In this document: positions 1 through 64,000 of the stretch, in pieces
How positions within the stretch are numbered: position 1 is the stretch's first letter
How the letters are laid out: every line of letters starts with the position of its first letter
DNA from: an uncultured Anaerolineales bacterium
GTDB taxonomy: Bacteria; Chloroflexota; Anaerolineae; B4-G1; SLSP01
Direction of reading: 5' to 3'
Assembly: GCA_964496595.1 (NCBI GenBank)
Contig: CAZCAI010000001.1
Location: 22,514-86,513, forward strand
Length of the DNA stretch: 64,000 bases
The notes under the pieces: model-generated
Database searches by the model: none
Told to the model about the DNA's origin: nothing
The model's input: only the letters and a program-made list of their open reading frames with translations
Position numbers and translations under genes: made by a program

Positions 1-93
1 TTGAATAAAAATGTCCTGAAGAATTTTCATATCGTCTAGTTTAATATTGGTCGACTGGGGTGCTGTAACCTGTTTGGATGATTTTTTGGCCAT
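1..93 (-). CDS. Partial CDS: only the first ~31 codons lie in the window; the gene continues past the window start.
   Basis: ATG (complement of 91-93) is preceded 7-9 nt upstream by GGAGGA (complement of 103-108). The N-terminus reads MAKKSSKQVTAPQSTNIKLDDMKILQDIFIQ. No stop before the window edge. Confidence 0.4.
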   Translation of the reverse strand, partial: MAKKSSKQVTAPQSTNIKLDDMKILQDIFIQ

Positions 94-627
94 TGAGTTA
101 TCCTCCTCTTTCCTCTTTTCCTGCTGGGTCTTTCGGTCGGGACCTCGCCCCGACATTAGTTCCGTCAATAAGAAGCGGTACAAAATCGACATCCCTATTT
201 TAAGATAAAATTAGCACTACGTCGTTAGGGCTGTGTAGGCGCTATGTGGCAGTTTTGTTGGGTGCATACGGGAGTTTATGGTTGTTTGTGAGGAAACGGG
301 GATGGTTCAAGAGATAGCAGAAATCTGTTTGCACTTTTATTTTGCGTAGAAGCCCCCTGTCTTTGAAAATAAATGCCTGGCGAATAAATTCGCGCGGCTA
401 CATTTACGAAACCGGCCTTCGCCGGTTAGAACTCAGTCGCCGAAGGGCGACTTCGTAATGGTGGCCGTGGTTTTTCTTTTGACCCAACGGTCCGATGGCC
501 GTGGGAACCGCCGGGCCTGGGACAACGCGAAAAAAGGGTCAACCTATCTGTGAACTATCCCAGGAAACGAAGCCGGAATTAACGCGGTCCGGGATTGATT
601 TGGCGCGGCGGGTAACTCGGCTATACT

Positions 628-1455
628 ATGCTCTGCAAAATCGCCACCCCGTCTATTGACGGGGTGATGGTTGAGGCTTGCATAGCACAATCTATATGCA
701 AAATATCATTGCATTGGGCGAGATGCGCAATCTGCGCAATCATAGAAAATCCCGGAGAACCTGCAACCTATACACATCGTAAGAAGAATCATCGGATTGA
801 TCTCTTTCTGTTCGGCCTCTACATTGGACTCGCCGTCGGCGGTGCGGCCACGCTGATCACGTGTGAGCGCGTCGCAGCGGATCGCGTCGATTGCGCGACG
901 CAGCCCGCGCCCCTGGGCATCCCGCTCTCGGTGGGCGTGATGCACACGCTTACCGATGTTCAGGAGGTCACGACCTTCGATTATGAGGGCCTGGGGCGGA
1001 AATTCCAACTGGCGTTCGAGACCTCGGAAGGGGTCGTCTATCTTCGCGAGGAGATGACCGTCAACGAGCAGGAGACGGCGGCGCGCATCAACGCCTTCCT
1101 TCAGAATCCCGCCGCCGATGCGTTGCGGTTCAATTATGTCGATTGGGTGAGCGTGGCGGTGGGGGTTCTCGTGGTCGGTGGCATCTTGGGTGTCTATCCC
1201 GGCCTCTATCTGCTGTCGCCAAGAGGAAACCTGGGCCGCATGGTTGTCGGTGGGCGAATCGCTCCCGATCCCCGACGCCCGCAGCGCGGCTGCCGATCGT
1301 CGTCGCTCCGCCAGCGCCACGCGGAGAAGCAACCGCAGTGTCTTTTACCTCAAGGTGAGCACGGCGGATGGCGTCGCCACCGCTATCGAGTACTTCAGCC
1401 TCGGTGCAGCCAGGGAGGACGCGAAATGGATCAATGCTCTTATCGCCGAACCTGA
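628..1455 (+). CDS. Hypothetical integral membrane protein, 5' reading frame. The downstream part of this ORF looks non-coding and the protein likely continues in the +1 frame (see 1178..1582).
   Basis: ORF of 275 aa with two clear TM helices (LFLFGLYIGLAVGGAATLI; VSVAVGVLVVGGILGVYPGLYLL). After ~nt 1230 the translation becomes Arg/Pro-rich and third-position GC preference is lost. Confidence 0.45.
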   Translation: MLCKIATPSIDGVMVEACIAQSICKISLHWARCAICAIIENPGEPATYTHRKKNHRIDLFLFGLYIGLAVGGAATLITCERVAADRVDCATQPAPLGIPLSVGVMHTLTDVQEVTTFDYEGLGRKFQLAFETSEGVVYLREEMTVNEQETAARINAFLQNPAADALRFNYVDWVSVAVGVLVVGGILGVYPGLYLLSPRGNLGRMVVGGRIAPDPRRPQRGCRSSSLRQRHAEKQPQCLLPQGEHGGWRRHRYRVLQPRCSQGGREMDQCSYRRT

Positions 1456-1582
1456 TCCCGATATGAACACTGTCGCCGTGAACAACTTCAGCCCTGCGAC
1501 AATGTACCTTGTGATTTTCCTTGTCGGGTCTACCATCGTCTTAGATGTCTTCTTCGGGCGCTGGTACATGCGGGATTCGTGA
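1178..1582 (+). CDS. Probable C-terminal continuation of the 628 gene in the +1 frame (frameshift or pseudogene), or a separate small membrane protein.
   Basis: Strong third-position GC bias in this frame from ~1200 to 1582. Plausible protein sequence (SVFYLKVSTADGVATAIEYFSLGAAREDAKWINALIAEPDPDMNTVAVNNFSPATMYLVIFLVGSTIVLDVFFGRWYMRDS) with a C-terminal TM helix. Confidence 0.4.
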   Translation: MASWVSIPASICCRQEETWAAWLSVGESLPIPDARSAAADRRRSASATRRSNRSVFYLKVSTADGVATAIEYFSLGAAREDAKWINALIAEPDPDMNTVAVNNFSPATMYLVIFLVGSTIVLDVFFGRWYMRDS

Positions 1583-1713
1583 GGATGTGATGGTTTTTGC
1601 CTTGGAGCGCTAGATCCAAGCAAGATACCGGCGTGGTAATAAAATTAAACAGGCGACTCATTAGGTCGCCTGTTGGATTGATGTGCTATCTCCAGAAGCT
1701 TCGTCTACGGTAT

Positions 1714-2544
1714 TTAACGGACCGCGTAGCCGATGCCGCGCACCGTCTTGATGATGTTCTCTTCACCCGTTGCTTCTCGGATCTTCTTGCGGATGCGATA
1801 GATGTGGTAGCGGATCGTGTCGTTGGCCTCCCACGGCTCACTCTCGTAGCCTTGCACCTCGCGCATCAACTCCTCCGGCGAGATGACGCGCGGCGATTCG
1901 CTGATGAGGTAGGTCAGCACATCGAATTCGGTCGGGCTGAGGTTTAGACGCTCCCCCTCTAAGGTGATGAGATGCTGCGCCAGATCGATGCGGAGACTCT
2001 CCTTCTCCAGGATGGTCTCCGGCAGTTGGGGCCTTGCGTCAGTTGCTTGGGGGCGGGTGGGCGGCGGCGTCTCATCACTGGATTCGATGGTCGCGCGCGT
2101 GACCTGAATATCGCGCAACGTATTACTGAGGTTCTGCTCCAATTGAAGAAGTAATTGTCGTTGGCGGATGCGCTGCCGGCGATTTTGCAGGCCGGCTTGG
2201 ATGCTCTTGCGGATCTCCTCGGCCTTGCACGGCTTGAAGAGGTAATCGTGCGCGCCCTGTCGCAATGCCTCCACCGCCGATTCCAACGAGCCTTGGCCGG
2301 TCAGCATAATCACGACTGTATCCGGCGACGTTTGGCCCACCCCCCGGAGCACCTCGGTGCCGCTGATCCCCTGCAATTTCAAATCGATGAGCGCCAGGTC
2401 GAACGTTTCCTGGGCGATTTTCTCTAGCGCTTCCTCGCCGCTGATCACGGCCGTCACGCGATGCCCATCTCGCTCCAGTAGTTCTTGCAAGAAGAACCGG
2501 ATGCTATTTTCATCGTCTACAATGAGAATCTTACCATTAAGCAC
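1714..2544 (-). CDS. OmpR/PhoB-family two-component response regulator: REC domain plus winged-helix DNA-binding domain, with an unusually long Pro/Gln-rich linker.
   Basis: N-terminal receiver domain (ILIVDDENSIR...LALIDLKL...TGQGS...KPCK). C-terminal trans_reg_C wHTH (LSPTEFDVLTYL...TVRGIGYAV). Lies immediately downstream of the sensor kinase on the same strand. Confidence 0.9.
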   Translation of the reverse strand: MLNGKILIVDDENSIRFFLQELLERDGHRVTAVISGEEALEKIAQETFDLALIDLKLQGISGTEVLRGVGQTSPDTVVIMLTGQGSLESAVEALRQGAHDYLFKPCKAEEIRKSIQAGLQNRRQRIRQRQLLLQLEQNLSNTLRDIQVTRATIESSDETPPPTRPQATDARPQLPETILEKESLRIDLAQHLITLEGERLNLSPTEFDVLTYLISESPRVISPEELMREVQGYESEPWEANDTIRYHIYRIRKKIREATGEENIIKTVRGIGYAVR

Positions 2545-2685
2545 AATATTCTAAAACTCCATTAGATTTAGATAATCTACCGCCTTGCCATTATATCTTG
2601 TCTAAAAAAATAACCCGTCTTCGCCACTCTTATTATAGGCGCAGGGTAGAAGCGCTTTGTTACAACTATGTGACATCTGGCGGTT

Positions 2686-5600
2686 TCATTCCGCTTCGAT
2701 AGGCAGCAGTAGGATAAAGGTCGAGCCTTTTCCCACCTCACTTTCGACTAAAATCTGTCCGTCGTGTGCTTCAATTATACCATAGCTGATAGACAGCCCT
2801 AATCCAGAACCGTGGGGCTTGGTCGTGAAGAACGGCTCAAAGAGGCGATCCTGTGTCTCCTTCGTCATCCCGACGCCCGTGTCGGTGAACTCGATGCGCA
2901 CCCTCCCGTTCTCTTGGGCGGTGCGGAGGATGAGCGTGCCGCCGCTGGGCATCGCGTCGATAGCGTTGAGCACCAGGTTCAGGATGACCTGTTTGAGATG
3001 CGCCGCGTTGGCCGGAATGGTCGGGAGCCCCTCGGCCCAGTGCTTCTCGATGGCCACATCGCTGTGTTGGAGTTGCTTGCCGGAAAGTTCCAATACACTT
3101 CCTAAGACGGCGTGGATATCGATCTCGTCGAGTTCCTCCCGCGCCGGGCGGTAGAAATCGCGAATGCGACGCACGATGGCCGCGATGCGTTCGATCTCAT
3201 CCTCCGCAATGCCCAAATAGCGTTGTAACTTTTCTGGCCGTTGCTGATCACCGATCTCCTCATCGGCTAATGTGAGACAGCCCTGAATCGATTGGAGCGG
3301 ATTGTTGATCTCGTGGGAGATCGAGGCGATCAGCCGGCCCAGCGCGCTCATCTTCTCGCTCTGGATAAGCTTGGCCTGTGTGGATCGCAACGCCTCGATC
3401 TGCTCGATCTGCTTTTGATAGAGGCGCGCGTTTTCCAGAGAGATCGCCGCCGAACTGCTAAAGGCCTTGAGAATCTCCAAATCGTGCGCGTTGAAGGCCC
3501 CATGAATCTTGTTGATCACCTCGATGACGCCGATGCCCTGTCCCTTGACCGTCAGCGGGACGGCGATCAGCGATTCGGTCGTCATGCCGGTCACCTCGTC
3601 GATGCCCCCATAAAAGTCCTGATGCTCCTGCGCGTTGGTGATCAGAATTGGCTCCTGCGCCTGCATCACCTGCCCCGCGATGCCCTCCGTGGCCGAAAGG
3701 CGATGGCCGATCAATATCTGGCAATCGGGATTCGCCAGCGCTGAGAAGACCAGCTCATCTGTTTCGGGATCATAGAGCATCACGGAAGCGTCCTCCGTCT
3801 CCAGCAGGACGTTGACTTCGCGGATTACCTGTTTGAGCACCGTATCCAAATCCAAATTGGAGGCCATCGCGTGGGTGGCGGTGTTGAGCGCGGCCAATTC
3901 GCGCGCGTTGCGCTGGATTTTAGCGTAGAGCCGGGCGTTCTCCATCGCCACGGCGGTCTGATCGGCCAGCGTTTGGAGCAGTTGTTGGTCGGCGAGGGAG
4001 AAGTGCGCGCGCGCCTCGTGTTCCGCGTTGATGATGCCCAATACCCGCCCCTCAAACTTGATTGGGACGCATAGCTCGGAGAGATACCTCGATTCCTTCT
4101 CAAAAGGAGCCTGGTAACGCGGGTCTTGGGATGTGTCTGGGACGTTGACCGTGCGGCCCTGGCTGACGGCCGCTGCGCAGATGCTGGTTTCGTCCTCGAT
4201 GGAGATGCGCTGTGTGGGAGTGATGGTAAACTCTCCATCGATGATGTGGAAGCGTTTGATTAGCTCCCGTTTTTGTGCATCCACGACGCCAAACCCGGCC
4301 AGGGAGGCATCGATGACCTGGGCTGCGGCTTGCAACGTGCGCTTGACCAATGCCTGCTCATCCCGCAGCAATGTCATCTCCTGGCCCAACTGATGGATGG
4401 CTGCCAGTCGCTCGGCCAGGCGCTTGCGCTCGGTGATGTCGATCATCACACCGCGTAACTTGACGGGCTTGCCATCCTCCACAATCACGCTCGCGATGTC
4501 GCGCAACCAGACGATGTTGCCTTTTGCATCGATCATCCGATATTCGAACTCGTGATCCTGTAGTTGACGGGTCGCCTTCGCGCAGAATTCGATGCTCTCC
4601 TTGCGATCCTCCTCGTGAATATGCGACGGCCAGAAATCCGGCTCCTCCGTCCAGCGCTCGAGGGGATAGCCCAACATCTCCTCGGCCTGCGGGCTGACGA
4701 AGGTGAATCGTTGCGTCGCCGCATCCGCCTCCCACACGATGCCGTCGATGGTATTGACAAGCCCGGCGTATTGTTGCTGGGATTGGCGCAGCGCCTCTTC
4801 CGCGCGTTTGCGCTCGATGACGCTGGCCAGTGTGTGCGCCGCCGAATTCAGGAACTCGATCTCATGTTCCTTACGCTGGTGATCCGGCTCTAAATAGAGC
4901 GTCAGAACGCCCAGCGGCGTCTCGCCGGAGAGGATGGGGACGCAATAATGGCCGTGCGGCGCTGTCAGTATATCGGGGCCGGAGATTTTGTGGCGCTCAT
5001 CTAAGTTGCCGGCAAAGATCATACGCTTCTGGGCGACAGCTTGCCCGCACAGACATTCGCCGATGCTGAGCTTCTGGCAACCCATCCGTAACTCCACCTC
5101 GAAGCCGTGCGACGCTTTGAGCGCAAGCGTTTGCCCATGCCCGTTCTCGTCTGTGAGGAAGATGGCGCCCTTGGGCAGGATGGGCAGCCACGAGATGCTC
5201 AGGATGTGTTCCAACGCCTGACTCAACTGCTCGTCGAGCGAGGCTTCGGGTGTGTTTACCGAGATCCGCAGCAGGGCGTTGAGCGCGCTTTGGTGATTAT
5301 GGCTGATTTGCAATTCACGCTCGGCGCGCATCCGCTCAGCGATCTGGGACTCCAATTGCTCATTGGCCTCCGATAGCTCCGCCGTGCGCTGCTGAACGCG
5401 CACCTCCAGCTCATCGTGCGCGCGACGCAGCGCCGCCTGGGCCTCGCGCAGTTCGCGCTTGAGGCGCAGGCGCTCCTTGGCGTGGCGCAGCGCCGCGTTG
5501 AGCGTCGATTGCTCCACCGGCTTAGGGATGAAATCGGAGGCGCCCTCGCGCAGCGCCTCGATGGCCATCTCCATATCGCCGTGGCCGGTGACCAGGATTA

Positions 5601-5844
5601 CCTCGGCCTCCGGGTCGCGCTCGCGGATCGCCCGTAGCACCTCGAAGCCGTCCATATAGGGCATCCGTACATCGACCAACGTGATGTCCGGCCGCGTCTC
5701 GCGATAAATCTCCAAGGCGGCCTGGCCATTCGAGGCCGTGATGACGGGATAGCCCGCCAGGTTGAGATTTCTGGAAAAGGTGTTCAACACCCGCGCGTCG
5801 TCATCGACGACTAAAATTTGTGTCTCTTCTTGAGTTGGCGCCAT
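2686..5844 (-). CDS. Multidomain sensor histidine kinase: N-terminal REC, coiled coil, GAF-PAS-GAF-GAF sensory modules, then HisKA and HATPase_c.
   Basis: 1052 aa. REC domain at the N-terminus (ILVVDDDARVL...LVDVRMPYMDG...KPV). H-box SISHEINNPLQSI. N-box LNLVLNAIDAM. G1 DTGVGM. G2 GSGLGLSISYGII. GGGAGA RBS is upstream of the ATG. Confidence 0.9.
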   Translation of the reverse strand: MAPTQEETQILVVDDDARVLNTFSRNLNLAGYPVITASNGQAALEIYRETRPDITLVDVRMPYMDGFEVLRAIRERDPEAEVILVTGHGDMEMAIEALREGASDFIPKPVEQSTLNAALRHAKERLRLKRELREAQAALRRAHDELEVRVQQRTAELSEANEQLESQIAERMRAERELQISHNHQSALNALLRISVNTPEASLDEQLSQALEHILSISWLPILPKGAIFLTDENGHGQTLALKASHGFEVELRMGCQKLSIGECLCGQAVAQKRMIFAGNLDERHKISGPDILTAPHGHYCVPILSGETPLGVLTLYLEPDHQRKEHEIEFLNSAAHTLASVIERKRAEEALRQSQQQYAGLVNTIDGIVWEADAATQRFTFVSPQAEEMLGYPLERWTEEPDFWPSHIHEEDRKESIEFCAKATRQLQDHEFEYRMIDAKGNIVWLRDIASVIVEDGKPVKLRGVMIDITERKRLAERLAAIHQLGQEMTLLRDEQALVKRTLQAAAQVIDASLAGFGVVDAQKRELIKRFHIIDGEFTITPTQRISIEDETSICAAAVSQGRTVNVPDTSQDPRYQAPFEKESRYLSELCVPIKFEGRVLGIINAEHEARAHFSLADQQLLQTLADQTAVAMENARLYAKIQRNARELAALNTATHAMASNLDLDTVLKQVIREVNVLLETEDASVMLYDPETDELVFSALANPDCQILIGHRLSATEGIAGQVMQAQEPILITNAQEHQDFYGGIDEVTGMTTESLIAVPLTVKGQGIGVIEVINKIHGAFNAHDLEILKAFSSSAAISLENARLYQKQIEQIEALRSTQAKLIQSEKMSALGRLIASISHEINNPLQSIQGCLTLADEEIGDQQRPEKLQRYLGIAEDEIERIAAIVRRIRDFYRPAREELDEIDIHAVLGSVLELSGKQLQHSDVAIEKHWAEGLPTIPANAAHLKQVILNLVLNAIDAMPSGGTLILRTAQENGRVRIEFTDTGVGMTKETQDRLFEPFFTTKPHGSGLGLSISYGIIEAHDGQILVESEVGKGSTFILLLPIEAE

Positions 5845-5896
5845 GATTGGTCTCCCACGTTATATTGTGCATAAGCGAAAGTATTTCACGAGAATG

Positions 5897-5920
5897 AATT
5901 TCTCCTCGGTAGGAGAAATT
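5897..5920. promoter_or_regulatory. Perfect 10-bp inverted repeat (AATTTCTCCT cggt AGGAGAAATT). It may be an operator or a bidirectional terminator-like hairpin between the kinase operon and the low-GC cassette.
   Basis: Palindrome read directly from the sequence. It lies 53-76 bp upstream of the kinase start codon on the minus strand and has no T-run. Confidence 0.3.
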
Positions 5921-6025
5921 ATATAGGCGATAAGTGGTCTGGTCAATCACGAACTTGTCTCCAAAGGCATTGGGGATCCGGAGTTGGCTCCCCATTTAGT
6001 TCACGTGGTAAAGTGTGGTGGCGTG

Positions 6026-6034
6026 TGGTATACT
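6026..6034 (+). promoter_or_regulatory. Extended -10 promoter element (TGGTATACT) for the 6107..6816 cassette.
   Basis: TGnTATACT match ~75 bp upstream of the ATG at 6107. Confidence 0.3.
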
Positions 6035-6055
6035 TTTTACAGATCAAAGGACCTG

Positions 6056-6077
6056 TAGGTCTACGATAGGTCTACGA
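6056..6077. repeat. 11-bp perfect tandem direct repeat x2 (TAGGTCTACGA TAGGTCTACGA) in the 5' leader of the 6107 gene. Operator-like.
   Basis: Read directly from the sequence. It sits between the putative -10 element and the start codon. Confidence 0.5.
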
Positions 6078-6106
6078 TATAGCCGAGCATAGAAAGGAGT
6101 TTCAGG

Positions 6107-6430
6107 ATGACTGTACAAACTGCGACGAAAACTTTGCAGCGATTAGAACGCTTCTATAACGCGGGATTCCGTACACCGTTGGTGGATCATGCCCTGCATA
6201 AGGTTCTGACTCGACAGATTGCGCGCGACGAAGCTGATTTGGCACAAGTTGAAGCTCGGCTCGCCGAATTTGAAGAGCGGTATGCGATGGACTCAGCAAT
6301 TTTTGGGGAGAAATATCAGGCCGGGCAGCTATCTGACGACGCCGATTACGTCGAATGGAATGCTTTTTGCAAAATGCGCCAGCGACTTCGGCAACGCCTT
6401 ACCATCCTGTGCGGTGAAGACTCCCTATGA
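6107..6430 (+). CDS. Hypothetical protein (107 aa), first gene of a low-GC translationally coupled pair.
   Basis: ORF with RBS AAGGAG 8 nt upstream. GC ~50% against ~64% background. Stop overlaps the next start (ATGA). Confidence 0.6.
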   Translation: MTVQTATKTLQRLERFYNAGFRTPLVDHALHKVLTRQIARDEADLAQVEARLAEFEERYAMDSAIFGEKYQAGQLSDDADYVEWNAFCKMRQRLRQRLTILCGEDSL

Positions 6431-6816
6431 CCGAGCCTGCTGACTATTTGGCTGCTGTAGAAACTTTGCTGTTGGTCTCCGAAATCATTGCGGATTACAC
6501 ATTGGTCACTGCCCGCGCTAACACCGACGATGGTTATCTTCGCATCCGGGCGACCCTCAGCAATGGTGATTTTCTCGAAATGGCGGAATACTTCCTGGTG
6601 CTTGAGGATGAAATCATCACGGAAGATTATCGTTATCAATGGATGGATAGTACCCAAACAGTTTTGCGGCGTCGATGGGATAATACCCCGCAACATCCTG
6701 AGCTTGATGGATTTCCTCATCACTGTCATATAGTTCGAGAAGATAGGGTTGTTCCTATTGAGCCGTTGAGTATTTTGGAGTTGTTCGAACTGCTAGAAGC
6801 CGAACTGGAGATCTAG
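6427..6816 (+). CDS. Hypothetical protein (129 aa), second gene of the pair. It contains an R-x6-H motif (RWDNTPQH) reminiscent of HEPN; this is weak.
   Basis: ATGA start/stop overlap with the upstream gene. GC ~46%. Acidic C-terminus. Confidence 0.55.
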   Translation: MTEPADYLAAVETLLLVSEIIADYTLVTARANTDDGYLRIRATLSNGDFLEMAEYFLVLEDEIITEDYRYQWMDSTQTVLRRRWDNTPQHPELDGFPHHCHIVREDRVVPIEPLSILELFELLEAELEI

Positions 6817-6861
6817 TAAATTGTCATCGCCCTCTCCAATGCACTCTCCAACCCTCAGCCC

Positions 6862-8097
6862 TCAATCCCTCACATCCACATGCCGCCGGCTCTGAGCCGA
6901 TTCCAAAATCGCGTCGCAGACGACGGCGGCGCGATAGCCGTCCTCGAAGGTGGCGCCGTAGGGCGCGACGGGCCGGTCATTGACGATGCACTCTAAGAAG
7001 TGGCTGAGTTCGTGGATGAAGGTGTGCTCCCAGCCGATGATGTGCCCCTGGGGCCACCAGTTTTGCCACCACGGATGGTACGGCTCGCTGACCAGCACCT
7101 TGTGGAAGCCGCGCGTCTCCTTGGGCTCTTCCCCGACCCAGAAGACGTCTATCTCGTTCATCCGCTCCAGGTTGAAGCGTAGGGTCCCGTTCTCCCCGTT
7201 GATCTCCAGCACCTGATGGTTCTTCCGCCCGGCCGCGAAGCGCGTTGCCTCTAGCGTGCCGATGGCGCCATTCTCGAAGGCAATCGTGGCGACGAAGGCG
7301 TCGTCCACATCGACCTCGCCCATCTCGCTACTGCCATCCCCCAGCCGCCGCTTCTTGATAAAGGTGCGCGTCATCGCGCCGACCTCAGTGATCTCCCCCA
7401 CCAGGAAGCGCGCCAGATCGATGATGTGCGCGCCCAAATCCCCCAGCGCGCCGCTGCCCGCCTTCTCTTTCTGCAAACGCCAGATCAGCGGCAGATCGTA
7501 GTGGCCCATAATCCACTCCTGGAGGTAGGCGGCGCGGAAGTGATAGATGCGGCCCAACGCCCCGCGCTGGATCAGCTCGTAGGCCTGGCGGAGCGCGGGC
7601 ACGAAGCGGTAGTTGAACGCGACCATGTGTTTGACGCCGGCAGCCGCCACCGCGTCCCACATCTCCCTGGCCTCCTCGGTATTGCGGGCCAGCGGCTTCT
7701 CGCAGAAGACGTGCTTCCCCGCCTGGGCTGCCGCGATGGTCGGCGCGGCGTGCAGATAATTCGGGCTGCCGTTGTCGAAGAGCTGCACCCGCTCATCCGC
7801 GATCATCTCGCGCCAGTCGGTGTAGACGCGCGCGTAGCCGTAGCGGCGCGCCGCCTCCCGGACGGCGTCCTCCGTCCGACCGCAGATCGCCTCCAGGCGC
7901 GGGATCGCGGGCGGCGGATACATCATATAGGGGATCTTCTTGTAGGCGTTGGTGTGCGCCTTGCCCATAAAGGCGTAGCCCAGCATCCCCACGCCGATCT
8001 CCGGCGCTTCCCGCTCGGCCTTCGCGCCGGCCATCGTAGTGAACCCGCCGCCTTCGTTGTTGGTGTTAGCTTGGTTGGGCGTATCGATTTGGGTCAT
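6862..8097 (-). CDS. Gfo/Idh/MocA-family NAD(P)-dependent oxidoreductase.
   Basis: Rossmann-fold N-terminus IGVGMLGYAFMGKAHTNAY. Family-typical EKP motif (HVFCEKPLARN). GAAGGAGA RBS is upstream of the ATG at 8097. Confidence 0.85.
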   Translation of the reverse strand: MTQIDTPNQANTNNEGGGFTTMAGAKAEREAPEIGVGMLGYAFMGKAHTNAYKKIPYMMYPPPAIPRLEAICGRTEDAVREAARRYGYARVYTDWREMIADERVQLFDNGSPNYLHAAPTIAAAQAGKHVFCEKPLARNTEEAREMWDAVAAAGVKHMVAFNYRFVPALRQAYELIQRGALGRIYHFRAAYLQEWIMGHYDLPLIWRLQKEKAGSGALGDLGAHIIDLARFLVGEITEVGAMTRTFIKKRRLGDGSSEMGEVDVDDAFVATIAFENGAIGTLEATRFAAGRKNHQVLEINGENGTLRFNLERMNEIDVFWVGEEPKETRGFHKVLVSEPYHPWWQNWWPQGHIIGWEHTFIHELSHFLECIVNDRPVAPYGATFEDGYRAAVVCDAILESAQSRRHVDVRD

Positions 8098-8286
8098 CTA
8101 GTGTCTCCTTCAAAAATCAGTTGAAAGTTACAAGTTAAAAGTTCTTGTGGTTTGTCGATGGGAATTCAAGATCCAAAACAAGCAACCGAGGATAGAAAGT
8201 GGCCAAAGAGTCGGCGTAGGCCGACTTCGCAGGCGTTGCCGCGACTTTAGTCGCCAGGCCGTTCATCTTTTTATTTATCGAACGAG

Positions 8287-9291
8287 CTATGACTCGCTGC
8301 TGAACGCCGCGTCGAACGCCACATTCGACGGGGTCAGATCCAAGCTGCGGACTAAGGCCAGCGCCTCTGGCGCGCCCTGCTCGCGGTTCATCCCGTTGTC
8401 CTCCCACTCGACGGAGTAGGGGCCGCCATAGCCGATGTCGTTGAGCGCGCGGAAGATGCGTTCGAAGGGGACGCCGCCCCGTCCCGGCGAGACGAAATCC
8501 CAGCCCCGGCGATGATCCCCAAAGAAGAGGTGCGAGCCTAAGATACCGTTGCGCCCATCTAACAGGCGGATCGATTCTTTGACGTGCATGTGATAGATGC
8601 GGTCGGCGTATTCGTAGACGAAGGCCACCGGATCGACCATCTGCCAGTAGAGGTGGCTGGGATCGAAGTTGAAGCCGAAGGCCGCGCGGTGATCGATGGC
8701 CTCCAAGGTTCGCTGGGCCGTCCAGAAATCGTAGGCGATCTCCGAGGGATGCACCTCCAGCGCAAATTTGACGCCGACCTCATCGAAGACGTCCAAAATC
8801 GGATGCCAGCGCTCGGCGAAGTCCTGATAGCCGGCCTCAATCATCTCCGGCGGCGCGGGCGGGAACATCGCTAAGGTGTGCCAGATCTTCGAGCCGGTGA
8901 AGCCGTTGACGACCTGCACGCCGAAGCGTTGCGCGGCGCGGGCGGCGTTCTTCATATCCTCGGCGGCGCGACGCCGCACGCCCTCCGGGTCGCCATCGCC
9001 CCAGATGTGCGGCGGGACGATGCCCTTGTGTCGCTCGTCGATGGGGTGATCGCAGACGCACTGACCCACCAGGTGATTGCTGATCGCGAAGCATTCGAGG
9101 CCGTACCTGGCCAGCAGATCGCGCTTCTCCTGGACGTAGCCATCGCGCTCCAGCGCCATATTGATGTTGAAGTGATCGCCCCAGCAGGCGAGTTCTAGAC
9201 CATCGTAGCCCCAGGCGCTGGCTTTCTCCGCCAACGTCTCCAATGGCAAATTGGCCCACTGTCCTGTGAATAGCGTAACCGGTCGTGACAT
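8287..9291 (-). CDS. Sugar phosphate isomerase/epimerase (xylose-isomerase-like TIM barrel).
   Basis: 334 aa with AP-endonuclease-2/xylose-isomerase-like TIM-barrel signatures ([19 protein letters not shown] metal-ligand pattern). AAGGAG RBS. Commonly paired with Gfo/Idh/MocA oxidoreductases. Confidence 0.8.
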
Positions 9292-9357
9292 GTCATCTCC
9301 TTTTGAGTTGTGAATTTGGGTTTTGGATGGGACTTTGAGACTTTAGACATTCGGACT

Positions 9358-9747
9358 TTACGACGCTTGAATAAGGTGCTCCAGGTAGCAACGCGGTCCT
9401 CCGTGCTGCCGCCCTTGGCGGATGGTTCGCCGCACATCTAATAGGTGATCGTACAGTTCTTCAATGGAGGCGCGCGCGACATACCGCTCGCATACCGCCT
9501 GGATGCGCTCATACGTGGCCCTCACCAGCGGGGCCATCGGCCGGAGGTTGGCCGGTTCATTGGACTGGGCTGCGCGATAGCCCTTCATCACCGCCTCCAG
9601 CGCCGTCAGCGCCTCCCAGTCGCACAATTCGGGGCGCTCGCGGGCCAGCGCGGCGATTTGCTGCTCGATCTCTGCTCGAACGTCGATGGCGTGCTCCTCT
9701 CGGAATGATGAATTTAGAATTGCGAATGATGAATGGAAACAAACCAA
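9358..9747 (-). CDS. Hypothetical protein with an uncertain start. The annotated N-terminus runs through an AT-rich repeat, so the true start is probably downstream.
   Basis: ORF with good GC3 bias over ~9358-9690. The N-terminal 15 codons coincide with repeat family 3. Confidence 0.35.
   Translation of the reverse strand: MVCFHSSFAILNSSFREEHAIDVRAEIEQQIAALARERPELCDWEALTALEAVMKGYRAAQSNEPANLRPMAPLVRATYERIQAVCERYVARASIEELYDHLLDVRRTIRQGRQHGGPRCYLEHLIQAS
9709..9739. repeat. AT-rich repeat family 3, copy 1 (GAATTTAGAAT + ATTGCGAATGATGAATGGA).
   Basis: A 19-bp exact match to 15564-15582, and a GAATTTAGAAT match to 15595-15605. Both copies lie in 5' regions of minus-strand operons. Confidence 0.6.
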
Positions 9748-10029
9748 TTGATCTTATGATAGCACATCTACCCTTGAATTTAAAGTGAAGACTCACCTGA
9801 AAGAAGGGGGACTATCTCACGCTAAGACGCAAAGTCGCCAAGATTTTTAAGGTTTGGCTTAATTTTATTCATCAAATCACCGTCTCTGATCACGAAAATT
9901 AACCTTTACCTTATTTTTCCTTAGCGTCTTGGCGGCTTTGCGAGCCCCTCTATCTTTTTTCAGTGGGGTCAGTGAAAGGATGACAACCATTCGATTCGCG
10001 TTTAGAATAGACAGGACAACAAGGGACAA

Positions 10030-10587
10030 ATGGAGGTGAGGGTCATGATGCGACGCGTGATGCGTTGGTTGATCTGGGGAAGTTGCGCCATCTGGCTGCT
10101 GGCGTGTGGGCGGACGGAGGGCGGGCAGTCGGCGCCGACGGCGACGCCCGTCACGATCTCGCAGTGGGCAGTGGAGGCGCGGGCCAGTTCGGCGTTTGGG
10201 AAGCCCGATTGGAGTCCGGCGCGGGCGACAGGCGCCCCGGAGATCGAGGTCTGCGTCGATGATTCGCGGGCGTGGGCCTCGGCGCGGGGCGGCGGTGTGG
10301 AGTGGCTGGAGTTGACCTATGCGCAGCCCGTCTTCGCGACCGAGGTGGAGATTTACCAGACGTATGGTCGTGGGGCCGTCTCGCGCGTCTCGTTGATCGA
10401 CATCGAGGGCAACGAGACGATCATCTGGGAGGGCGCTGATGAGACGGAGCCGTGTCCGGGGACGTTGGCCGTCGCGACGCCGCAGACCGCGTACCGCGTG
10501 CGTGGCGTGCGCATCGATTTGGACGAATCGCGCACCGGCTTCTGGAATCAGATCGACGCGGTGGCGTTGATCGGCGTGCGGCCATAA
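10030..10587 (+). CDS. Putative lipoprotein of unknown function.
   Basis: Signal peptide with a lipobox (AIWLLAC-G). 185 aa. The likely true start is at MMRRVMRW. Confidence 0.6.
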   Translation: MEVRVMMRRVMRWLIWGSCAIWLLACGRTEGGQSAPTATPVTISQWAVEARASSAFGKPDWSPARATGAPEIEVCVDDSRAWASARGGGVEWLELTYAQPVFATEVEIYQTYGRGAVSRVSLIDIEGNETIIWEGADETEPCPGTLAVATPQTAYRVRGVRIDLDESRTGFWNQIDAVALIGVRP

Positions 10588-10635
10588 AGTTCGTAGTCAG
10601 GCACGAAATCAAAATGGGGTGCCGTTGTGAAGTCC

Positions 10636-10692
10636 GAAAAAACGCCACTCCGCTTACGCCTGACGGGGCCGCTCCGAGGCTTACTATGAACC
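10636..10692. repeat. Repeat family 2, copy A (AAAAACGCCACTCCGCTTACGCC...CGAGGCTTACTATGAAC).
   Basis: Shares a ~40-bp core with 44117-44158; copy A carries an extra 15-bp insertion. Intergenic, between convergent genes. Confidence 0.6.
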
Positions 10693-10714
10693 AAACCCTA
10701 TCTGCTCTATCTGC

Positions 10715-11740
10715 TCAATCCGCTGATGTCTTACCCAGCAGCCGCTTTTTGATCGCGTCGGGGACGTTGCCGCTGGCCTCCAAGATGCGCAGCGTCTCTT
10801 CGGGTGTAGGCGGCGGCTCCGAGGGCGAGGCGATCAGATCGTCGGCCCCGGCGGATGTGCTCTCCGGCGTCTCCGAAGCGCCGGCCAGCCAGAGCAGCAC
10901 GTCGGTGGGTGTGGCGGCGACGTGGATGTGAGCGGGGAGGGCACGTGGCTCCTCGCTGTGGATGAGCAGCGTGGGACGACGTAGTTTCTCGTTCCGCCGG
11001 ATGCTGGCCAGGTCGTGGCCGAGGCAGCGCGCGGCTGCCGCTTCGGCGGTCTGGTGGAGGATCGGCTCCCAGGCGGGATTGCTCGGCGTCTGGGGCGGCA
11101 GCGGCGTGGCCAGGACGAGCCGTTCGTTTGCCAGATAGGCGCGCTCCTGCTTCGAGAGCGAGACCTGTTCCAGGCCCGCGTAGGTGAAAAGTAGAACCTC
11201 GCCGGCGGTGGCGCGCATCGCGTCCAACAACAGCGCCGCCTGCTCGCTGCCGTGGAAGGCGGCGGGCAGATACTCCTCGCCCAGCACGATGCCCAGCGTT
11301 TCTTGCAGCAGTTCGCGCGTCGCCTCATCGGCGGTATCCAGGGGAGCGGGCGGCAGATAGAGGATCGGGCGCTGAAGTGGGGCGCGCGCGCCGCGATAGA
11401 AGAGCAGCGCGGGCCGGTGGCTGAGCGGCAGATCGCGCAGCCCGCCGGGATAGAGCGCTTCATCCCAACCCAGGGCGTCTGGTGCTTTGGAGGAGAACGA
11501 CGCCGGTGGGCGCAGTTTCCGCGCCTCCTGGGGCGTCAATCCCAGCGAGGAGGCTTCCTGTGGCGAGCGCGCCAGGACATCCTCCAACGATAAATCGCGC
11601 TTCTGCCAATCGGCCAAGAGGGTCTTGGCCCGTTGCGTCGCGAGGTTGCTCTCAAAAAGGAACCAATACCAGAGCGTGATATTTCGCTTTTCTTCCTCCG
11701 GGGCTTGCTCCATCTCTGTGGCTTCTTCTGAAGGTAACAT
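10715..11740 (-). CDS. DprA/Smf-like protein. The N-terminal DprA-like region is present but the Rossmann GSR motifs are degenerate.
   Basis: N-terminal segment (LATQRAKTLLADWQ...GWDEALYPGGLRDLPLSHRPALLFYRGA) resembles the DprA SAM-like domain plus the start of the Rossmann domain. Downstream lacks GSR/SGlA motifs. Lies in an operon with dtd and acpS. Confidence 0.35.
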   Translation of the reverse strand: MLPSEEATEMEQAPEEEKRNITLWYWFLFESNLATQRAKTLLADWQKRDLSLEDVLARSPQEASSLGLTPQEARKLRPPASFSSKAPDALGWDEALYPGGLRDLPLSHRPALLFYRGARAPLQRPILYLPPAPLDTADEATRELLQETLGIVLGEEYLPAAFHGSEQAALLLDAMRATAGEVLLFTYAGLEQVSLSKQERAYLANERLVLATPLPPQTPSNPAWEPILHQTAEAAAARCLGHDLASIRRNEKLRRPTLLIHSEEPRALPAHIHVAATPTDVLLWLAGASETPESTSAGADDLIASPSEPPPTPEETLRILEASGNVPDAIKKRLLGKTSAD

Positions 11741-12189
11741 TACGCCGAGGCCTCCTTCTCCAGAAGGATCGTCACCGGGCCGTCGTTGACCAGCTCGACG
11801 GTCATGTAGGCTTGGAAGACGCCCGACTCGACGGGGACATTTTCCTTTTGGATCACGGCGATGAAATGCTCGACCAGCGGCTCGGCGACCTCCGGCGGCG
11901 CCGCGTGCGCGAACGAGGGCCGGAAGCCGCGTCGGGGATCGCCGTAGAGGGTGAATTGTGAGACGACTAGTATCCGGCCTTCAATATCCTTGACCGAGAG
12001 ATTCATCTTACCCTCGTCATCGGGGAAGATGCGGAGATTGGCGGTCTTGTGCGCCAGCCAGCGCGCCTCTTCTTCAGTATCGCCCTCGCGGACGCCTAAC
12101 AGTACCAGCAGGCCATCATCGATCTCCCCGACGGTCTCGCCCTCGGCGGCGACGGATGCGCGGGTCACTCGTTGCACTACGGCTCGCAT
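11740..12189 (-). CDS. dtd: D-aminoacyl-tRNA deacylase.
   Basis: MRAVVQRV...GLLVLLGV...SQFTLYGD...RPSF...NDGPVT signature. AAAGGAGAA RBS upstream of the ATG at 12189. The ORF-track start at 12240 is upstream of the RBS. Confidence 0.9.
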
Positions 12190-12207
12190 AAAAATTCTCC
12201 TTTCGTT

Positions 12208-12305
12208 AACCTTGCGAAGGTTCCAGATGACTATGCACACCAGAGGAGCTGGCGGTCAGGACATGAAGCTTCTGGGACGCGATAGTTTCTAACCTTCGCA
12301 AGGGT
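12208..12305. repeat. Repeat family 1, copy 1. A ~98-bp element bounded by 15-bp inverted hairpin motifs (AACCTTGCGAAGGTT ... AACCTTCGCAAGGGT). Candidate REP/MITE-like element.
   Basis: Terminal motifs at 12208-12222 and 12291-12305 are reverse complements. Each is itself a 6-bp-stem hairpin. Lies between the acpS stop and the dtd RBS. Confidence 0.7.
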
Positions 12306-12310
12306 CGCGT

Positions 12311-12688
12311 TTATGACATCGCGACGACAAACGCGATGGCGAAGTCGCCATCGTGGCTCAGGCTGATGGCCCATTCGGTCAGGCCTTGGCGTTGGGCCAA
12401 TTCCTCGGCGTGCTCGTGGAGGATCACGTAGGGCTTGCCGCTGCGCTCGTTCAGCACCTCGATCTCCTGCCAGCCGACGCCCAGCGGCGAGAGCATCCGC
12501 ATTCCCACGCCGAGGGCCTTGGCCGTGGCTTCCTTGCCGGCGAAACGGGCGGCCAACTCGGCGGGGCGCTCGCGGCTGTACATTACCTCGGCGGGCGTGA
12601 AGACGCGCTCCAAAAAGCGCGGCCCGAAGCGCTCCAACGTGCGCGCGATGCGCGAGACTGCGATGAGATCGACGCCGGTGGCTAACAT
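12311..12688 (-). CDS. acpS: Holo-[acyl-carrier-protein] synthase (4'-phosphopantetheinyl transferase).
   Basis: MLATGVDLIAVSRI...FTPAE...GKEATAKALG...WQEIEV...LSLSHDGDFAIAFVV. The ATG at 12688 sits 4 nt after the upstream stop. Confidence 0.85.
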   Translation of the reverse strand: MLATGVDLIAVSRIARTLERFGPRFLERVFTPAEVMYSRERPAELAARFAGKEATAKALGVGMRMLSPLGVGWQEIEVLNERSGKPYVILHEHAEELAQRQGLTEWAISLSHDGDFAIAFVVAMS

Positions 12689-12692
12689 TGCC

Positions 12693-14012
12693 TTATGATG
12701 CTGGTGTCTCCGGCATCGGCGGCCCGGCGATGGCCAGCGCGAAGTTCTCTGGATCGAGCCATCGTTGCGCGGCGGCCTGGACATCCTCGGCGGTGATGGC
12801 CGTGATGATGTCGCGATAGCGCTGGAGGTAATCCAGGCCCAGTTGGTAGCGCTCGATGTTGATCAGCGACTGGGCGACGCCCTCGTTGGTCTCCAGTTGG
12901 AGCGGCAGGCTCCCGGTGAGGAAGGATTTGCTGTCGTTGAGTTCCTCCTTGGGGACGCGCTCCTCGCGGATGCGACGCAGCTCCTCCTGGATCAGCGTGA
13001 CCGCGCGATCCAAGTTCATCGGGTTGACGCCAGCGATCACGCGCCATGGGCCGGGGCCTTTGCCGCCCTCGATGTGGCTGTAAGCGTAGTAAGCCAGTCC
13101 ATTCTCCTCGCGCACTTTCTTGCCCAAACGGCCATACATCCCAAAAATGCCCAGGATGGTGTTGGTTACCCCGCACGCGATGAAATCGGGATGGAGGCGG
13201 GGCGGGCCGGGCCAGCCCAGCACAAGGTTGCTTTGCATCTTATCCGGGATGATCATCTGTCTTTCGCGGCGCTCGGTGATCGCGGGTACGTTGGGCATAG
13301 GGACGCGCGCCGGGCGGCTGTGCTCCCAATCGCCGAAAGTTTCCCGCACGATGTCCAGCGCTTCCTTGGGCTTCACTGCGCCGACGATGACCAACGTCAG
13401 CCCGTCGGGCGCGAAGTAGCGGCGATGAAAATCGACCAGATTCTCGCGCTGGATGCGCGCGACGGTATCGGTGTAGCCGGTGAGGCTGTGGTGATAGGGG
13501 TGATTGGCGGGATAGGCCAGCTCGTGGAAGGTGCGCGCGGCCATGCGACTGGTGCTATCACGCCGCTCCTGAATGTCGGTGAGGATTTCGGCGCGTACTT
13601 TCTCGACGTGCTTTTTGGGGAAAGCGGGGCGGCGCAGCAGATCGCCGATGAGGTCCATCAGTAGGGGCAGCGAGGAGGCCAGGCCCTTGGCGCTGAAGGA
13701 GCTGATGTGCGCGCCGGCGCTCAACCCAAAGCCCGCGCCGATGGCCTCCACCGCCTCATACAGATCCTCGAAGGAGCGGCGCTGTGTGCCGCGCTCCATC
13801 ATATCCAACGTGAAGCTCGTCAGACCGTGCAGCTCGGTGGGTTCGTCCTGCGCGCCGGCCTCGACGTAGCCGCTGACCACCACCGCCGGGCTGGCGAAGT
13901 TCTCGCGCGCCAGCACGGTGATGCCGTTGGGCAGCGTCTCTCGCAGGGTGTCATCGGGGCCGGGTAAAGCGTGCGCGGATTGGCGCTGGCGTTGATATTG
14001 TCTGTTGTCCAT
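12693..14012 (-). CDS. M16-family (pitrilysin-like) peptidase, non-catalytic subunit (no HxxEH).
   Basis: M16 fold signatures, but the HxxEH position reads LTSFTLDMMERGT. Paired with the active M16 gene upstream. Confidence 0.8.
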   Translation of the reverse strand: MDNRQYQRQRQSAHALPGPDDTLRETLPNGITVLARENFASPAVVVSGYVEAGAQDEPTELHGLTSFTLDMMERGTQRRSFEDLYEAVEAIGAGFGLSAGAHISSFSAKGLASSLPLLMDLIGDLLRRPAFPKKHVEKVRAEILTDIQERRDSTSRMAARTFHELAYPANHPYHHSLTGYTDTVARIQRENLVDFHRRYFAPDGLTLVIVGAVKPKEALDIVRETFGDWEHSRPARVPMPNVPAITERRERQMIIPDKMQSNLVLGWPGPPRLHPDFIACGVTNTILGIFGMYGRLGKKVREENGLAYYAYSHIEGGKGPGPWRVIAGVNPMNLDRAVTLIQEELRRIREERVPKEELNDSKSFLTGSLPLQLETNEGVAQSLINIERYQLGLDYLQRYRDIITAITAEDVQAAAQRWLDPENFALAIAGPPMPETPAS

Positions 14013-14018
14013 AAATTG

Positions 14019-14228
14019 TCACGTACCTCCGGGTCTATCTGCTGAGTAGCTGAGAACGGCTTGAATATCCTCCGGCTCCAAATAGGGATAGGCTGCTAGA
14101 ATTTCTTCCCGGGTCATACCATTGGCGATCAGATTTAAGATCAGGGAGACCGTGATGCGCATACCGCGAATGCACGCTCGCCCACCTTTCACCCGTCGGT
14201 CAAAAGTGATGCGTTCTAGACCAAACAT
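14019..14228 (-). CDS. DUF433-family small protein (antitoxin-like). No DUF5615 partner is present.
   Basis: 69 aa. RACIRGMRITVSLILNLIANGMTREEILAAYPYLEPEDIQAVLSY matches the DUF433 signature. Lies 7 bp from the downstream M16 start. Confidence 0.7.
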   Translation of the reverse strand: MFGLERITFDRRVKGGRACIRGMRITVSLILNLIANGMTREEILAAYPYLEPEDIQAVLSYSADRPGGT

Positions 14229-14267
14229 TTCCTTCCTCCCTTTGCTGAATCCGTTAAGCGGATGTCT

Positions 14268-15542
14268 TCATCCTCCGTCTGCTGAGATATACCATCCGAC
14301 GGTGCGATTCTGGGGCGTCAGATAGCTCTGCGCCGCACGCCGCAGATCCTCGGCGGTCACGGCCTCCAGGCGATTGAGGTAGCGCATAAACCACCCGTAA
14401 TCCGCGAACATCTCACTGAATCCCAGCCAGAAGGCTTGATTGGTGATGCTCTCGCTGGAATAGGCGAAGAGCGCGCGCGCCTGGCTGCGCGCCTTCTCCA
14501 ACTCCTGCTCGGCGACCCGTTCCTGTTGCAGGCGCTCGATCTCCGTGGTGAGCGCGGCTTCCACCTCCGCGATGTCGCGCTCCGGCCAGATCGTCGCTTG
14601 CAGGCGATAGAGGCCGGGATCGATGGTGGGGACGACGGAGCCGTGAATGTCGATAGCCAACTCGCGATCCACCAGCGCGCGGTAGAGGCGACTGGTGTAG
14701 TTCGTCAGGGCGCCGCCGCCGATCAGGAACGATGATCCGCCGCTGAGCACGGCGTTTAGCACGGTCAGGGCGAAGAAGTCCTTATCGCGCGCGGCCGGGG
14801 CGTGGAAGACGACCTGGAGATAGTGCGTGCCGCCTTGTCCCTTGATGGTGACGCGCCGCTCTTCCTCTTGTGGCGGCTCGGTAGCCGTCACCGGCGGGAT
14901 CGCATCGCCTCTGGGAATCTCGGCGAAGTAGCGCTCGATCACGCGCTCAATCTCGCCGGCGTTGAAATCCCCGGCGATGGCCAGGAGCGCGTTGTTGGGC
15001 CGATAGTAGGTGCGGTAGTGGTGGTAGAGATCGTCGCGCGTGATCGCTTGGAGATCGCGGAGATGGCCCAGCGTCTCGTGGCCGTAGGGATGCGCCTGGA
15101 ACGCGGCGGCGTCCACTGCCTCGGTCAGTTGGAAGCGCGGGGAGTTCTCTTTGCCCTGTCGCTCGCTGATGATCACCGTGCGCTCGGATTCGACCTCCTC
15201 CTCGGTGATCATCACATTGCTCATCCGGTCCGACTCGATATCCAAGGCCAGCGAGAACTTGTGCGCCGGCAGCGTCTCATAGTAAGTGGTGAAGTCGTAC
15301 CAGGTCATCCCGTTGAAAACGCCGCCCTCGCGGGCGATGGCTTGATCGGTGCTGCCGTTGGGCCAGCGCTCGGTGCCCTTGAAGAGCATGTGCTCGACCC
15401 AGTGGGAGATCCCCGTGATGCCCTCGCGCTCGTTGCGGCTGCCCACGCGATACCATGCCCAAAAACTCACCACGGGCGCGGTGTGACTCTCCCGGATGAG
15501 GATTTTGAGGCCGTTATCTAAGGTGGTGCGCAGTAGATTCAT
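14268..15542 (-). CDS. M16-family zinc metallopeptidase, catalytic subunit (HxxEH present).
   Basis: HWVEHMLFKGT inverted zincin motif plus a downstream Glu. 424 aa. Confidence 0.85.
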   Translation of the reverse strand: MNLLRTTLDNGLKILIRESHTAPVVSFWAWYRVGSRNEREGITGISHWVEHMLFKGTERWPNGSTDQAIAREGGVFNGMTWYDFTTYYETLPAHKFSLALDIESDRMSNVMITEEEVESERTVIISERQGKENSPRFQLTEAVDAAAFQAHPYGHETLGHLRDLQAITRDDLYHHYRTYYRPNNALLAIAGDFNAGEIERVIERYFAEIPRGDAIPPVTATEPPQEEERRVTIKGQGGTHYLQVVFHAPAARDKDFFALTVLNAVLSGGSSFLIGGGALTNYTSRLYRALVDRELAIDIHGSVVPTIDPGLYRLQATIWPERDIAEVEAALTTEIERLQQERVAEQELEKARSQARALFAYSSESITNQAFWLGFSEMFADYGWFMRYLNRLEAVTAEDLRRAAQSYLTPQNRTVGWYISADGG

Positions 15543-15563
15543 AATAGCTCCTCAATTGCGAAT

Positions 15564-15606
15564 TGCGAATGATGAATGGAGAATGGGAGAATGAAGAATT
15601 TAGAAT
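15564..15606. repeat. AT-rich repeat family 3, copy 2.
   Basis: ATTGCGAATGATGAATGGA is identical to 9721-9739. GAATTTAGAAT is also shared. Intergenic between the ugd stop and the M16 start. Confidence 0.6.
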
Positions 15607-15706
15607 GGACAAAGTTATACTCTATTCTCCACCCTTCCATACTTCTTACTCCCATACGCCCTACTCCATATTTACCAGGTTAGATTTGGATTGACTGAGG
15701 GGATGG

Positions 15707-17026
15707 TTACTCCACCCCTTCGCCGTTGTAGCCGCGACCAATGCCGCGATATTTGAATCCGATCTTGCGCACTTCGTCGGGATCGTAGACATTGCGACCG
15801 TCGACCAGGATCGGGCGATTCATCACCTGCTTGAGGTGAGCCAGATTGAGATGTTGGAACTCGTTCCATTCCGTCACCAGCACGAGCGCGTCGGCGCCGG
15901 TCGCGACGGCCTCCGCGCTGTCCATCATCTCGACCTCCGGCAGCAGCGGGCGCGCGTTCTCCGTCGCGACGGGGTCGTAGGCCCGCACGTTGGCGCCCTC
16001 GCGCATAAATTGTCGCGCGATGTCAACCGACGGCGCGTCGCGCATATCATCGGTATTCGGCTTGAACGACAGCCCCAGCAGGCCGATGGTCTTGCCCTTC
16101 AGGCTCTCGCCCATCAGCTCCTTGACCTTGCGCACGGGCGCTTTCCGTTGATCGGTGTTGATGTCGATCACAGCGCGGAGCAGGTGCGGGTGCCGCCCCT
16201 CGGTCTCCGCCATATAGGTGAGCGCCTTCACATCCTTGGGGAAGCAGGATCCGCCCCAGCCGATGCCCGCGTTCAAGAAGTGTGGGCCGATCCGTCGATC
16301 TAAGCCCATCCCGTAGGCGACCTCTTTCACATCCGCGCCCAGCGCCTCGCAGACGTTGGACATCTCATTGATGAAGGAAATCTTCGCGGCCAAGAAAGCG
16401 TTGGATGCGTACTTGATCATCTCCGCCGTGCGGAGGTCGGTGATCATAATGGTGCTGCGCAGTGGCAGGTGAAGCTGGGCGACCTTTTCGGCGGCGTCCT
16501 TGTCCGTCGATCCCAACACCGTGCGGTCGGGACTCATAAAGTCGCCGATGGCGCTGCCTTCACGCAGGAACTCCGGGCAGGAGACGACGGAGAACTCCGG
16601 CGCGTCGGGGCGATGCTCGCGGATGATTTCGGCGACCCAATCGCCGGTGCCCACCGGGACGGTCGATTTGTTGACGATGATCATCGGGTGATTCATCACC
16701 TCGGCGATGCTCTCCGCCGCCATCCGCACGTAGCGCAGATCGGCCTGCCCATCGACATCGGAGGGCGTGCCCACCGCGATGAAGACAAAATCCGCATCCT
16801 TGAGCGCGTCCTCGTAGGAGGTCGTGAAGAGGAGCCGCCCGGCGCGCACATTGCGCTCCACCAGATCCTCCAGCCCCAACTCGTAGATGGGCATGATGCC
16901 CTTCTTGAGGTTCGCGATGCGCTCCTCGTTGATATCTAAGCAGGTGACCTTGTTGCCCAGATCGGAGAAGCACGCGCCGCTCACCAATCCGACATAACCT
17001 ACCCCGATAACCGTGATGTTTTTCAT
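15707..17026 (-). CDS. ugd: UDP-glucose 6-dehydrogenase (nucleotide-sugar dehydrogenase family).
   Basis: [21 protein letters not shown]-terminal Rossmann domain. Catalytic Cys region GGSCFPKDV. 439 aa. Confidence 0.8.
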
Positions 17027-17161
17027 ACACTTAGCTCCTTTGTTTGTAGTATAATGTTATGGTTGTGTTAGTGATTCTAAGATTCTGGTCGAAGTGATGA
17101 TACCACACTTATACGGTTTGCCAAAACTGATTGCTATAGAGCGTGTGAGGGGGATTGGGTA

Positions 17162-20100
17162 ATGGATGAGGTTATGAATACAATGGATGAAATAATACCT
17201 TGGACGAATCGGCGGTATTTGGATGCAGTGGCCGATCACGTGGTGCTCTTTGATGGCGCGACGGGCACCGAGTTGGCTAAGTACGGGCCTGGCCCGGCGG
17301 ACTTCGGCGGCGAGCGCACCGCGGGCCTGATGGAGATGTTGCTCTTTCATCGCCCGGAGGTTGTGGCGCAGGTGCACGCGACCTACTTCGAGGCCGGCGC
17401 CGAGGTGGTGGAGACGAACACCTTCCGGGGCAATCGCGTGAGCCTGGCGGAGTTCGGCGTCGCGGATCGCGCGCTGGAGATCAACCGCCGGGCGGCGGAG
17501 ATCGCCCGGCAGGCGGCGGATCGCGTCACGGCCGATAGTGGGCGTCCGCGTTTCGTCGCCGGCGCGATGGGGCCGACGGGCAAGTTGCCCTCGTTGGAGA
17601 AAATGGAGAGAATGGAAGAGGACGTGACCTTCGACGAGATCGCGACGGTCTACGCGGAGCAATCGCGCGGCCTGCTCGAGGGCGGCGTCGATCTGCTGCT
17701 GCTGGAGACTCAGCAGGATCTCCTGGAGCTGAAAGCCGCGATTCAGGGCATCTGGCGGACGTTCCGCGCTCTGAATCAGCGCGTGCCGATTCAGGCGCAG
17801 ATCACGTTGGACGTCCACGGGCGCATGCTCACCGGGCCGAGCGTTGAGGCGGCGCTGGCGACGCTGGCCGCGCTGCCCGTGGACGTGATCGGCCTGAATT
17901 GCTCCACGGGGCCGGAGGAGATGCGCGGCGCCATCCGGCGCTTGCTGGCGCTGACGCAACATCCTGTCTCGGTGCTGCCCAACGCGGGCATGCCGGAGAG
18001 CGTGGACGGGCGCGCGGTCTATCACATGGCGGCGGAGCCGTTCGCGGATGCGCTGGCGACCTTCGTCGCGTGGGGCGTGCGCATCGTGGGTGGATGCTGC
18101 GGTACCGGCCCGGAGCATATCCGGCAGATCGCCTCCGCCCTTACGGATGTCGATATCCCTCAACCCCGCCCTGTGTCCCTTGCCTCTTACCCCGTGCCCC
18201 TTGTTTCCTTGCCCTACGTCGCCAGCAATGTCGAGGCGGTGGCGTTGCATCAGGAGCCGCGCCCGCTGTTGGTCGGCGAGCGCGTCAACACGCAGGGATC
18301 GCGCAAGGCGCGTCGTTTGATCTTGGCCGAGCAGTACGACGCGCTGGTGGCGCTGGCCGAGTCGCAGGTTGCGTCGGGCGCGCACGTGTTAGATGTCTGC
18401 GTGGCGCTCACAGAGCGCGCGGACGAGATCACGACGATGCAGCGCGTGGTGAAGCTGTTGACGCTTAACTCGTCGGCGCCGCTGATGATCGACACGACCG
18501 ATCTGGCGGTGATGCGCGCGGCCCTGGCGACCTATCCCGGACGCGCGATTATCAACTCGGTGCATCTGGAGGCCGGCGAGGGGCGGGCGCGGCGCATCTT
18601 AGCGCTGGCGCGCGACTTCGGTGCGGCGGTCGTCGCGTTGACCATCGACGAGCAGGGGATGGCGAAGACGGCGGAGCGTAAGATGGCGATTGTTGAGCGT
18701 TTGTATCACCTGGCCGTGGACGAGATGGGCTTGCCGCCGCACGCCATGATCTTCGATCCCCTGACCTTCACGCTGGCGACCGGGGACGCGGACTCGGCGG
18801 GGGCAGCTGTGGCGACGCTGACGGCGCTGGAGCAGATCAAGGCGCGCTATCCCCAGGCGCTGATCAACCTGGGCGTGAGCAACGTCTCCTACGGCCTGAC
18901 GCCGCGCGCGCGCCACGTGCTCAACAGCGTCTTCCTCTATCGCGCCGTGGAGGCCGGCCTGGATATGGCCATCGTCAATCCCGCGCAGATCACGCCCTAC
19001 CCGGAGATCGCGCCGGAAGTCCGCGCCTTAGCCGAGGATGTGATTTTCAACCGGTCGCCGTCGGCGCTGCAAGACTACATCGCTTATTTTGCGGATCAAG
19101 AGGAAACGGATGAATTGGCAGTTGACGAAAGCGCCGCGCTGCCGCCTCACGAGCAGCTCTATCAGGCGATCCTCCATCGGCGCCGCGAGGGCGTCGAGGC
19201 GTTGGTGGATGCGACCTTGGAAGAGGAGGAGATGGCGCCCCTCGCGGTGCTCAACGATGTGCTGTTGCCCGCGATGAAGAAGGTGGGCGAGCGCTTCGGC
19301 GCGGGGGAGTTGATCCTCCCCTTCGTGCTCCAATCCGCCGATGTGATGAAGGCCGCGGTTGCGCAGCTTGAACCGCACTTGGAGAGCACCCAGGGGGTCA
19401 GCAAGGGAACGATTGTGCTGGCGACCGTCTTCGGCGATGTGCATGACATCGGCAAGAATCTGGTGCGGACGATTTTGGAGAATAACGGCTACGCGGTGCA
19501 TGATCTGGGCAAGCAGGTGCCGATGACGGAGATCGTCGATGCGGCAGTGGAGCGGCGCGCCGATGCGATTGGCCTGAGCGCGCTCCTGGTGGCGACCAGC
19601 CGCCAGATGGCCTTAGTCGTCGAGGAGTTGCATCGCCGGGGATTGCAGATCCCGGTGTTGGTGGGCGGCGCGGCGATCAACGCCGACTTCGCGCAGCGCA
19701 TCGCGCAGTGCGACGCCGGCGAGATCTATCGCGGCGGGGTCTTCTATTGCGAGGACGCCTTCGAGGCGCTCCAGGTGCTGGAGAACATCGTGCTCTTCAC
19801 GCCGCCCCCGCCGCCAGAGGATCATGATCACGAGCATGAGCGCGCAGTATCGGCCCCCAGCGCGGAATGTGCAACCTGCGGGACGGCGTGCGCGCTCTCG
19901 GCGCTGCAATCTGGGCCGGATACGATCCCCGCGCCGCCGTTCTGGGGCTATCGCGCCGAGATGGATGTGCCGTGGGCGGAGTTGGCGGAGCTGTTGGATC
20001 ACAAGCGTCTTTTCCGGGTGGGTTGGGGCGCGAAAAGCGCGACCGGCGAGCAGTGGGAGGCCGTGCGCGCCGATTTCGAGGCGCGGTTGGTGCGGATGTG

Positions 20101-20659
20101 GGCCGAGGCGCCGGACTATTTGCATCCCCGCGCGGTCTACGGTTACTTTCCGGTGCAATCCCAGGGCAACGACGTGCTGCTCTACGATTCGCAGCATCCG
20201 AAGGCGCGGTGCGAGATCGCGCGGCTGAACTTCCCCCGGCGGCCGCGCGGGGAGCGCTGGGTCAGCGTGGCCGACTACGTCGCGCCGGCGGCTGGCGAGG
20301 CCATCGACGTGGTCGCGATGCAGGTCGTCACGGTTGGCGCGGGGGCGACGGAGCGCTACGGCGCGTTGGATGCGGCGGGCGAGCACAGCGCGGCGTATTT
20401 CGTCCACGGGCTGGCGGCGGAGCTGGCCGAGACCACGGCGGAATGGATGCACCAACGCATCCGCCAAGAGCTGGGATTGGCCGCGCGCCAGGGCCGGCGC
20501 TACTCGTGGGGCTATCCCGCCTGCCCGGATCTGCAGGCGCATCGGATCGTCTTTGATCTGCTGCCGGCGGAGCGCGCGCTGGGGATGCAACTCTCATCCG
20601 CCGGGCAATTGATCCCGGAGCACAGCACGGCGGCGTTTGTCGTGCATAGTGATCGATGA
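17162..20659 (+). CDS. metH: Cobalamin-dependent methionine synthase.
   Basis: 1165 aa. Hcy S-methyltransferase domain, pterin-binding domain, B12-binding DxHxxG (DVHDIGKN), C-terminal AdoMet reactivation domain. Confidence 0.9.
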   Translation: MDEVMNTMDEIIPWTNRRYLDAVADHVVLFDGATGTELAKYGPGPADFGGERTAGLMEMLLFHRPEVVAQVHATYFEAGAEVVETNTFRGNRVSLAEFGVADRALEINRRAAEIARQAADRVTADSGRPRFVAGAMGPTGKLPSLEKMERMEEDVTFDEIATVYAEQSRGLLEGGVDLLLLETQQDLLELKAAIQGIWRTFRALNQRVPIQAQITLDVHGRMLTGPSVEAALATLAALPVDVIGLNCSTGPEEMRGAIRRLLALTQHPVSVLPNAGMPESVDGRAVYHMAAEPFADALATFVAWGVRIVGGCCGTGPEHIRQIASALTDVDIPQPRPVSLASYPVPLVSLPYVASNVEAVALHQEPRPLLVGERVNTQGSRKARRLILAEQYDALVALAESQVASGAHVLDVCVALTERADEITTMQRVVKLLTLNSSAPLMIDTTDLAVMRAALATYPGRAIINSVHLEAGEGRARRILALARDFGAAVVALTIDEQGMAKTAERKMAIVERLYHLAVDEMGLPPHAMIFDPLTFTLATGDADSAGAAVATLTALEQIKARYPQALINLGVSNVSYGLTPRARHVLNSVFLYRAVEAGLDMAIVNPAQITPYPEIAPEVRALAEDVIFNRSPSALQDYIAYFADQEETDELAVDESAALPPHEQLYQAILHRRREGVEALVDATLEEEEMAPLAVLNDVLLPAMKKVGERFGAGELILPFVLQSADVMKAAVAQLEPHLESTQGVSKGTIVLATVFGDVHDIGKNLVRTILENNGYAVHDLGKQVPMTEIVDAAVERRADAIGLSALLVATSRQMALVVEELHRRGLQIPVLVGGAAINADFAQRIAQCDAGEIYRGGVFYCEDAFEALQVLENIVLFTPPPPPEDHDHEHERAVSAPSAECATCGTACALSALQSGPDTIPAPPFWGYRAEMDVPWAELAELLDHKRLFRVGWGAKSATGEQWEAVRADFEARLVRMWAEAPDYLHPRAVYGYFPVQSQGNDVLLYDSQHPKARCEIARLNFPRRPRGERWVSVADYVAPAAGEAIDVVAMQVVTVGAGATERYGALDAAGEHSAAYFVHGLAAELAETTAEWMHQRIRQELGLAARQGRRYSWGYPACPDLQAHRIVFDLLPAERALGMQLSSAGQLIPEHSTAAFVVHSDR

Positions 20660-20755
20660 ACCTTGCGAAGGTTGCCAAGAGCCAGGTAAGCCAGGGCATC
20701 GGCGCCGGGCAGTGGATGCCGGGCTTTGCGGGTTTTGCGGAACCTTCGCAAGGGT
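20659..20755. repeat. Repeat family 1, copy 2 (97 bp). It overlaps the last base of the metH stop codon.
   Basis: AACCTTGCGAAGGTT at 20659-20673. AACCTTCGCAAGGGT at 20741-20755. Confidence 0.7.
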
Positions 20756-20789
20756 GAGGTAAACTACATAATTTTAACCTAGGGAGGCG

Positions 20790-22061
20790 TTGATGAAGGT
20801 TTTGGTGTTGGGTACGGGTAAGATGGGGCAGGGTGTGGCGTGGGATTTGGCGCACAACCCGGCGGTAGAGACGGTCGGGATGGTGGACATCCGTCGCAGT
20901 GCATTGGAGCGGGCGAAAAACAAGCTCCAGCACGAGTTTAAGAAGAAAGGACAAGTCGCCGAAAATGAAAAATTGGTCTTTCATCCCTTGGATATTACTG
21001 ATTTTGACGAATCGGCGCCGTTATTTGAAAAGTACGACGTTGGCGTGATCACGGTGTGCAATCGCCGTTGTAGCTACAAGGCCATCGAGGCGGCGATTTT
21101 GGCGGGTCTGGATGTGGTGGATATTCTGGAAGAGTATCATCGCCGCCCGGACGATCACGAAATCGAAGGGCTGGAGGCGCCGGAGGGGATGTCGCTTCGC
21201 GAGTATGGCGATTGGTTGCACGAGCGCGCTATCGAAGCGGGCGTGCTGGTGTTGGATGGGATGGGCTTCGCGCCGGGGTTGAGCAACATCACCTTGGGCG
21301 AGGGCATCCGCAAGATGGACGAGACGACATCGGCCGTCGCCAGAGTGGGGGGCATCCCCTGCAAGGTCTCGGCGCGGCGCCACCCGTTGCGCTATGTGAT
21401 TACCTGGGCCTTCTCGCACGTCCTGCGCGAGTATATGGTCAAGGTCAAGATCCGCCGCGATGGCGAGGTGGCCGTGGTCGATGCTGTGACGGATCTGGAG
21501 CGCTTCCGTTTCCAGCAATTTGGCAAGGATGAGGAACTGGTGTGCGCGATCACGCCGGGGATGCCCAGCTTTATCTACAGCCGGCCGGAGTTGCAGTCGT
21601 TCGCGGAGAAGACCATCCGCTGGCCGGGTCACTGGGAGGGTATCCTGACGCTCAAAGAATGTGGGCTGTTGAATTTGGAGCCGGTGGAATTCGAGGGGAT
21701 GATGATCAGCCCGCGCGAGTTCTTCAACGCGCTCGTGGAACCGAAGTTGCAGCCTATCGAAGGGGATCGCGATGTGTGCGTGATGTGGAACTCGGCGGTT
21801 GGCTCTCAGAACGGGCGTCCGATGCGCGTGGATTACTATCTGTGGGAGGAATCCGACGACGCGAACTCCGCGATGGCGCGCGTGACGGCTTTCCCGGCGG
21901 CGATTGCGGCGGTGATGATCGGCCAGGGCAAGATCGCGCGGACGGGCATTGTCCCGCCGGAGGATGCCATCGGCGGGGATGATGGTGCGTTGTACATGGA
22001 ATTCTTAGGCGAGTTGGAGAAGCGCGATATAGACATCTTGGAGATGGTATCGGCGGCGTGA
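20790..22061 (+). CDS. Saccharopine dehydrogenase-family protein (NADP-binding domain plus C-terminal domain).
   Basis: N-terminal Rossmann domain VLVLGTGKMGQGVAWDL. 423 aa with Sacchrp_dh-like layout. GGGAGG RBS. Confidence 0.7.
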   Translation: MMKVLVLGTGKMGQGVAWDLAHNPAVETVGMVDIRRSALERAKNKLQHEFKKKGQVAENEKLVFHPLDITDFDESAPLFEKYDVGVITVCNRRCSYKAIEAAILAGLDVVDILEEYHRRPDDHEIEGLEAPEGMSLREYGDWLHERAIEAGVLVLDGMGFAPGLSNITLGEGIRKMDETTSAVARVGGIPCKVSARRHPLRYVITWAFSHVLREYMVKVKIRRDGEVAVVDAVTDLERFRFQQFGKDEELVCAITPGMPSFIYSRPELQSFAEKTIRWPGHWEGILTLKECGLLNLEPVEFEGMMISPREFFNALVEPKLQPIEGDRDVCVMWNSAVGSQNGRPMRVDYYLWEESDDANSAMARVTAFPAAIAAVMIGQGKIARTGIVPPEDAIGGDDGALYMEFLGELEKRDIDILEMVSAA

Positions 22062-22101
22062 ATTCTATACCTTATTTTCGCTGTGATGCGGTTTTCGCGG
22101 G

Positions 22102-22200
22102 AACCCTTGCGAAGGTTAGTCGAGAGCCGTTCAAACTGAGTTTTTCTGTCAAAGACAAGGTACTTGAGGCCTAAAATCCTCATGTAACCTTCGCAAGGGT
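22102..22200. repeat. Repeat family 1, copy 3 (99 bp), between convergent gene ends.
   Basis: ACCCTTGCGAAGGTT at 22103-22117. AACCTTCGCAAGGGT at 22186-22200. Confidence 0.7.
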
Positions 22201-22288
22201 AAGGTGGAAAATGCGAGGCCCTCAGCACATTCGCTGAGGGCCTCGCTGCGTTATGGGATGAGATTCGATTGGATTTGGGCCGAGTGTC

Positions 22289-25200
22289 TCATCCCTCTCT
22301 TGTGACGAGCGGCAGGTAGATGATCTCCCCGTCGCTTTCCTCGCTGCTGGCGCCGAATACGGCGAACTCGCTGAGATGGCAGACCGGCGCGACCAGGAGA
22401 TTGCGATCTACATCTGGCGTGTAGCTGGGAACAGGCGGCCCGCAGGCGTTAGCCACATCGTCCCAATCGCTGAGGCTCTCGTTCCAGTAGGTGAGGCGCA
22501 AGGTGGTCTCGTCCTCGATGCCGGCGTTCATCCAATCCTCGTCACGATAGTGAATCGTAACGGTGATCTGTCCGCCGATTTGAGGCGATGCCTCCAGAGC
22601 GAACCCCCGACCAATAAAACCAAGACCGGAGGTGAACGGATGGGTGAGGGTGATATGCGGCGTGTATGTGAAGACCGTCTCCTCGCTCAATGTGCCGCTG
22701 GGGATCTCTATCGTCGTCGTCACCCCGGTCGTGTCGGTGAAGATCGTCGTCCCACCCGACGGGCCGACCGTGAACGCCTCCTGGATAAGAATCGTGTGCG
22801 TGCCGAAGGCGCTCCCGGCGTCATTGCTGGCGGTCACCGTGATGGTCTTGGGGCCGGGGTTGGCCCAGGTGCGATTCTTGAGGACGATGCTCCGTCCCAG
22901 GTTGTAGGGGCCTAGGATCCCCTCGTGGCCTGTGTATTTGACGTAGTAGGTGAGCGGCGTCGTGACATCGAGGGGATCGACCGTGATGGTGAAGGTGTAA
23001 AACTCGTTGGTTCTGCCGATTGTTGGCCCATCAATGTTGACGGCGGTTGGTGCGCCGGGCGCCGGGGCCTCACTGATGGTGATCGTGTGCGTGCCGATGG
23101 CGCTGCCGAGGTCGTTGCTGGCCGTCACTGTGATGGTCTTGGGCCCGGGCGTGGGCCAGGTGCGATTTTTCAGGATGATGCTTCGACCCAGCGTGGCTTC
23201 CAGAGGTGCGCCTTGGAGATCCGTGTAATCGATGACGTAGGTGATCGGTGTCGTGACGTCGATGGGATCGACCGTGATTGTGAATGTGTAAGATTCATTG
23301 GTATAGCCGACGGTGGGGCCACTGATGTTCACGCTGCTGGGCGCCGTCGGGACGGGCGTGCCGCTGCCGGAGAGATTGACCTCGGTGCGGATGCCACGTC
23401 CCTGCCAGGTGGGTGTGCCGCTGTCGGGCGTCAACGCGAGCGGCGTGGTGCTCAGGGGAAGAAAAGCCTTGAAGGTGAGGGCGTCGCCCACATTCGCGCC
23501 TTCGTCGCTCGTAGTCGTCGCGTCGTCGCCGTAGGCGTGCAGGAAGCCGTACTGCCCGGCTTCGGTCAGGATAAAATCGCCGATGTAGACGCTGTCGGGA
23601 TCGTAGACGGCCACAATCGTGCCCACAGGCGCAGGGCTGCCATCGATGGTGATCACGCCCCAAAAGTCAGACCACTCATCGGTCGCGACGTAGGGCATTG
23701 TGACCTCTAGATTGACCTCTTTCTGGTCTACGCCTGAGTTCCACACCGTTGATTTGGACGGCGTAGCCAAGCGCCCATTGATCGTAAAGCGAACTTCATC
23801 CCCATCCGCTATGCCTTCATCCCCCGGCGTGTTGGGATCGTCCACGTAGGTGTGGAGGAAACCGTAATATGGCGGCGTATGCACGGTAAACGCGCCGGCG
23901 ACAATGCCATCTGGATCGTAGGCGACCACGCGGGCGTTGCAAGGTGCAGAAAAGCCACTGAGGGATGCAACGCCGTAGAAGTCAACCCACTCAGTGGTCG
24001 GCGTAAAAAAATATGAGCTTGCTGCTCCTTGTGATATATCAGCGGATGATGGGGGGATGGCCGGTCGTCTGACCGGTGTGTCGGCGCCTGGATAGGTCAG
24101 GATCGGTGCGCTGGCCCCCTCGCTGATCTTGATCCAGTAGGCATACCCCGGCTCCATCATCGTCAGGTCGCTGAATTGCGGCTGGCCGGGCATATAGCTC
24201 TTGGCGCCGCCATCGAAGCTGCGGACGAGGTCGTAATCGCCGCTGATGCTCTCCAACGCCTGGGTGACGACCATCGTGATATCGGGCAGGTAGCTGACCA
24301 GATTCCAGCCCTCGTAGAGTTGGATGGACGTATCATCGCGCGCCGGTTCGTAGGTCAAGGTCAGCGTCTGGGTCGTCGCCGCTGTGATGTGAATCCAGTA
24401 GCCGTGCGCCACATCGATGGTGGTCAGATCGCTGGCGTCGGGATTGCCGGGATCGAAGGTCTTGCCGCCGCCGGATGGCCCGCCATCGAAGGCCAACACC
24501 AGATCGTACTGCCCCGCCAGGCTGCTCAACACCTGGGTGATCGCCGGATCGGGCGGGGTGACGTCAATCGAAAAGAGGTTCCAGCCGGGAGCTAAATCGT
24601 GGATAAACGTAGCGTCGGGCGCGTAGGCCGGGGACATCAACGTGGTCGTGCCGGAGAGATAATCGCCGATAACGTAATCATCCTGCGTGGTGGCCGCGAC
24701 GCGGATGCCGTGATTGGCCGGCAATGGCGCATCTAACGTGGCGGTGAAGCGCGCCGTGCCCGTCACGTTATCGATCACGGCGATGGTCAGCAATTCTAAG
24801 GCGTCCTGTTCATCGTCCAGGTCATCCAGATACAGCTCGACCAGGCAGTTGGGGCAGTCGCTGCCTGCCTCGGTCTCGCCGACGACCTGCGTGCCATCGA
24901 TGCTCACGATGCGCGGCGGATCAAACAATCGCAACGCTTCGGGGATGGCGGGGCCGTATTCGATCACCTTGGTAGTGCTGTCGCGCACGATGTTGTTGCG
25001 CAGCGTGAATTGGCGGGCGAGCGGCGAGCTATCGTTGACGAAGATCGCGCCCTCCGTAGGGTCATCACTCTCAGCGACGAAAAAGCTGGTTTTCGCATTG
25101 ACGATGGTGTTGGTCATCACCTGAATGCCCTGGCCGGTGACGAAGATCCCCTGGCCGCAGGCGCCGACCTCATTGCCCAGCCCATCGATGCCGATGGTGT

Positions 25201-26308
25201 TGTGCTCGAAAAGATTGTCGGCGCCCGCCGTCCATATCGCGGGCGGTGCGGTTTCGGTCGGGGAGTGGGGGCGATGGATGCCCGCGAGGGTGTTGTAGCG
25301 GACGATGTTGTTGCTGCCGCTGGAGAACTCGATCCCCGTCCCGCCGTACCACTGCGCGGGGTTGTAGAGGTTGGAGGCGACGCACGTGAGCCGATCCGCA
25401 GGGACGCTCGTATCGCCCCGCGTGCCGATGTAGTTGTATTGGATGATGTTGTTGTCCCCCTGCACAGAGACCCCGCTGTTGGAGCCGGTGACAATCGTGC
25501 CGCTGATCGTGTTGCCATCGCCCTGGATGGTGATGCCGCCGCCGGCCAGGGTAATATCGGGGTTCGTGCCGGGGACGATCTCCGTGCCGGCGGCGTTCAG
25601 GCCCACCCAAACCTCTTCGACCAGGTTGCTGCCGCCCACGCCGGAGACATCGTTCAAGAAGATACCGCCGCCGCCCTGGAAGGCCAGATTGCGAATGGTG
25701 TTGTGATTGACGCCCACCAGGTCAAAGGAATGCGTGCTGCTGATGACAATTTTGGGATCGCCGGTCGTGCGCCCGCCGGGCTGCGTGTCGCCATCGATGG
25801 TGATGTAACTATCGGGGTTGGCGGGATTGTCAAGATCCCCCACCACGATGGCCTCGCCGCCGGAACTGCTGGAATAGTCGGCGTCCATTACGATGGCCCA
25901 CGTTTGCGTGTCGGCGTGATAGTGTGTATCGGTCAATGGGAGGTTGAATTTGATGAGAATCGGGCGATCCGCCATCGGGCGATGGCTGGCCTCCACTAAG
26001 GCGCGCCGGAGGTTACATTTGCCATCACTGGCTGCGAAAAATGGACTTTGTGTGAAATAGCACGTCCTGGTCTGCGTCTCGCCGCTGGTGTCCTCCGTCG
26101 TGTTGATGGTGATGACGGTGGTGTAGTTCAGCGGCGCGCGGGCGCTGATGGGAGCGGAGAAAGGCTCCATCAGCGGCGTCAGGTCACGCTCTTGCGTCTC
26201 GATTGGATCGAGCCGCATGGCGTCGACGGCATCGTACCTCGTCGCCACGGCGCTCGATAGGAGCAAGAGCAGAGAGATAAGCGTTATCTGCCAGATTCTG
26301 CGTTTCAT
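22289..26308 (-). CDS. Very large secreted multidomain protein with right-handed beta-helix repeats, tandem PKD-like domains and internally duplicated modules. Probably a cell-surface or adhesin-like protein.
   Basis: 1339 aa. Signal peptide (MKRRIWQITLISLLLLLSSAVA). PbH1-like NxxGxxxxG repeats. Two ~95-aa PKD-like repeats (...TFTITVDP.DVTTP.TY...KTITVTASND.GSA.GTHTI). Other duplicated ~70-aa modules. GGAGGGG RBS. Confidence 0.85.
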   Translation of the reverse strand: MKRRIWQITLISLLLLLSSAVATRYDAVDAMRLDPIETQERDLTPLMEPFSAPISARAPLNYTTVITINTTEDTSGETQTRTCYFTQSPFFAASDGKCNLRRALVEASHRPMADRPILIKFNLPLTDTHYHADTQTWAIVMDADYSSSSGGEAIVVGDLDNPANPDSYITIDGDTQPGGRTTGDPKIVISSTHSFDLVGVNHNTIRNLAFQGGGGIFLNDVSGVGGSNLVEEVWVGLNAAGTEIVPGTNPDITLAGGGITIQGDGNTISGTIVTGSNSGVSVQGDNNIIQYNYIGTRGDTSVPADRLTCVASNLYNPAQWYGGTGIEFSSGSNNIVRYNTLAGIHRPHSPTETAPPAIWTAGADNLFEHNTIGIDGLGNEVGACGQGIFVTGQGIQVMTNTIVNAKTSFFVAESDDPTEGAIFVNDSSPLARQFTLRNNIVRDSTTKVIEYGPAIPEALRLFDPPRIVSIDGTQVVGETEAGSDCPNCLVELYLDDLDDEQDALELLTIAVIDNVTGTARFTATLDAPLPANHGIRVAATTQDDYVIGDYLSGTTTLMSPAYAPDATFIHDLAPGWNLFSIDVTPPDPAITQVLSSLAGQYDLVLAFDGGPSGGGKTFDPGNPDASDLTTIDVAHGYWIHITAATTQTLTLTYEPARDDTSIQLYEGWNLVSYLPDITMVVTQALESISGDYDLVRSFDGGAKSYMPGQPQFSDLTMMEPGYAYWIKISEGASAPILTYPGADTPVRRPAIPPSSADISQGAASSYFFTPTTEWVDFYGVASLSGFSAPCNARVVAYDPDGIVAGAFTVHTPPYYGFLHTYVDDPNTPGDEGIADGDEVRFTINGRLATPSKSTVWNSGVDQKEVNLEVTMPYVATDEWSDFWGVITIDGSPAPVGTIVAVYDPDSVYIGDFILTEAGQYGFLHAYGDDATTTSDEGANVGDALTFKAFLPLSTTPLALTPDSGTPTWQGRGIRTEVNLSGSGTPVPTAPSSVNISGPTVGYTNESYTFTITVDPIDVTTPITYVIDYTDLQGAPLEATLGRSIILKNRTWPTPGPKTITVTASNDLGSAIGTHTITISEAPAPGAPTAVNIDGPTIGRTNEFYTFTITVDPLDVTTPLTYYVKYTGHEGILGPYNLGRSIVLKNRTWANPGPKTITVTASNDAGSAFGTHTILIQEAFTVGPSGGTTIFTDTTGVTTTIEIPSGTLSEETVFTYTPHITLTHPFTSGLGFIGRGFALEASPQIGGQITVTIHYRDEDWMNAGIEDETTLRLTYWNESLSDWDDVANACGPPVPSYTPDVDRNLLVAPVCHLSEFAVFGASSEESDGEIIYLPLVTREG

Positions 26309-26320
26309 CGTAAACCCCTC

Positions 26321-26374
26321 CTTGGTTTCCTTGGTTTCCTTGGTTTCCTTGGTTTCCTTGGTTTCCTTGGTTTC
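26321..26374. repeat. Perfect 9-bp tandem repeat x6 (CTTGGTTTC on the + strand; GAAACCAAG on the gene strand) immediately upstream of the RBS of the giant secreted-protein gene.
   Basis: Read directly from the sequence. Ends 4 nt before GGAGGGG and 13 nt before the start codon. Confidence 0.8.
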
Positions 26375-26392
26375 CTGAAAAAACTGTGAGAT

Positions 26393-26629
26393 TCAAGTAC
26401 CCGTTTGAGTTTCATTGGCTTCACCCCCGTGCGACTTTAGTTCATCGTTATCCTCCTCTGTATCGATTTGGATTTGGAGAAACGCGCACAGATCTTTTAG
26501 GCTAGCGAACGCTTGGCGCTCCCCGTTGAACGGATTTTCGATGGAGGCCCGCCAGACTGCATCGCTTTCGTTGCCCGTTCGCCAGATGCGCAGCAGATAG
26601 GATAGATAGTCTCTCCGTTGTCTTGTCAT
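26393..26629 (-). CDS. Small hypothetical protein (78 aa), co-directional with and upstream of the giant secreted-protein gene.
   Basis: ORF with GC3 bias. N-terminal basic segment (YLSYLLRIWRTG...WRASIENPFNGERQAFASLKDLCAFL) and acidic tail. Confidence 0.5.
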   Translation of the reverse strand: MTRQRRDYLSYLLRIWRTGNESDAVWRASIENPFNGERQAFASLKDLCAFLQIQIDTEEDNDELKSHGGEANETQTGT

Positions 26630-26661
26630 ATTCGTTACCCGTCAATTTCATCATAATGATC

Positions 26662-26683
26662 GAACGTCAGGGAAACGTCAGGG
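26662..26683. promoter_or_regulatory. Two direct repeats with 11-bp periodicity (GAACGTCAGGG AAACGTCAGGG). Candidate SARP-binding heptamer repeats that replace the -35 of the minus-strand promoter for the 26629 operon.
   Basis: Read directly from the sequence. On the minus strand the repeats lie ~6 bp upstream of a TATGAT -10-like hexamer. The adjacent divergent gene encodes a SARP-family regulator. Confidence 0.4.
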
Positions 26684-26785
26684 GCACGGCTTTTTTGCTA
26701 CGGAGGGCAACTATCGATATAATGAGGATAGGGTGTTATACCTGAGTCGTCGCCAGAGAAATATTGTCCAAATATAAAGTGAACT

Positions 26786-29700
26786 ATGGCTCAACTTTCG
26801 ATAAGTTCTTTAGGTCCCTTCCGCGCCACGCTGGATGGGGAACCGATCACCAGCTTTGAATCCAACAAAGTGCGGGCGTTGTTGGTCTATCTCGCGATGG
26901 AATCCGACTATCCTCACAGCCGGGAGACGTTGGCGGGATTTTTCTGGCCTGAGCAATCCGAATCTAACGCCCGGCACAACCTGCGCCAGGCGCTCTGCAA
27001 CCTGCGCCAGGTTATTCGTGATCGCGACGCGGACATCCCCTTCCTGCACGTCACGCGCCGGACCGTGCAGTTCGCTCCCGATAGTGACTATTGGCTGGAT
27101 GTGGCTATGTTCAGCGACTATATCGGGGCCAGCGAGGCGCATGCTCATTATCGTCTGGAGACGTGTGGGTCTTGTCGCGAGCAGCTAGAGAAGGCGGCCG
27201 AACTCTATCGGGGCAGCTTTTTGGAGGATCTCTTCGTGGAGGGGAGTATTCCATTCGAGGATTGGGCCTTGCTCCTACGAGAGCGATTTCATCGCCTGGT
27301 GATCGACGCGCTCTATCATCTGGCCCGTCATTACGAGCGCCGCCGAATGTATGACCGGGCGCGACGCTACGCTCGGCGGCAGGTGGAGTTGGAGCCTTGG
27401 CGCGAGGAAGCGCATCAGCAGTTGATGCGTCTGCTGGCTCACAGCGGGGAGCGCAGCGCCGCGCTGACCCAGTACGACCTCTGCCGCCGCATCTTGGCGA
27501 AGGAACTAAACGTCGCGCCGCACCCGGAGACGACGGCGCTCTATGAGCGCATTCGAGCGGCGGGCAGCGCCAGCCCCCACAATTTACCGCCTCAGTTGAC
27601 CCCCTTGATCGGGCGGGAAGAAGAGTTGAGCGAGATTGCGGAGCGGCTGGCCGATCCGGCGTGCCGCCTGTTGACCCTGACCGGGCTGGGCGGTGTCGGA
27701 AAGACGCGATTGGCCCTGCAAGCAGCTCAGGAACACATTGGGGCTTTTTTGCACGGCGTCTACTTTGTCCCGTTGGCGACTTTAAACTCGACCACGCTCA
27801 TTGTCCCTACGATGGTCGATGCGCTTGGATTTTCTCTCTCCGGCGAGCAGCCCCCTGAGACGCAACTCCTGAACTATTTGCGGGAAAAAGAGATGCTCCT
27901 GGTGCTGGATAGCTTTGAGCATCTTCTGGAGGGCGCCGATGTGCTTTTGGACATCCTCAGACACGCCCCCGCCGTCAAGCTGATCGTCACATCTCAGGAG
28001 CGGTTGAATTTTCGGGCGGAGTGGATCTTTCAGGTGGATGGATTGTCTTTGCCAGACAAAGATGTCGTCGCAGGCGCTGAGGCCTCCGGCGCGGTGCGAC
28101 TTTTCTTCGAGCGCGCCCGGCGCGTGGCCCCGGGTTTTTCAATATCGGATGCGACGATGCCGGCGGCGATTCGCATCTGCCAGTTGGTGGGCGGCATCCC
28201 CTTGGGCATCGAACTGGCCGCCGCCTCTCTCCTCACCCGCTCGTGCGAGCAAATTGCCTTGGAGATCGAACGCAACATCGATATATTGACCACGATGATG
28301 CGGGATGCGCCTGAACGCCATCGTAGTATGCGCGCGGTTTTCGAGCATGCCTGGAATTTGCTTGCCCCAGAGGAACAGCAGATCCTGCGGAAATTGACAG
28401 TCTTTCGCGACGGCTTCGAGGCGCAGGCCGCTCGGAGCGTGGCTCACGTATCTCCTTGGCGCCTGACGTCGCTGGTGAGCAAATCTCTCCTGCGGAAGAA
28501 TTCCGTCGGACGGTATGCAATTCACGAGCTTATCAAACACTTTGCCGGAGAGAAATTAGATGAACATCCGCCCGAAAAAGAGATGGCCGGGGAGCGTCAC
28601 GGCGAATACTACACATCATTTCTTCATCAGAGAGAAGGAGCGTTGCAGGCCGGACAACAGCATGAGGCTTTAGACGAGATCAGCACCGAAATTGAGAACG
28701 TCCGGGCTGCCTGGCGATGGGCCGTGGCGCACAAGGAGCTTGGCGCTATCGATGCGGGGTTGGAAAGCCTCTACTACTTCTATTGGGCGCGGAATTGGTT
28801 TCGCGAGGGCCAGGAGATCTTTGGGCAGGCGGAACGCGCCGTTCTGAGTGCGGGAGAAAAAGATGCGCTGCTTCTGGCGAGGATTTGGACGCGCCAGGCG
28901 GAGTTCGATGCCTGGCTCACTCACTACGACGCAGCGGAGAGGCGATTGCGGAAGAGTATCCAGATGTGTCGCTCGCTTCAAGCGCGGCGCGAATTGGCGT
29001 TCGCGCTTGAGATGTGGGGCCGAATCGAATACTGGCAGGGGAAATATACATCATCACGGGATCATGTGCAGGAAAGCCTGGCGCTTTATCGTCAGGTTGA
29101 TGACAAGGTCGGCGTAGCGCAGGCGCTCAACAGTTTAGCCAATGTGCTCTGTGATCTAGATGCCGATTATGATCAAGCCCAAGTGCTCTACGAAGAGAGT
29201 CTGTCAATCGCGCGCGAGATCGGCGATCAGTTTGGCGTGGCCAAGGCGCTCGTCAATCTGGGGGCATTGATGCAGGAGTTGGGGGCTTATGAAGAGGCGA
29301 AACGATTTTATGAGGAGAGTCTGACGCTTTATCGTAAAATCGATTATCGGCATGGAATCTCGGCGTCGCTCAGCTATGTGGGGCAGGCGACCAGTTTGCT
29401 GGGCGAGCATGCGTTAGCTATAGAATTGCTCCAGGAGAGTCTGAACCTCAATCGAGAGACGGGCGACCGCCACGCGATGGCGGAGCGGCTAAAGCAGTTG
29501 GGCAGCGTCGCGTGCCGGATGGGGGTTTATGAGCAAGCGAAGGCGTACTTTGATCAGGCCTTGAGATTGGCAGTCGCGATCCATTCGCATCAGGTCATTT
29601 TAGATGTCTTGATTAGCATGGCTGATCTGTTTCATCAATCCCAGGAATTCCAGGAATCCCAGGACAAAGGGAAAAAGGCGTATGCCGCCTTGGCGTATGC

Positions 29701-29890
29701 CTTGGAGCTTTTGGCCTGTGTCAAGCACCAGGCCACGTGTGGACAAGAGTGTCAGGATCGCGCCGCCGGCTTGCTCCCGGCATTGGTATCCGCGCTTCCC
29801 CCCGCGATGGTGGCCGCGTGCTGGCAGCGGGGACAGGCTAAGACGTTGGACGCGATGGTGACGGAAATCCTGGCGGATCATCTGGTGTGA
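26786..29890 (+). CDS. SARP/AfsR-like STAND regulator: OmpR-type wHTH, BTAD, NB-ARC ATPase and TPR repeats.
   Basis: N-terminal wHTH (LGPFRATLDGEPI...NKVRALLVYLA). BTAD (DYWLDV...LYRGSFLED). Walker A GLGGVGKTRLA. C-terminal TPR-like repeats (ALNSLANV..., AKALVNLGAL...). Confidence 0.85.
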   Translation: MAQLSISSLGPFRATLDGEPITSFESNKVRALLVYLAMESDYPHSRETLAGFFWPEQSESNARHNLRQALCNLRQVIRDRDADIPFLHVTRRTVQFAPDSDYWLDVAMFSDYIGASEAHAHYRLETCGSCREQLEKAAELYRGSFLEDLFVEGSIPFEDWALLLRERFHRLVIDALYHLARHYERRRMYDRARRYARRQVELEPWREEAHQQLMRLLAHSGERSAALTQYDLCRRILAKELNVAPHPETTALYERIRAAGSASPHNLPPQLTPLIGREEELSEIAERLADPACRLLTLTGLGGVGKTRLALQAAQEHIGAFLHGVYFVPLATLNSTTLIVPTMVDALGFSLSGEQPPETQLLNYLREKEMLLVLDSFEHLLEGADVLLDILRHAPAVKLIVTSQERLNFRAEWIFQVDGLSLPDKDVVAGAEASGAVRLFFERARRVAPGFSISDATMPAAIRICQLVGGIPLGIELAAASLLTRSCEQIALEIERNIDILTTMMRDAPERHRSMRAVFEHAWNLLAPEEQQILRKLTVFRDGFEAQAARSVAHVSPWRLTSLVSKSLLRKNSVGRYAIHELIKHFAGEKLDEHPPEKEMAGERHGEYYTSFLHQREGALQAGQQHEALDEISTEIENVRAAWRWAVAHKELGAIDAGLESLYYFYWARNWFREGQEIFGQAERAVLSAGEKDALLLARIWTRQAEFDAWLTHYDAAERRLRKSIQMCRSLQARRELAFALEMWGRIEYWQGKYTSSRDHVQESLALYRQVDDKVGVAQALNSLANVLCDLDADYDQAQVLYEESLSIAREIGDQFGVAKALVNLGALMQELGAYEEAKRFYEESLTLYRKIDYRHGISASLSYVGQATSLLGEHALAIELLQESLNLNRETGDRHAMAERLKQLGSVACRMGVYEQAKAYFDQALRLAVAIHSHQVILDVLISMADLFHQSQEFQESQDKGKKAYAALAYALELLACVKHQATCGQECQDRAAGLLPALVSALPPAMVAACWQRGQAKTLDAMVTEILADHLV

Positions 29891-29949
29891 GGGGCGGGCC
29901 GCCATCCGGGAAGCTGATCAGCTTCCCGGATGGTCTGCCTGGTTGGGCG

Positions 29950-32900
29950 CTATCTGGCGCGATGCCTCACGGCCCTTTCTTCTACTGGAGAAAGCTCGCC
30001 CGGCGTGGGCGGATAGCGCTCGCGGAAATCCTCGGCGCAGTTGTCGTGATCGTAGTAGGGCGGGTGACGCTCCAGCGAGGCGCTGGATACCGCGACGCCG
30101 GGGTGGGGCGCGACGCCGGGATAGGTCGCATCCCCCCAGACGAGGACATCCACCGGCGTGTCATCCGGTCCCAGCAACAGCACCTGATCCCCGTCATTGC
30201 GAAGCCCCCACGTAGCCCATTCCTGGCCCCAGGGCGTGTAGCGAATCATATCGGTGACGCTGGTGGTGTGGTACATCTCGAAGTTGGCTTCGGGCACCTC
30301 GGAGGCGTTCACCGCCACGACGATGACGCCCTGTGGCGGTATTTCTGCGCCGGGCGGGAATTGGAACATCACCTCGGCCCGATCCGGCGTCTCGGCGTCG
30401 CCGATTTTGTAGGGGTGAAGATCGATGGTTTCCGGGGTGGGATTGTACAATTCGACCCACTCTTGCCCCACGTTGGACGCGCCCGGCGTGTAGAAGACCT
30501 CGCTGATCACTAAGTAATCGACGGGCGGCGGCGGCGGTGTGTAGTTGTGCATCACCAAGGGAAGGTAGATCGGAGTGGCCTGCCCCCAATCGAACCGGAA
30601 CATTCGGAGCAGATAATCATAGACCCCCTCGGATTGGATCTGAATCGCGACCTCGCGGTTAAGCTTGCTGGAGGTCTCGCTGCCGTTGATCGAGCCGAGA
30701 TGGACGTACTGCCCCTCGTCCTGCAAGTCGACCAGCACCATCTTGATGTGAATCCCCTCGCCGGTGGCGTCGCCGGACGCCGCCTGGAGATTGAGATTTT
30801 CCTCGCGGGCAATGCGCCGGACGTAGCTGATGGTCTCGCGACTCTCGATGGGCGCCTCTTCGGTGTAGGGCGCGAAGTTCTTCCCGTTGACCAGGATCCG
30901 CACCTCAGCGCCCCGGCGCGCTGCATCGATGTAGGCTTTCATCCGCAGATTCGGGCTATTGCCCCACGTGGCGTATTCATAGAGCTGCTCTACGTAGACC
31001 TTATCCCCGGCGCCCGCGCGCCCGACCAGGCCCAGGAGCGCGTCGTTTTGGCGCAGCGCCGCCTCTGGCGCGGTGAGCAACTCGAAGGGAAAGGTCCCGT
31101 GCAAGACCAACGGCTGGCTGAACCGAACTGTGTAGGTCATCGCGTCCGGCTGCGCCAGATCGACCATCTCCGGCGTCGGTGGGCCGTATTTATCCACGAA
31201 GGCCGTATTCCAGCGCACCAGATCGTTGTGATGCGCCGGATCTAAATCCAGGTCGAAGATCGTGCGCGCGCGCTCCACCACCGACGGCGCGGTGGTCGCG
31301 ATCACAGCGCCCCGCGAACCGTAGGTGCCGTTGCTTTTGTCATCGCCGGGGAGACCGCCCCAGGTGAAATTCTGAGAGCTGACCACGGCCCACGTATCGT
31401 CCACGATGATAAGCTTGGCGTGCAGGTACTTGTAACGGTTGAAGATCCGATCGGGGATGGGAATGCTTTCATCTGTCTCGTGGGCCATAAACCAGCACGC
31501 GCCGCCGGCCGCCTCGATCTGCTGGCAGGCGTAGAGTTCCGTGTGCCAGTCGGTGTTGTTCCACCCGCCGACGATCCCGCCCTCCAGCAGGAGCGTCACG
31601 CTCACGCCCGCTTCCGCTTTTTGGACCAGCGCCTCGACGAGGCTGGGATGGCGTAGGGAGTACATCTCGATGGCGATGCTCTCCTCCGCCCGCATCAGCG
31701 TCTCCGAGATGACCTCGAAGGCGTTGTCCGGCGCGATGCCGACGACGATGGTCGCCGTCTCGGTGGCCGTGAGCGGCCAGAAGAGGGGATCGAGGTCCCA
31801 GCCGGGATAGCGCACGCGGCGACCGTGCGTGATGTTGCCGGTGGTCTGGAGCCAATCGGCGGCGGTGTCGGTGTCGGCGATGGGCAGGCCGGTCGCTTCG
31901 TCGGGAATGCGGGCGAGGATCTGCCCCTCCTCGCGACCCACGCCATACGGCGCGACGCCCGGCCCTGTCCAGCCGGCGATGGGCGTCTTCCCCGCTTTGT
32001 AGACCATCGCGTCAACGATGATTTCGTCCGCGTCGCGCAAGAGCACCTCATCCCCGCTGTCATTCGTCAAGCCGGGACTCGTGAACCAGTCATCACCTAG
32101 CGCGTAATCCGGCGGGAAGCCAAAGGCGGCGGCGAAGCCCATGATCTCTTTGGCCAGCCAGACGCGCTGCTGGCGCTCGAGCGTCATTGTGGGGATCGGA
32201 TGGCACTCGTACGCATCACTTTTGTCCCTGCACAGTTCCCATCCGGCGAGCGTGGCCGGCGCCGTGCCGACGTTGATCAATTGGACGGCCTCGCCTGCCG
32301 GCTCCGGCGCGTAGCCGTCGTAGAGCACGCCGTTGATGAGCACCCGCGGCTCGCCGACCTGGGTCGTCCAGGCGGCGGCATCGTTGTCGGGGTGGGGATC
32401 ATCGCTGGCCGTCGTCGCGGCAAGATGATAGGTGAGCAGGCCGGCGGCCTCGGCGGAGATGTGGACGCTCACGGTGAGCGGGACCGTCGCGCCCGGTGCG
32501 AGATCGCCCACGCGCCAGATCAGCTTTCCGGGCGGGTGCATCTGGATCGTGCCATAGTTGGGCGTGTGACCGACGACTGTCGCCTCGGCGGGGTAGGTGT
32601 AGGTGAGCGCCACGTTATCCGCGCGCAGCTCGCCCACATTCGCCACGGTGAGATCGTAGCGCTGCGTCGAGCCAGCCGTCGCCGTGACGGGGCCGGTCAA
32701 TGCGACAGCGACATCGGCGGCGATGGGGCTGACGGTCGTGGTGCAGCGCGCGCTCGTGTACGGCGCGGGCGAAGGCGTGCGCGTCGTCGCCGTGATCCGG
32801 TTGACGAGGTCGCCGCCCGGCGCTGTGGGCGCGACCTGGCCTATCACCGTGATGGCGTAGGGTGTGCCGGTCATCACCGCGCCGAGATCCCAGTGCAAAG

Positions 32901-33741
32901 CGCCCGCGGCTTGGGTGAACGTAAACTCACTGCTCTGGGTGATGAAGTGGACGTCGGCGGGGAGGGTGTCCGTCAGGCGCGTCTGCTCGGCGATATGGCC
33001 GCCGGTGTTGGTGAGCGTGACGTGGTAAGTGATGACCTCGCCCGCCGTGCGCGTGATCGGCCCGCTCTTGCGGATCTGCAGCTCGGCCCGCTCCTGAAAC
33101 GGAATCACATAGACGGAGTTCCGCGCTTTCGGCGTCCCCAGGATGGAATTTCCGTCGGCGTCGAGGCCGTTGATTGTGACGCCGTCGTTGGTCGCCCAAT
33201 TGTCTGATGTGTCGGGCAGCGTCGGGTCGATGCGCTCCATCGTGATCCTTGCATCTTTATTGCCAGCCGGCCAGGTCCCGCCATCGGCGTTGGCCGTGTC
33301 GATGATTTCATCGACGGCATTGGTGAGCGTGAGGATTTCGCCATCATTGCTGAGACCATAGCCGAATCCAGTTGTTAAATTTGCAGGGATGTCGGCGACC
33401 GTCTCGTCATTTGTACGCTCGATAAGATAAAAGCCTTGAGGGGCGATCTTTCCTATAAGATCAAGGGTCATACCATCGTTGCTTGTGATCCGCCAACCGT
33501 CCAAGGTGATTGTCGCCGCCGTCGTGTTGTATAATTCGATCCACTCATCGGAGGCCGATGCTGCTGTTCCCATCCACGCTACCTCATTGATGACGACCTC
33601 GCGCGTCGCATCTGTTGCCGCCGGCAATGCCGCCTGCACGGTCGCCTGCGAGGTGGGGGCGAGCATCACACTCAAGGTTACCCAGATCAACAAAAGTCCG
33701 CCAACTACGGCTAACATCATCCGACATCCACGGGTTTGCAT
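29950..33741 (-). CDS. Secreted multidomain protein: three lamin-tail domains, DUF11 repeats, and a phospholipase-D-superfamily domain with two HKD motifs.
   Basis: 1263 aa with a signal peptide. LTD-like segments (VVINEVAWMG...DEWIELYN; VLINGVLYDG...; LVISEVFYTPG...QEWVELYN). DUF11-like (TYHVTLTNTG). HKD motifs YLHAKLIIVDD and HIKMVLVDLQD...GSINGS. Confidence 0.75.
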   Translation of the reverse strand: MQTRGCRMMLAVVGGLLLIWVTLSVMLAPTSQATVQAALPAATDATREVVINEVAWMGTAASASDEWIELYNTTAATITLDGWRITSNDGMTLDLIGKIAPQGFYLIERTNDETVADIPANLTTGFGYGLSNDGEILTLTNAVDEIIDTANADGGTWPAGNKDARITMERIDPTLPDTSDNWATNDGVTINGLDADGNSILGTPKARNSVYVIPFQERAELQIRKSGPITRTAGEVITYHVTLTNTGGHIAEQTRLTDTLPADVHFITQSSEFTFTQAAGALHWDLGAVMTGTPYAITVIGQVAPTAPGGDLVNRITATTRTPSPAPYTSARCTTTVSPIAADVAVALTGPVTATAGSTQRYDLTVANVGELRADNVALTYTYPAEATVVGHTPNYGTIQMHPPGKLIWRVGDLAPGATVPLTVSVHISAEAAGLLTYHLAATTASDDPHPDNDAAAWTTQVGEPRVLINGVLYDGYAPEPAGEAVQLINVGTAPATLAGWELCRDKSDAYECHPIPTMTLERQQRVWLAKEIMGFAAAFGFPPDYALGDDWFTSPGLTNDSGDEVLLRDADEIIVDAMVYKAGKTPIAGWTGPGVAPYGVGREEGQILARIPDEATGLPIADTDTAADWLQTTGNITHGRRVRYPGWDLDPLFWPLTATETATIVVGIAPDNAFEVISETLMRAEESIAIEMYSLRHPSLVEALVQKAEAGVSVTLLLEGGIVGGWNNTDWHTELYACQQIEAAGGACWFMAHETDESIPIPDRIFNRYKYLHAKLIIVDDTWAVVSSQNFTWGGLPGDDKSNGTYGSRGAVIATTAPSVVERARTIFDLDLDPAHHNDLVRWNTAFVDKYGPPTPEMVDLAQPDAMTYTVRFSQPLVLHGTFPFELLTAPEAALRQNDALLGLVGRAGAGDKVYVEQLYEYATWGNSPNLRMKAYIDAARRGAEVRILVNGKNFAPYTEEAPIESRETISYVRRIAREENLNLQAASGDATGEGIHIKMVLVDLQDEGQYVHLGSINGSETSSKLNREVAIQIQSEGVYDYLLRMFRFDWGQATPIYLPLVMHNYTPPPPPVDYLVISEVFYTPGASNVGQEWVELYNPTPETIDLHPYKIGDAETPDRAEVMFQFPPGAEIPPQGVIVVAVNASEVPEANFEMYHTTSVTDMIRYTPWGQEWATWGLRNDGDQVLLLGPDDTPVDVLVWGDATYPGVAPHPGVAVSSASLERHPPYYDHDNCAEDFRERYPPTPGELSPVEERAVRHRAR

Positions 33742-33884
33742 ATTTTTCTCTCCTCTGTTTGATATTTTTGTGAGATTGCGGTCGATTCTGCATCCTATGA
33801 TACATCAATCCCGTTGCTCTTTCAACGAAGTCGGCTATAATTAAGGTAGATGTTGGTTGTTGCGCTTGAATGCGGAGGATGTAT

Positions 33885-35345
33885 ATGAAAGATAATTTGA
33901 AGGTTCTGTTCATCGCTGCGGAAGCGCTGCCCTTTGCCAAAGTAGGGGGCTTGGCGGATGTAGCCAGCGCGTTGCCCAAAGCCCTGCGCGAGGTGGGCGT
34001 CGATGCGCGGCTGTTGATCCCGCGCTATGGCAACATTCGCAGTAAGGATTACGACTTCCATCGTATCGGGAACTCCATCCCCGTGCCGGCCGGCCCCAGT
34101 GAGGAGCGCGTTCACTTGCTTCAGACCACCTCCGATGATGTGCCGGTCTATCTCATCTGGGATGATCACTACTTTTCCGCGCGCGAGAAGGTCTACGGAT
34201 TCCGAGATGACCCCATGCGCTTTGTCTTCTTCTCCCGCGCGGTGATCGCGGCGCTGAAGGCCCTCGATTGGACGCCGGATATCATCCATGCCAACGATTG
34301 GCACACCGGCCCCGTGCCCACCTGGCTTGACATCTACGGGCGGGATGAAGCGCCCTACAAGGACATCGCCACGCTCTTCACCATCCACAACCTGGCCTAT
34401 CAGGGCATCTGCGGGCGTTTGTTGCTGACCTTTGGACAGATGGAAGACGTTCCGCACCTGCGGGTCGAGCCGCCCGGCCAGATCAACTGGATGGCGCAGG
34501 GCATCGCGCACGCCGATCTCATTAGCACGGTCAGCTCCGCCTACGCGCGCGAAATCCTCCAGGAAGATTCGGGGATGGGGCTGGCGAGCTTGCTCCAACA
34601 GCGTGAGGATCGTTTCTTTGGGATTCTCAGCGGCATCGATGTCGAACGGTGGAATCCCGATACCGATGGGGCGCTCCCACAGACCTTTGATGTCGATTCC
34701 TTGAAGATGCGCCTGGTCAACAAGGCCGCGTTGCAGCGCGATCTGCGGCTAAACGGGCGCGCGGATGTGCCGCTGCTCGGTATGGTGAGCCGCTTGGACA
34801 ACATCAAGGGCTTGGATCTGCTGTTGGCGGCGCTGGAGACGCTCTTAGATGAGCATGATCTGGAGTTTGTGCTGCTGGGGACGGGCGAGCCGGTCTACGA
34901 GGAGAAATTCCAGGCGCTCCAGGCCCGCTTCCCGGATAATGTCCGCGTGTTGATCAAATTCGACGAGCGCACTGCCCGTCACATCTACGGCGGGGTGGAT
35001 GCCTTCGTGATGCCGAGCCGGTCGGAGCCCAGCAGTGTGAGCGTGATGACGGCGATGCGCTACGGCGCGGCGCCCATCGTGCGTGCGACCGGCGGTCTGG
35101 CCGATATCGTGGTCGATGCCGACGCGCAGAAAGATCGCGGCGTGGGGTTTGTGTTTGAGGGTTACGATGTGCGCTCGCTATTGGATGCCATACAGCGTGC
35201 CAGCGCTGCCTACGCCGATCGCGAGCGTTGGCAGCGCATTCAGCGGCGCGCGATGGAGATGGACTTCTCTTGGAACGCCTCCGCGCAGGCCTACGTCGAT
35301 CTGTATCAGCGCGCCCTGGTCTTGCATCAGCAGAAGAGATCATAA
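33885..35345 (+). CDS. glgA: Glycogen synthase (ADP-glucose type, GT5).
   Basis: MKDNLKVLFIAAEALPFAKVGGLADV N-terminus (KxGGL motif). 486 aa from the ATG that sits 6 nt after GGAGG. The ORF-track start at 33870 is upstream of the RBS. Confidence 0.85.
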   Translation: MKDNLKVLFIAAEALPFAKVGGLADVASALPKALREVGVDARLLIPRYGNIRSKDYDFHRIGNSIPVPAGPSEERVHLLQTTSDDVPVYLIWDDHYFSAREKVYGFRDDPMRFVFFSRAVIAALKALDWTPDIIHANDWHTGPVPTWLDIYGRDEAPYKDIATLFTIHNLAYQGICGRLLLTFGQMEDVPHLRVEPPGQINWMAQGIAHADLISTVSSAYAREILQEDSGMGLASLLQQREDRFFGILSGIDVERWNPDTDGALPQTFDVDSLKMRLVNKAALQRDLRLNGRADVPLLGMVSRLDNIKGLDLLLAALETLLDEHDLEFVLLGTGEPVYEEKFQALQARFPDNVRVLIKFDERTARHIYGGVDAFVMPSRSEPSSVSVMTAMRYGAAPIVRATGGLADIVVDADAQKDRGVGFVFEGYDVRSLLDAIQRASAAYADRERWQRIQRRAMEMDFSWNASAQAYVDLYQRALVLHQQKRS

Positions 35346-35374
35346 CGCGACCTATTGAGTCAGAACCGTGCTTT

Positions 35375-35403
35375 CACCCTCGGAGACACTATCTCCGAGG
35401 GTG
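35375..35403 (+). terminator. Stem-loop downstream of glgA (CACCCTCGGAGA cactatc TCTCCGAGGGTG) with a weak U-tract.
   Basis: 12-bp perfect stem, read directly from the sequence. Confidence 0.35.
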
Positions 35404-35441
35404 TTGAGTGCGACATTTAGAATAAGAGAGTAAAGGATTTT

Positions 35442-37040
35442 ATGAGAGCTGATAAGCCTCTACTGTGTATCCACGGTCATTTTTACCAACCGCCACGTGA
35501 AAACCCCTTCACCGGCGCATACCGCTATGAACCCACGGCGGCGCCGTTCCCCAATTGGAATGCTCGCATCACCCGCGAATGTTACGATCCCAACGCCAGC
35601 GTTGGCAACTTTCAGCGCATTAGCTTTAACTTGGGCGGCACCCTGGCGCGCTGGATGGATCTTGAGGGCCATTCGACCTATGAGAAGATCGTCGCGGCGG
35701 TGCAGGCCTATCAGAGCGGCTACGGCGTCAGCAATGGGATCGCCCAATCCGTCCATCACACGATTTTGCCCCTGGCCCGGGGGCGTGATAAGCGCTGTCA
35801 GGTGCGCTGGGGCGTCGCCAGCTACAAACATCGTTTCGGCGCGCGGCCCGATGGCATCTGGCTTCCGGAGATGGCCGTCGATTATCAGACCTTGGAGGCG
35901 GTTGCCGAAACGGGTATCTGGTTCGTTATCCTCTCTCAGGAACAGGTGCGGGGGAATCTTTCCTATGGCGCGGGGCCGTACAAAGTTCGTCTTTCCACTG
36001 GCCGCTTCCTCACAGTCTTTGTGCGCGATGCCGGGCTCTCAAATTACCTCTCGTTTAATATGCCCGCGGCGGATGATGCTCGCACCTGGATGAACGATGT
36101 TCTACGTGGGCGCTCGCCTGGATCATTGACGCTCATCGCGACGGATGGCGAGACCTTTGGTCATCATCACCGGCAGGGTGTGGAGGTGCTTCGACGCTTG
36201 ACCACGCCGACGTTCCATGACGCCTACGAGGTGACGACCTTGAGTCGCTACCTTCGCCAGCAGCCGCCCGTGGGTGAGATCGAGATCATCGAGAACACGG
36301 CGTGGAGTTGTAGCCACAATTTAGGGCGCTGGGCGACCGGTTGCCCTTGTACAGAGGGTTGCGGTCACTGGAAAGGGGCGCTGCGACGCGCTCTGGATAA
36401 CCTCTCGCGGGAGATCGACGGTATCTACGCCGATGTCTTCCGCCGGCGCGATATCGCGCCGTGGCGCGTGCGAGATGAGTACATCAGCGTGCTGTTGGGC
36501 GAAATGGATGATGCGACCTTCTTGACCGAGCATCACTTAGGGCATCTCTCGACCATAGCGCAGCGGCGGATATTGAGTCTCTTGCGCTCCCAAGTGCATC
36601 GCCAGCGAATGTTTGCAAGCTGCGCCTTCTTCTTTGAGGATTTGGAGCGCATCGAGCCGCGCTATGCGATTGCCAATGCCGTGCAAGCGATGGCCTTGAT
36701 TTCTTATGCGACCGGCGACGATCTCACGCGCTCGTTCCGGCGGGATTTGAGCGTCGCAGTGAGCCAGAACACGGGCCGCACCGGCGCGCAAATCTTGGAT
36801 GAGATTCTTGAGCGCGCCAATCTGGGGATCAGCCCGTTGGGCGGTGATATGGAATCGACGCGCCCGGAGGATTTAGAAGAGGCCCAGGATGCGAGTCCCG
36901 CCGCTTCGCCAGTAATAGAGGATATAGAGGATACGGACGCGGCTCTCTCCGAAGAAGTATCCGAACCGGCAGATGAATCGGCGGATGATGAAGCTGTCGT
37001 GAATGTCGAGACGACGTCGGACACAGAACCCTCGGTGTAA
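35442..37040 (+). CDS. Glycoside hydrolase family 57 protein (alpha-glucan-acting), with an acidic C-terminal tail.
   Basis: CIHGHFYQPPRENPFTG is a GH57 hallmark. Lies in the glycogen cluster after glgA. 532 aa. Confidence 0.8.
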   Translation: MRADKPLLCIHGHFYQPPRENPFTGAYRYEPTAAPFPNWNARITRECYDPNASVGNFQRISFNLGGTLARWMDLEGHSTYEKIVAAVQAYQSGYGVSNGIAQSVHHTILPLARGRDKRCQVRWGVASYKHRFGARPDGIWLPEMAVDYQTLEAVAETGIWFVILSQEQVRGNLSYGAGPYKVRLSTGRFLTVFVRDAGLSNYLSFNMPAADDARTWMNDVLRGRSPGSLTLIATDGETFGHHHRQGVEVLRRLTTPTFHDAYEVTTLSRYLRQQPPVGEIEIIENTAWSCSHNLGRWATGCPCTEGCGHWKGALRRALDNLSREIDGIYADVFRRRDIAPWRVRDEYISVLLGEMDDATFLTEHHLGHLSTIAQRRILSLLRSQVHRQRMFASCAFFFEDLERIEPRYAIANAVQAMALISYATGDDLTRSFRRDLSVAVSQNTGRTGAQILDEILERANLGISPLGGDMESTRPEDLEEAQDASPAASPVIEDIEDTDAALSEEVSEPADESADDEAVVNVETTSDTEPSV

Positions 37041-37067
37041 CCTTGCGGTGTAAGGTGTAGATCGAAA

Positions 37068-37100
37068 CGCATTTTAGAGCACCTTCTGGTTTTTGCAGGA
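37068..37100 (+). terminator. Rho-independent terminator-like hairpin after the GH57 gene (AGCACCT...AGGTGCTTTTC).
   Basis: 7-bp stem, loop, then a TTTT run, 28 nt after the stop. Confidence 0.5.
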
Positions 37101-37129
37101 GGTGCTTTTCTTGTCCTTCAATCGATGGA

Positions 37130-38002
37130 GTGTGGAAAATGAGTGTGATCGTTTTAGGTAGCCTCAATATGGATTTAGTCGCTCGCGCGCCGCGCCTGCC
37201 CGCGCCGGGGGAGACCGTGACTGGATCGGCGTTCTCGACGGCGCCGGGCGGCAAGGGTGCGAATCAGGCCGTGGCTGCGGCGCGACTTGGCGCGCCCACT
37301 CGGATGGTCGGGCGCGTCGGCGCGGATGCGTATGGTGATGCCCTGCGCGCCAGCTTGCGCGCCGCCGGCGTGGATACGCGGCTCATCCAGACGGACAAGA
37401 CAACCTCGACCGGCGTCGCCATCATCGCGGTGGACGACGCCGGTGAAAACAGCATCATCGTCATCCCCGGCGCGAACGGCGGACTGGACGGTACCGACGT
37501 CGCGCGACTTGACGATCATCTCGCCGGGGGCGATGTCCTGCTCTTGCAACTTGAGGCGCCGATGGCCGTTAACCTCGCGGCGGCCCGCGCTGCACACGAG
37601 CGGCGCGTCACGATCATCTTGGACCCCGCACCGGCGCAGGCGCTGCCGGATGAACTCTACTCCCTGGTCGATATCCTCACACCCAACCAGGTCGAGGCCG
37701 CGCACCTCACCGGAATCACGATCAACGGCCGGGAGGATGCCGCCCGCGCCGCCGAGGCTCTGCTGGCGAAGGGCGCGCACACAGTCATCGTCAAGCTGGG
37801 CGCAGCCGGCGCGCTCTACCGGAGCGCCGCTAGCCAGGGCTTCGCGCCGGCGTTTAAGGTTGCGGCGGTGGATACGGTTGCGGCGGGCGATGCTTTCAAC
37901 GGCGGATTGGCCGCCGGGCTGAGCGCCGGTCATACACTGTCGGAGGCCGTGCGGCGGGGATGTGCGGTGGCAGCGTTGTCTGTGACGCGCAGCGGCGCGT
38001 AG
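37130..38002 (+). CDS. rbsK: Ribokinase (PfkB family).
   Basis: VLGSLNMDLV...GGKGANQAVAA... and C-terminal DTVAAGDAFNGG signature. 290 aa. Confidence 0.8.
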   Translation: MWKMSVIVLGSLNMDLVARAPRLPAPGETVTGSAFSTAPGGKGANQAVAAARLGAPTRMVGRVGADAYGDALRASLRAAGVDTRLIQTDKTTSTGVAIIAVDDAGENSIIVIPGANGGLDGTDVARLDDHLAGGDVLLLQLEAPMAVNLAAARAAHERRVTIILDPAPAQALPDELYSLVDILTPNQVEAAHLTGITINGREDAARAAEALLAKGAHTVIVKLGAAGALYRSAASQGFAPAFKVAAVDTVAAGDAFNGGLAAGLSAGHTLSEAVRRGCAVAALSVTRSGA

Positions 38003-38217
38003 TCCTCGATGCCCACAGCCTCGGAGGTGAGGGCATTCTTAAATAATTCCGGCGTTGATTTCGCGTAGTCATAAAGCGATTTATGGAAAAAGGCTACTTC
38101 TTTGCTTTTCTGATTAAGGTAAAAATAGACTATGCGAAATAAACTGCCGCAGTACGGGCCTTATTTTGACCAGAGCCAGAGGTTGTCATTCCTTACCTTT
38201 GCGTTACAATCAATCGT

Positions 38218-41200
38218 ATGAATATAATAGATACAAATAAAACAACACGCGAAACAATTAGCTTATCCCCGCGCATTTTTTATACGTTTCTCCTATTGAT
38301 TTTCCTGGTCGCGGGCGCCTTTCGCTTCTATCAGCTCGATTGGGATGTTGGCACGCACTTGCATCCCGATGAGCGTTATCTCACGATGGTGGCCGGCGCG
38401 ATTCGCTTCCCGGAGAGCCTCAGTCAGTATTGGGATACCTCAAGTTCGCCGCTGAATCCTGCTAACCACGAATCGTTCGCAGGCTATGTCTACGGCACGC
38501 TGCCGCTCTTCGTGACACGCGCCGTGGGGGAGGCGTTGGATTCAGCCTGCGCCGATCCCGCCGGCTTGGGCGGGCGTCTGGTTCGAGCGTTTTTAGCCTC
38601 GCCGGAGATGTGCTCGCCGGGACGCTTTACGGGCTATAGCGGCATCCACCTGGTGGGGAGGGCGCTTTCCTCTGTAGCCGATTTGATGACGTTGCTCGCC
38701 TTGATCCTCTTGGCGCGTATGCTCTATGGGGATCGCGTGGCCCTGCTATCCGGCGCGCTCTATGCCTGCGCTGTGCTACCGATTCAACACGCGCATTTTT
38801 TCGTCGTCGATAGCTTCGCTGCCGTCTTCGTCATCTGGACGCTCACGTTAGCCATGTACGCTATCCATTCGGATCAGATGTGGTCTCTTATGCTCGCCGG
38901 CGTGACGACAGGATTAGCCGTCGCCTGCAAGATCAGCGTGTGGCCCGTGGCCGGGATGGTGGGCCTGGCCGGGTTGATCTTCCGCCGCCAGGATGAGACG
39001 ACGGGCCGTGCATATTACGCTCTCGATCTCACAGCCCCGCGCGTCGTCGCGCTCGTGCTCTCCGGGATCGGCGCCGCGCTGGCGTTCCGCATCGCGCAAC
39101 CCTATGCCTTCGCCGGGCCAGGCTTCATCAGCCTGCGACTTAATCCCCACTGGTTAGACAATATGCGCTCTATACAGCGCCTGGTCACCGGCCAGGCCGA
39201 TGCGCCGCCCGGCCATCAATGGGCCAATCGCGCCCGGATCATCTTCCCGGCCCGCAATATGATCGTCTGGGGTTTGGGGCTGCCGCTGGGTCTGACGGCC
39301 TGGATCGCCTGGGCCGTGATGGGCTGGCGCACACTGCGCCAGCAACAGTGGCGCCATCTGCTGCCGTGGAGCTGGGGAACGCTCTTCTTCCTCTACCAGG
39401 GCACGCAGTGGGTCAAATCGATGCGCTATCTGCTGCCGATTTATCCCGTCTTCGTGCTTTTCGCCGCGTGGCTGTTGGTTCAGTTGACGCGCAAAACCTG
39501 GACGCGCCCCCGTATCGACAAAATCTGGCGGATCGGGAGCCGCGTGCTCCGCGGCGGCGTGTTGCTCGGCGCCGCGCTGTGGGCGGTGGCATTCTTGCAG
39601 ATCTATGCCCGTCCCGTCACGCGCATCGAGGCCTCGGAGTGGATGTTTGATAATCTTCCCACCGCCATCACCCTGAAAACCATTCAAGGCGTGAAAATCC
39701 AGGTCCCTATTCGAGAGTTGACGCTCAATAAGGCCAGCGCATCGGTCCGACTCTCAATCCCCTGGTCGCATCCCGAGGCGCAACCGGAGCACATCATGTT
39801 GAACAAAGTGAGCGGGGTGGGGGTCGCAGGCGAGCGGGAGATCCGCATTATATTGGCGGAGGATCCGCATCAACAGACGATCCTGGCCGAGGCCATCGCT
39901 ACCGCCGATGTGCCGGCTCTGGGCAACACGTCCGTGACGGCGCTTTTACCCGCATCAATGCGAGAGTGGACGGCGGACGAAGATCTATACCTCTTTATCG
40001 ACTTGCTATCGGGTCCGGCGATTAAACTGGAAACCTCAGTGATCGCCAATGAGCATTGGGATGATCCGCTGCCCTTGCGCATCGATGGCCGCGATCCCTT
40101 TGGCAATTGGTACCAGGGCGTCACAGCGATGCACGGCGGCTTGATGACGCTCTATGATAATGACACCATCGAGAAGCGCGAGCAACTGCTCAACGCGCTC
40201 GACGAGGTGGATTACATCGCGCTCTCCAGCAACCGCCTCTACGGCTCGATCCCGCGCCTTCCGATGCGCTATCCGTTGACCACGGCCTACTACGACGCGC
40301 TCTTCGATGGCAGTTTGGGCTTCAAATTACTGGCGAAGTTCGTCTCCTATCCGGCGCTGGGGCCGTGTCAATTCCCAGATCAAGAATCGCCCTTTGAAAT
40401 CCCCCCGGCGACTTATACGAACGCCCTTCCTTGCTCGGTTCCCTTGCCGCCGGCCGAGGAAGCCTTCAGCGTCTACGATCACCCCCGGGTATTGATCTTT
40501 GCCAAGACACCCGCGTATTCTCGCGCGAATGCGGAGTTCGCGCTCCCCGCCTCGCTGCTGAACGATGTTCAATGGATGACGCCGCGCGATGCCACGCGGG
40601 GAAGCGCTGGCGAAGAGAGCGCGAAGTTGATTATGTCGCCGGAGATGCGAGAGGCGCAGGAATCCGGCGGAACATGGTCGCAGCTCTTTAATCGCGACGC
40701 CTGGCACAATCGATTCCAGCCGTTAGCGGTGCTGCTCTGGTGGATGATGGTGACCCTGCTGGGATGGATGGGGTTTGTGGCGCTTTATCATATCTTCCCC
40801 GCGCTCCGCTATCGCGGCTACGGCTTGGGTAAAGCCGCCGGTCTATTGCTGTGGGCTTACCCGGCGTGGCTGCTGGCCGGCGTGTATCTCGTGCCGCACA
40901 TGCGCGTGCTGCTGTGGGCCGTGTTCTTCGTTGAAATCGGCATCGCGGCAGCGGTGGTGCGAAATAAGTTCCCTGAATTCCGAACGTTTGTTCTAACACA
41001 CTGGCGCGCTCTTCTGCGCATCGAGGGGATCTTCTTAACGCTCTTCTTAGTCTGGGTCGGCATGCGCTATCTCAACCCCGATCTGTGGCATCCCGTGGTC
41101 GGCGGCGAGAAACCGATGGACTTAGCCTATCTCAACGCCGTGATCAAATCCACCTGGTTTCCGCCCTACGATCCGTGGTTCGCCGGCGGGGTGATGAACT

Positions 41201-43314
41201 ACTACTACTTCGGCTTCGTGCTGGTCGGCGCGCTGATCAAGGCGCTGGGCATCGTACCCAGCATCGGCTACAACCTGGCGATCCCGATGCTCTTCGCGAT
41301 GACGGGGGTGGGGGCCTACACTTTGGCCTCCAATCTGGCCGGGGACGGCGAACGCCGCGGCCATCGGGCCGGCCTGCTGGGAGTGTTGCTCGTGCTGCTC
41401 CTGGGCAACTTAGGCGAGATACGGTTGCTCCAGGCCGGATTTGCAAAGATCGGCGATGTACAATTCGATAGTCTAATTCCCGGCTATTCCACCTGGGTCT
41501 CGGCTCTGGTTGGCGTCTGGAAAGTCCTCTTCGAGGGGGAGCGACTGATGTTCCGCACCGAGTGGTGGTACTGGAACGCCACCCGCATCCTGACGGCCAC
41601 AGGCAGCGACATCGGCGCGATCAACGAGTTCCCGATCTTCTCATTCCTCTATGGCGACCTTCACGCGCACGTGATGGCCTATCCGCTGACGCAGTTGGCT
41701 TTAGCTATCGCAATCCAGTGGGCCGTGGGGATTCAACACAGGCTGCGCGTTACGCCTCAGGGCTGGCGCGCCTATCTGAGTGAGCTTCTACCGCGGCCTC
41801 TTGGCTCTTTCTTCTTCGCGGCGTTGATCGCCGGCGCGCTTCGCGCGACCAACACCTGGGATTATCCCACCTACATCGGCGTGATGAGCGTCGCCCTGCT
41901 CTTAAACGTCTTTTTTTCATTAGAGTCCGCCAGATCAGTAAGCAAAGCTGCTGAATCTGCCGATGAAGCAGATCAGACAGAAACCATAGAGGAAACTAAA
42001 TCTGCGCCGCCTATGCCGCCTATGCCGCCTATGCCGCCTATGCCGCCTATGCCCCAGTGGCTTTGCGCTGCGCTCAAATTAGCCACGCCTTTTCTGATCG
42101 TCGCCCTGGCCGAGCTGTTGTTTCGTCCCTTCACCGCGAATTACGCCGTCGCTTATAGCGCCTTCGAGCGCTGGGAAGGGGGGCGCACGCCCGTGGGGAA
42201 ATACCTGATTATGCACGGGCACTTCCTCTTCCCCATCACGTTGTTGGCGCTGGCGGAAGGGTGGGGCGCTATTCGGGGCTGGTTCGGGGAAGGGATTGAT
42301 CTCGCGGAAGAGAGCTTCTTGGAGAGATCTAACACCGTTGCCTGGTGGTCGGTCGTCATCGTAGCGGCACTGCTATTGATGAGCATTTTGCTGATCTTAG
42401 AAGTGCAGGTTGCGTGGATCGCCGTGCCGCTGGGCGTCATCGCCGGAATATTGGTCATCGCGCCGGATACGGCCCCGCGCGCTCGATTACTGTGGTTTAT
42501 GACCGGCTCCGCGATGGCGCTCAGCTTGATGGTGGAGCTGTTAGTACTGCGCGGCGACATCGGGCGGATGAATACGGTCTTCAAGTTCTATCTTCAGGTG
42601 TGGATGTTGCTGGCGCTCAGCGCTGCCGTCGCTGTCGAGCGATTGCTGCATCTGGTGATGTCGGCGCCTGAAGCGATGACCGGGGAGAACCCACTGAAGC
42701 GCCTCTATCGCGATACGTGGGTGGGGGACGCCATCATCGTCGGCCTAACGCTGCTCCTCTTCGCGACGGCGCTTTATACAGCCCTGGCGCTGCCGGCGCG
42801 CGTGCGCGATCGCTGGCGTCCAGAAGCGCCGCACACGTTGGATGGAGCGGCTTATATGTCCTACGCGGTACAATATGAACAAGGCAGTGAGATTCCATTG
42901 CGTGTGGACGCGGGCGTGATCCGCTGGCTTCAGGAGAACGTGAGCGGCTCCCCCACGATCATCGAGGGGCAGGCAGAGCGCGAGTATCTCTGGGGCAATC
43001 GGGTCAGCGTTTATACCGGCTTACCGGCGGTGACAGCGTGGCGCTGGCACCAGGTTCAGCAGCGGATGGCGATGCCGGGCGGCGTCGTGGAGCAGCGGCA
43101 GATGGACATCCGCAGCTTCTACAACACGCCCGATCCGAAGGTCGCGCGACAGATTCTGGAGCGCTACGAGGTCGAGTACGTCATTATGACGCCCTATGAA
43201 CGAGCCTATATGCTGCCGGAGGGTGAGACCAAATTCGCGCCGATGGTCAAGCGGGGCTGGCTGGAGATCGTCTACAAAACCGCTGAGGCTACGATTTATC
43301 GCGTGGGGCCGTGA
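38218..43314 (+). CDS. Very large polytopic membrane protein, GT-C-fold glycosyltransferase-like (DUF2298/ArnT/PMT-like N-terminal domain), with an internal (PMP)n repeat.
   Basis: 1698 aa with >20 predicted TM helices. N-terminal loop motif HPDERYLT after TM1 is typical of GT-C enzymes. The family assignment is inference. Confidence 0.7.
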   Translation: MNIIDTNKTTRETISLSPRIFYTFLLLIFLVAGAFRFYQLDWDVGTHLHPDERYLTMVAGAIRFPESLSQYWDTSSSPLNPANHESFAGYVYGTLPLFVTRAVGEALDSACADPAGLGGRLVRAFLASPEMCSPGRFTGYSGIHLVGRALSSVADLMTLLALILLARMLYGDRVALLSGALYACAVLPIQHAHFFVVDSFAAVFVIWTLTLAMYAIHSDQMWSLMLAGVTTGLAVACKISVWPVAGMVGLAGLIFRRQDETTGRAYYALDLTAPRVVALVLSGIGAALAFRIAQPYAFAGPGFISLRLNPHWLDNMRSIQRLVTGQADAPPGHQWANRARIIFPARNMIVWGLGLPLGLTAWIAWAVMGWRTLRQQQWRHLLPWSWGTLFFLYQGTQWVKSMRYLLPIYPVFVLFAAWLLVQLTRKTWTRPRIDKIWRIGSRVLRGGVLLGAALWAVAFLQIYARPVTRIEASEWMFDNLPTAITLKTIQGVKIQVPIRELTLNKASASVRLSIPWSHPEAQPEHIMLNKVSGVGVAGEREIRIILAEDPHQQTILAEAIATADVPALGNTSVTALLPASMREWTADEDLYLFIDLLSGPAIKLETSVIANEHWDDPLPLRIDGRDPFGNWYQGVTAMHGGLMTLYDNDTIEKREQLLNALDEVDYIALSSNRLYGSIPRLPMRYPLTTAYYDALFDGSLGFKLLAKFVSYPALGPCQFPDQESPFEIPPATYTNALPCSVPLPPAEEAFSVYDHPRVLIFAKTPAYSRANAEFALPASLLNDVQWMTPRDATRGSAGEESAKLIMSPEMREAQESGGTWSQLFNRDAWHNRFQPLAVLLWWMMVTLLGWMGFVALYHIFPALRYRGYGLGKAAGLLLWAYPAWLLAGVYLVPHMRVLLWAVFFVEIGIAAAVVRNKFPEFRTFVLTHWRALLRIEGIFLTLFLVWVGMRYLNPDLWHPVVGGEKPMDLAYLNAVIKSTWFPPYDPWFAGGVMNYYYFGFVLVGALIKALGIVPSIGYNLAIPMLFAMTGVGAYTLASNLAGDGERRGHRAGLLGVLLVLLLGNLGEIRLLQAGFAKIGDVQFDSLIPGYSTWVSALVGVWKVLFEGERLMFRTEWWYWNATRILTATGSDIGAINEFPIFSFLYGDLHAHVMAYPLTQLALAIAIQWAVGIQHRLRVTPQGWRAYLSELLPRPLGSFFFAALIAGALRATNTWDYPTYIGVMSVALLLNVFFSLESARSVSKAAESADEADQTETIEETKSAPPMPPMPPMPPMPPMPQWLCAALKLATPFLIVALAELLFRPFTANYAVAYSAFERWEGGRTPVGKYLIMHGHFLFPITLLALAEGWGAIRGWFGEGIDLAEESFLERSNTVAWWSVVIVAALLLMSILLILEVQVAWIAVPLGVIAGILVIAPDTAPRARLLWFMTGSAMALSLMVELLVLRGDIGRMNTVFKFYLQVWMLLALSAAVAVERLLHLVMSAPEAMTGENPLKRLYRDTWVGDAIIVGLTLLLFATALYTALALPARVRDRWRPEAPHTLDGAAYMSYAVQYEQGSEIPLRVDAGVIRWLQENVSGSPTIIEGQAEREYLWGNRVSVYTGLPAVTAWRWHQVQQRMAMPGGVVEQRQMDIRSFYNTPDPKVARQILERYEVEYVIMTPYERAYMLPEGETKFAPMVKRGWLEIVYKTAEATIYRVGP
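42007..42051 (+). repeat. In-frame 9-bp tandem repeat x5 (CCGCCTATG) encoding PPMPPMPPMPPMPPM within the 38218 gene.
   Basis: Read directly from the sequence. Confidence 0.8.
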
Positions 43315-44089
43315 TGGCGTAGAGTGTCAGATCATTGCTGTGGCCGTCCGCGCGGAACATTTCTTCGATGCGGAGGCCCGCAGCCTCGGCCAGGCGGCGG
43401 GTCTCCTCCTCATCTATCAGATGGACATAGCGCAAGCCATAACCATCGCGCTTCCAATCCAACAGATAATCTCCCGGCTCGACATCCTCCTCCGGGCGCA
43501 ACCCGATGGTCTCCCACGGCAGGAAACGCTTTCGCAGGCGCGGGATGGCGGTGAATTGCCAGTTTGCCAGCGCCAGGCATCCCTCCGGCGCCAGCAGAGA
43601 GGCGGCCTGCGTTACGATCTCGCAGCGGTGTTCAAAGCCGGGGACGTGATGTAATACCGCACGGAGCAAAATCCAATCGTAGCGGGGAAAAATCTCCGCG
43701 ACCAATTCCGGCCACGGATCGGCAACCAAGTCCGCCGCGATAAAGTGCGATGCTTGTAGCGTAGGGGCTTCGGCCTGCGAGGCCATCACGCGAGCCTTCG
43801 CCAGCGCCAAAATCTCCGCCGAAAAATCCACGCCCACATAACGGCAGCCCCTCGGCAATTGAAGCGCCACGCGCCCGTTGCCGCAGCCCAGATCCAAGAA
43901 GCGATCCTCGGCTTCAACGCGCGCCAGAATGCGCTCGACTCCCGGCTCCGTCGCCGCCCGCGAATCGGCAAACGACCCGGCGAACTCGTCGTAAAACGCG
44001 CGATTCAACTCGCGCAATTGCTTCACTACAGATTCTTTCATTTCTCCCATAACACCCACAAGTATAATCGGCCCCAAGCCGATTGACAA
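43289..44089 (-). CDS. Class I SAM-dependent methyltransferase.
   Basis: Motif I LDLGCGNGRVAL and a downstream acidic motif. 266 aa. Its 3' end overlaps the 38218 gene convergently by ~26 bp. Confidence 0.75.
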   Translation of the reverse strand: MSIGLGPIILVGVMGEMKESVVKQLRELNRAFYDEFAGSFADSRAATEPGVERILARVEAEDRFLDLGCGNGRVALQLPRGCRYVGVDFSAEILALAKARVMASQAEAPTLQASHFIAADLVADPWPELVAEIFPRYDWILLRAVLHHVPGFEHRCEIVTQAASLLAPEGCLALANWQFTAIPRLRKRFLPWETIGLRPEEDVEPGDYLLDWKRDGYGLRYVHLIDEEETRRLAEAAGLRIEEMFRADGHSNDLTLYAITAPRDKS

Positions 44090-44116
44090 GCTTGCCTACG
44101 AAATGGAATGCTAATG

Positions 44117-44158
44117 GAAAAACGCCACTCCGCTAGCGCTTCGAGGCTTACTACGAAC
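44117..44158. repeat. Repeat family 2, copy B.
   Basis: GGAAAAACGCCACTCCGCTAGCGCTTCGAGGCTTACTACGAAC. See 10636-10692. Confidence 0.6.
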
Positions 44159-44189
44159 GAAAAAGGCTGATGTGTTATGATGTGTTATA

Positions 44190-45815
44190 ATGAGGGCTAT
44201 GACAAAGAACGGCATACCAGAGACCTTAGATTTAGATACGCCAGAAGAGCGCGAGACCGTTCTGGGTGCATTACGCGCCATCCAGGCGCTGCCCCCGGAT
44301 CAAGTGAAGGATAGGCTGATGTCGATTCTGCGGCGATACCCGCGCCCGGAAGGCGGCTTGTACGCCAAGTCGCAGCTCCTCGATGCCTACGCGCGATTCG
44401 TGGAGGAGGGGGCCTTCGCGCGCGATCCGGCGCTCAAGCGGCGATTGCGCGGGCGCCCCGTGCGGACGATCTCCGGCGTGGCGCCGGTTGCCGTGCTGAC
44501 CGAGCCGTACGAATGTCCCGGCGAGTGCATCTTCTGCCCGGAGCAGGCCCAGGCGCCCAAGAGTTACCTGGATGGCGAGCCGGGCGTGCTGCGCGCCATC
44601 CAGAACAACTACGATCCCTATGAGCAAACGCACGTCCGCATCCAGGCGTTGGAGGCGTTGGGCCATGCCACCGATAAAATCGAGTTGCTCATTCTGGGCG
44701 GGACGTGGTCGTATTACCCGGAGAGCTATCAGGCGTGGTTCCTCCGCCGCTGTTTCGACGCGATGAACGAGACGGCGTCGGAGACCCTGGAGGCGGCGCT
44801 GCGCTATAATGAGATGGCGCCGCATCGTAACGTGGGCCTGGTCATCGAGACACGCCCGGATTGGATCACGCCGGAGGAGGTCATGCGCCTGCGTCGCCAG
44901 GGCGTGACCAAGGTGCAGATCGGTGTGCAATCATTGGATGATCGCGTCCTGAAGCTGAATCGTCGCGGCCATACCGTCGCGGATACCAAACGCGCGATGC
45001 GTCTACTGCGCCTGGCGGGCTTCAAGATCGTCCTGCACTGGATGCCCAATCTCTACGGCGCGACGTTAGACTCCGACTTAGAGGACTTTAAACGGCTATG
45101 GGATGACCCCGCCATCCGGCCTGATGAAATGAAAATCTACCCGACGGCGCTATTGGAACACACCGGATTGTACAAGCTCTGGCAACAGGGCAAATACAAT
45201 CCGTATACCGAAGAAGACCTGATCGAGTTGCTGAAGCAATGCAAATTGTTGATTCTACCCTACTGCCGCGTAAATAGATTGATGCGCGATATTCCGGCGC
45301 AATATATTATCGCAGGAACGACCAAGAGCAATCTGCGCCAAATCATCCAGCAACGGATGGCCAAAGAGGGCTTGCGCTGTCAGTGCATTCGATGTCGCGA
45401 GGTGCGCGGCAAGGTCCAGGCGGATTTTGAGGACGTGACCTTGGACATGGTCTCATACACGACCGACGCTACGCAGGAGCATTTTCTCCAATATCTCACG
45501 CCGGGCGGATATTTGGCCGGCTTTCTGCGGCTCTCGTTGTCGCACAGCCCGCGCGACGAACTGGCGATCCCGGAGATTCGCACAGCGGCGATGATCCGCG
45601 AGGTGCACGTCTACGGCCCGGCGCAGGCGCTGGGCGCGCGCGGACGCGGCGGTCAGCATCGCGGCTTAGGTACAGAACTGCTGGAGATCGCCGCTGAGAT
45701 GGCGCGCGACGCGGGATTCGACGAACTGGCCGTGATCGCCGCTGTTGGCACGCGGCGCTACTATCGCGAGCGCGGCTTTACGGAAGGGTCGTTATATCCA
45801 ATTCAACCCTTATGA
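44190..45815 (+). CDS. elp3: Elp3-family tRNA uridine(34) acetyl/carboxymethyl-transferase homologue: radical-SAM domain plus GNAT domain.
   Basis: Radical-SAM cluster motif CPGECIFCP. Elp3 central region. C-terminal GNAT (ELAVIAAVGTRRYYRERGF). 541 aa. Confidence 0.8.
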   Translation: MRAMTKNGIPETLDLDTPEERETVLGALRAIQALPPDQVKDRLMSILRRYPRPEGGLYAKSQLLDAYARFVEEGAFARDPALKRRLRGRPVRTISGVAPVAVLTEPYECPGECIFCPEQAQAPKSYLDGEPGVLRAIQNNYDPYEQTHVRIQALEALGHATDKIELLILGGTWSYYPESYQAWFLRRCFDAMNETASETLEAALRYNEMAPHRNVGLVIETRPDWITPEEVMRLRRQGVTKVQIGVQSLDDRVLKLNRRGHTVADTKRAMRLLRLAGFKIVLHWMPNLYGATLDSDLEDFKRLWDDPAIRPDEMKIYPTALLEHTGLYKLWQQGKYNPYTEEDLIELLKQCKLLILPYCRVNRLMRDIPAQYIIAGTTKSNLRQIIQQRMAKEGLRCQCIRCREVRGKVQADFEDVTLDMVSYTTDATQEHFLQYLTPGGYLAGFLRLSLSHSPRDELAIPEIRTAAMIREVHVYGPAQALGARGRGGQHRGLGTELLEIAAEMARDAGFDELAVIAAVGTRRYYRERGFTEGSLYPIQPL

Positions 45816-46018
45816 CGCGATTTCAGGCCTATCTTAACATAATATATATAGTCGGAAGTTAAAATTCGTCCCCATAAGTCCCTGGGGGGCCGATTATCTC
45901 CCCAAAAAACAAGCCCGAGGTCTTGAATCTCGCTAACACTGTGTTAGAATACATAGCTATGGTTAGTATGATAACTATCTGTTTTAAATTTACCGCACTG
46001 CCGAGGAGAAAATAACGT

Positions 46019-47296
46019 ATGAAAAGGACGATGATGGTCATTGTGGCGCTTTTTGTTGCCACAACATTACTTGCCGGGACGTTCGCAGGTGGATTCTTCG
46101 TGGGGTATTTAGTCAATCGCCCCTCTATGGGAAGTAGTGGGCGCGTTTCGACGATTGAGGCCCCCCGCCCCACGCCGACAGAAAGCGAAGATGGAGAAAC
46201 GACGACAGAAGAGACCGAAGAAACCACGGAAGCGCCTGCGGAATTCGATTACGAGATTCTGCACGATGTTATAGATATTTTGCGCGAACAATACTATGGT
46301 GAAATTCCAGATGGCAAAACCTTAGCCTACGGCGCGATTCGCGGGATGTTGTTGACGTTAGATGATCCCTACACCTCCTTCATCGAGCCGAAGATCGCCA
46401 CTATCCTCAACGAGGATGCCAGCGGGGAGTTCGAGGGCATCGGGGCGATGGTTACGATGACCGAGGATGGCTATCTGGAGGTCTCCAGTCTCTTGCCCGG
46501 CCAGCCCGCCGAGAAGGCAGGCGTGAAACCCGGCGATCTTATCCTGGCTGTGGGCGATGAGTCTATTGTGGGATTGGGTCTCTATGAAGCGATCAGCTAC
46601 GTGCGTGGGCCGGCCGGCAGCGATGCGGAACTGAAGATCGCGAGAGAAGGCGAACCCGATCCTATCTACATCACGGTGACGCGCGCGCGCATCGAGGTTC
46701 CGATGCTCGAAACTGAGATACTGGAAGATGACATTGCTTACATTCATCTGTTGGAGTTCGGGGATGGCGCGACGCGACAGGTAGAGCAAGCGCTCAAGGA
46801 GCTACAGCGCGAGAATCCGCAGGGTTTGGTCTTCGATCTGCGCGGGAATCCCGGCGGCTGGTTGGCCGAATCAATCCAGATGTCTGATCTTTTCCTGGAT
46901 GAAGGTCTGGTGGCTATTAAACGAGAGAGCGATGGCAGCGAGGAGCGTTTCTATTCCTACGACGGAGATCGCGGTGAGGATATTTCGATGGTCGTCCTGA
47001 TCGATCAATACAGCGCCAGCGCCTCGGAAATCGTGGCCGGCGCGTTGCAAGATCGCGGTCGCGCTGTTTTGATTGGAGAACAAACCGTGGGCAAAGGCTC
47101 TGTTCAGCGCCCTTATGATTTGGGCGACGGCTCGCAATTTCGGGTCACCACCTCTCTATGGTTCACCCCAAACGAGCAAAAAATTCACAACAACGGCCTC
47201 ACACCCGATATCGAGGTAGAATTCCCGGCGGAAGCAGAGGAAGACGAGGACCCCCAATTAGAGCGAGCGATTGAATACTTGCGGGAGCAGAACTAA
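46019..47296 (+). CDS. S41-family C-terminal processing peptidase with a PDZ domain.
   Basis: N-terminal TM anchor. PDZ (GDLILAVGDESIVGL). S41 core (RGNPGGWL...; QYSASASEIVAGAL...GEQTVGKGSVQ). Confidence 0.85.
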   Translation: MKRTMMVIVALFVATTLLAGTFAGGFFVGYLVNRPSMGSSGRVSTIEAPRPTPTESEDGETTTEETEETTEAPAEFDYEILHDVIDILREQYYGEIPDGKTLAYGAIRGMLLTLDDPYTSFIEPKIATILNEDASGEFEGIGAMVTMTEDGYLEVSSLLPGQPAEKAGVKPGDLILAVGDESIVGLGLYEAISYVRGPAGSDAELKIAREGEPDPIYITVTRARIEVPMLETEILEDDIAYIHLLEFGDGATRQVEQALKELQRENPQGLVFDLRGNPGGWLAESIQMSDLFLDEGLVAIKRESDGSEERFYSYDGDRGEDISMVVLIDQYSASASEIVAGALQDRGRAVLIGEQTVGKGSVQRPYDLGDGSQFRVTTSLWFTPNEQKIHNNGLTPDIEVEFPAEAEEDEDPQLERAIEYLREQN

Positions 47297-47301
47297 GACT
47301 T

Positions 47302-47787
47302 ATGCCAGAATCGAAGATCGAAATTGTATCAACCAATAGAAAAGCACGCCACGAATACTTCATTGAGGAACGCTATGAGGCGGGGATCGCGCTCAAGGGG
47401 ACAGAGATCAAGTCCGTGCGCGATCACCGCGTCAGCCTCAAAGAGGGCTACGTTGTTGTTCGCAACGGCGAGATGTGGCTGATGGATGTACACATTGCGC
47501 CCTATCAACAAGCCGGCATCTGGACGCACGATCCCAAACGCCCGCGCAAGCTCCTGATGCACCGGCGGGAGATCGACCGCCTTGAGCGCGATATCAATCA
47601 GAAGGGCTATACCATCGTCCCTTTGAAGATGTACATTGTGAATGATTACGCCAAGGTAGAAATCGGCGTCGCGCGAGGTAAACGCAAATACGATAAGCGC
47701 GCGGCCATCGCCGAGCGGGATGCGGATCGGCGGGTGCGGCGGGAGCTGAAAGAGTTCAAGCAACGAGGGGCTCAGGAGCGCTACTAA
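47302..47787 (+). CDS. smpB: SsrA-binding protein.
   Basis: NRKARHEYFIEERYEAGIALKGTEIKS...KLLMHRREI... signature. 161 aa. Confidence 0.9.
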   Translation: MPESKIEIVSTNRKARHEYFIEERYEAGIALKGTEIKSVRDHRVSLKEGYVVVRNGEMWLMDVHIAPYQQAGIWTHDPKRPRKLLMHRREIDRLERDINQKGYTIVPLKMYIVNDYAKVEIGVARGKRKYDKRAAIAERDADRRVRRELKEFKQRGAQERY

Positions 47788-47807
47788 AGACTGAGGGGGT
47801 TAAATGT

Positions 47808-47835
47808 TTGACAACCCACCTAAGTACATTATAAT
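47808..47835 (+). promoter_or_regulatory. Consensus sigma-70-like promoter (TTGACA, 16-nt spacer, TATAAT) upstream of the S1-domain gene.
   Basis: Exact hexamers read from the sequence, ~60 nt upstream of the ATG at 47896. Confidence 0.45.
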
Positions 47836-47895
47836 ATCTCAGTTATTAAGTTTTTAGCAGTTAAAATCAAGAATAAGCAGAAGGAGAATAGTTTT

Positions 47896-48579
47896 ATGCC
47901 AGAAGAAACCCAAAATCAGCCGGCCTCCATCACAGAGATCGAACCCAAGATGCAACTTAAGGGCAAGGTCACCCACACCGAGCTATACGGAGCTTTCGTG
48001 GATGTGGGAGTCGAATGTGATGGTTTAGTTCACATTTCCCAACTCTCCGATGATCGCGTCAAGAAGGTCACCGACGTGGTGGAAGAGGGCAACGAGATCA
48101 ATGTCTGGGTGTTAGATGTGAAACCGGAGCAGGGTCGCATCGCGCTTACGATGGTCGAGCCGCCGGACGTGACTTGGGATGAGTTAGCTCCCGGTCAAGT
48201 GCGCGAAGGTAAAGTGGTCCGAATGGAGCGTTACGGTGCATTTGTGGACATCGGCGCCGCTCGCCCTGGCCTACTTCACGTCAAAGAGATGGGCGATTAT
48301 GTCCGAGAGCCTACCGATATCGTGCGACAAGGAGAAACCATCGAGGTCAAAGTTCTCAAGGTGGATAATCGTAAGCGCCAAATCGATCTCTCGCTTAACA
48401 TCGAAGAGGATATCTCGATGGAGGATGAGGCAGAGGAATTCCTTTCTCCGATGGAAGTGGCCTTCCAGCAAGCCCAATCGAAAGCTCGTCGTAAGAATAA
48501 AAAGCAAAAGGCTCGTGCGCGCCATGGCGATCAGCGACGAGAGGAAATCTATAATCGCACTTTGCAGCACGGGAAGTAG
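47896..48579 (+). CDS. RNA-binding protein with two S1 domains and a Lys/Arg-rich tail.
   Basis: Two S1 repeats (ELYGAFVDVGVECDGLVHISQL...; ERYGAFVDIGAARPGLLHVKEM...). 227 aa. Confidence 0.75.
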   Translation: MPEETQNQPASITEIEPKMQLKGKVTHTELYGAFVDVGVECDGLVHISQLSDDRVKKVTDVVEEGNEINVWVLDVKPEQGRIALTMVEPPDVTWDELAPGQVREGKVVRMERYGAFVDIGAARPGLLHVKEMGDYVREPTDIVRQGETIEVKVLKVDNRKRQIDLSLNIEEDISMEDEAEEFLSPMEVAFQQAQSKARRKNKKQKARARHGDQRREEIYNRTLQHGK

Positions 48580-48603
48580 ACCGCTTCCTATTCCTAACGG
48601 CGT

Positions 48604-50913
48604 TTATCGCACCTTAATCGATTCCTTCAGCACAATGTGATCTGATGCATGCCCCGATTCTGCCCAAAGAATCGGCAGGCGCGTATTAGTTTGGAGTAGG
48701 TAAATCCCCACGGATACTGTATACTCCCCACTTGGCAACTCCTGAGGTAAGGCCAACCGATGGTCGTCCCACACGTAGCGATCGGTTGGCCAGCGATTTG
48801 TCGGGAACCCCGCCGGATTTAGATGATCCGATTGCGCCCATACTTCGCCATCTGGCCCCACAAAATGCACAAAGGATTGATACGTCTCCGTCAGGGGATG
48901 CTGCGCATGCCAGTAAAGCGTCACATCTAAAGCGCCGCCAGACCGCACATGCTTTGCAGATAAATCAAAGCCGAGCAAGCTGATCTTGCCGCCAATATCA
49001 GCTTGCTGATGATATTGAGCCACACGCGCCTCTCCTGGCGGGGAGTGATAGTGGAACCATCCGAAGGCGCTATCCCCCAATTTTAGCAGAAGCATTATCA
49101 CAATGATGCCTCCCATCCAGGCCAGCAGCGGCGAGGATGACGTCAGGGTTTTCTCTCCCTTGCTTTCTTCGGCGTCGGCGTCTGTTCTTTCATCGTTTGC
49201 ATGAGTGCCGATAAGATAGAGCATTCCCCCAATTAGACTGAGTCCGGTAATGCCCCACCCTAGCTTACGCGGCCATGTATCCTCAAATTGAACCCAGACT
49301 TCGTGTTCTCCAGCAGGCACTTCAACAGCAATGAAGCCTTCTGGATGCGCGATATCAATTGGCACCGGTTGACCATCGATGTAGGCGCGCCAACCGGGGA
49401 AATAAAAAAGATAGAGACGTAGCAGAAATTTCTCCGGTGTGACGATAGTGAAGTGATTATGCCATGGCGCGGAGGGCAGCACCTCGACATGAGCTTGCTC
49501 CGGCAGTGTGTAGCGATTGACGCGATCCACAGGCGGGGGATATGAGGCTAAGACGCTCTCGTGAGGGCCGGGGATCATATCTACTGTGGAGGGCACAAAA
49601 TCGTTGGTGGAGGTTGTACCCCGCCAAAGTCCTTCTAGCTCCTCCTCGATAATGGATCGTGGTGTGATGACGCCAAAAGCGTTCTCCCAAGGCGGCAGCG
49701 CAAGGCCTGGCAGACCAGTAAACACAACGCCTCCCAAAAATAGTATCAGTAGCGCCATTGAACGTTTGTTCTGGGAAGCACGACGACCCAGGATTGCAAT
49801 AGGCGGCGCGATCAGCGCCGCTAACGGCCCTAAAAATCGCCATGGGAATTGATAGTAGGCCATACCCGGCACAAGCTCCCACACGGGCCTACTCAATGGG
49901 GTGATTAGAAAGAGGGCTGTTGCTCCACTCGCCACATAAAATCCAATGGAGCGAAAAATCCGTTGCTTGAGGGCCAGAAGCGCGCCTAGAATGAAAAGCA
50001 TGGCCTGTATAAGGCCAAACGTCATCGGGATATAGGGAACCATCGCGCCCCAATCTAATTCAGGTAGTGGGGCGAAGAGTTCGCGGAGCATCACAAAGTG
50101 ATTACGAAAATCGTAGTGTCCTTCCCCGGCCACGTCCAACTTGATGTATGTCCGCTCTATCAAAAAGGGCAACCAGAAGTAAGCAGTCAATCCAACGACG
50201 AGGACGCCGGCCAACAGCGCCCGCCAGAAGCCTGCGCGCGCTCTAAGTCCTATCCAGTGCCATAAGGAGAGCGTCGCCAGGAGGATCATCGTGGTGAGGC
50301 CGCTCAGATTGTGGCTCAGCAATACCCCTCCAGCACTGAGGATGGCGAGGATGAAGCTCTTTTTGTCACCATCCTGCCAGAGACACTCCCAACTCCATAA
50401 GGCCCCCGGGATCAACGACACGGCGAACACCTCGGCCAAATTGCCCCGGATATGAGGATTGATCAGAAAAATATAAGGGCTGAAGGTGAAAGCCGCTGCG
50501 GCCAAGAGTCCCCCACCCTGTCGCCCGAATTTTTCCCCCAAGAGGTAAGCTCCCACCGCGCCTAATATCTGGGAGAGGATAAAGAGCAACTTCGCGCCAG
50601 TAGCCGCGTGTTGTGGTTGGAGCAACGTCAGCCAATTGCCCAGATGATAGATCAGCGGTGCGTAATAATTGAAGATGGGGTAGCCGTGTCCGTAGTAAAA
50701 ATCAGGCGCCCAGCGGGGATAGAGGTTGCCCGCCTGGAGACTGAAACCCAACTCAGCAATCCGAAAGACATGAAGTTCGGCATCTGTTGCGCCAGGCAAC
50801 CCTGGATTGACGAGGAAGGGCCAAGAAGCCATGACCCCTAAGACTACTGCCAATAAAAGCCCCAGATTGTGCGCCCGCGGATTATGCGCTCGCGCAGACC
50901 GTTTACTTCGCAT
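48604..50913 (-). CDS. Large polytopic membrane protein, YfhO-like / GT-C-like putative glycosyltransferase.
   Basis: 769 aa with many TM helices. N-terminal region (DAELHVFRIAELGFSLQAGNLYPRWAPDFYYGHGYPIFNYY) resembles the YfhO family. Confidence 0.55.
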   Translation of the reverse strand: MRSKRSARAHNPRAHNLGLLLAVVLGVMASWPFLVNPGLPGATDAELHVFRIAELGFSLQAGNLYPRWAPDFYYGHGYPIFNYYAPLIYHLGNWLTLLQPQHAATGAKLLFILSQILGAVGAYLLGEKFGRQGGGLLAAAAFTFSPYIFLINPHIRGNLAEVFAVSLIPGALWSWECLWQDGDKKSFILAILSAGGVLLSHNLSGLTTMILLATLSLWHWIGLRARAGFWRALLAGVLVVGLTAYFWLPFLIERTYIKLDVAGEGHYDFRNHFVMLRELFAPLPELDWGAMVPYIPMTFGLIQAMLFILGALLALKQRIFRSIGFYVASGATALFLITPLSRPVWELVPGMAYYQFPWRFLGPLAALIAPPIAILGRRASQNKRSMALLILFLGGVVFTGLPGLALPPWENAFGVITPRSIIEEELEGLWRGTTSTNDFVPSTVDMIPGPHESVLASYPPPVDRVNRYTLPEQAHVEVLPSAPWHNHFTIVTPEKFLLRLYLFYFPGWRAYIDGQPVPIDIAHPEGFIAVEVPAGEHEVWVQFEDTWPRKLGWGITGLSLIGGMLYLIGTHANDERTDADAEESKGEKTLTSSSPLLAWMGGIIVIMLLLKLGDSAFGWFHYHSPPGEARVAQYHQQADIGGKISLLGFDLSAKHVRSGGALDVTLYWHAQHPLTETYQSFVHFVGPDGEVWAQSDHLNPAGFPTNRWPTDRYVWDDHRLALPQELPSGEYTVSVGIYLLQTNTRLPILWAESGHASDHIVLKESIKVR

Positions 50914-51015
50914 AGTCTATTTTTACCTTATCAGAAAAGACAAAAAGAGCCGTTTTTCATCTCAGGTTCTGTGACTACGCGAAATATTACCTGGGAATAT
51001 AAATCCATACGCGAA

Positions 51016-51708
51016 CTACTCGTCTTGCTCAAACCGCAATCCATGTCCCCGCACAGTCACAACATATTCATGGTCTGGATTTAACTCTGCCAACCGTTCC
51101 CGGAGACGATAAACTAACGCATCGACAGCTTGATCCGTCACACCACCAACCGCATCGGGCCAGACCACTTGGATAATCTCCTGCCGCGTGACAACGCGCT
51201 CGTCTGAAGAAACCAACAAGTCCAGAAGAGCAAATTGAGCCGGGGAAAGCGGTGGATCCAACTCCTCGCGCCCCAGGCAAACACGGCGCGTTGTGAGATG
51301 CACCTGCAATTTAGATGAGGCCTCTGATGCGCCTGACAAGGCATCCGAAGCATCTAAGGAGATAGACTCTTCCGATTCCAACGGCAACGTCGCATCTCCG
51401 GCGACAAATCCCATTTGTACCGTCATCGCCAAATTGATCTCATCGCCATCGCGGAGACGGTAAGGTTGTTTTCGCACCGGCTTATCATTCACGAAGGTGC
51501 CATTTTTGCTCCCCAGGTCTCGCAAGAGATAGCCGCGCTCGTCGTGCTCGATGCGCGCGTGATAGCGCGAAATTTGTCGCTCTAACATCACAAGGTCGCA
51601 ATCCGAGCCACGACCAATCGTCGTAGTATCATTCTCCAGCGGCCATCGCGTACCCGCCAACGCACCTTTATAGATGATCAAAAATGGACGATTTTCTTCT
51701 GATTCCAT
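51016..51708 (-). CDS. FHA-domain transcriptional regulator with a C-terminal OmpR-type winged helix.
   Basis: N-terminal FHA (TTIGRGSDCDLVM...ISRYHARI...GSKNGTFVN). C-terminal trans_reg_C (LSPAQFALLDLL...VTVRGHGLRF). Confidence 0.8.
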   Translation of the reverse strand: MESEENRPFLIIYKGALAGTRWPLENDTTTIGRGSDCDLVMLERQISRYHARIEHDERGYLLRDLGSKNGTFVNDKPVRKQPYRLRDGDEINLAMTVQMGFVAGDATLPLESEESISLDASDALSGASEASSKLQVHLTTRRVCLGREELDPPLSPAQFALLDLLVSSDERVVTRQEIIQVVWPDAVGGVTDQAVDALVYRLRERLAELNPDHEYVVTVRGHGLRFEQDE

Positions 51709-51836
51709 TACGTCTCCTCATTACTCCTACTTTACTCCTACTTTAGATCGGAAAATAGCCCCATTGTTCGGGCCGACGTCCTCGCCGTGCCCGTGGTAGC
51801 TTGGCGGGGACGCCAGCCACAACCCACGATGAAACC

Positions 51837-51864
51837 TTGACATGCATTTCAACCGGGTTATGAT
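51837..51864 (+). promoter_or_regulatory. Sigma-70-like promoter (TTGACA, 16-nt spacer, TATGAT) for the Ser/Thr kinase gene. It implies a leaderless or short-leader start near 51875.
   Basis: Hexamers read from the sequence. The first in-frame ATG after the -10 is ~10 nt downstream. Confidence 0.35.
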
Positions 51865-52855
51865 CAAGCTTACTATGGTAAAGTTGCTGACTTCTCAGGT
51901 CTTACTCAAAAACAGGTATAAGATCGTCGGGCCGATTGGTCAAGGGGGGATGGGCGCCGTCTATCGCGCCGCAGATACGATCTTGACCGGTCGCATCTGC
52001 GCCATCAAAGAGATTGTACCAGATCCAGCAATGGAAGAGTCCAACCGCCGCCAAATCCAAGAACAATTCCGGCAGGAGGCCTCCGTCCTGGCTCGATTGG
52101 ATCATCCCAACTTGCCTAAAGTCTCCGATTATTTCACTCAAAAAGAGCGCGAGTACCTCGTGATGGATTTTGTGCCAGGTCACGACTTGCGCGAATTGCT
52201 CATGCAAGCTCAACAGGATGAGGATTTCCTTAAAGAAGCGCAAGTGTTGGATTGGGCTGATCAGTTGTGTAGCGCTTTATCCTATCTGCACCATCAAGAC
52301 CCACCCATTTTACACCGCGATATTAAACCCTCCAACATTAAACTCACACCCTCCGGCTTACTCAAGCTGGTAGACTTTGGCTTAGTCAAAGTGCTGACAC
52401 ACGATGAGGCGCGGACAATTACGGTCGTTCAGGGGCGCGGAACCGCCGCCTACACGCCGATAGAGCAATATGGCGGCGATGACACCCACACGGATACCCG
52501 CAGTGATATTTACGCCCTGGGCGCGACTCTCTATCATCTTCTAACGGGGAAACCGCCGGCGACAGCCCGCGAGCGCTTTCTTAAGCCAGAATTGCTCGCC
52601 CCGCCACGTGAGATTAACCCCCACATCCGGCCAGCCGTCGAACAAGCGATCTTAGCTGCGTTGGCGCTCCATCCCTCCGACCGGATCGCGGACATCGAGA
52701 CGTTCCAGGAGATGCTGCATCAATCCACCGGCCCGCTCAATGTCACGCCCTTTGTGCTGTCCTCACGCGAGTTGGATGGCGTCGTCCGCTCCAACCTCCC
52801 CTTGATCTTCATCGCCTTGGGCCTGCTGGCGATTGCGATTTTGCTAACGCCCTAG
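51842..52855 (+). CDS. Hanks-type Ser/Thr protein kinase with a C-terminal TM anchor. The true start is probably the ATG near 51875 (MVKLLTSQ...).
   Basis: [12 protein letters not shown]...AIKE...[11 protein letters not shown]...DFGLVK...TAAYTPIEQ. Hydrophobic C-terminus. Confidence 0.85.
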
Positions 52856-52861
52856 CGCGCC

Positions 52862-55837
52862 TTAGCGCCGCCTTAGCGCCGCTCGAGCGCGGCCAGGAGG
52901 CGCTCCCCGCGAACTACGCCTCAGAGAGTCGACCAACATCACAACCAACAATACAAGGCCGCCCACACCCAAGGTAATGACGCCGGCCAAAAATTCCCGT
53001 TGCTCTATCCCATAGTACCACGCAGGGATTCGAAATCGCCCCAGGATGACCCAGAACACATAGGTCGTCAGACTGCCGATAGCGCCTAACAACCCCAGGC
53101 GCGTGGCCGTCGCGGCCTGCATCTTACGCTCGCGCCCCCAAACAATTCCCAACACCATGACGGCCAATGCGCCCGTCATGGCCCAGCCTAAAAGCTGCCA
53201 TCGCTGTGGTCGGGGCAATTGAATTGGCTCGGGGAGGCGCTGGACTTTGGGCAAGTCTGGCTGCGCCGTGGACGTCATAGCCCCCGCTTCCTCTTCCTCT
53301 TCCCCTTCTTCTACCTCAACAGAAGGCGTGGGCGTGAGCGTGATAGAAGTCACCACGACAGATTGATCCTCGCGAATGGTCAGTTGGAGCCGCACCGACG
53401 AGAGCGCCGGCTCCGATTGCACGGTGATGTCCAACTGTCCCACTCGATCCAAAGTGACAGAGGTAGCGCCGATGCCCTCCTGCGTCTGGGCATCTACAAC
53501 CTGCTCAATTCCCTCTTGCGGATAGGATAGGATAAACCTCACGGACGTTCCATCCGGCGCAGGATGGCCATTGCGATCCACAATCACCCCCGTCCGCAAG
53601 TTAACGACATCGCCCTTCCGAATGTTGCTCAGTTTGAGGGGCGTCAACACCTCGCCGGCGACATCCACCAGATTCAGCCCAATCATCTGAGCGGGGTCTG
53701 GCCTGGTCTGCTGCATAATATCATAGTTCAAAGCCGGGATACTCACCGGCGACGCGCCAGAAGCGACCAAATCGCGGAAAAGCGCGCGAACCCCCGCCTC
53801 GACGAAGGCCGCGCCGGGCGAATAAAGCGCGTAGTAGAGATCCAATTTACTGATCTCTGTGCTATCCAGCTCATAGGGCGAGCCAAACGCCAACACCACC
53901 AATCGAGCATCCAATAGACCCGCCTGCTCCCGCAAGAAATCCTTTAACGCCGTGGCGTTGGGATCATCTGGATATAGTCCCATCGGTGCAAAGATGATCC
54001 AATCCGCCTGCTCGAGCGCATCGAAGACGACGTTAGCGATCGGTAAAGGCGCCGGCGTTGCCGTTGCTGTCGGTGTTTCCTCCGTGGCTGACGACGCACC
54101 CTCCCCTGCCTCGCCCTCAATGGGTTCCAGTACTTCCTCCGGCGGTTCAATCATCACCGGTTGCGGGCCGGTCTCCAACGCCCGGCGCAGTTGGGAAAAG
54201 GTAAACGATTGAATCGTCCCCGGCTCTATAACGCCCGTCCCCTGTGGCCCATAGAAACGCTGCATCGCCCCAGATAATGTATCTCGCTGCAACAGAGGTA
54301 ATGCCGGCCCGCCGGCCACCGGCTGGGCATCGTATTCCTGAGTAAAGATTACAATCCTCTCATCTTCCCGCGGCGGTGATGGCAACAGATCCTCCGAAAG
54401 CGGGAAGATCAACGTCAGCGCGTTCATCGCCGTCTGCGCGCCGACGCTCCGCTCCTCCGCCAAGATCGCTTCGGCTGCCCCCGGCGTGACGCTCACCGCC
54501 GGCAATGAGAATTCCGGGAATGCCCGTAACTTCATTTGCAAAACACGATACACCGCTCCATCCACGATACTCTGGAAGGTCGTATCGCTCTCATACAAGG
54601 CAGTCAGGAATTCCAGAGTGTCCCGGATATTCGCAAAGTGCGTCGTCCATTCCCCATCGGCGGAAAATCTATCCAAGATGAGGAGATCATTGCCGGCGAT
54701 CAATGCCTCCTGAACGACACGGCGGGCGTTAAACGATGTGCCTTCCGGGTTGTAAAATTCCCGTATCGAACGCACGCCCAAATTATCGGCGACCAACACG
54801 CCGCCCGCATCCCGCCAGCCCGCGACCTGTTCCAGGCTCATCAGGAGCTTGAGCGCTTGCGCGTCCAAACTGATAGGTTGCGTGGAAATCCGAATATTGC
54901 CTTCGAAGCCCCGGTAGCGGTTGTGCGTCACCAGAACGCCATCCGCAGCCGAGCCGACTCCCGGCGCCTCCGCCATCACAGCGAAAAAGGGCGCCAACTC
55001 ATTTTGCTCCAGCTCGGCGAGGGATTTCTGAATAGTCGGGATTTCCTCACTCACCGAACGATCCGCGCTTCCCAGGCCGGGCAAGTGACGCGGTACGACT
55101 AGCATCCGCTGCTCGCTGCCCTCGTGCATCCCACGAACGTAGGCTTGACCAAGTCGCCCCACCCAAAAGGGATGGCTGCCGAAAACCCGCGCGCCGAGAT
55201 CAGAAGGATCGCCCGGACGCGGCGTCAACAGGACATCCAAATCCGGGCCTAAGAAGAGATTGACGCCCAACGCCGACAACTCGCGGCCCATCACATAGCC
55301 CGCCGTCTCGGCCACTGTCTGATCCCACGTCGCGCCCAAAGCCATAGGCGTCGGTAGGGAGGTCGTCTCGGAGATGAAGCCTGTGATCGGCATGCCCTCC
55401 GCGCTGGCCGTCGTCGCGACGAAGAGCGGGATATAGGGAGCATCGCCATCGCCCGCCTCACCCGATGATGGCGCGGCCAGCGCCTGAAGCTGATTTGTCA
55501 TGGAGATCAATGTGAGGGGGGCCACCCGGCGCGCGCCAAAATTTCCGTTCGCCGGACGCAGGATCACGCCGCCGATGCCGTAGTCGCGAATCAGCGTCGC
55601 GATCTCCGAATCGAAGCTGGGCGCAACGCCGGGGAAGGAGACCACCACCAACTGCCCCACCCTCTCGGCCGGGGACATCTGAGACATTATTTCCATGACA
55701 GGATCTGTCGTCGAATCTGGCGTTGGCTCCTGTGCCTGTACAGTTGGGACGACTGCGAACATCAGCACCCACGCCACGATCCCCCGCCAAATCCCGCTCC
55801 ATCTATGGGATTTCATCATGATTCTCCTCAGCGTCAT
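52862..55837 (-). CDS. Large glycoside hydrolase family 3 (NagZ/beta-hexosaminidase-like N-terminal domain) protein with a signal peptide and C-terminal TM segments.
   Basis: 991 aa. GH3 N-domain signatures (GGVILRPANGNF; GVNLFLGPDLDV; RHLPGLGS; ALIAGNDLLIL). The C-terminal ~120 aa are hydrophobic and Arg-rich. Confidence 0.7.
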   Translation of the reverse strand: MTLRRIMMKSHRWSGIWRGIVAWVLMFAVVPTVQAQEPTPDSTTDPVMEIMSQMSPAERVGQLVVVSFPGVAPSFDSEIATLIRDYGIGGVILRPANGNFGARRVAPLTLISMTNQLQALAAPSSGEAGDGDAPYIPLFVATTASAEGMPITGFISETTSLPTPMALGATWDQTVAETAGYVMGRELSALGVNLFLGPDLDVLLTPRPGDPSDLGARVFGSHPFWVGRLGQAYVRGMHEGSEQRMLVVPRHLPGLGSADRSVSEEIPTIQKSLAELEQNELAPFFAVMAEAPGVGSAADGVLVTHNRYRGFEGNIRISTQPISLDAQALKLLMSLEQVAGWRDAGGVLVADNLGVRSIREFYNPEGTSFNARRVVQEALIAGNDLLILDRFSADGEWTTHFANIRDTLEFLTALYESDTTFQSIVDGAVYRVLQMKLRAFPEFSLPAVSVTPGAAEAILAEERSVGAQTAMNALTLIFPLSEDLLPSPPREDERIVIFTQEYDAQPVAGGPALPLLQRDTLSGAMQRFYGPQGTGVIEPGTIQSFTFSQLRRALETGPQPVMIEPPEEVLEPIEGEAGEGASSATEETPTATATPAPLPIANVVFDALEQADWIIFAPMGLYPDDPNATALKDFLREQAGLLDARLVVLAFGSPYELDSTEISKLDLYYALYSPGAAFVEAGVRALFRDLVASGASPVSIPALNYDIMQQTRPDPAQMIGLNLVDVAGEVLTPLKLSNIRKGDVVNLRTGVIVDRNGHPAPDGTSVRFILSYPQEGIEQVVDAQTQEGIGATSVTLDRVGQLDITVQSEPALSSVRLQLTIREDQSVVVTSITLTPTPSVEVEEGEEEEEAGAMTSTAQPDLPKVQRLPEPIQLPRPQRWQLLGWAMTGALAVMVLGIVWGRERKMQAATATRLGLLGAIGSLTTYVFWVILGRFRIPAWYYGIEQREFLAGVITLGVGGLVLLVVMLVDSLRRSSRGAPPGRARAALRRR

Positions 55838-55910
55838 TTTAACGCAGAGAGAGGATTAAGCAAGTCCCCAAAATATTGTGCTAAGAATCAGTATATTCAC
55901 CACGGATGAT

Positions 55911-57155
55911 TTATTCAATTGTTGCTTCGATCTCTCCATCCTGCATTTGCAACATCACACCCAGCGCTTTCGACTCTCTCAGCCGCTGCATCTGCGCCGC
56001 CGAGGTCAAAATCTGGCGACCCTCAGCCGCGCGGACGATAGCATAGCCGCGCGCGAGCACAGCGGCGGGACTCAGCGCCTTCAGGCGCGCTTCCAATGTC
56101 TCCGTCCGATGCCGGACAACTTCTAAATGACGAAGCATTTGATTATCGGCCCGCGCCAGCAACTCATCCACACGCTGGCGCGCATTTTCCAGGCGCAAGC
56201 GCGGCGAAAGATGTTCCAACGCGCGGGTCAGGTGCTGCACTTGATCCTGCCGATTCGCCAGACGCGCTTCTAAGGCGCGATCCAAGCGGTCAATGGTATG
56301 CGCTATCGCTGCGCGCACCTCGACCAAATCCACCGAGACGACCTCCGCCGCCGCCGAGGGCGTCGGCGCGCGGACATCCGCCGCGAAATCGGCCAGCGTG
56401 AAGTCGGTTTCGTGCCCTACCCCGCTCACCACCGGAATGCGCGAGTCGGCGATGGCTCGCGCGACGCGCTCATCGTTGAACGTCCACAGATCCTCAATCG
56501 AGCCGCCGCCGCGCACCACTAAGATGACGTCCACATCGTCGCGGGCATTGAGCGCGGCCAGCGCCGCGACAATGCCGGGCGGCGCCGTCTCGCCCTGGAC
56601 CAACGTCGGCGCGAGTAGCACCTTAGCCAGCGGATATCGACGCCGCAGGACATTGAGCACATCGCGCAGAGCCGCTGTTGTCGGCGAGGTCACCACCCCG
56701 ATCCGTCGCGAGAACGGGGGCAGCGGACGCTTGCGCGCCGCATCGAACAGCCCTTCGGTCTCCAACTGGCGCTTTAGCCGTTCGAACTCCTCGTAGAGCG
56801 CGCCACGCCCGGCCGGCTGCACGCGATCCACATAGAATTGATAGCGCCCGCCCCGCTCATAGACGCCGATAGCCCCGTGCGCAACGACCTGATCGCCAGA
56901 ACGCGGCGTGTAATCCAGCCGGTAGGCCGTGCTACGCCAGATCACACAGCCTAATTGCGCATTCTCATCTTTCAAAGTAAAATACAGATGACCAGAGGAG
57001 GCACGCGAGAAATTCGATACCTCACCCTGGATATAAAGATTCTGAAATGCTGGCTCTTGTTCCAACACAGTTCGAATGTGCGCCGTAACTTCACTGACAG
57101 ATCGGGGGTGATCAGCCTGACCTTCAAACAATCCTAATTGATCCCACATCCTCAC
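55911..57155 (-). CDS. xseA: Exodeoxyribonuclease VII large subunit.
   Basis: N-terminal OB fold (VSEVTAHIRTVLEQEPAFQNLYIQGEVSNFSR...SGHLYFTLKD). Long C-terminal helical region. AAGGAG RBS. Confidence 0.85.
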   Translation of the reverse strand: MRMWDQLGLFEGQADHPRSVSEVTAHIRTVLEQEPAFQNLYIQGEVSNFSRASSGHLYFTLKDENAQLGCVIWRSTAYRLDYTPRSGDQVVAHGAIGVYERGGRYQFYVDRVQPAGRGALYEEFERLKRQLETEGLFDAARKRPLPPFSRRIGVVTSPTTAALRDVLNVLRRRYPLAKVLLAPTLVQGETAPPGIVAALAALNARDDVDVILVVRGGGSIEDLWTFNDERVARAIADSRIPVVSGVGHETDFTLADFAADVRAPTPSAAAEVVSVDLVEVRAAIAHTIDRLDRALEARLANRQDQVQHLTRALEHLSPRLRLENARQRVDELLARADNQMLRHLEVVRHRTETLEARLKALSPAAVLARGYAIVRAAEGRQILTSAAQMQRLRESKALGVMLQMQDGEIEATIE

Positions 57156-57219
57156 AACTCCTTAACATGGCTGTAACGTAAACTCTTGTTATAATTTACA
57201 TTCAAGAGTATAATATATA

Positions 57220-57981
57220 GTGAAATCTAACGAAAGGAGTGCTCCAATGAACCGCAAACCTGTATCGCTAGTCCTAGTCGTGCTCTTGATGTTGTCCTTA
57301 GTCTTCGTCGGATGTAAACGCACCGCCGCGCCGGATTTACCAGACATTCCGGAAGAAGAAGAAGCCTTCGTAGATGCCACAGCGGAAGCTGCTGGTGATG
57401 AAGGTGAAGCTATCCTCGATTTGGCCGAACAGCACACCGATCAACAAGAAGGTGAGGGAGAGGATGAAGCTGAAGGCGAGGAGCCAGAAGAAACCCCCAT
57501 CGTCACCGAAGAAGCTACCCCCACCGAAGCGCCTCCCGAACCAACGCCTGAGGTCACCACGCCTGAGCCAACGGAGGCTCCAACCGAGGCGACCCCAGAA
57601 GAGGAGACGCCCGCGCCCACGGAGGAAGCCGTCGCCACATCAGGCCCCAGCACGCACATCGTCCAGCCTGGCGAGAATCTCTTCCGCATTGCCCTGCGTT
57701 ACGGCACATCGGTCGAAAACCTCGCGCAAGTAAATGGCATCACCAACCCGGCGCGGATTTATGTTGGGCAGAAGCTCACCATTCCCGGTACGGGAGGAGA
57801 TGGAGAAACCCCGCCCCCCAGCGGCGATGGCGCGACAACGCACGTCGTCCAGCCTGGCGAGAACCTCTTCCGCATTGCTCTGCGCTATAATTACGATTAC
57901 TTCTATCTGGCGCGGTACAATGACATCAGCAATCCGGCCACGATTTATCCCGGCCAGGTGATTAAGATCCCTCAAAACTAA
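57220..57981 (+). CDS. Lipoprotein with an acidic low-complexity linker and two LysM peptidoglycan-binding domains.
   Basis: Lipobox VFVGC. Two LysM repeats (HIVQPGENLFRIALRYGTS...YVGQKLTIP; HVVQPGENLFRIALRY...YPGQVIKIP). Confidence 0.8.
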   Translation: MKSNERSAPMNRKPVSLVLVVLLMLSLVFVGCKRTAAPDLPDIPEEEEAFVDATAEAAGDEGEAILDLAEQHTDQQEGEGEDEAEGEEPEETPIVTEEATPTEAPPEPTPEVTTPEPTEAPTEATPEEETPAPTEEAVATSGPSTHIVQPGENLFRIALRYGTSVENLAQVNGITNPARIYVGQKLTIPGTGGDGETPPPSGDGATTHVVQPGENLFRIALRYNYDYFYLARYNDISNPATIYPGQVIKIPQN

Positions 57982-57987
57982 ATTAAT

Positions 57988-58782
57988 TTGGTTTTAGAGA
58001 TCACCAGCCCCAATAATACACACATACGGCGGGTGCAAGCGCTTCAGCGCAGCACCCGCCGTCGCTCACGTGAAAAGCTGATGGTGGCCGAGGGGACGCG
58101 CCTGGTGCAAGAAGCGCTGGCCTCTCAACTCCCCATCGAAGAGGCTTTTTTCACCGCCAACTTCGCCGCCGAGCCGGAAGGACGCGAGATCCTCGCAACC
58201 TTTGAGAAGCGTCAGATTCGGCATGCCCAAGCGCCAGAGGATCTGATGCTGGCGATGTCGGACACAGACACCCCCCAAGGGATTCTGGTTGTGCTCCCCA
58301 CGCCGGAGATTCCCCCCGGCCCGCCGGAATTCATTCTCGCGCCGGACAACATTCGCGACCCCGGCAATTTGGGCACGATGCTCCGCACCGCGTGGGCGAC
58401 CAATGTCTCTCAGGTATTGTTGCCGCCCGGCAACGTCGATGTCACCAACCCCAAGGTCGTGCGCGCTGGGATGGGCGCGCATTTCTATGTGCCGATTCGC
58501 GCGGTCACGTGGGATGATCTGCGCGCGATGATAGCCCCTGCCCAGGTATGGCTGGCCGAGATGCGCGAGGGGGTCCCCTATAGTGAGGCCGATTGGCGCG
58601 GAAACATCGCGCTCATCATCGGCGGGGAGGCTGCCGGCGCCGGCCCGGAAGCGCGCGCCTTAGCTCAGCGCCACGTCACTATCCCGATGGCGCCCGGCGT
58701 GGATTCGCTTAACGCGGCCATCGCGGCGGCCATCCTGATGTTCGAGGTTGCCCGCCAGCAATCGCGCTTGCGACCCGCATAG
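57988..58782 (+). CDS. TrmH/SpoU-family RNA 2'-O-methyltransferase.
   Basis: SpoU signatures (LVLDNIRDPGNLGTMLRTA; LIIGGEAAG; ...VDSLNAAIAAAI). Confidence 0.8.
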   Translation: MVLEITSPNNTHIRRVQALQRSTRRRSREKLMVAEGTRLVQEALASQLPIEEAFFTANFAAEPEGREILATFEKRQIRHAQAPEDLMLAMSDTDTPQGILVVLPTPEIPPGPPEFILAPDNIRDPGNLGTMLRTAWATNVSQVLLPPGNVDVTNPKVVRAGMGAHFYVPIRAVTWDDLRAMIAPAQVWLAEMREGVPYSEADWRGNIALIIGGEAAGAGPEARALAQRHVTIPMAPGVDSLNAAIAAAILMFEVARQQSRLRPA

Positions 58783-58796
58783 CTCACCCCAGGGCG

Positions 58797-59537
58797 CTAC
58801 GCGATGTGATCTACCACCTCGATGGCGTTGAGGGTCATCTGGTACAGAAAAATGCGCTGGAGGAGATCGGCATCGTGGGGCAGCGCCCCGATCTCCCGCG
58901 CCGTCTCTACCGCTATATCGTAAGTCTGCACGCAATCGGCCGGCACGATCACGCGCACGCCCTCTTCCCCGCGAGCATTCGCGCGCATCCGCAGATCCAT
59001 CGCCATCTCGTAGATGCAGATGTCTGTGCAGACCCCCACCACGATGAAGGTCGTGATTTCAGGATGCTCCCCCAGCCAATCCGGCAACGCTGTCCCCATC
59101 ATGCTGCTGATCGAGTTCTTCTCAAAGACGATAAAATCCTCCGAGAATGGCAGCGCCAGCAGCTCCGGGATCGTCTCGCTCTCCTCGCTGCCGGCGACGC
59201 AGTGCGGGGGAAAGGCAGCGAACTCTACGGCTTGCTCATCGTGCGTATCCTGCATCAGGAGGCAGTGCTGCACTCCAGCCTCGTGCAGCGCCGTGAAGAG
59301 CGCCGCCACCTGCGGCACGATTCCCTGCGCGCGCGGACTGGACAACGGCCCCACAGTGCAGAAGCCCTTCAGCAGATCCTCGGAAATCACTGCCGTTGTC
59401 TCAGGCTCGATATCTTCCAAGACTAAGACGGGCAACGACGCCTCCCATTCGCTCAACCACGTCAAAAACGGTTCGCTTTGTGCTATTTCATCCTTCATAA
59501 TCACCCCACAGCACTCCACTCTCCTGCTTCCTATCAT
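58797..59537 (-). CDS. Isochorismatase-family cysteine hydrolase. Start is either 59537 (ATGA-coupled to the Nudix stop) or the ATG at 59498.
   Basis: Catalytic region FIVVGVCTDICI and the Asp/Lys pattern of the isochorismatase fold. Confidence 0.7.
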   Translation of the reverse strand: MIGSRRVECCGVIMKDEIAQSEPFLTWLSEWEASLPVLVLEDIEPETTAVISEDLLKGFCTVGPLSSPRAQGIVPQVAALFTALHEAGVQHCLLMQDTHDEQAVEFAAFPPHCVAGSEESETIPELLALPFSEDFIVFEKNSISSMMGTALPDWLGEHPEITTFIVVGVCTDICIYEMAMDLRMRANARGEEGVRVIVPADCVQTYDIAVETAREIGALPHDADLLQRIFLYQMTLNAIEVVDHIA

Positions 59538-59983
59538 TCGCTGATCCGCTGATCCGCTGTCTGTAAAATCTTCGCGTGATCGAAGGCCAGCGGCGGCAAC
59601 CCTTCCCCCTCTTTACCCCAGGGCCACCAGGCAGCCTTCGCCGCATCGTCGCCGGCCACGACGTCCAACGTCACGCCCTGGGGCAAGCGACCGAGGAATG
59701 CCACGGAGACCGTCCAGCCGCGCGGATCACGGCCCGGTTCTCCAAAGGCGGCTAACTGCCGCAGTTCGATCTCGGCGACGCCCGTCTCCTCGTGCAGTTC
59801 GCGCAGGGCCGCGTGCGCCAGGCGCTCCTCCGGCTCGACAAATCCACCCGGCAGCGCCCAGCGCCCGGCAAAGGGCGGGTGTTTGCGCTCGATCAGCAAG
59901 ACCTCGCGTCCAGAAGCTCCCTGTCGCCAGAGAACCACGTCCACGGTCAACATCGGGCGCGGATAGTCATAGGTATAGGTCAT
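59534..59983 (-). CDS. NUDIX hydrolase.
   Basis: Nudix box GRWALPGGFVEPEERLAHAALRELHEETGV. Confidence 0.85.
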   Translation of the reverse strand: MTYTYDYPRPMLTVDVVLWRQGASGREVLLIERKHPPFAGRWALPGGFVEPEERLAHAALRELHEETGVAEIELRQLAAFGEPGRDPRGWTVSVAFLGRLPQGVTLDVVAGDDAAKAAWWPWGKEGEGLPPLAFDHAKILQTADQRISE

Positions 59984-60678
59984 AGCTTATGCTCTTTCTC
60001 CGCACTCTTTACTGACGCCTCCGGCCCATCTTCCCCCGCCTCCTGCGCCTCAAGCAGCGGCAGCACCAACGCGCGGAAACTGGTGAAGCTCAATACTGTA
60101 ATGTAGGCCGGGGTGAGGATCAAAAATATCGGGGCAAACATACTGATGATGAGGATCAAACCCGAAAAGAGCGTCCACATTAACGTCTGGATCGGGTAGG
60201 CAAAGGTCAGGTAGAGGCTATTGCGCACAGCAAGGAAGATGCCGCCTGTATTCTGTTCGATCAGCGCGGAGCTAATGTAAAAGGCTACACATGTCCACAA
60301 TAACAACATTGCCAGGGCGAGGGACGTCATGGCTAAAATGATGTTGTTGTTATCAATGGGAGAGATCTGTGGCGTGTTGTAAAACCAGAGGTTAGAGAAA
60401 ATCACAATATATCCAAACAAGACGATCAAGAGGACGCCCCACGCCCGCACGCCATAGCGCTTCACGCCATCCCAGTAATCGCTCCAATGGATGCTTTCAC
60501 GACGCACGATGCGATGGGCGGCGTACCACAAGCCCGCCAGCGCAAAGGGGCCGGGAAGGATCAGCAAACACGCCACGAACGTCGCCGCGCCCATCATCAC
60601 CAGATGAAGAAGCTCGTCGTAATAGCTAACGGAAGCTTCCGCAATCACACTGAAAACTTTCTTCATAATGCTTACCAA
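59980..60678 (-). CDS. Integral membrane protein (DUF624/YesL-like; this assignment is tentative).
   Basis: 232 aa with ~6 TM helices. Start/stop overlaps with both neighbours. Confidence 0.55.
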   Translation of the reverse strand: MVSIMKKVFSVIAEASVSYYDELLHLVMMGAATFVACLLILPGPFALAGLWYAAHRIVRRESIHWSDYWDGVKRYGVRAWGVLLIVLFGYIVIFSNLWFYNTPQISPIDNNNIILAMTSLALAMLLLWTCVAFYISSALIEQNTGGIFLAVRNSLYLTFAYPIQTLMWTLFSGLILIISMFAPIFLILTPAYITVLSFTSFRALVLPLLEAQEAGEDGPEASVKSAEKEHKL

Positions 60679-63017
60679 CTCCCCTGCACAGTAACTTCAA
60701 TCTGCACCATGACGCCTTTATCTGATTGCGCCGCTAATTGCACTCGCACACCCTGCTCTGGATCGAAGTGCGCCGCCGCCGTCTCTCCCTCAAGATGCAG
60801 CGAGCGCCCCGCCGGCGGCAGGGCATAAGATGACCACGTCTCCTGCTCCCAATCCCACAATGCGATTCCCTCCACCTCCATCGGTGAGGAAGAAGTCCCC
60901 GGCGGAGGTGAAATCCAGGGCGGCTGCGAAAGTGTCACGGTCAGAGCATCCGCGCGATTGATCTGCAAATAGGAAGGGACGACATATCGCACCTCGGCGG
61001 TTGGCTCTCCCATCGAGAGAACAGCCTCCTCTTGCAGCCACCCGCCCTCAACCGAGGAGCGATCCGGGATCAACGGCAAGCGCAGACTGCCGGCGCTTTG
61101 CTGCGGGCAGGGCGCGCGAATGACCCAACAGCTTTCCGAAACCTGGGTGCCTCTGAGGCCTTCCGCCGGGAAAGGCACGCCCTCCGTTTCGGCCACCAGA
61201 TAACATGAGAGCGAGCTTCGAATCTCTTCGGCGCCGGGGGGATAGGGCATCGATGGGGTGGGAAAGTAGTAGCCTCCATAATGCGGACTCTCACAAAATG
61301 TCATGTTTTCCGCGCGCCCTTGGGTGGTGGTGTCGGTGACGGGCCACGAGACGCGCGTCGCGGTCTCAGGCTCCACGGTGGTGGTTAATGGCAGATGGTG
61401 CATAACCTCATCATTGTAGAAAAGTAGCTTCACATTTTTAAGTGCGACTTCGCTGAGGATCTCACCGACAACCCACGGCGCTCCATCACGCGCTTCGAGG
61501 CGTAAATCGGCCTGGAGCTGCAAGGGGGAGATTTCACCCGCTGCTCCCCATGTCACAACACCCAGGGAGCGAGGAATCACGATTTCGCTCTCAATCTGGC
61601 TTTCCAAATTGACTTCGACGGGGAACGGCTCGCCTGAGTTGTACCAGCCATCAAAGCGATAGCCGCCAAATAGGGGCCGGGGCTTTCCCGCTACGCGCCA
61701 CGACAGATCTCGCACGCGCGGCGCATAGACCGCAGCGCCCTGGAAGACGCGCGCGGGCATATCGGGGGCGCTGACGTAGATCGTCGCGCGCTCATGGAAC
61801 AAGGGGAAAGTGCGCGAGAACACGCCGCTCAAGACTAAGGAAAGCAGCAATAACGAGGTCACAATCCAAAGAGGCAACAACGCCCATGCCAGAATTGGAC
61901 GTCGCAGCCGCCGGACAATCCACAATGTCCCCGGCCCCATCAGGAATAAGTAGATGGGGAACAGGAGGAGCCATTGCCACAAGCGTGGGAAATCCGACAT
62001 AGGCATTTGTAAGAGCTGCTGAGCTTGCGGCTGAAGCACGGAGGAGATATCCGATGATGCGAATGGAAGCGTGACCGCCGGTATCTGATCCCCTTCCCAC
62101 AACTTCGCTATCTCCACTTGACCGGCGGGTTCGATCAGATCCCAACCGACAACATCGACGACGCCTGATCCCATCCGCTCGCGGGCAGCGATGATCATGT
62201 CGCCTTCGGAGAGGAGGGAGGAGGCCGTATCACGCAAGGCCAGCGAGGTGACAGCAACGCGGCCCTCGGCGTCGCCGCCGTTCCGATTACTTAAGACCGC
62301 CGCATCGATAAGATGGGTCTCGCGAACCTCGGCGATGCGTAATTTGGCCGGGAAGCCATTCAATGCTTGCGAAAGCGTCGGGCCGCCGCCCATAATGATA
62401 TGACCTCCCATCCCTACCCAACTGACTAACGCCTCGCGCTGTTGATCCGTCAACGCGGAGGTCGCCATCCCGTTGAGCAACAGAAGATCGACAGCATCCC
62501 AGGCTTGAGGAAGCTCAGGCAAGAGCGCCAAATCTTGGATCCATATCCGCGCCTCACATGCTGCCAGATCATAATCGGCCATATCGCGCGCGTCGACGAC
62601 CACGCAGACACGATCTTTGGCGTTAGGACGGCTCAACGAGAGTGGAGATCGTTTTGCTTGCTCCGCATCTTGCAAGATCACCTCATAGTCCAGGCCGTCT
62701 TCAACGTAAAGTGGGATGCGATATTGCTTGTAGGAACGGGCCGGCAAGTGCACCGATCGCCGATAGGTGACTTCACGCCGACCATCAATCACCAATAACG
62801 ATCCTTCCCAATCGCCCACCTCGTTGCGCAACGCCACGCGCACCTCGGTCCATCCCGGCATCCGAAGATGGTCTTCCCAGGCAGCGGTCGCTATCATCTC
62901 CGGGAAATTGTCCGGCGTTTGCGCGCGCGCCTCTCGAGCAAGGCCCAAGGTCAGCAAGAGCACGCCTAAAAGCAGCCCCGGCCATATTCGCACTGGATTT
63001 CTTTTCAGGAACATCAA
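60672..63017 (-). CDS. Secreted or membrane-anchored protein with a class-I glutamine-amidotransferase-like (ThuA/DUF4350-like) domain.
   Basis: Signal peptide. Motif LLLLNGMATSALTDQQREALVSWVGMGGHIIMGGG resembles the ThuA-like GATase1 signature. Internal TM pair (LLLFPIYLFLMG...; LLPLWIVTSLLLLSLVL). Confidence 0.5.
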   Translation of the reverse strand: MMFLKRNPVRIWPGLLLGVLLLTLGLAREARAQTPDNFPEMIATAAWEDHLRMPGWTEVRVALRNEVGDWEGSLLVIDGRREVTYRRSVHLPARSYKQYRIPLYVEDGLDYEVILQDAEQAKRSPLSLSRPNAKDRVCVVVDARDMADYDLAACEARIWIQDLALLPELPQAWDAVDLLLLNGMATSALTDQQREALVSWVGMGGHIIMGGGPTLSQALNGFPAKLRIAEVRETHLIDAAVLSNRNGGDAEGRVAVTSLALRDTASSLLSEGDMIIAARERMGSGVVDVVGWDLIEPAGQVEIAKLWEGDQIPAVTLPFASSDISSVLQPQAQQLLQMPMSDFPRLWQWLLLFPIYLFLMGPGTLWIVRRLRRPILAWALLPLWIVTSLLLLSLVLSGVFSRTFPLFHERATIYVSAPDMPARVFQGAAVYAPRVRDLSWRVAGKPRPLFGGYRFDGWYNSGEPFPVEVNLESQIESEIVIPRSLGVVTWGAAGEISPLQLQADLRLEARDGAPWVVGEILSEVALKNVKLLFYNDEVMHHLPLTTTVEPETATRVSWPVTDTTTQGRAENMTFCESPHYGGYYFPTPSMPYPPGAEEIRSSLSCYLVAETEGVPFPAEGLRGTQVSESCWVIRAPCPQQSAGSLRLPLIPDRSSVEGGWLQEEAVLSMGEPTAEVRYVVPSYLQINRADALTVTLSQPPWISPPPGTSSSPMEVEGIALWDWEQETWSSYALPPAGRSLHLEGETAAAHFDPEQGVRVQLAAQSDKGVMVQIEVTVQGSW

Positions 63018-64000
63018 TTCACCACCCGACAGATCAAGCCTTTGAGATACGCGCTCTCCGGGAAGGTCACCGCCGTGGGATGATCGCTCCCTTGCGCCAG
63101 ATAGCCGACGATCTGGGTCGCGCGGTCAGCGTCCAAGGCGGCGCCGAAGACGATCTTCTGAAAGAGATCGGCGGAGATGATGCCGGAGCAGGAGAAGGTA
63201 AAGAGCAGCCCACCGGGCCGCAGGAGATGCAGCGCCTGGAGGTTGATGTCCTTGTAGCCGCGGCTGGCGGCGGGGACATCCCGCTTGGAGGTTGCGAATT
63301 TGGGCGGGTCGAGCACGATCATATCGAAGCGCCGGCCCGCTGCTCGTAGCGTCCGCAGCGCCTCGAACGCATCAGTGGTGATGTCTTCGACGGCGACATC
63401 CGATCCCCACAGGTTATTGAGCGCCATATTCTCGCGCCCCAACGCCAACGCATCGGTCGAGCTTTCGATGTTGACCACAGAGTCCGCGCCGCCCGCCAGC
63501 CCGTAGATACCGAAGCCGCCCGTGTAGGCGAAGACGTTCAGCAAATCGGGCGCGGATTTGGCGCGGCGCCACGCCGCGATGGACTCCCGCAATCGCTGTC
63601 GATTGGGGCGTTGATCCAGGTAAAAGCCGGTCTTGTGCCCCGCCCGGACATCGACTAAAAAGCGCAAGCCGTGCTCCAGAATTTCCATATAGTCGGACAA
63701 CGGCGCGCCTTGGATGAGGCCGGCGCGGAGGGGCAGTCCTTCTTTTTCGCGCACCTCCGTATCGCTGCGCTCGTAGAGCGTCGCGGGCGCCAATCCCTGC
63801 TCGGATGCGACGCGCCAGATGGCCGCGGCGAGCATCTCGCGGCGCATCTCGACGCCGGCAGATAAGTGTTGGATCACGATCACGTCGGCGTATCGATCCA
63901 CGATCAAGCCGGGCAGGCCGTCCGATTCGGCGTTGACCCATCGACATGCCGTGGTCTGCGGATCGGCCAAGAGCGGTGCGCGGGCCGAAAGCGCGCGGCG
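63014..64000 (-). CDS. RlmI/RlmK-like class I SAM-dependent rRNA methyltransferase. Partial: the N-terminal PUA region lies beyond the window end.
   Basis: Motif I VLNVFAYTGGFG and the DPPKF motif IV (FDMIVLDPPKFA). No stop before the window edge. Confidence 0.7.
   Translation of the reverse strand, partial: RRALSARAPLLADPQTTACRWVNAESDGLPGLIVDRYADVIVIQHLSAGVEMRREMLAAAIWRVASEQGLAPATLYERSDTEVREKEGLPLRAGLIQGAPLSDYMEILEHGLRFLVDVRAGHKTGFYLDQRPNRQRLRESIAAWRRAKSAPDLLNVFAYTGGFGIYGLAGGADSVVNIESSTDALALGRENMALNNLWGSDVAVEDITTDAFEALRTLRAAGRRFDMIVLDPPKFATSKRDVPAASRGYKDINLQALHLLRPGGLLFTFSCSGIISADLFQKIVFGAALDADRATQIVGYLAQGSDHPTAVTFPESAYLKGLICRVVN

Follow-up and report, generated by a model that had tools for sequence, protein, structure and literature searches.

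The whole stretch of DNA analyzed here, referred to as the window, is 64,000 nt long and holds two short overlapping genes beside a hybrid sensor-kinase gene. An earlier note had read them as a low-GC toxin-antitoxin or small defense cassette with a promoter and an operator-like tandem repeat of its own, flanked by a palindrome. This reading raises three questions: whether the two proteins belong to a named family, which of the nearby elements are part of the cassette, and how the cassette came to lie at this locus.

Identity of the gene pair

The segment at 5978..6861 (plus strand) comprises a promoter, a leader, tumA, tumE, and a 3' spacer, and its left edge is the start of homology with cassette-bearing relatives. 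We consider it very probably a TumE-TumA module, one of the type II toxin-antitoxin systems. The TumE-TumA superfamily, introduced by Durairaj et al. (Nature 2023; PMC10584680), corresponds to Pfam PF20126, formerly DUF6516. According to that study, a small partner gene usually lies upstream of DUF6516 genes, and in six gammaproteobacterial pairs the toxin was toxic in E. coli and was neutralized by its partner. The A. tepidum toxin, the only one examined by metabolic labeling, reduced 35S-Met incorporation (PMC10584680). An RNase activity of TumE was put forward in the same work as a proposal without demonstration, validated members included, and our search of the literature found no later mechanistic work on TumE. 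Because the supplement of that paper gives the accessions of the validated pairs and not their sequences, we took as the reference for direct comparison the RefSeq-named antitoxin TumA and toxin TumE pair of Nostoc plasmid p057_H.

Profile and BLASTP homology to TumA and TumE bears out the earlier suggestion of a two-gene toxin-antitoxin cassette in which the antitoxin gene precedes the toxin gene. The earlier note had left both proteins without a named family and had proposed a Pfam search; in fact, Pfam and NCBIfam name TumE, and NCBIfam names TumA. In Pfam, the product of gene 2 (tumE; 6427..6816, plus strand; 129 aa) is Toxin TumE, PF20126, with an E value of 2.2e-19 and a score of 69.6 bits (gathering score, 23.4) over profile positions 2 to 80 of 81. 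It is 34% identical to the TumE of the Nostoc plasmid (E value, 1e-15). The product of gene 1 (tumA; 6107..6430, plus strand; 107 aa, a long form) has no Pfam domain; its assignment rests on NCBIfam NF045776 (“antitoxin TumA”), PADLOC PDC-M44A, and BLASTP. The NF045776 match has an E value of 1.7e-10 and covers residues 45 to 98 only, and the identity to the Nostoc antitoxin is 32% (E value, 3e-9). Both proteins also match PADLOC candidate-defense models, namely, PDC-M44A for TumA (E value, 5.9e-11) and PDC-M44B for TumE (E value, 1.6e-16).

Neither protein reaches its NCBIfam equivalog cutoff: TumE scores 59.6 bits against 90 (NF045777), and TumA scores 40.9 bits against 100. Judged by sequence, the pair is a further homolog in the already described TumE-TumA family, placed in a diverged subfamily and not an equivalog; it appears full length and intact and belongs to a diverged long-TumA subclass. 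Both genes can thus be named tumA and tumE instead of “hypothetical,” a change of little importance beyond annotation. With this locus, the toxin-antitoxin family gains a long-TumA example of the Chloroflexota type.

Conserved residues and predicted fold of TumE

The AF2 model of TumE (34 homologs; pLDDT, 95.5) consists of a helix at residues 4 to 17, seven strands, and a helix at residues 116 to 127. It agrees with the published prediction for DUF6516, a seven-stranded antiparallel sheet with two packed helices and without a PDB relative (PMC10584680). Likewise, a search by sequence found no PDB relative of the window protein, and the best Foldseek match had an E value of 0.06, with TM scores of at most 0.34. 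An alignment of this subfamily with two proteins that RefSeq or GenBank names “toxin TumE” shows 13 invariant residues, all of them kept in the window protein: R39, R41, Y68, R69, D74, R83, D85, P88, F96, P97, H98, H99, and H101. The conserved TumE signature, as it appears from this alignment, is R-x-D-x2-P...FPHHxH, complete in the window protein. The R-x-D...FPHHxH residues are reasonable mutagenesis targets for the unproven RNase activity of TumE.

The earlier note had pointed to an R-x6-H motif in the second protein as compatible with a HEPN-like RNase. In the window TumE, this motif consists of the invariant R83 and of H90. Homologs vary at the latter position (H, Y, F, or W), and the RefSeq-named TumE has F there; because of this variability, the HEPN suggestion is not supported. 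No HEPN match was found in Pfam at an E value of 1 or below or among the Foldseek PDB hits, and the modeled alpha+beta fold, with its seven strands, is incompatible with the all-helical HEPN fold.

A long form of TumA

The AF2 model of TumA is all-helical, with four helices (pLDDT, 84). In this model, we recognized no RHH, HTH, or AbrB-like fold, and matching of the predicted fold against the PDB gave nothing significant. The N-terminal ~44 aa are an extension beyond the 76-aa TumA profile and are conserved among close homologs. The profile matches 922 cluster representatives at an E value of 1e-3 or below, and most of the best hits are ~100 to 110 aa long. Since long forms dominate the best of these representatives, the long TumA is no oddity of the locus; it is, as far as these lengths indicate, a common subclass. 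DNA binding by TumA partners has been predicted by DeepFRI (PMC10584680). Autoregulation by the window TumA is an assumption, because the protein has no recognizable DNA-binding fold.

Gene arrangement and composition

The two open reading frames overlap by ATGA, the start of tumE overlapping the stop of tumA, exactly as the earlier note had described. A Shine-Dalgarno sequence, AAGGAG, can be read at 6094..6099 (plus strand), 7 nt before the tumA ATG, and the GAAAGGAG/AAGGAG block is kept in the leaders of the related loci L168, L169, L170, L083, and L084.

The GC content is 51% for tumA and 47% for tumE, against 60 to 65% for the flanking kinase and oxidoreductase genes and 59.4% for the whole window. 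The contrast claimed by the earlier note is therefore real, whereas its figure of ~64% for the context was slightly high. The GC3 values, 0.50 for tumA and 0.48 for tumE, are the lowest among the credible genes of the window (others, 0.55 to 0.88), and the comparison of GC and codon usage that had been suggested thus shows the cassette to be compositionally foreign. In 65 of 68 related loci, including all 36 in high-GC hosts, the cassette has a higher AT content than the flanking DNA; low GC is therefore a trait of the family.

Promoter, leader, and tandem repeat

A putative extended -10 element, TGGTATACT, can be read at 6026..6034 (plus strand) and is identical in L168 and L169, the metagenome contigs that carry the nearest relatives. 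In 24 of 70 related loci, the 120 nt ahead of tumA contain the pattern TGnTAnnnT, compared with 8.2 ± 2.6 in shuffles and with none of 61 control coding segments. A scan for the sigma-70 consensus did not call the cassette promoter because its -35 region is weak; transcription is predicted to start near 6041. The cassette probably has its own extended -10 promoter, as had been proposed; the enrichment upstream of tumA supports it.

The leader also carries a perfect 11-bp tandem duplication, TAGGTCTACGA twice, at 6056..6077 (plus strand); these are the only copies in the window. Of 20,000 shuffled versions of the intergenic region, only 22 gave any perfect tandem of at least 9 nt. In L168 and L169, TAGGTCTACGA is single, their promoter and leader being otherwise 96.6% identical to the window. 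No perfect tandem of at least 9 nt was found in 70 other tumA upstream regions, including the leaders of TumA proteins with 64 to 81% identity, and in the latter leaders no conservation was seen between the -10 element and the Shine-Dalgarno sequence. The window as a whole has ~12 sites of perfect tandem duplication with a period of 9 to 11, including two other 11-mers, against a chance expectation of fewer than 0.3. Duplications of this period being frequent in the window, the doubling of TAGGTCTACGA is not special as such. Most likely, it is a recent slippage duplication that would have lengthened the 5' untranslated region by 11 nt. The repeat described in the earlier note is thus present and may have some regulatory effect, but the comparisons do not support the dedicated operator inferred from it, given the single copy in L168 and L169 and the absence of such a repeat from the 70 leaders.

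A more elaborate reading is a long shot: the ~44-aa extension of long TumA proteins, in Chloroflexota and cyanobacteria, would be the missing DNA-binding or autoregulatory module, the 11-nt unit would be its site, and the duplication would be a recent rewiring of expression. The unit contains a quasi-palindrome, GTAGGTCTAC. If the extension does bind it, the lineage-specific duplication would represent rewired toxin-antitoxin expression rather than neutral slippage.

The other duplication sites lie at 724, 3394, 10698, 26319-26372, 36915, 42006-42050, 44168, 44644, 51721, and 52858. At 26319-26372, TCCTTGGTT is repeated six times in an intergenic region; GCCGCCTAT is repeated five times inside a 1698-aa open reading frame (38218..43314); and the further 11-mer duplications, at 51721 and 52858, are both intergenic. 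This excess suggests a slippage-prone genome or contingency-like repeats.

An RNA structure or riboswitch in the leader was considered and ruled out, as the leader folds no better than its shuffles (z, -0.19 for the window, with two copies of the unit, and +0.13 for L168, with one). No Rfam match was found in the whole window.

A palindrome at the kinase promoter

The perfect 10+10 palindrome AATTTCTCCT-cggt-AGGAGAAATT at 5897..5920 is unique in the window. Partly overlapping it, a strong sigma-70-like promoter, TTGACC-17-TATAAT (5918..5946, minus strand), points toward the hybrid sensor-kinase gene at 2686..5844 on the same strand and has 11 of 12 consensus matches. Sites with at least 11 of 12 matches number three in the 64-kb window, and 29 of 5,000 intergenic shuffles (0.6%) reach this score. 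The palindrome begins within this minus-strand TATAAT box, sharing its last 3 nt, and extends across the start predicted near 5911 for the kinase transcript. Being to the left of 5978, it falls outside the stretch of homology with L168 and L169, and neither contig has it. From this placement, we infer that it serves the kinase promoter as an operator-like site and is not a cassette boundary. The 10-bp stems reported in the earlier note do exist, but they do not flank the cassette. Neither the eye-catching tandem repeat nor the palindrome should be attributed to the cassette.

A role as a terminator was ruled out for the palindrome, where no terminator-like site was called and no T-run is present. 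Placed over the -10 box and the +1 position, it is a candidate repressor operator of the hybrid sensor-kinase/response-regulator operon.

Occurrence in other genomes

Relatives of TumE occur at 341 loci in a set of species-representative genomes. Their hosts are mostly Anaerolineae, Caldilineae, other Chloroflexota, and filamentous cyanobacteria, with a few Desulfobacterota. This set holds no close copy of the window pair (best identity, 62%); identical proteins are present in one NCBI assembly and in Logan runs SRR15425353 and SRR15425355. A TumA homolog sits directly upstream of TumE, on the same strand, in 69 of the best 80 of the 341 loci. The overlap between the two genes is 4 nt in 26 loci, 8 nt in 16, and 1 nt in 13, together 55 of 76 related pairs, a count that includes the window and the identical loci L001 and L002. 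Neighbors of the cassette vary between loci and are often other toxin-antitoxin pairs (UPF0175/DUF3368 and ParE/RelB). Homologs are found on nine cyanobacterial plasmids, and none is found in 50,697 INPHARED phage records.

Some close relatives differ in their makeup. L083 (5845-6490) has an orphan tumA (81% identical) without tumE, flanked by a ~100-nt direct repeat that includes the promoter and leader of this tumA, an arrangement that would fit loss of tumE through recombination of one leader copy with the other. In L084 (411-662), tumE is called at only 83 aa, and its PF20126 match is weak. In L170 (310-1001), tumA is followed by an unrelated convergent nucleotidyltransferase gene (NTP_transf_2/Polbeta), and in L171 an overlapping 117-aa open reading frame precedes tumA. 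L084, L170, and L171 show what appears to be decay or rearrangement of the cassette.

History of the locus

BLASTN aligned positions 5978-7679 of the window with positions 741-2419 of L168 at 91.3% identity and positions 5978-6925 with L169 at 92.3%. The longer stretch runs from the promoter and leader through tumA, tumE, and the spacer into the convergent gene for a GFO/IDH/MocA-type oxidoreductase. Compared with L168, the cassette DNA is 94 to 96% identical and the oxidoreductase part is 90% identical; the proteins of the pair are 91 to 94% identical. Left of 5978, L168 and L169 have an acetyltransferase gene where the window has the kinase gene. Since the stretch that includes the oxidoreductase gene is 91 to 92% identical, the pair already adjoined that gene in the common ancestor.

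In more distant relatives, the cassette is missing from the same locus, as a check of related strains, suggested in the earlier note, brought out. Namely, none of the 80 metagenome loci with an oxidoreductase of 65 to 79% amino acid identity carries tumAE downstream of that gene, and in those loci a xylose-isomerase-like gene upstream of the oxidoreductase gene is usually syntenic. Synteny without tumAE in 80 loci argues that the cassette is an insertion at a synteny break that predates the split from the L168 lineage. Together with the low GC3, the AT-rich cassettes and varied neighbors at related loci, and the plasmid-borne homologs, these comparisons indicate that the cassette was acquired horizontally before the split from the nearest sampled relatives and then stably inherited in the lineage.

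L117 and L119 each hold a distant TumE-like sequence (781-1017; 31% identity), ~1.2 kb upstream of the syntenic pair of xylose-isomerase-like and oxidoreductase genes, a position that differs from that of the window cassette.

A 10-mer, AGAAATTATA, occurs both in the window (5914-5923) and in L168 (731-740), just left of the homology breakpoint of the latter. In the window, it is part of the right arm of the palindrome and of the kinase -10 box. The match is only weakly significant (28 of 1,000 shuffles), and the window may have an insertion of ~54 nt (5924-5977) relative to L168.

The spacer between tumE and the oxidoreductase gene (6817-6861) is C-rich, with imperfect 12-nt repeats (GCCCTCTCCAAT and GCACTCTCCAAC), and is 12 nt, or one repeat unit, longer than that of L168. 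No terminator-like hairpin was found in it.

Proposed working and alternative readings

Drawing on the validated homologs, we propose the following working of the module. Transcription from the extended -10 promoter TGGTATACT would yield a single bicistronic mRNA, with tumA translated from the strong AAGGAG and tumE translationally coupled to it through ATGA. Free TumE would block protein synthesis through the conserved R-x-D...FPHHxH face on its sheet, possibly by cutting RNA, an unproven activity. The all-helical TumA would bind and neutralize TumE. The homology, fold, gene order, and composition of the window pair are results of the present analysis; toxicity, neutralization, and translation inhibition by it are expected from its validated relatives, and RNase chemistry and autoregulation are unproven proposals for the whole TumE-TumA family.

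The main role of the pair could be anti-phage defense by abortive infection instead of simple addiction or stability, which would be compatible with its TumAE identity. Both proteins match the PDC-M44 models, and related loci adjoin other toxin-antitoxin pairs and a restriction-modification-like gene. However, PDC-M44 is a candidate only, and we found no literature on it; the neighbors in the window are a two-component system and sugar-metabolism genes rather than a defense island, and the phage records hold no homolog. We regard a mainly anti-phage role as possible, if rather doubtful. It is improbable, in turn, that decay or domestication has left the cassette as a remnant without toxin activity. 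Decay does occur in related loci, as the orphan tumA of L083, the 83-aa tumE of L084, and the tumA of L170 with its unrelated partner illustrate. In the window, however, both reading frames are full length with the family-invariant residues intact, the proteins are 91 to 94% identical to those of L168, and the cassette DNA is better conserved relative to L168 than the adjacent oxidoreductase gene is.

Slightly less credible still is the reading that makes protein 2 a HEPN-like RNase with an R-x6-H motif and protein 1 an autorepressor acting on the 11-bp repeats. R83 and H90 are both present, the DeepFRI prediction (PMC10584680) would fit a DNA-binding partner, and a protein bound at the repeat, past the promoter and ahead of the Shine-Dalgarno sequence, could block transcription. 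Against this stand the variable position 90, the alpha+beta model, and the lack of a HEPN hit on the toxin side, together with a repeat unit that is single in the nearest relatives and not repeated in the 70 leaders and a TumA without an RHH, HTH, or AbrB-like fold.

Comparison with known toxin-antitoxin systems

The pair shares with TumE-TumA the toxin domain, the predicted fold, the R-x-D...FPHHxH residues, antitoxin-first overlapping genes, and a TumA-homologous antitoxin. In contrast to the RefSeq-named proteins, it is only 32 to 34% identical to them and scores below the equivalog cutoffs; unlike the 76-aa TumA profile, its 107-aa TumA has the conserved ~44-aa N-terminal extension; and unlike the validated pairs, it comes from a Chloroflexota-like host lineage rather than from Gammaproteobacteria. 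With HEPN-MNT and HEPN RNase toxins, it has in common a small two-gene module and a toxin presumed to act against RNA or translation, but it has no conserved Rx4-6H, an alpha+beta fold, no profile hit, and a partner that is not a nucleotidyltransferase. It is similar to RelBE-type systems in its upstream antitoxin, translational coupling, translation as target, and presumed catalytic residues on a beta-sheet face, and one cluster-1 partner has been described as a remote RelB homolog (PMC10584680). Yet no sequence or fold match to RelE or RelB was found in Pfam or the PDB, and TumA is without an RHH DNA-binding strand.

Elsewhere in the window, with no obvious small toxin partner adjacent to it (the next gene encodes 439 aa), a 69-aa open reading frame at 14019-14228 (minus strand) matches Pfam DUF433 (E value, 1.5e-23); with a GC3 of 0.51, it is small, atypical, and antitoxin-like.

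Follow-up and report, generated by a model that had tools for sequence, protein, structure and literature searches.

Inverted pairs of a 15-nt palindrome in an Anaerolineales genome as probable REPIN-type elements of a RayT system in Chloroflexota

In this study, we analyzed a 64,000-nucleotide stretch of the genome of an uncultured Anaerolineales bacterium (hereafter the window) and observed three intergenic elements with paired palindromic ends. These elements are probably non-autonomous REPIN-type REP doublets of a RayT system that is widespread in Anaerolineae/Chloroflexota. We base this classification on the architecture of the elements, the predominance of the doublet, a RayT gene with the exact REP on both sides, the recurrence of one RayT with its own REP throughout the clade, and two reproducible, asymmetric junctions that are free of duplications. 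An earlier reading made from the sequence only had likened the elements to REP/BIME repeats; they are more precisely REP doublets of the REPIN kind, and their exact REP flanks a RayT gene. The new aspect is a REPIN/RAYT family that extends a mostly proteobacterial system to Chloroflexota. RAYTs have been noted in Caldilineae, and abundant flanking 16-mers were tied only to the proteobacterial RAYT Groups 2 and 3 (PMC5581495). Our literature search returned no mention of the motif or of REPINs in Anaerolineae.

The left 15-mer (AACCTTGCGAAGGTT or ACCCTTGCGAAGGTT) starts at positions 12208, 20659 and 22103 of the window, and its reverse complement (AACCTTCGCAAGGGT) at 12291, 20741 and 22186. The sequence-only reading had reported these six 15-mers, and all six are exact. 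It had also described the 15-mer itself as a hairpin with a 6-bp stem and a 3-nt loop, in agreement with the 6-3-6 palindrome A[C/A]CCTT-GCG-AAGGTT. Defined by exact motif matches, and like the other repeats and segments below without a strand assignment, the doublets are copy 1 (site 1) at 12208..12305, with the left REP AACCTTGCGAAGGTT at 12208-12222 and the right REP AACCTTCGCAAGGGT at 12291-12305; copy 2 (site 2) at 20659..20755, with REPs at 20659-20673 and 20741-20755; and copy 3 (site 3) at 22103..22200, with the left REP ACCCTTGCGAAGGTT at 22103-22117 and the right REP at 22186-22200. Gaps of 68-71 bp and units of 97-99 bp had been given for them; the near-equal lengths hold, but the cores measure 68, 67 and 68 nt and the units 98, 97 and 98 bp. 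A search of the window for the 15-mer with up to two mismatches gave 7 matches, compared to 0.09 expected from dinucleotide-preserving shuffles, none of which reached 7. Copies with one mismatch are missing from the window, and matches with two to three mismatches occur at chance level. The window holds six perfect termini and zero decayed ones. At a density of three doublets in the window, the earlier prediction of hundreds of copies in the genome is plausible. A GCGGTTTTCGCGG-like flanking motif, proposed earlier as a sign of a composite unit, was dropped as part of the element because it is not enriched, neither in the window (7 matches, 4.2 expected) nor in the flanks of the listed family copies (1 of 238).

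All three doublets are intergenic and each lies directly past a stop codon. Site 1 occupies the spacer of two minus-strand genes assigned by Pfam, acpS (12311-12784) and dtd (11740-12189); it lies just past the acpS stop and 18 nt upstream of the dtd start. The left REP of site 2 overlaps the TGA stop codon of metH, and the site ends 37 nt upstream of the start of a saccharopine-dehydrogenase-like gene (20793-22061; Pfam assignment). Site 3 is located past this gene and opposite a convergent PKD-domain gene (Pfam assignment), so that the dehydrogenase-like gene is bracketed by two doublet copies. A location at gene 3' ends had been noted before; this is right but incomplete, since sites 1 and 2 at the same time separate co-directional genes and precede dtd and the dehydrogenase gene, respectively. 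A separate GC hairpin at 22213-22246 adjoins site 3.

The three window elements belong to a widespread Anaerolineae/Chloroflexota family. We scanned one genome per bacterial species with the pattern CCTTGCGAAGGTT-N55-85-AACCTTCGCAAGG, and the matches listed comprise at least 113 loci. Paired 15-mer termini were found in these loci, at least 113 in number, from at least 40 species-level assemblies, so that the suspicion of a family beyond the window proved correct; among the matches listed, nearly all assemblies bear the label Chloroflexota, Anaerolineae, Anaerolineales or Caldilineae. Half of the listed copies (62/124) have a gap of 68 nt, and most others one of 65-70 nt. Unpaired termini are rare among these matches (127 left and 133 right termini vs 124 pairs); they stem from truncation of copies, from contig ends, from a 35-nt short form or from a few variants. 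By these counts the doublet, rather than the singlet, predominates as the unit. Conservation extends to the two bases beyond the 13-mer core, which were free to vary in the search pattern (A in 57/60, C in 50/60, G in 47/60 and T in 59/60). The copies are mostly intergenic and have no orientation preference with respect to the flanking genes (++ 22, -- 19, convergent 12 and divergent 11, from crude ORF calling on the listed matches). Tandem arrays of the REPIN plus a short flank are present in L004 (108-bp period), L034 and L059. In contigs of the IMG/VR virus collection, neither the short-loop nor the long form had a match. The doublet repeats break metagenome assemblies, as in contigs L126 and L128, which stop at the site, and they mislead gene callers. 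The latter is illustrated by a 33-aa ORF (ATGAACCTTGCG...) called over site 2, which we treated as spurious; other copies do not contain such a frame.

The cores of the three window copies are mutually not significantly similar (p = 0.17-0.42). The earlier description of unrelated cores therefore stands within the window, but not for the family. Among the listed matches, family cores share a mean pairwise identity of 0.42 vs 0.28 in shuffles and have a consensus, which the cores of sites 2 and 3 still resemble (z = 3.1 and 3.9). The core of site 1 is not similar to it (p = 0.26). A length of 68 nt was found in 8 of the 10 most consensus-like listed copies vs 10 of the 37 most diverged ones. 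The length distribution thus widens with core divergence, so that the constant length reflects descent and not a measuring mechanism, and a length ruler or looping constraint was rejected on this ground. RNAalifold on 48 non-redundant copies supported the outer 15-bp stem only, with one covarying stem position (2/97, C-G in 29 copies and A-T in 6). This terminal stem is universal, and cores alone are no more self-complementary than shuffled sequences among the listed matches (median z = -0.12, with 12 of 124 below -2). Site 1 folds into a 13-15-bp terminal stem that closes the core (z = -4.8), and site 2 forms a whole-element hairpin (z = -5.8 to -6.0) and is exceptional in its core (z = -2.6 for the core alone). 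Rfam gave no hits in the window at gathering thresholds, and none on the elements at E-values up to 5. A structured RNA was dismissed as a candidate, given the missing Rfam match, the RNAalifold support for the terminal stem only and the cores that are on average unstructured. What is conserved is the 15-bp stem, and the interior that it closes is largely free of constraint. The three copies in the window are old insertions; their spacers have diverged until no longer related to each other, partly by block replacement, and the paired 15-bp stems have remained intact. That all six termini are perfect although the cores are saturated sits uneasily with the REPIN reading.

Gain and loss of the doublets was observed between relatives. 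The source population of the window was seen in the Logan assemblies of SRR15425353 and SRR15425355, and close relatives include the MAGs GCA_964468735.1 and GCA_046541755.1. Site 2 has orthologs with intact termini in the two relatives L116 and L117 (neighbouring protein 93% and 91% identical, respectively); in L117 about 25 nt of the core are replaced, and both versions still fold. According to the alignment, site 3 is missing from L116, at 93% protein identity. An exact prefix/suffix test placed the segment that the window has and L116 lacks at 22105..22196 (92 bp), between ...CGCGGGAAC and GGGTAAGG..., with zero junction ambiguity. The empty site retains an AC at one edge and a GGGT at the opposite edge, and 22105-22196 is the apparent mobile or excised unit. 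An independent pair of loci, L070 and L019, differs by 91 bp. On the strand that has ACCC to the left, which for site 3 is the opposite one, the filled sites of both pairs read ACCC[TTGCG...CGCAAG(G)]GT and the empty sites ACCC|GT (n = 2 events, direction unpolarised). Both indels retain 6 nt of the conserved ends and have neither target duplication nor microhomology. Since the junctions are without microhomology, slippage between direct repeats was ruled out as their cause. Comparison of relatives for presence or absence, which the sequence-only reading had suggested, hence reveals insertion polymorphism of the doublets (site 3 vs L116, and L070 vs L019). Target-site duplications, for which it had also advised looking, are found at none of the three window sites.

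The acpS-dtd spacer is occupied by a different palindromic element in each of three close lineages. In one group of relatives it harbors a doublet of ACCTTCCGGGAAGCT, 35 nt and AGCTTCCCGGAAGGT with TAGTC on both sides, and in another group an inverted-repeat element of ~190 nt. This spacer is evidently a landing place for several families of palindromic repeats. The window itself contains, at 29902..29933, a doublet of another family, a short-loop hairpin whose REP type is related but distinct (CCATCCGGGAAGCT-GATC-AGCTTCCCGGATGG, with a perfect 15-bp stem). It is situated at the right border of a 7.7-kb segment missing from the relatives. It matches the 'family 2' motif TTCCGGGAAGCT with one mismatch on both arms. 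Similar doublets flank the RayT genes of L164, L170, L193 and L194 and fill the acpS-dtd spacer in L122/L124.

The enzyme that would act on the doublets was sought at the loci of the family and in a wider set of RayT loci. Clustering of the ORFs from the loci (at least 113) yielded only housekeeping paralogues, and no ORF bracketed by two elements is a transposase. With an E. coli RayT query and a clade profile, no RayT was detected in the window or in 128 other loci, except for L013, whose Chloroflexota-type RayT is matched by the E. coli query at E = 3.5e-4 and itself matches Pfam Y1_Tnp. This gene was excluded as the partner, as it lies 1.3 kb from the element and is flanked by its own GTAG-tagged hairpins. 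Used as a handle, it allowed us to collect about 120 Chloroflexota-type RayT proteins (~193 aa), of which 30 were aligned, and to screen 80 Chloroflexota-type RayT loci from metagenome contigs (226 kb in total). The 13-mer cores were present in one of the 80 loci, L199, in four exact copies. Upstream of its RayT gene ACCCTTGCGAAGGTT-CTG-AACCTTCGCAAGGGT ends 19 nt before the ATG, and downstream ACCCTTGCGAAGGTT-CAG-AACCTTCGCAAGGGT starts 3 nt past the stop; both are perfect 33-nt hairpins with a 3-nt loop. The ORF encodes 185 aa with the HUH motif MPNHYHFLL and the Tyr motif CRYIHLNP, PF01797 is recorded for it, and it shares 55-67% identity with annotated RayT proteins. The locus recurs in two further assemblies of its lineage (L211 and L213), one of them with a variant downstream hairpin. 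The cognate recombinase or transposase, for which a search elsewhere in the genome had been advised, is a Y1/HUH tyrosine transposase of the RayT type flanked by the same 15-mers, found in L199 and not in the genome of the window. A RayT flanked by the exact 15-mers was observed in one lineage only, and never on a contig that also carries the long doublet.

The other RayT loci follow the same design with other sequences. A word of 13 nt or more is common to both flanks in 57 of 74 evaluable loci; for the most part, such words are 15-mer doublets with the 6-3-6 design of the window REP, for example AGGTGCAACGCACTT-CCG-AAGTGCGTTGCACCT, AGGTGCCGGGCACTT-TCG-AAGTGCCCGGCACCT and ACCTTCCTGGAAGCT-GCG-AGCTTCCAGGAAGGT. 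In the Chloroflexota RayT clade, each RayT as a rule has a REP of its own. As most RayT flanks carry their own 15-mer doublets, the 15-mer of the window represents a single REP variant within a large RayT/REP system. Classical REPs have a GTAG/CGTC tag, on which their super-families are built (PMC3733652); such a tag is present neither in nor beside the 15-mer. The REPIN reading has against it that a RayT with these 15-mers is known from one lineage and none from the window's genome, and that the indel events number two.

The way in which the doublets move is inferred. RayT would bind the REP hairpins in single-stranded DNA, with cleavage 3' of ACCC at one end of the unit and 3' of CAAG(G) at the opposite end, and would transfer the segment by a 'peel and paste' route similar to that of IS200/IS605. 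For the window itself the finding is ordinary, as the three copies are old passengers in intergenic DNA. A function of the window copies for the host is not evident. If transcribed, the elements would provide the transcripts of acpS-dtd and metH-sdh with a stable 15-bp stem. In a wider sense, Anaerolineae offer a REP/RayT system with a defined 15-nt REP, a defined junction (ACCC|GT) and a whole clade of RayTs, each with a REP variant of its own. This clade is a natural matrix in which the co-divergence of Y1 enzymes with the hairpins they act on can be studied. The system is worth following up for its nested-palindrome REP, for the conservation of this REP over many species and for its carriage in an IS66-type MITE.

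This carriage concerns other genomes and leads to a different explanation of the window copies. Among the listed matches, a strict pattern identifies 23 copies nested in a larger unit with outer inverted repeats (GTAAGCGTTCAG.../...CTGAACnnTTAC or GTAACTACTCAG.../...CTGAGTAGTTAC), and shared flank words raise the number to as many as 41 of 118. Outside of the outer repeats, 15 of the 23 have perfect 8-bp direct repeats. A terminal repeat starting with GTAAGCG together with an 8-bp duplication is a hallmark of the IS66 family (PMC11946415; for an example see PMC12888890). On this basis the window copies might be decayed remnants of IS66-type MITEs, with a DDE transposase moving the larger unit and RayT uninvolved. 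This would fit with the dominance of nested copies in the family consensus (core score 0.41 vs 0.09), which the cores of sites 2 and 3 weakly resemble, and with near-identical copies: most of those within a genome are nested, and most near-identical naked pairs also share flank sequence. Near-identical copies are therefore largely explained by the outer IS66-type MITE, and recent proliferation cannot be credited to RayT. However, none of the three window sites is surrounded by outer repeats or 8-bp duplications. The MITE-like nature proposed earlier thus applies to doublets inside IS66-type MITEs of other genomes but not to the copies in the window. In addition, both indel junctions lie inside the 15-mers and are free of duplications, which is not the outcome of a DDE transposase; bare doublets are spread over about 40 assemblies, and the nested form is concentrated in a few (mostly JAANWY and CAYTNQ); and a RayT gene flanked by the 15-mers would be left unexplained. 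We therefore consider an origin of the window copies as MITE remnants improbable. Potentially, the doublet is both a RayT substrate and the cargo of an IS66-type MITE, and REPIN populations might be seeded horizontally by such hitch-hiking; we put this forward tentatively, as a rather unlikely scenario. It would depart from the current view, in which REPIN-RAYT inheritance is almost strictly vertical and REP sequences are lineage-specific. If true, transport of the MITE (or of its parent IS66) between genomes would explain an identical REP in at least 40 Chloroflexota species.

Immobile, host-maintained functional sites would be another explanation, for which we see a similarly small chance. 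The doublets could be paired operators of a dimeric protein (82-83 bp from centre to centre), or RNA hairpins that end, process or stabilise transcripts. Six perfect termini next to cores diverged to randomness, the position of all three copies past stop codons, the conservation of the 15-mers across many species and the covariation at stem position 2/97 (C-G 29, A-T 6) would be in line with such a role, and E. coli REPs are known for secondary roles of this kind (PMC3733652). In the right REP of site 2, there is also a weak -35-like TTCGCA, 16 nt before CATAAT; a promoter at this site is not supported, since the count of such matches is not above the shuffle expectation. Against host-maintained sites, a relative with 93% protein identity lacks site 3, and the spacer of site 1 holds three different elements in three lineages, so that no particular sequence is required there. 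Length spreads with divergence, so that no spacing rule is needed, orientation relative to genes is unbiased, and Rfam has no match even at E-values up to 5. An intrinsic terminator in particular is not supported, as none of the three copies is followed by a T-tract or called as a terminator, in addition to the missing orientation bias. The sequence-only reading had judged the elements to resemble mobile elements more than simple terminators, which agrees with the result for the three sites. A possible secondary host role as a binding site or RNA hairpin would help to explain the perfect termini with saturated cores. The same reading had named integron attC sites, and these, or other targets of tyrosine or serine recombinases, have next to no probability. 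The imperfect inverted repeats, the variable centre and a size in the attC range do recall them. Core sites of attC read RYYYAAC ... GTTRRRY, whereas the ends of the doublets read ACCCTTG ... CAAGGGT and match neither R'' nor R'. The elements lie between housekeeping genes (acpS/dtd, metH) and not in a cassette array. The indel junctions, with zero ambiguity and with neither an overlap dinucleotide nor a core, argue against conservative site-specific recombination, and the associated enzyme is a Y1/HUH transposase.

The doublets were also compared with known elements of similar build. The likeness to IS66-family MITEs is confined to the nested copies of other genomes, which share the GTAAGCG outer repeats and the 8-bp target duplications; the window copies have neither feature, and the IS66-type unit is a shell around the doublet. 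With IS200/IS605 elements and PATE derivatives the doublets share hairpin ends, the lack of a target duplication and a Y1/HUH enzyme, and a fixed ACCC beside one end, as expected for insertion 3' of a specific tetranucleotide in IS200/IS605. Unlike in IS200/IS605, however, the end hairpins are inverted and not in the same orientation, a GT is conserved past the other end, and the enzyme is of the RayT type and encoded outside of the element. REP/BIME elements of E. coli with TnpA-REP (RayT, b0228) are likewise inverted REP pairs with variable linkers, intergenic and often past stop codons, and the Chloroflexota Y1 enzyme is detectably homologous to E. coli RayT (E = 3.5e-4). The E. coli REPs differ from the REP of the window in being imperfect palindromes of ~35 nt with a GTAG tag and linkers of defined types. 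Proteobacterial REPs are, in our reading of the literature, typically lineage-specific, in contrast to the one REP sequence that is common to at least 40 species-level genomes here. Finally, the REPINs of P. fluorescens SBW25 have the same arrangement of an inverted palindromic REP pair around a spacer of ~70 nt, with the doublet as the unit (PMC3116915). They are characterized by a REP offset of 71 bp, tandem clusters and an asymmetric excision that leaves about 6 bp of invariant sequence (Bertels & Rainey, 2011; PMC3116915). Compared to these, the Chloroflexota REP has only 15 nt, is a near-perfect 6-3-6 palindrome without the GTAG/CGTC tag, and flanks its RayT as perfect 33-nt hairpins with a 3-nt loop. 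The spacer, unlike that of Pseudomonas REPINs, is generally not self-complementary, so that the long hairpin is essentially the 15-bp stem alone; the host phylum is Chloroflexota, and some copies lie inside an IS66-type MITE. In common with the SBW25 REPINs, the doublets of Chloroflexota are mostly extragenic, occur in tandem clusters, combine conserved ends with a more variable spacer, are gained or lost as an asymmetric unit that leaves about 6 nt, and are associated with a REP-flanked gene for a Y1/HUH RayT.

In the relatives, we observed that the acpS-dtd spacer, which carries the first REP doublet of the window (site 1, 12208-12305), is occupied by other inverted-repeat elements. At the orthologous position in two contigs (L122, 7180-7262; L124, 2933-3016) a second doublet family is found, consisting of ACCTTCCGGGAAGCT, 35 nt and AGCTTCCCGGAAGGT with TAGTC at either side, and its core holds a degenerate REP of the first family, ATCCTTTGCAAGGAC. 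In other relatives the same spacer harbors a third inverted-repeat element of ~190 nt, CAGCAGATTAAGCAGATGGAGCA ... TGCTCCATCTGCTGATTAAG, located at 3272-3475 of L127 and at the starts of L126 and L128; two contigs break within this element.

Doublets of the first family were also detected inside an IS66-type MITE shell, whose outer repeats begin with GTAAGCG or GTAACTAC and which is bordered by perfect 8-bp target duplications. Such shelled doublets are present in L005, L009, L023, L024, L032, L038, L040, L047, L062, L063, L085, L087, L089, L104 and others, mainly in the assemblies JAANWY01 and CAYTNQ01. At the doublet downstream of metH (site 2), gene callers placed a 33-aa ORF (MNLAKVAKSQ...), at 20656-20757 of the window, 7249-7350 of L114 and 5085-5186 of L116, which begins within the metH stop codon and covers the entire element. 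Since no equivalent frame exists in the other doublet copies, this ORF is probably spurious.

Next to the third doublet (site 3, 22103-22200), a 7.7-kb segment of the window (22253-29939) is missing from both close relatives, L116 and L117, in which the saccharopine-dehydrogenase gene is directly joined to sequence equivalent to window position ~29940. Its left edge lies 56 bp past the site 3 element, directly beyond a GC hairpin (22213-22246), and on the right the segment ends at a hairpin (29902-29933) that has a perfect stem of 15 bp and belongs to a different REP type. The segment contains a minus-strand gene for a PKD-domain protein of 1339 aa (22289-26308), in which ~125-nt segments (22776-23344) recur with a 291-bp period and 75-82% identity, presumably reflecting tandem protein domains. 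Directly upstream of the gene start (26308), the perfect 9-bp tandem repeat TCCTTGGTT occurs ~7 times (26319-26381).

Further repeats are found elsewhere in the window. The 9-bp unit GCCGCCTAT is perfectly repeated in tandem ~5 times at 42006-42053. Two AT-rich, mutually inverted sequences of ~85 nt each (38060-38144 and 50901-50990) lie 12.7 kb apart and have a 30-nt block in common, TAAGGTAAAAATAGACTATGCGAAATAAAC, with 97% identity; this pair may represent a promoter or leader used in common, or else the two termini of some larger unit. Two minus-strand copies of the 13-mer CCTGGCGCAGGTT are found 21 nt apart (26978-26990 and 26999-27011). This 13-mer differs from the REP core by 2 mismatches and is similar to AACCTCCCGCAGGTT-type words beside some genes of the REP-associated Y1/HUH tyrosine transposase RayT (L180, L183).

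RayT genes in L164, L170, L193 and L194 are also flanked by 15-mers similar to those of the second doublet family. In two assemblies, an identical RayT protein is followed by different downstream hairpins (L211, 2468-2512, versus L199, 1655-1692), one of which has an extra ACCCTCC ahead of the REP and the 5-nt loop AAGAG in place of CAG. This difference, despite the identical protein, suggests that the hairpin flanking RayT itself turns over fast. A RayT-type gene of a Chloroflexota MAG (L013, 3446-3973, minus strand, flanks to 4170) shows two apparent frameshifts, which are probably long-read errors, and is accompanied by GTAG-tagged hairpins (GTGCCGGGGAGCTTTCTGAAGTCCCCGGCAC), two upstream and one downstream. 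This gene and its hairpins are a classical REP/RAYT pair, separate from the family studied here.

Follow-up and report, generated by a model that had tools for sequence, protein, structure and literature searches.

What does a perfect array of short tandem repeats do when it abuts the ribosome-binding site of a gene coding for a very large secreted protein in an environmental bacterium? Repeat-driven variation in the expression of surface proteins is, to our knowledge, well documented almost only in host-adapted pathogens, and we know of no contingency-type locus described in Chloroflexota. Such an array occurs in the genome of an uncultured Anaerolineales bacterium, within a window of 64,000 nucleotides, i.e. 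the whole stretch of DNA analysed here. An earlier note on this DNA proposed that the array is a substrate for slipped-strand changes in copy number, which would switch the downstream gene on and off or alter its level in the manner of phase variation, or alternatively that it forms an A-rich translational enhancer.

Different scenarios might explain the presence of the array and its behaviour. In this study we describe its structure and genomic context, compare its alleles among near-identical contigs and more distant orthologous loci, and weigh a graded effect on translation against a neutral by-product of slippage, an on/off switch, the binding of an RNA or DNA regulator, and an artefact of assembly.

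Structure and position of the array

On the minus strand of the window, positions 26321-26374 consist of six full and perfect GAAACCAAG units of 9 bp each. TRF reported a period of 9 at 26319-26376 with 6.4 copies and 100% matches, and the score of this 9-bp array (116) was the highest among the 50 TRF tandem repeats of the window. Read on the minus strand, the tract and its continuation into the gene are TTTTTTCAG(GAAACCAAG)6GAGGGGTTTACGATG, and the entire interval from the stop codon of a small upstream ORF to the start codon of the large gene is TGA ATCTCACAGTTTTTTCAG (GAAACCAAG)6 GAGGGGTTTACG ATG, with 12 nt separating the array from the ATG of a gene for a 1339-aa protein (Table 1). TRF and the sequence itself therefore agree with the description given in the earlier note, a perfect six-copy 9-bp array placed against the ribosome-binding site of this gene. 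Its location in the 5' leader holds in that the array lies upstream of the ribosome-binding site, and is more precisely stated as an 84-nt spacer leading from a 78-aa ORF to the large gene.

Table 1. Features of the locus, with their positions in the window
Feature	Position	Strand	Remarks
1339-aa secreted-protein gene	22289-26308	minus	ATG at 26308
Shine-Dalgarno AAGGAGG	26317-26323	minus	followed by 8 nt GGTTTACG, then ATG
Periodic tract	26319-26376	minus	length 9n+4 nt
Non-repeated part of the spacer, ATCTCACAGTTTTTTCAG	26375-26392	minus	from the small-ORF stop codon to the array; identical in all alleles
78-aa ORF	26393-26629	minus	directly upstream of the large gene, same strand
Putative SARP-type promoter	26650-26680	minus	upstream of the small ORF
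AfsR/SARP-like regulator	26786-29890	plus	divergent; 1034 aa; wHTH-BTAD-NB-ARC-TPR

The array belongs to no dispersed family in the window. A two-unit 18-mer probe allowing up to 2 mismatches gave five overlapping matches in the 64-kb window, all of them at the array, where shuffled sequences lead one to expect 0.01, and the GAAACCAAG unit pair was present at no second locus of the window. The further statement that no other perfect six-copy noncoding repeat exists in the window was also borne out, as the sole comparable array (42006-42053) is coding. This second array, on the plus strand, is a perfect 9-bp GCCGCCTAT repeat of 5.3 copies, which encodes (PPM)5 within the ORF 38218-43314; the latter specifies a 1698-aa DUF2298 membrane protein, and its array is the only other perfect one with at least five copies in the window. 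At least 119 genome matches to the two-unit 18-mer corresponded to unrelated coding low-complexity runs, in the frames ETK, KPR and NQG, and among the matches listed none had more than four copies and none adjoined a Shine-Dalgarno (SD) sequence. A scan of a metagenome collection with the invariant 23-mer of the right flank returned 0 matches, so the clade is absent from that collection.

The secreted protein and its probable operon

The N-terminus of the 1339-aa protein, MKRRIWQITLISLLLLLSSAVA, is signal-peptide-like as judged by eye, and internal duplications are visible in the translation. Pfam returned PKD only, at 25 bits against a cut-off of 23.5. The beta-helix has no direct match in this protein and is probable from its homologues only, which carry PF13229 or are named 'right-handed parallel beta-helix repeat-containing protein'. 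The protein class proposed in the earlier note, a secreted beta-helix/PKD protein with internal duplications, is thus recovered in its N-terminus, its PKD domain and its duplications, and reached through homologues alone for the beta-helix; the N-terminus, PKD and the annotation of the homologues mark a surface or secreted product. All homologues of the large protein come from MAGs of Chloroflexota, belonging to Anaerolineae, Thermoflexales and Caldilineae.

The start codon is supported by the MK(R/H/S)(R/K) N-terminus, which is conserved in four orthologous loci (L005-L008), and by a leader devoid of ATG, GTG or TTG. The same two observations led us to reject a longer N-terminus encoded across the repeat. 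In comparison with its closest relative, P0001, the protein is identical over residues 1-158 and 95% identical overall, the substitutions being scattered past residue 158 and accompanied by a 3-aa indel. Neither the 1339-aa protein nor P0046, a member of its cluster, was on record in exact look-ups, and a protein search with the N-terminal 158 aa, aimed at truncated genes at contig ends, gave no match.

The 78-aa ORF is conserved in three related loci (L129, L006 and L008), with 24 invariant columns, the motif Y-SYLLR-W...WRA-E-P...R-F-L-DL-AFL and an acidic tail. It matched no Pfam or NCBIfam family, and a protein search with it recovered its own 90% cluster only. Because of its conservation in related loci we regard it as a real gene, and it is probably the first gene of an operon. 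It always lies between a SARP-like regulator and the large secreted protein. The small and large ORFs share one frame, with no stop codon between TGA and ATG, both in the window (26306-26629) and in L008 (3093-3404); we take this frame sharing as a coincidence, since it is absent in L006.

The small ORF is preceded by two TGACGTT heptamers (26680-26674 and 26669-26663, i.e. an 11-nt period), with TATGAT (26655-26650) 7 nt beyond the second. No other site of this kind occurs in the window, and the heptamer architecture is kept in L129 and L006 (3630-3667 in L006), with TATAAT as the -10 element there. SARP-family activators bind direct repeats with an 11-nt period that abut the -10 element. Since the TGACGTT repeats have this period and this position, the small ORF and the large gene are probably co-transcribed from a SARP-dependent promoter. 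The protein encoded divergently next to it has Pfam matches to BTAD, NB-ARC and TPR and gives a full-length alignment with NCBIfam AfsR that scores below the cut-off of that model, and is the probable activator of the operon. The trio of regulator, small ORF and large protein recurs in L006 and L008, where the large protein is 66-70% identical, and the conserved element beside a divergent regulator suggests a SARP-activated operon in Chloroflexota.

The proximity of this regulator raises the question of whether the array itself could be a DNA-level operator, its direct repeats being bound by the adjacent SARP regulator or by another transcription factor. Although SARP regulators do bind tandem direct repeats, and one is encoded divergently next door, the candidate SARP boxes are found elsewhere, as TGACGTT with an 11-nt period abutting a -10 element, unlike GAAACCAAG with its 9-nt period; furthermore, the 12 nt to the start codon leave no room for a promoter, and the array is missing at orthologous loci that retain the regulator. 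An operator function is therefore scarcely credible, and a SARP operator at the array was discarded outright, as its motif, period and position all differ from those of the TGACGTT boxes.

Copy number among near-identical contigs

Exact look-ups of the small ORF and of its two 95%-identical variants led to six further contigs (Table 2). The comparison of copy number among assemblies that the earlier note had suggested yielded 2, 3 and 6 copies at the same locus between near-identical flanks, the latter being 95-99% identical (1-5% divergence) across the contigs with n = 2, 3 and 6. All contigs that extend far enough agree fully in the SD, in the non-repeated spacer and in at least the 40 nt following the array, and the identity downstream of the array extends over 130 nt in the four contigs that continue that far.

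Table 2. Alleles of the array in near-identical contigs, and the corresponding site in orthologous loci
Contig	Source	Copies	Extended SD	Remarks
Window	NCBI contig	6
L001	ERZ10759773	2
L002	ERZ10759774	2
L003	Logan ERR6290773	2		k=31 assembly
L130	ERZ10759834	2		haplotype ~5% from the other n=2 contigs
L129	Logan SRR25621640	3		~4% from the window and from L001-L003
L004	ERZ10759785			coverage 1.9; departs after the T-run next to the array and stops 15 nt on
L005			AAAAAAAGGAGATTAGAGATG
L006			CTGAAAGGATATAAAAATG
L007			CTAGAAAGGAGCATAACGATG
L008			CCAGAAAAGGAGTGTAACGATG

Relative to L001-L003, the window carries 2-4 substitutions in 344 nt upstream and 9 in 520 nt downstream, so that the gap of four units between them falls within ~1.3% local divergence. 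Relative to L129, it carries 15 and 22 substitutions over the same respective lengths, and L130 differs from both the window and L001-L003 by 16-18 upstream substitutions. Two copies are thus found on two haplotypes ~5% apart, and n=2 is therefore probably the ancestral state; from this distribution we read n=3 and n=6 as separate expansions. As haplotypes ~5% apart have n=2 in common, the short alleles are not obviously hypermutable. Turnover of copy number may be slow, given that n=2 occurs on these diverged haplotypes and in all resolved contigs of one ENA series. The ERZ107597xx and ERZ107598xx contigs probably share a single study with ERR6290773, and the series consequently represents about three independent sources. 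Each assembly contained a single allele, and nothing in the assemblies pointed to a mixture of alleles in any one sample. In the low-coverage contig L004, positions 630-656 agree with the other alleles up to the T-run before the array, and continue with T8 and AAAAATCTTAAAG to the contig end, which could reflect an artefact of the low coverage or a junction unlike the others.

Could the copies themselves, or the differences between contigs, be an artefact of the way de Bruijn assemblers handle tandem repeats? For the common k values of 21, 31 and 55, the shortest path through a collapsed repeat would measure 22, 31 and 58 nt, exactly the tract lengths observed for n=2, 3 and 6, respectively. 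However, a 22-nt tract cannot result from a collapse at k=31, the value used for Logan assemblies: being shorter than k, the tract of L003 implies that 31-mers running from flank to flank occur in the reads, and its two copies are therefore real. Collapsed cycles normally break a contig, whereas L129 and the window contig pass through the array unbroken. Formally, n=3 (a 31-nt tract, equal to the Logan k) and n=6 (a 58-nt tract, the minimum path at k=55) are to be read as minimum values. Since assemblers collapse repeats and never expand them, the contrast between two and at least six copies is a biological difference, and we attach next to no weight to an assembly artefact.

Orthologous loci without the repeat

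At orthologous loci with 66-77% protein identity there is no repeat, and a plain AAAGGAG SD stands at the same position (Table 2). As these distant orthologues are without it, the array is young and lineage-specific, and judging from the allelic series it is unstable in length; being missing from all the more distant orthologues, it is not a conserved regulatory element. The distance from the stop codon of the small ORF to the start codon of the large gene is 48, 57 and 84 nt for n=2, 3 and 6, respectively, and 75 and 83 nt in the repeat-free L008 and L006.

Predicted properties of the leader RNA

The last repeat unit supplies the first three bases of the SD (AAG), with which it ends, and GAGG completes AAGGAGG. 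AAGGA recurs at every unit junction, such that six weak SD-like motifs at an exact 9-nt spacing precede one strong SD. With a generic 16S 3' tail, assumed for a window without rRNA, the predicted pairing amounts to -13.4 kcal/mol for the true SD versus -5.2 kcal/mol for a unit junction. The array is devoid of U, is 56% A, and in all frames is free of start and stop codons.

The minimum free energy of the leader is -14.9 kcal/mol (z = +0.92), and 163 of 200 shuffled sequences fold at least as well. Hairpin arms of the type known from the hmw leaders of Haemophilus influenzae were not found, the only contacts within the array being 2-bp GG:CC pairs. The stretch directly 5' of the SD is predicted to be single-stranded, as in a standby site, with a mean unpaired probability of ~0.55 over the repeat. 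Modelled for n=1 to 10, the predicted unpaired probability of the SD stays between 0.62 and 0.75, and the accessibility of SD and AUG is nearly constant. On the gene strand, no -35/-10 promoter-like pair was found in 26100-27000, so that none brackets the array, and the interval from the small ORF to the large gene contains no promoter-like or terminator-like site. A promoter, terminator or attenuator inside the spacer was excluded by this site scan together with the unstructured leader.

These properties bear directly on the proposed on/off switch. In a classical phase-variation system, units would be gained and lost frequently and reversibly, turning a surface protein on and off, and both the difference in copy number between close relatives and the large secreted or surface-type product encoded downstream would suit such a system. 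However, the unit is noncoding, without start or stop codons, and lies upstream of a constant SD and ATG, which makes a frameshift impossible; promoter spacing is unaffected where no -35/-10 pair brackets the array; the predicted structure is neither gained nor lost with copy number; and the assemblies show no mixed alleles within a sample. Given a constant SD, a constant SD-ATG distance and a flat predicted accessibility, switching through frameshift, promoter spacing or RNA structure is ruled out, and the on/off part of the earlier proposal is very unlikely.

A further possibility concerns the recognition of the array by an RNA regulator with affinity for GGA or A-rich sequences (CsrA/RsmA-like or S1), copy number setting the occlusion or recruitment of ribosomes at the overlapping SD. 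Multiple GGA sites that overlap the SD are a hallmark of CsrA targets, where they typically lie in hairpin loops. The region from -90 to -1 holds seven GGA motifs in the array leader, an outlier against a median of 2 among 39 ORFs of the window, and their exact 9-nt spacing, the location of the last one inside the SD and the predicted single-stranded context are all compatible with this possibility. Nevertheless, none of the seven lies in a predicted hairpin loop, Rfam gave no match with E <= 1 at 26150-26850 on either strand, the unit occurs nowhere else in the 64-kb window, leaving no sign of a regulon, and orthologues exist without the array. Taken with these objections, an RNA-binding array is quite improbable.

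Origin of the array and its possible effect on translation

The single-copy sequence AGGAAACCAAGGAG contains AGGA twice, 9 nt apart, and slipped mispairing between the two could have duplicated the 9-nt unit, which in so doing would have taken in the 5' half of the SD. Once two units were present, further slippage would be easier, and copy numbers of 2, 3 and 6 are what is seen among close strains. With each added unit, the true SD (AAGGAGG) would remain unaltered and 8 nt away from the ATG, 9 nt of U-free, A-rich, unstructured RNA with one weak SD-like AAGGA would be gained, and the stop codon of the small ORF would come to lie 9 nt farther from the start of the large gene. The resulting longer single-stranded standby or landing platform for the 30S subunit could bring about a graded, heritable change in translation initiation; SD-like tethering of post-termination ribosomes would be an alternative graded route. 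The action would be rheostat-like, with no on/off state, and, as the transcript probably begins ahead of the small ORF, the repeat would act post-transcriptionally.

An A-rich translational enhancer, the second proposal of the earlier note, fits an array with this base composition, a predicted unstructured context and AAGGA at its junctions, and among functional consequences a graded effect on 30S recruitment seems the most plausible. Against it stands the thermodynamic accessibility model, which predicts no effect of copy number from n=1 to 10. For the combined statement, i.e. a variable repeat with a graded effect on translation, we estimate a probability of roughly 0.45.

Nearly as likely is a neutral origin, in which the array is a by-product of slippage tolerated in a permissive spacer and its copy number merely marks the divergence of strains. 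In favour of such a neutral by-product, the array is missing from all orthologues outside the immediate clade, and the predicted accessibility of the ribosome-binding site is flat with copy number. The stability of n=2 across diverged haplotypes also agrees with it, as do the 75-83 nt spacers of the repeat-free relatives, which indicate that lengths of 48-84 nt are evidently compatible with function, and the coding 9-bp array and an 11-nt duplication of an SD elsewhere in the window, which suggest a slippage-prone genome. On the other hand, the array lies exactly at the ribosome-binding site with units that copy a portion of the SD, and its length has changed independently at least twice within no more than 5% local divergence. 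The effects of upstream single-stranded standby regions on translation have been studied experimentally, and this work makes a null effect less than certain.

A more specific version of the graded effect, a heritable rheostat of stacked half-SD units in which 9-nt AAGGA modules gained or lost by slippage recruit or hold the 30S subunit beside the true ribosome-binding site and tune a SARP-controlled secreted protein between strains, is rather doubtful.

The 11-nt duplication lies at 51709-51745 on the minus strand, where a perfect, SD-like AGTAGGAGTAA is repeated 2.3 times and followed by the SD GAGGAG, 5 nt and an ATG at 51708. The gene starting there codes for a 230-aa regulator with FHA and OmpR-type wHTH domains, and is thereby preceded by three SD-like motifs at 11-nt spacing. 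A scan for AAGGA arrays with a 9-nt period that end in AAGGAGG retrieved almost exclusively coding KE-rich repeats, together with two cases at gene junctions. The latter are AAGGAG-bearing 9-nt arrays from metagenomes, with the unit AAGGAGGCA in L181 (minus strand, ~2772) and CCAAAGGAG in L231 (plus strand, ~5273); each encodes the C-terminus of one gene product as a (KEA)n or (KEP)n tail, and its end merges into the SD, AAGGAGG, of the next gene, which lies 9-10 nt farther on. Tandem duplication of SD units at gene junctions therefore occurs elsewhere, and the three sites hint that translation may repeatedly be adjusted by the duplication of SD modules.

Comparison with known systems

The locus is of a known type, a leader repeat beside a surface-protein gene, and with a perfect repeat in the leader and polymorphic copies between conserved flanks it agrees with contingency loci in structure and polymorphism. 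Standby sites and A-rich or CA-rich enhancers, which have been defined functionally in Escherichia coli and in synthetic systems, resemble it in that the A-rich, U-free leader directly 5' of the SD is predicted to be unstructured and contains weak SD-like motifs. We know of no standby site or enhancer described as a perfect tandem array with variable copy number.

Among repeats in the leaders of surface-protein genes, the (ATCTTTC)n repeat in the 5'-UTR of hmw1A and hmw2A of H. influenzae is described as lowering expression in a graded manner as copies rise, and as forming a long hairpin with a G-rich arm that is cleaved by RNase III (PMC12721329; PMC2424069). The array studied here is likewise a tandem repeat in the transcribed leader of a very large secreted or surface-protein gene, with copies that vary by strain; unlike the hmw repeats, with their 7-nt unit, at least 11 natural copies and hairpin, it has a 9-nt unit, 2-6 copies and no predicted structure, and it directly abuts and partly reproduces the SD. 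The leader of uspA2 of Moraxella catarrhalis is reported to have 6-23 copies of (AGAT)n depending on the strain, with an optimum of expression (PMC4679880, citing Attia and Hansen 2006). In both loci the gene is one for a surface protein, the repeat is placed downstream of the transcription start and upstream of the start codon, and its copies depend on the strain; they differ in that uspA2 has a 4-nt unit, belongs to a host-adapted pathogen and has an expression effect established by experiment, whereas the present array belongs to environmental Chloroflexota and its effect is putative.

A closer parallel in habitat is offered by the TAACTGA arrays of marine Beggiatoaceae, cyanobacteria and Bacteroidetes, which have 2-6 copies and end a few nucleotides from start codons, differ between sister strains by unit-sized indels, and have been proposed to act post-transcriptionally through S1, Csp or Csr; each genome contains this one heptamer at over 100 dispersed loci, mostly in place of the SD (PMC4679880). 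The two have in common an environmental host, 2-6 tandem units near a start codon and unit-sized differences between strains. Unlike TAACTGA, the GAAACCAAG unit is found at one locus in 64 kb and stands upstream of a strong canonical SD. In the TAAA tract of Neisseria nadA, the length of an intergenic repeat alters the expression of an adhesin (PMC2791445). Unlike repeats of this kind, which act on promoter geometry or regulator sites, the array adjoins the start codon and no promoter elements flank it; the conserved promoter candidate lies upstream of the small ORF. What distinguishes the locus is a 9-nt unit copying half of the SD, an intercistronic site in a SARP-type operon, and a host from Chloroflexota.

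Conclusions

If verified, a repeat of variable copy number at the ribosome-binding site of a secreted-protein gene in an uncultured Chloroflexota would extend repeat-driven variation to free-living environmental bacteria, and to a purely translational geometry in which the repeated units copy part of the Shine-Dalgarno sequence. Should copy number tune translation, metagenomes could be screened systematically for arrays of this kind, which would mark differences in expression between strains; should it not, the locus would provide a clean natural example of slippage repeats at a purine-rich ribosome-binding site.

Follow-up and report, generated by a model that had tools for sequence, protein, structure and literature searches.

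The closest described counterpart of the locus analysed here is the AfsR-afsS system of Streptomyces coelicolor and S. avermitilis, in which the regulator combines SARP, NB-ARC and TPR parts and afsS follows afsR in the same orientation. AfsS, whose gene is activated by AfsR, is a small protein that lacks a DNA-binding domain and contains a 12-aa sequence repeated two to five times; it depends on these repeats to bind AfsR, whose affinity for DNA it increases (PMC10832544). The afs box consists of two 11-bp repeats at -40 to -19, with the first 8 bp contacted, and stands 6 bp from the -10 of a promoter that has no functional -35; T88 and R92 of AfsR contact bases in this complex (PMC10936776). 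The general SARP rule requires direct repeats with a spacing of 11 or 22 bp and a distance of 8 bp between the 3' repeat and the -10 (PMC10936776). ActII-ORF4, RedD, DnrI, the SARP-LAL PimR and FilR share with the regulator described here a wHTH plus BTAD module, an 11-bp repeat period and this 8-bp distance between the 3' repeat and the -10, and they activate antibiotic biosynthesis in actinomycetes, whereas here the predicted targets are a small protein and exported proteins. EmbR of Mycobacterium tuberculosis regulates the cell-envelope genes embCAB, so that a SARP role outside secondary metabolism has precedent; its sensor differs, being an FHA domain controlled by phosphorylation, and neither a partner small protein nor a conserved repeat box like the present one is known to us for EmbR. 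Direct repeats of 11-bp period that replace the -35 are also found in the Pho boxes of PhoB/PhoP, where they are read by tandem wHTH domains, but these proteins are receiver-domain response regulators without BTAD. A 2024 review describes SARPs as 'exclusively found in actinobacteria' (PMC10972967).

The window, a stretch of 64,000 nucleotides from an uncultured Anaerolineales bacterium, probably holds a self-contained SARP-controlled regulatory cassette in an Anaerolineae-type Chloroflexota genome. It resembles AfsR-afsS in regulator layout, in promoter geometry and in having a small protein as the adjacent, predicted primary target. It differs in belonging to Chloroflexota instead of Actinomycetota, in a small gene that is divergent from the regulator gene, in a small protein with a predicted beta-beta-beta-alpha domain and without 12-aa repeats, and in a predicted operon that runs on into exported proteins. 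The regulator gene has the following features.

26786..29890, plus strand: AfsR-like large SARP regulator of 1034 aa (Pfam, AfsR and EmbR alignments)
26978..27010, plus strand: recognition helix NLRQALCNLRQ, residues 65-75 (alignment to AfsR)
27683..27706, plus strand: Walker A GLGGVGKT of the NB-ARC ATPase, residues 300-307 (motif positions, NB-ARC and AAA_16 matches)
27896-27919, plus strand: Walker B LLVLDSFE, with LLVLD at residues 371-375 (motif positions)
26695..26723, plus strand: predicted sigma-70-like promoter of the regulator itself, TTGCTA-17-TATAAT (promoter scan, 10/12 matches)

The AfsR-like layout proposed in a preliminary description of this DNA is borne out by Pfam and by alignment with AfsR and EmbR. 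A wHTH (residues ~1-100) is followed by BTAD (104-257), NB-ARC/P-loop (~273-600) and TPR (~713-970) regions. BTAD is matched over the whole profile (PF03704, E 2e-23, residues 104-257, profile positions 1-146 of 146), and there are matches to NB-ARC (E 2.5e-6), AAA_16 and TPR_12 (E 2.7e-31), with a weak match to Trans_reg_C (E 1.9e-3, 18.7 bits vs the Pfam cut-off of 26.2). Residues 6-934 align with AfsR (8k60_I, 27-976; E 5e-19), and residues 4-258 align with solved SARP domains, recognition helix included, namely those of EmbR (E 1.3e-8 over residues 4-256; 4-257 with structure 2fez) and AfsR (E 3e-8). By full-length alignment, the regulator is thus an AfsR-type large SARP. Orthology to Streptomyces AfsR was rejected: the NCBIfam AfsR equivalog NF053617 scores 103 bits, far under its cut-off of 1430, so the regulator is to be regarded as a distant AfsR relative. 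Both Walker motifs are intact. In AfsR-like large SARPs, the NOD contains an F/Y-HD motif that is conserved and acts as an activation switch (bioRxiv 10.64898/2026.09.02.748808); an MHD-like candidate placed by eye at residues 578-581 (A-I-H-E, within 28517-28543) has His-Glu, as against the published His-Asp. In the recognition helix, R67, Q68 and N72 align with AfsR R87, T88 and R92.

On the minus strand, the divergent intergenic region and the genes beyond it contain the following.

26662..26683, minus strand: putative SARP box of two 11-bp direct repeats (sequence, TRF, conserved geometry)
26650..26655, minus strand: -10 hexamer TATGAT (sequence; the same gap recurs in other loci)
26393..26629, minus strand: 78-aa small protein, first gene after the box (unnamed family, motif YLSYLLRLW..WRASLE..GER.GFASL..L..FL)
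26319..26376, minus strand: 9-bp tandem repeat GGAAACCAA, 6.4 copies, separating the small ORF from the 1339-aa gene (TRF)
22289..26308, minus strand: 1339-aa protein, probable downstream gene of the small-ORF transcript (sequence read by eye, weak PKD match)

The box reads CCCTGACGTTT (upstream repeat, 26683-26673) and CCCTGACGTTC (downstream repeat, 26672-26662) on the minus strand, followed by GATCAT and TATGAT, and GAACGTCAGGG (26662-26672) and AAACGTCAGGG (26673-26683) on the plus strand; TRF reports period 11, 1.9 copies and 100% matches at 26663-26683. The preliminary description had set out from the SARP rule of 11-bp repeats 8 bp from the -10, which agrees with the published one (PMC10936776), and had placed the repeats about 6 bp upstream of TATGAT and that hexamer about 20 nt before the 78-aa ORF in a 156-bp divergent region. 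These positions are accurate: the region spans 26630-26785, and TATGAT (26655-26650) lies 6 bp past the repeats and 20 nt ahead of the ATG at 26629. Its count of exactly two repeats is right for strong copies; the adjoining 11 nt upstream (26684-26694), which share 4/11 positions, G.CGT included, may be a degenerate third copy. The small-ORF promoter has no usable -35 hexamer because the repeats occupy that position. Judged from the letters, its geometry (two 11-bp repeats, 6-bp gap, -10) matches the afs box exactly. The predicted transcription start lies at about 26643, so that the leader would measure about 14 nt, and no clear Shine-Dalgarno is seen in the 20 nt between the -10 and the ATG. 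In a closely related contig (L060), the box is identical and the -10 and leader are unchanged, and a 7-bp indel alters the distance between the box and the regulator's promoter; as this shifts only the regulator side, the box is in register with the small-ORF promoter.

This geometry recurs in two independent sets of loci, one derived from regulators in genomes and the other sampled independently from metagenomes. Repeats of 11-bp period are present in 18 of the 22 regulator-derived divergent regions (vs 0.85 in shuffles), and other periods in 1-4 of the 22. The pattern NCG-N8-NCG-N9-TAnnnT precedes the small ORF in 13/19 genome loci and 37/48 metagenome loci. Anchored in this way, it is confined to period 11 and to the 9-nt gap and lies almost exclusively on the small-ORF strand, other gaps giving 0-8 loci and the reverse strand at gap 9 giving none in the metagenome set and 2 genome loci. 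A stricter ACG version is found at period 11 only, in 22/48 metagenome and 12/19 genome loci (about 0.03 and 0.007, respectively, in shuffles). Misfits make up 4-5 of the 22 regulator-derived and ~11 of the 48 metagenome regions, for example L019 (period 12), L047 (period 10) and L021. The regulator, 11-bp box, small protein and exported proteins are thus a unit present in many Chloroflexota contigs, from genomes as well as metagenomes, in which, as far as sequence can tell, the promoter architecture seen by cryo-EM for AfsR is kept to the base pair.

The repeat sequence itself varies among paralogues and tracks the recognition-helix residues of the adjacent regulator. Across 40 non-redundant regulator/box pairs, residue 68 co-varies with repeat positions 4-6 (Q with TGACG, R with GAACG or AGACG, N with CTGCG or TTGCG) and residue 72 with positions 1-3 (N with a (T/C)CC prefix, H or Y with TTT, R with CG or GG), and a change of R67 to S pairs with a change of CG to TA. 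Mutual information is 1.46 bits for residue 68 (0.49 permuted) and 1.22 bits for residue 72 (0.72 permuted), 0 of 5000 permutations reached the observed value for either residue, and, between cassettes, the identity of the SARP domain correlates with that of the small protein (r = 0.84, Mantel p < 0.0005), all of these statistics being inflated by the cassettes' shared ancestry, for which a gap-hexamer control (p = 0.15) corrects in part. This pattern indirectly supports binding of the box by the adjacent regulator as its putative cognate site and, together with the geometry conserved in both sets of loci, favours the SARP-dependent promoter put forward in the preliminary description.

The 78-aa small protein, which that description overlooked as a partner, is a conserved component of the cassette and belongs to a large unnamed family, with 2,141 representatives at E<=1e-3 and at least 7,653 clusters, all labelled 'hypothetical' and without a Pfam domain. 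Searches of Pfam, NCBIfam and PADLOC with the window protein gave no match, and its relatives gave only weak matches to DUF2517 (11/43, best E 0.0043). W16, W26 and R14 are invariant across relatives. An AF2 model has a core pLDDT of ~90 and a beta-beta-beta-alpha topology, with the conserved Trp and Arg on the beta-sheet, a basic N-terminus and a disordered acidic tail; no PDB fold match is significant (best E 0.87 in single and 0.076 in tandem form). A divergent SARP-domain gene lies <=700 bp upstream in 47/58 (81%) sampled small-protein loci, whatever the sensor domain of the regulator; linked regulators also have Tricorn/PD40 and nSTAND1-WD40 sensors, and this breadth of sensors (WD40, Tricorn/PD40) sets the family apart from small SARPs and SARP-LALs. 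Membership of the AfsS family was rejected, since the protein has no internal repeats, unlike AfsS, and is predicted to form a single beta-beta-beta-alpha domain. By analogy, it could be a non-homologous functional counterpart of AfsS, made from the SARP-dependent promoter and in turn acting on the SARP domain or the transcription complex; this is the role that we prefer for it, though tentatively.

The small-ORF stop (26393) and the next ATG (26308) are 84 nt apart, not 85 as given previously, and no terminator, promoter or Rfam match was found in this gap, in which nothing stable is predicted to fold (z = 0.8). The GGAAACCAA array, present in 3.4 copies in L060, ends at a GGAGG ribosome-binding site. 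The 1339-aa gene is most probably co-transcribed with the small ORF, although it could have a promoter of its own that a simple scan missed. Read by eye, its product has an N-terminal signal or anchor, a parallel beta-helix-like repeat region and repeated PKD-like domains (weak PKD match in Pfam). The corresponding gene of L010, for which a weak match to Beta_helix falls below the Pfam cut-off, shares 45% identity with it over ~560 aa. Among 52 non-redundant sampled cassettes, the gene right after the small ORF (median gap 32 nt) encodes a signal-like N-terminal segment in 45 (87%), compared with 8% of control ORFs. The exported proteins are mostly unrelated and include beta-helix proteins, propellers, a TPR lipoprotein and C11 and S11 peptidases. 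The idea of a cell-surface module is supported as regards export; a surface location is possible, though no C-terminal anchor is seen on reading the 1339-aa sequence. The pairing was called unusual in the preliminary description; the link between SARP and exported genes is not peculiar to the window. Examination of neighbouring genes identified neither secondary-metabolite genes nor biosynthetic clusters.

Several other explanations of the box can be weighed against these observations. Pho box-type geometry alone cannot separate wHTH families, and the repeats might be the site of another OmpR/PhoB-type response regulator; this is very improbable, given that the box adjoins a divergent SARP gene in those 47 of 58 independently sampled loci, that no response-regulator gene is found among the conserved neighbours, and that the co-varying protein is the adjacent SARP, whose residues 67, 68 and 72 align with DNA-contacting residues of AfsR. 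Still less credible is a functionless repeat arisen by chance or slippage next to an ORF that is no real gene. Short tandem arrays do occur elsewhere in these genomes, and the single 9-mer ACGTCAGGG is unenriched in the window (11 matches with <=1 mismatch vs 12.9 expected). Against this, a search for the repeat pair, proposed earlier as a way to define a regulon and run within the window, returned only the box itself (1 match of the 20-nt two-repeat pattern with <=3 mismatches vs 0.02 expected), the same architecture with different sequences exists in dozens of loci, and the small ORF has thousands of relatives that retain its invariant residues. As far as computation goes, chance duplication is already refuted by the comparative data. 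It is also improbable that the box mainly autoregulates the divergent regulator promoter while the small ORF is expressed independently. In the window, the box does stand 12 bp ahead of the -35 of the regulator promoter, and it adjoins the regulator start codon in L005, L013, L022 and L029, where a bound protein could block regulator transcription. However, its distance to the promoter or start of the regulator varies (7 bp change in L060, ~10 to >100 bp among loci), whereas its spacing from the minus-strand -10 is constant to the nucleotide. In the window and several relatives, the regulator promoter includes a good -35 of its own; similar TATAAT promoters scoring 9-10/12 are present in L001, L002, L003, L006 and L010. 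Autoregulation may hold alongside control of the small ORF.

A different question is whether the small protein serves the exported protein rather than regulation, for example as a nucleic-acid-binding factor for the operon mRNA or as an export chaperone or targeting factor. The prevalence of signal-like N-termini among downstream genes, the modelled sheet with its conserved Trp and Arg between a basic N-terminus and an acidic tail, and faint, non-significant fold resemblances to dsRBD and PUR repeats are compatible with such a role, which we nevertheless regard as rather unlikely. These fold matches are far from significance, and the tightest and most constant partner of the small protein is the SARP domain. 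Cargo-specific recognition is disfavoured because a conserved small protein meets mostly unrelated exported proteins.

In the SARP-controlled cassette that we propose, the regulator would be made at a basal level, assumed because its gene has its own sigma-70-like promoter, and a signal would switch on its NB-ARC/TPR part. Two copies of the SARP domain would then bind the two 11-bp repeats side by side, over the -35 position and spacer of the divergent promoter (about -40 to -19), and the bound dimer would recruit RNA polymerase to the TATGAT promoter without a -35, as in the AfsR/afsS complex; by this analogy, the regulator is expected to activate, not repress, the small-ORF promoter. The 78-aa protein would be encoded first on the transcript, most probably followed by the exported 1339-aa protein with its beta-helix-like repeats. 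A broader proposal, for which our confidence is limited, is that YLLRLW..WRASLE proteins are a new, phylum-wide class of obligate SARP partners, each made from the box promoter of its regulator and influencing the SARP domain or RNA polymerase in feed-forward or feedback, and that every Chloroflexota genome would hold several orthogonal cassettes, each with a repeat code set by residues 67, 68 and 72 and a different exported protein or lipoprotein per signal.

Published work treats SARPs as regulators of antibiotic synthesis in actinobacteria, and the Chloroflexota cassette widens this range, as its box would control a small protein together with exported proteins or lipoproteins. Were the broader proposal true, control of the cell envelope and secretome would be a general role of SARPs outside Actinomycetota, and the data would provide a code of protein-DNA recognition that can be put to use. 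Among the paralogous cassettes, which amount to a natural experiment, three parts of the repeat vary with three positions of the helix; the code is directly testable and could serve the design of orthogonal activator/promoter pairs. The SARP linkage also offers a concrete entry point to a family of at least 7,653 clusters without a name, a model or a known fold, which may bear on how AfsS-type partners work in Streptomyces. In Anaerolineae yet to be cultured, such cassettes point to sets of exported proteins whose expression is probably induced by specific signals.

Four elements make up a cassette that recurs in Chloroflexota, namely a SARP regulator, a box of two 11-bp direct repeats, a small protein and an exported protein. 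In the window they are arranged as follows:

22289-26308, minus strand: gene for a large exported protein of 1339 aa, downstream of the small ORF
26393-26629, minus strand: small ORF of 78 aa, divergent from the regulator gene
26650-26655, minus strand: -10 hexamer TATGAT
26662-26683, minus strand: box of two 11-bp direct repeats
26695-26723, plus strand, opposite to the box promoter: sigma-70-like promoter of the regulator gene, TTGCTA-17-TATAAT
26786-29890, plus strand: regulator gene, 1034 aa

By sequence, the regulator is an AfsR-like large SARP and not an orthologue of AfsR, since it scores 103 bits against the NCBIfam AfsR equivalog, for which the cut-off is 1430. Pfam detects BTAD (E 2e-23), NB-ARC (2.5e-6) and several TPR families (TPR_12, 2.7e-31), and an OmpR-type Trans_reg_C match falls below threshold (1.9e-3). 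Against solved structures, residues 6-934 align with residues 27-976 of Streptomyces AfsR (8k60_I, E 5e-19) and the first 257 residues with EmbR; the N-terminal 260 residues alone match EmbR (1.3e-8) and the AfsR SARP fragment (3e-8). The AfsR-like layout in the preliminary description is thus borne out, with the winged helix sub-threshold in Pfam and aligned with the EmbR and AfsR structures. Both Walker motifs are intact, A as GLGGVGKT (residues 300-307) and B as LLVLD (371-375). Residues 578-586 (AIHELIKHF, 28517-28543), placed by eye only, contain I-H-E with Glu for Asp and likely correspond to the F/Y-HD activation-switch motif of AfsR. A role in defence was rejected, as PADLOC returns a generic TPR match only. 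The closest relatives in species genomes are all Chloroflexota metagenome-assembled genomes (best 67% identical), from Anaerolineae, Thermoflexales, Caldilineaceae, Ardenticatenaceae and Ca. Aquidulcis.

The repeats lie exactly where the preliminary description placed them, and the tandem-repeat finder TRF gives a period of 11, 1.9 copies and 100% matches. On the minus strand the order is CCCTGACGTTT CCCTGACGTTC GATCAT TATGAT, then 20 nt to the ATG of the small ORF, so that the repeats stand where a -35 element would be. Published SARP targets have direct repeats at 11- or 22-bp spacing, and 8 bp separate the 3' repeat from the -10. The afs box reaches from -40 to -19 and comprises two 11-bp repeats, in which AfsR contacts, seen by cryo-EM, are limited to the first 8 bp of each repeat (PMC10936776). 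Together these imply 6 bp between a 22-bp box and the -10 hexamer, the gap shared by the afs box and the window, and the SARP-type promoter geometry proposed earlier therefore fits the published rule. The two-repeat pattern is unique in the window (0.02 expected), and a search with it for a second box, as part of a regulon, found none in the window besides 26662-26683. A single 9-mer of the box is not enriched within the window, its third exact copy (49140) standing alone. The 11 nt at 26684-26694 resemble a degenerate third repeat (4/11 matches, G.CGT).

Comparison with a closely related strain (contig L060; 94% identity across the aligned region, indels counted) indicates to which promoter the box is fitted. 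Box, -10 and leader are the same in both, and a 7-bp insertion or duplication (CAAAAAA), corresponding to window 26684-26694, separates the box from the regulator's -35. To judge from this pair, it is therefore the small-ORF promoter, not that of the regulator, with which the box keeps its register. The predicted leader is about 14 nt, for a start near 26643, and no clear ribosome-binding site of the small ORF was seen. The -10 lies merely 8-10 nt before the ATG in three other loci (L002, L003 and L010), compared with 20 nt in the window, pointing to leaderless or near-leaderless small-protein mRNAs there. Tandem arrays occur in the regulator-proximal intergenic DNA upstream of the box in L002 (CTGGCAAGATGG, about 4 copies, ~730-800) and L024 (a 14-bp unit, about 5 copies, ~5930-6000).

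The same architecture was found in two independent samples, one of 49 genome loci derived from the regulator and one of 80 metagenome loci derived from the small protein. An HMM of the small-protein family places a small ORF upstream and divergent in 22 of the 49 genome loci, the remainder being mostly too short upstream or matching the N-terminal part of the regulator only. At a threshold of at least 7/8 matches, 18 of these 22 divergent regions carry 11-bp-period repeats (0.85 in shuffles, 1-4 for other periods), and the common layout on the small-ORF strand is two 11-nt repeats, 6 nt and TAnnnT. This layout is exemplified by L010 (TCCTGATAGTT TCCTGATATTC GGTCGT TATAAT) and L029 (TCGTGACGTTT TCGTGACGGTA TGTGCT TAAAAT). 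From the other side, a divergent SARP-domain gene starts within 700 bp upstream, usually at 100-300 bp, in 47 of the 58 metagenome loci with at least 700 bp of upstream sequence. The spacing is specific in both samples, as tabulated below; the ACG version occurs at period 11 only, and several loci have three or four repeats.

Occurrence of NCG-N8-NCG-N9-TAnnnT and of its ACG version in the two samples
Metagenome sample, NCG version: gap 9, 37/48; other gaps (3-16), 0-8; reverse strand, gap 9, 0
Metagenome sample, ACG version: gap 9, 22/48; shuffles, 0.03
Genome sample, NCG version: gap 9, 13/19; other gaps (3-16), 0-4; reverse strand, gap 9, 2
Genome sample, ACG version: gap 9, 12/19; shuffles, 0.007

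Two metagenome loci (L122 and L124) have a small ORF with no SARP gene upstream, yet a TTTTGACG-type box and -10 at the right geometry, which points to regulation in trans from a regulator gene located elsewhere; some regulators may thus hold regulons wider than one cassette. The small ORF is not always the first gene after the box, as seen in the closest genome relative (L001, 67% identity), where an additional ORF of some 125 aa (MNSFSFSELEAGEE..., 660-1040, minus strand) follows the box and -10 and precedes the small ORF.

Its relatives show that the small ORF is a genuine gene and belongs to a large family that has no name. One near-identical protein was all that a word-indexed search with the single sequence returned, and an exhaustive HMMER search, which was needed to reveal the family, found 2,141 representatives (E <= 1e-3); a profile search extended this to at least 7,653 clusters, all of them annotated as 'hypothetical' and none with a Pfam domain. 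Pfam, NCBIfam and PADLOC give no match for the window protein, and the weak, partial DUF2517 matches of some relatives were judged spurious. Invariant or nearly invariant positions are Y8, Y11, L12, L13, R14, W16, W26, R27, A28, R38, F41, L44, L47, F50 and L51. AlphaFold2 predicts three strands, a helix and a disordered acidic tail, with a core pLDDT of about 90 (residues 11-55). Tandem two-domain forms of 125-150 aa are common (proteins P0152-P0205; loci L055-L057; model pLDDT 69), and Foldseek found no significant relative of the single or tandem form in the PDB. Apparent domain fusions among longer relatives seem instead to be mis-called starts or tandem duplications. A Tat signal in the N-terminal RQRRDYLS was also rejected, because RR is unconserved in the family and R14 breaks the hydrophobic stretch in the window protein.

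Seen from the small protein, the divergent neighbour bears BTAD with a varying sensor (Tricorn/PD40, 581 aa; nSTAND1-WD40, 1518 aa; AAA_16-TPR, 1182 aa), which leaves the wHTH-BTAD module as the constant partner. Across 54 cassettes, identity between SARP domains goes with identity between small proteins (r = 0.84, Mantel p < 0.0005), which shows that the two are inherited and diversify together. The fusions to a Tricorn/PD40 beta-propeller (L050, 581 aa) and to nSTAND1 with many WD40 repeats (L052, 1518 aa) carry sensors that the literature examined does not report for Streptomyces SARPs. One tandem small-protein gene follows genes for an AAA_16-TPR protein and a 558-aa protein, and its BTAD-Tricorn gene is convergent, not divergent.

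The repeat sequence varies among paralogous cassettes and changes together with the recognition helix of the regulator. The AfsR residues aligned with R67, Q68 and N72 of the window regulator are R87, T88 and R92, of which T88 and R92 contact bases in the AfsR complex (PMC10936776). At residue 68, Q accompanies TGACG, R GAACG or AGACG, N CTGCG or TTGCG, Y CCACG, and V CAACG or TAACG; R to S at residue 67 accompanies a change of the core from CG to TA (TGATA class); and at residue 72, N goes with the prefix (T/C)CC, H or Y with TTT, and R with CG or GG. Among 40 non-redundant pairs, mutual information is 1.46 bits for residue 68 and repeat positions 4-6 (0.49 permuted) and 1.22 bits for residue 72 and positions 1-3 (0.72 permuted), values inflated by the shared ancestry of the cassettes. 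None of 5000 permutations was as high for either residue, and the equally linked 6-bp gap, used as a control, gave no signal (p = 0.15). Even allowing for shared ancestry, selection is implied: mean SARP-domain identity across cassettes is 56%, a distance at which intergenic DNA would otherwise no longer be recognisable. From this co-variation, the adjacent regulator is predicted to read its own box.

On the comparative data, chance is excluded as the origin of the box. A PhoB-type response regulator could in principle read direct repeats placed in this way, but it fits the geometry only and is at odds with both the synteny and the helix co-variation. The box might also serve purely for autoregulation of the regulator gene, a reading that the variable distance between box and regulator promoter argues against; some autoregulation may coexist, particularly in L005, L013, L022 and L029, where the box lies directly next to the start codon of the regulator gene.

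Synteny gives good support for co-transcription of the small ORF with the 1339-aa gene, which starts 84 nt past it. Among the 52 non-redundant next genes of the metagenome sample, 45 encode a protein whose N-terminus is hydrophobic and signal-like, in many cases with a lipobox, compared with 8% of control ORFs, and the median gap from the small ORF is 32 nt. The pairing of such a regulator with the gene for a predicted exported or surface protein, which the preliminary description took to be unusual, is therefore common in the family. The downstream proteins are mostly unrelated across cassettes (beta-helix, PD40/WD40 propellers, TPR lipoprotein, C11 peptidase, S11 carboxypeptidase). The 1339-aa protein begins with a signal or anchor (MKRRIWQITLISLLLLLSSAVA); by eye, it has a beta-helix-like repeat region and repeated PKD-like domains, and no C-terminal anchor was seen. 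It shares 45% identity, across about 560 residues, with the product of the gene in the same position in L010, which has a weak Beta_helix match under Pfam's cut-off.

The 84-nt gap shows no terminator-like or promoter-like site, Rfam match or stable fold, and the Rfam search, terminator scan and fold (z = 0.8) rule against an RNA element or terminator there. Most of the spacer is filled by a perfect 9-bp repeat (GGAAACCAA x6.4, 26319-26376, minus strand) ending at the GGAGG ribosome-binding site of the 1339-aa gene; L060 has 3.4 copies (782-812), a 27-bp difference. AAGGA in each unit resembles a ribosome-binding site, and the array may tune translation of the 1339-aa gene or be just a slippage-prone repeat. 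Tandem repeats were rejected as a cassette feature, since related loci have them only sporadically (21 perfect arrays in 950 kb, few at that position); a second perfect 9-bp array lies elsewhere in the window (GCCGCCTAT x5.3, 42005-42052). Convergent to the 3' end of the regulator gene, 29950-33741 (minus strand) encodes a 1263-aa protein with Lamin-tail, DUF11 and two PLD-like domains, for which no evidence of cassette membership was found.

In the scheme that we propose, a basal level of regulator, assumed because the gene has its own promoter, would be supplied from that promoter. A signal would act on the NB-ARC/TPR part, after which two SARP domains would fill both repeats, from about -40 to -19, and recruit RNA polymerase to the -35-less promoter, as AfsR does at afsS. 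The transcript, predicted from the -10 to start near 26643, would code for the small protein first and the exported protein second. AfsR activates afsS, and AfsS binds AfsR, raising its affinity for target promoters (PMC10832544). AfsS is the closest functional precedent for the small protein but is no homologue, having 2-5 repeats of 12 aa where the small protein has none; by this analogy an AfsS-like role is conceivable and is put forward tentatively. Action of the small protein on the operon mRNA or on the exported cargo seems unlikely.

SARPs have been described as 'exclusively found in actinobacteria' (2024 review, PMC10972967), and a 2026 survey of AfsR-like regulators covers Actinomycetota only (bioRxiv 10.64898/2026.09.02.748808). 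Literature searches for the motif YLLRLW, or for BTAD, NB-ARC and Chloroflexi together, found nothing, and papers naming both SARP and Chloroflexota appear, by title and abstract, to be unrelated. Databases already annotate BTAD proteins from non-actinobacteria, so the regulator alone is no novelty. What the searched literature lacks is the conserved Chloroflexota cassette in which a SARP, an afs-type box, an unnamed small protein and an exported protein occur together, the link by which the repeat sequence can be read from helix residues, and the small-protein family itself.
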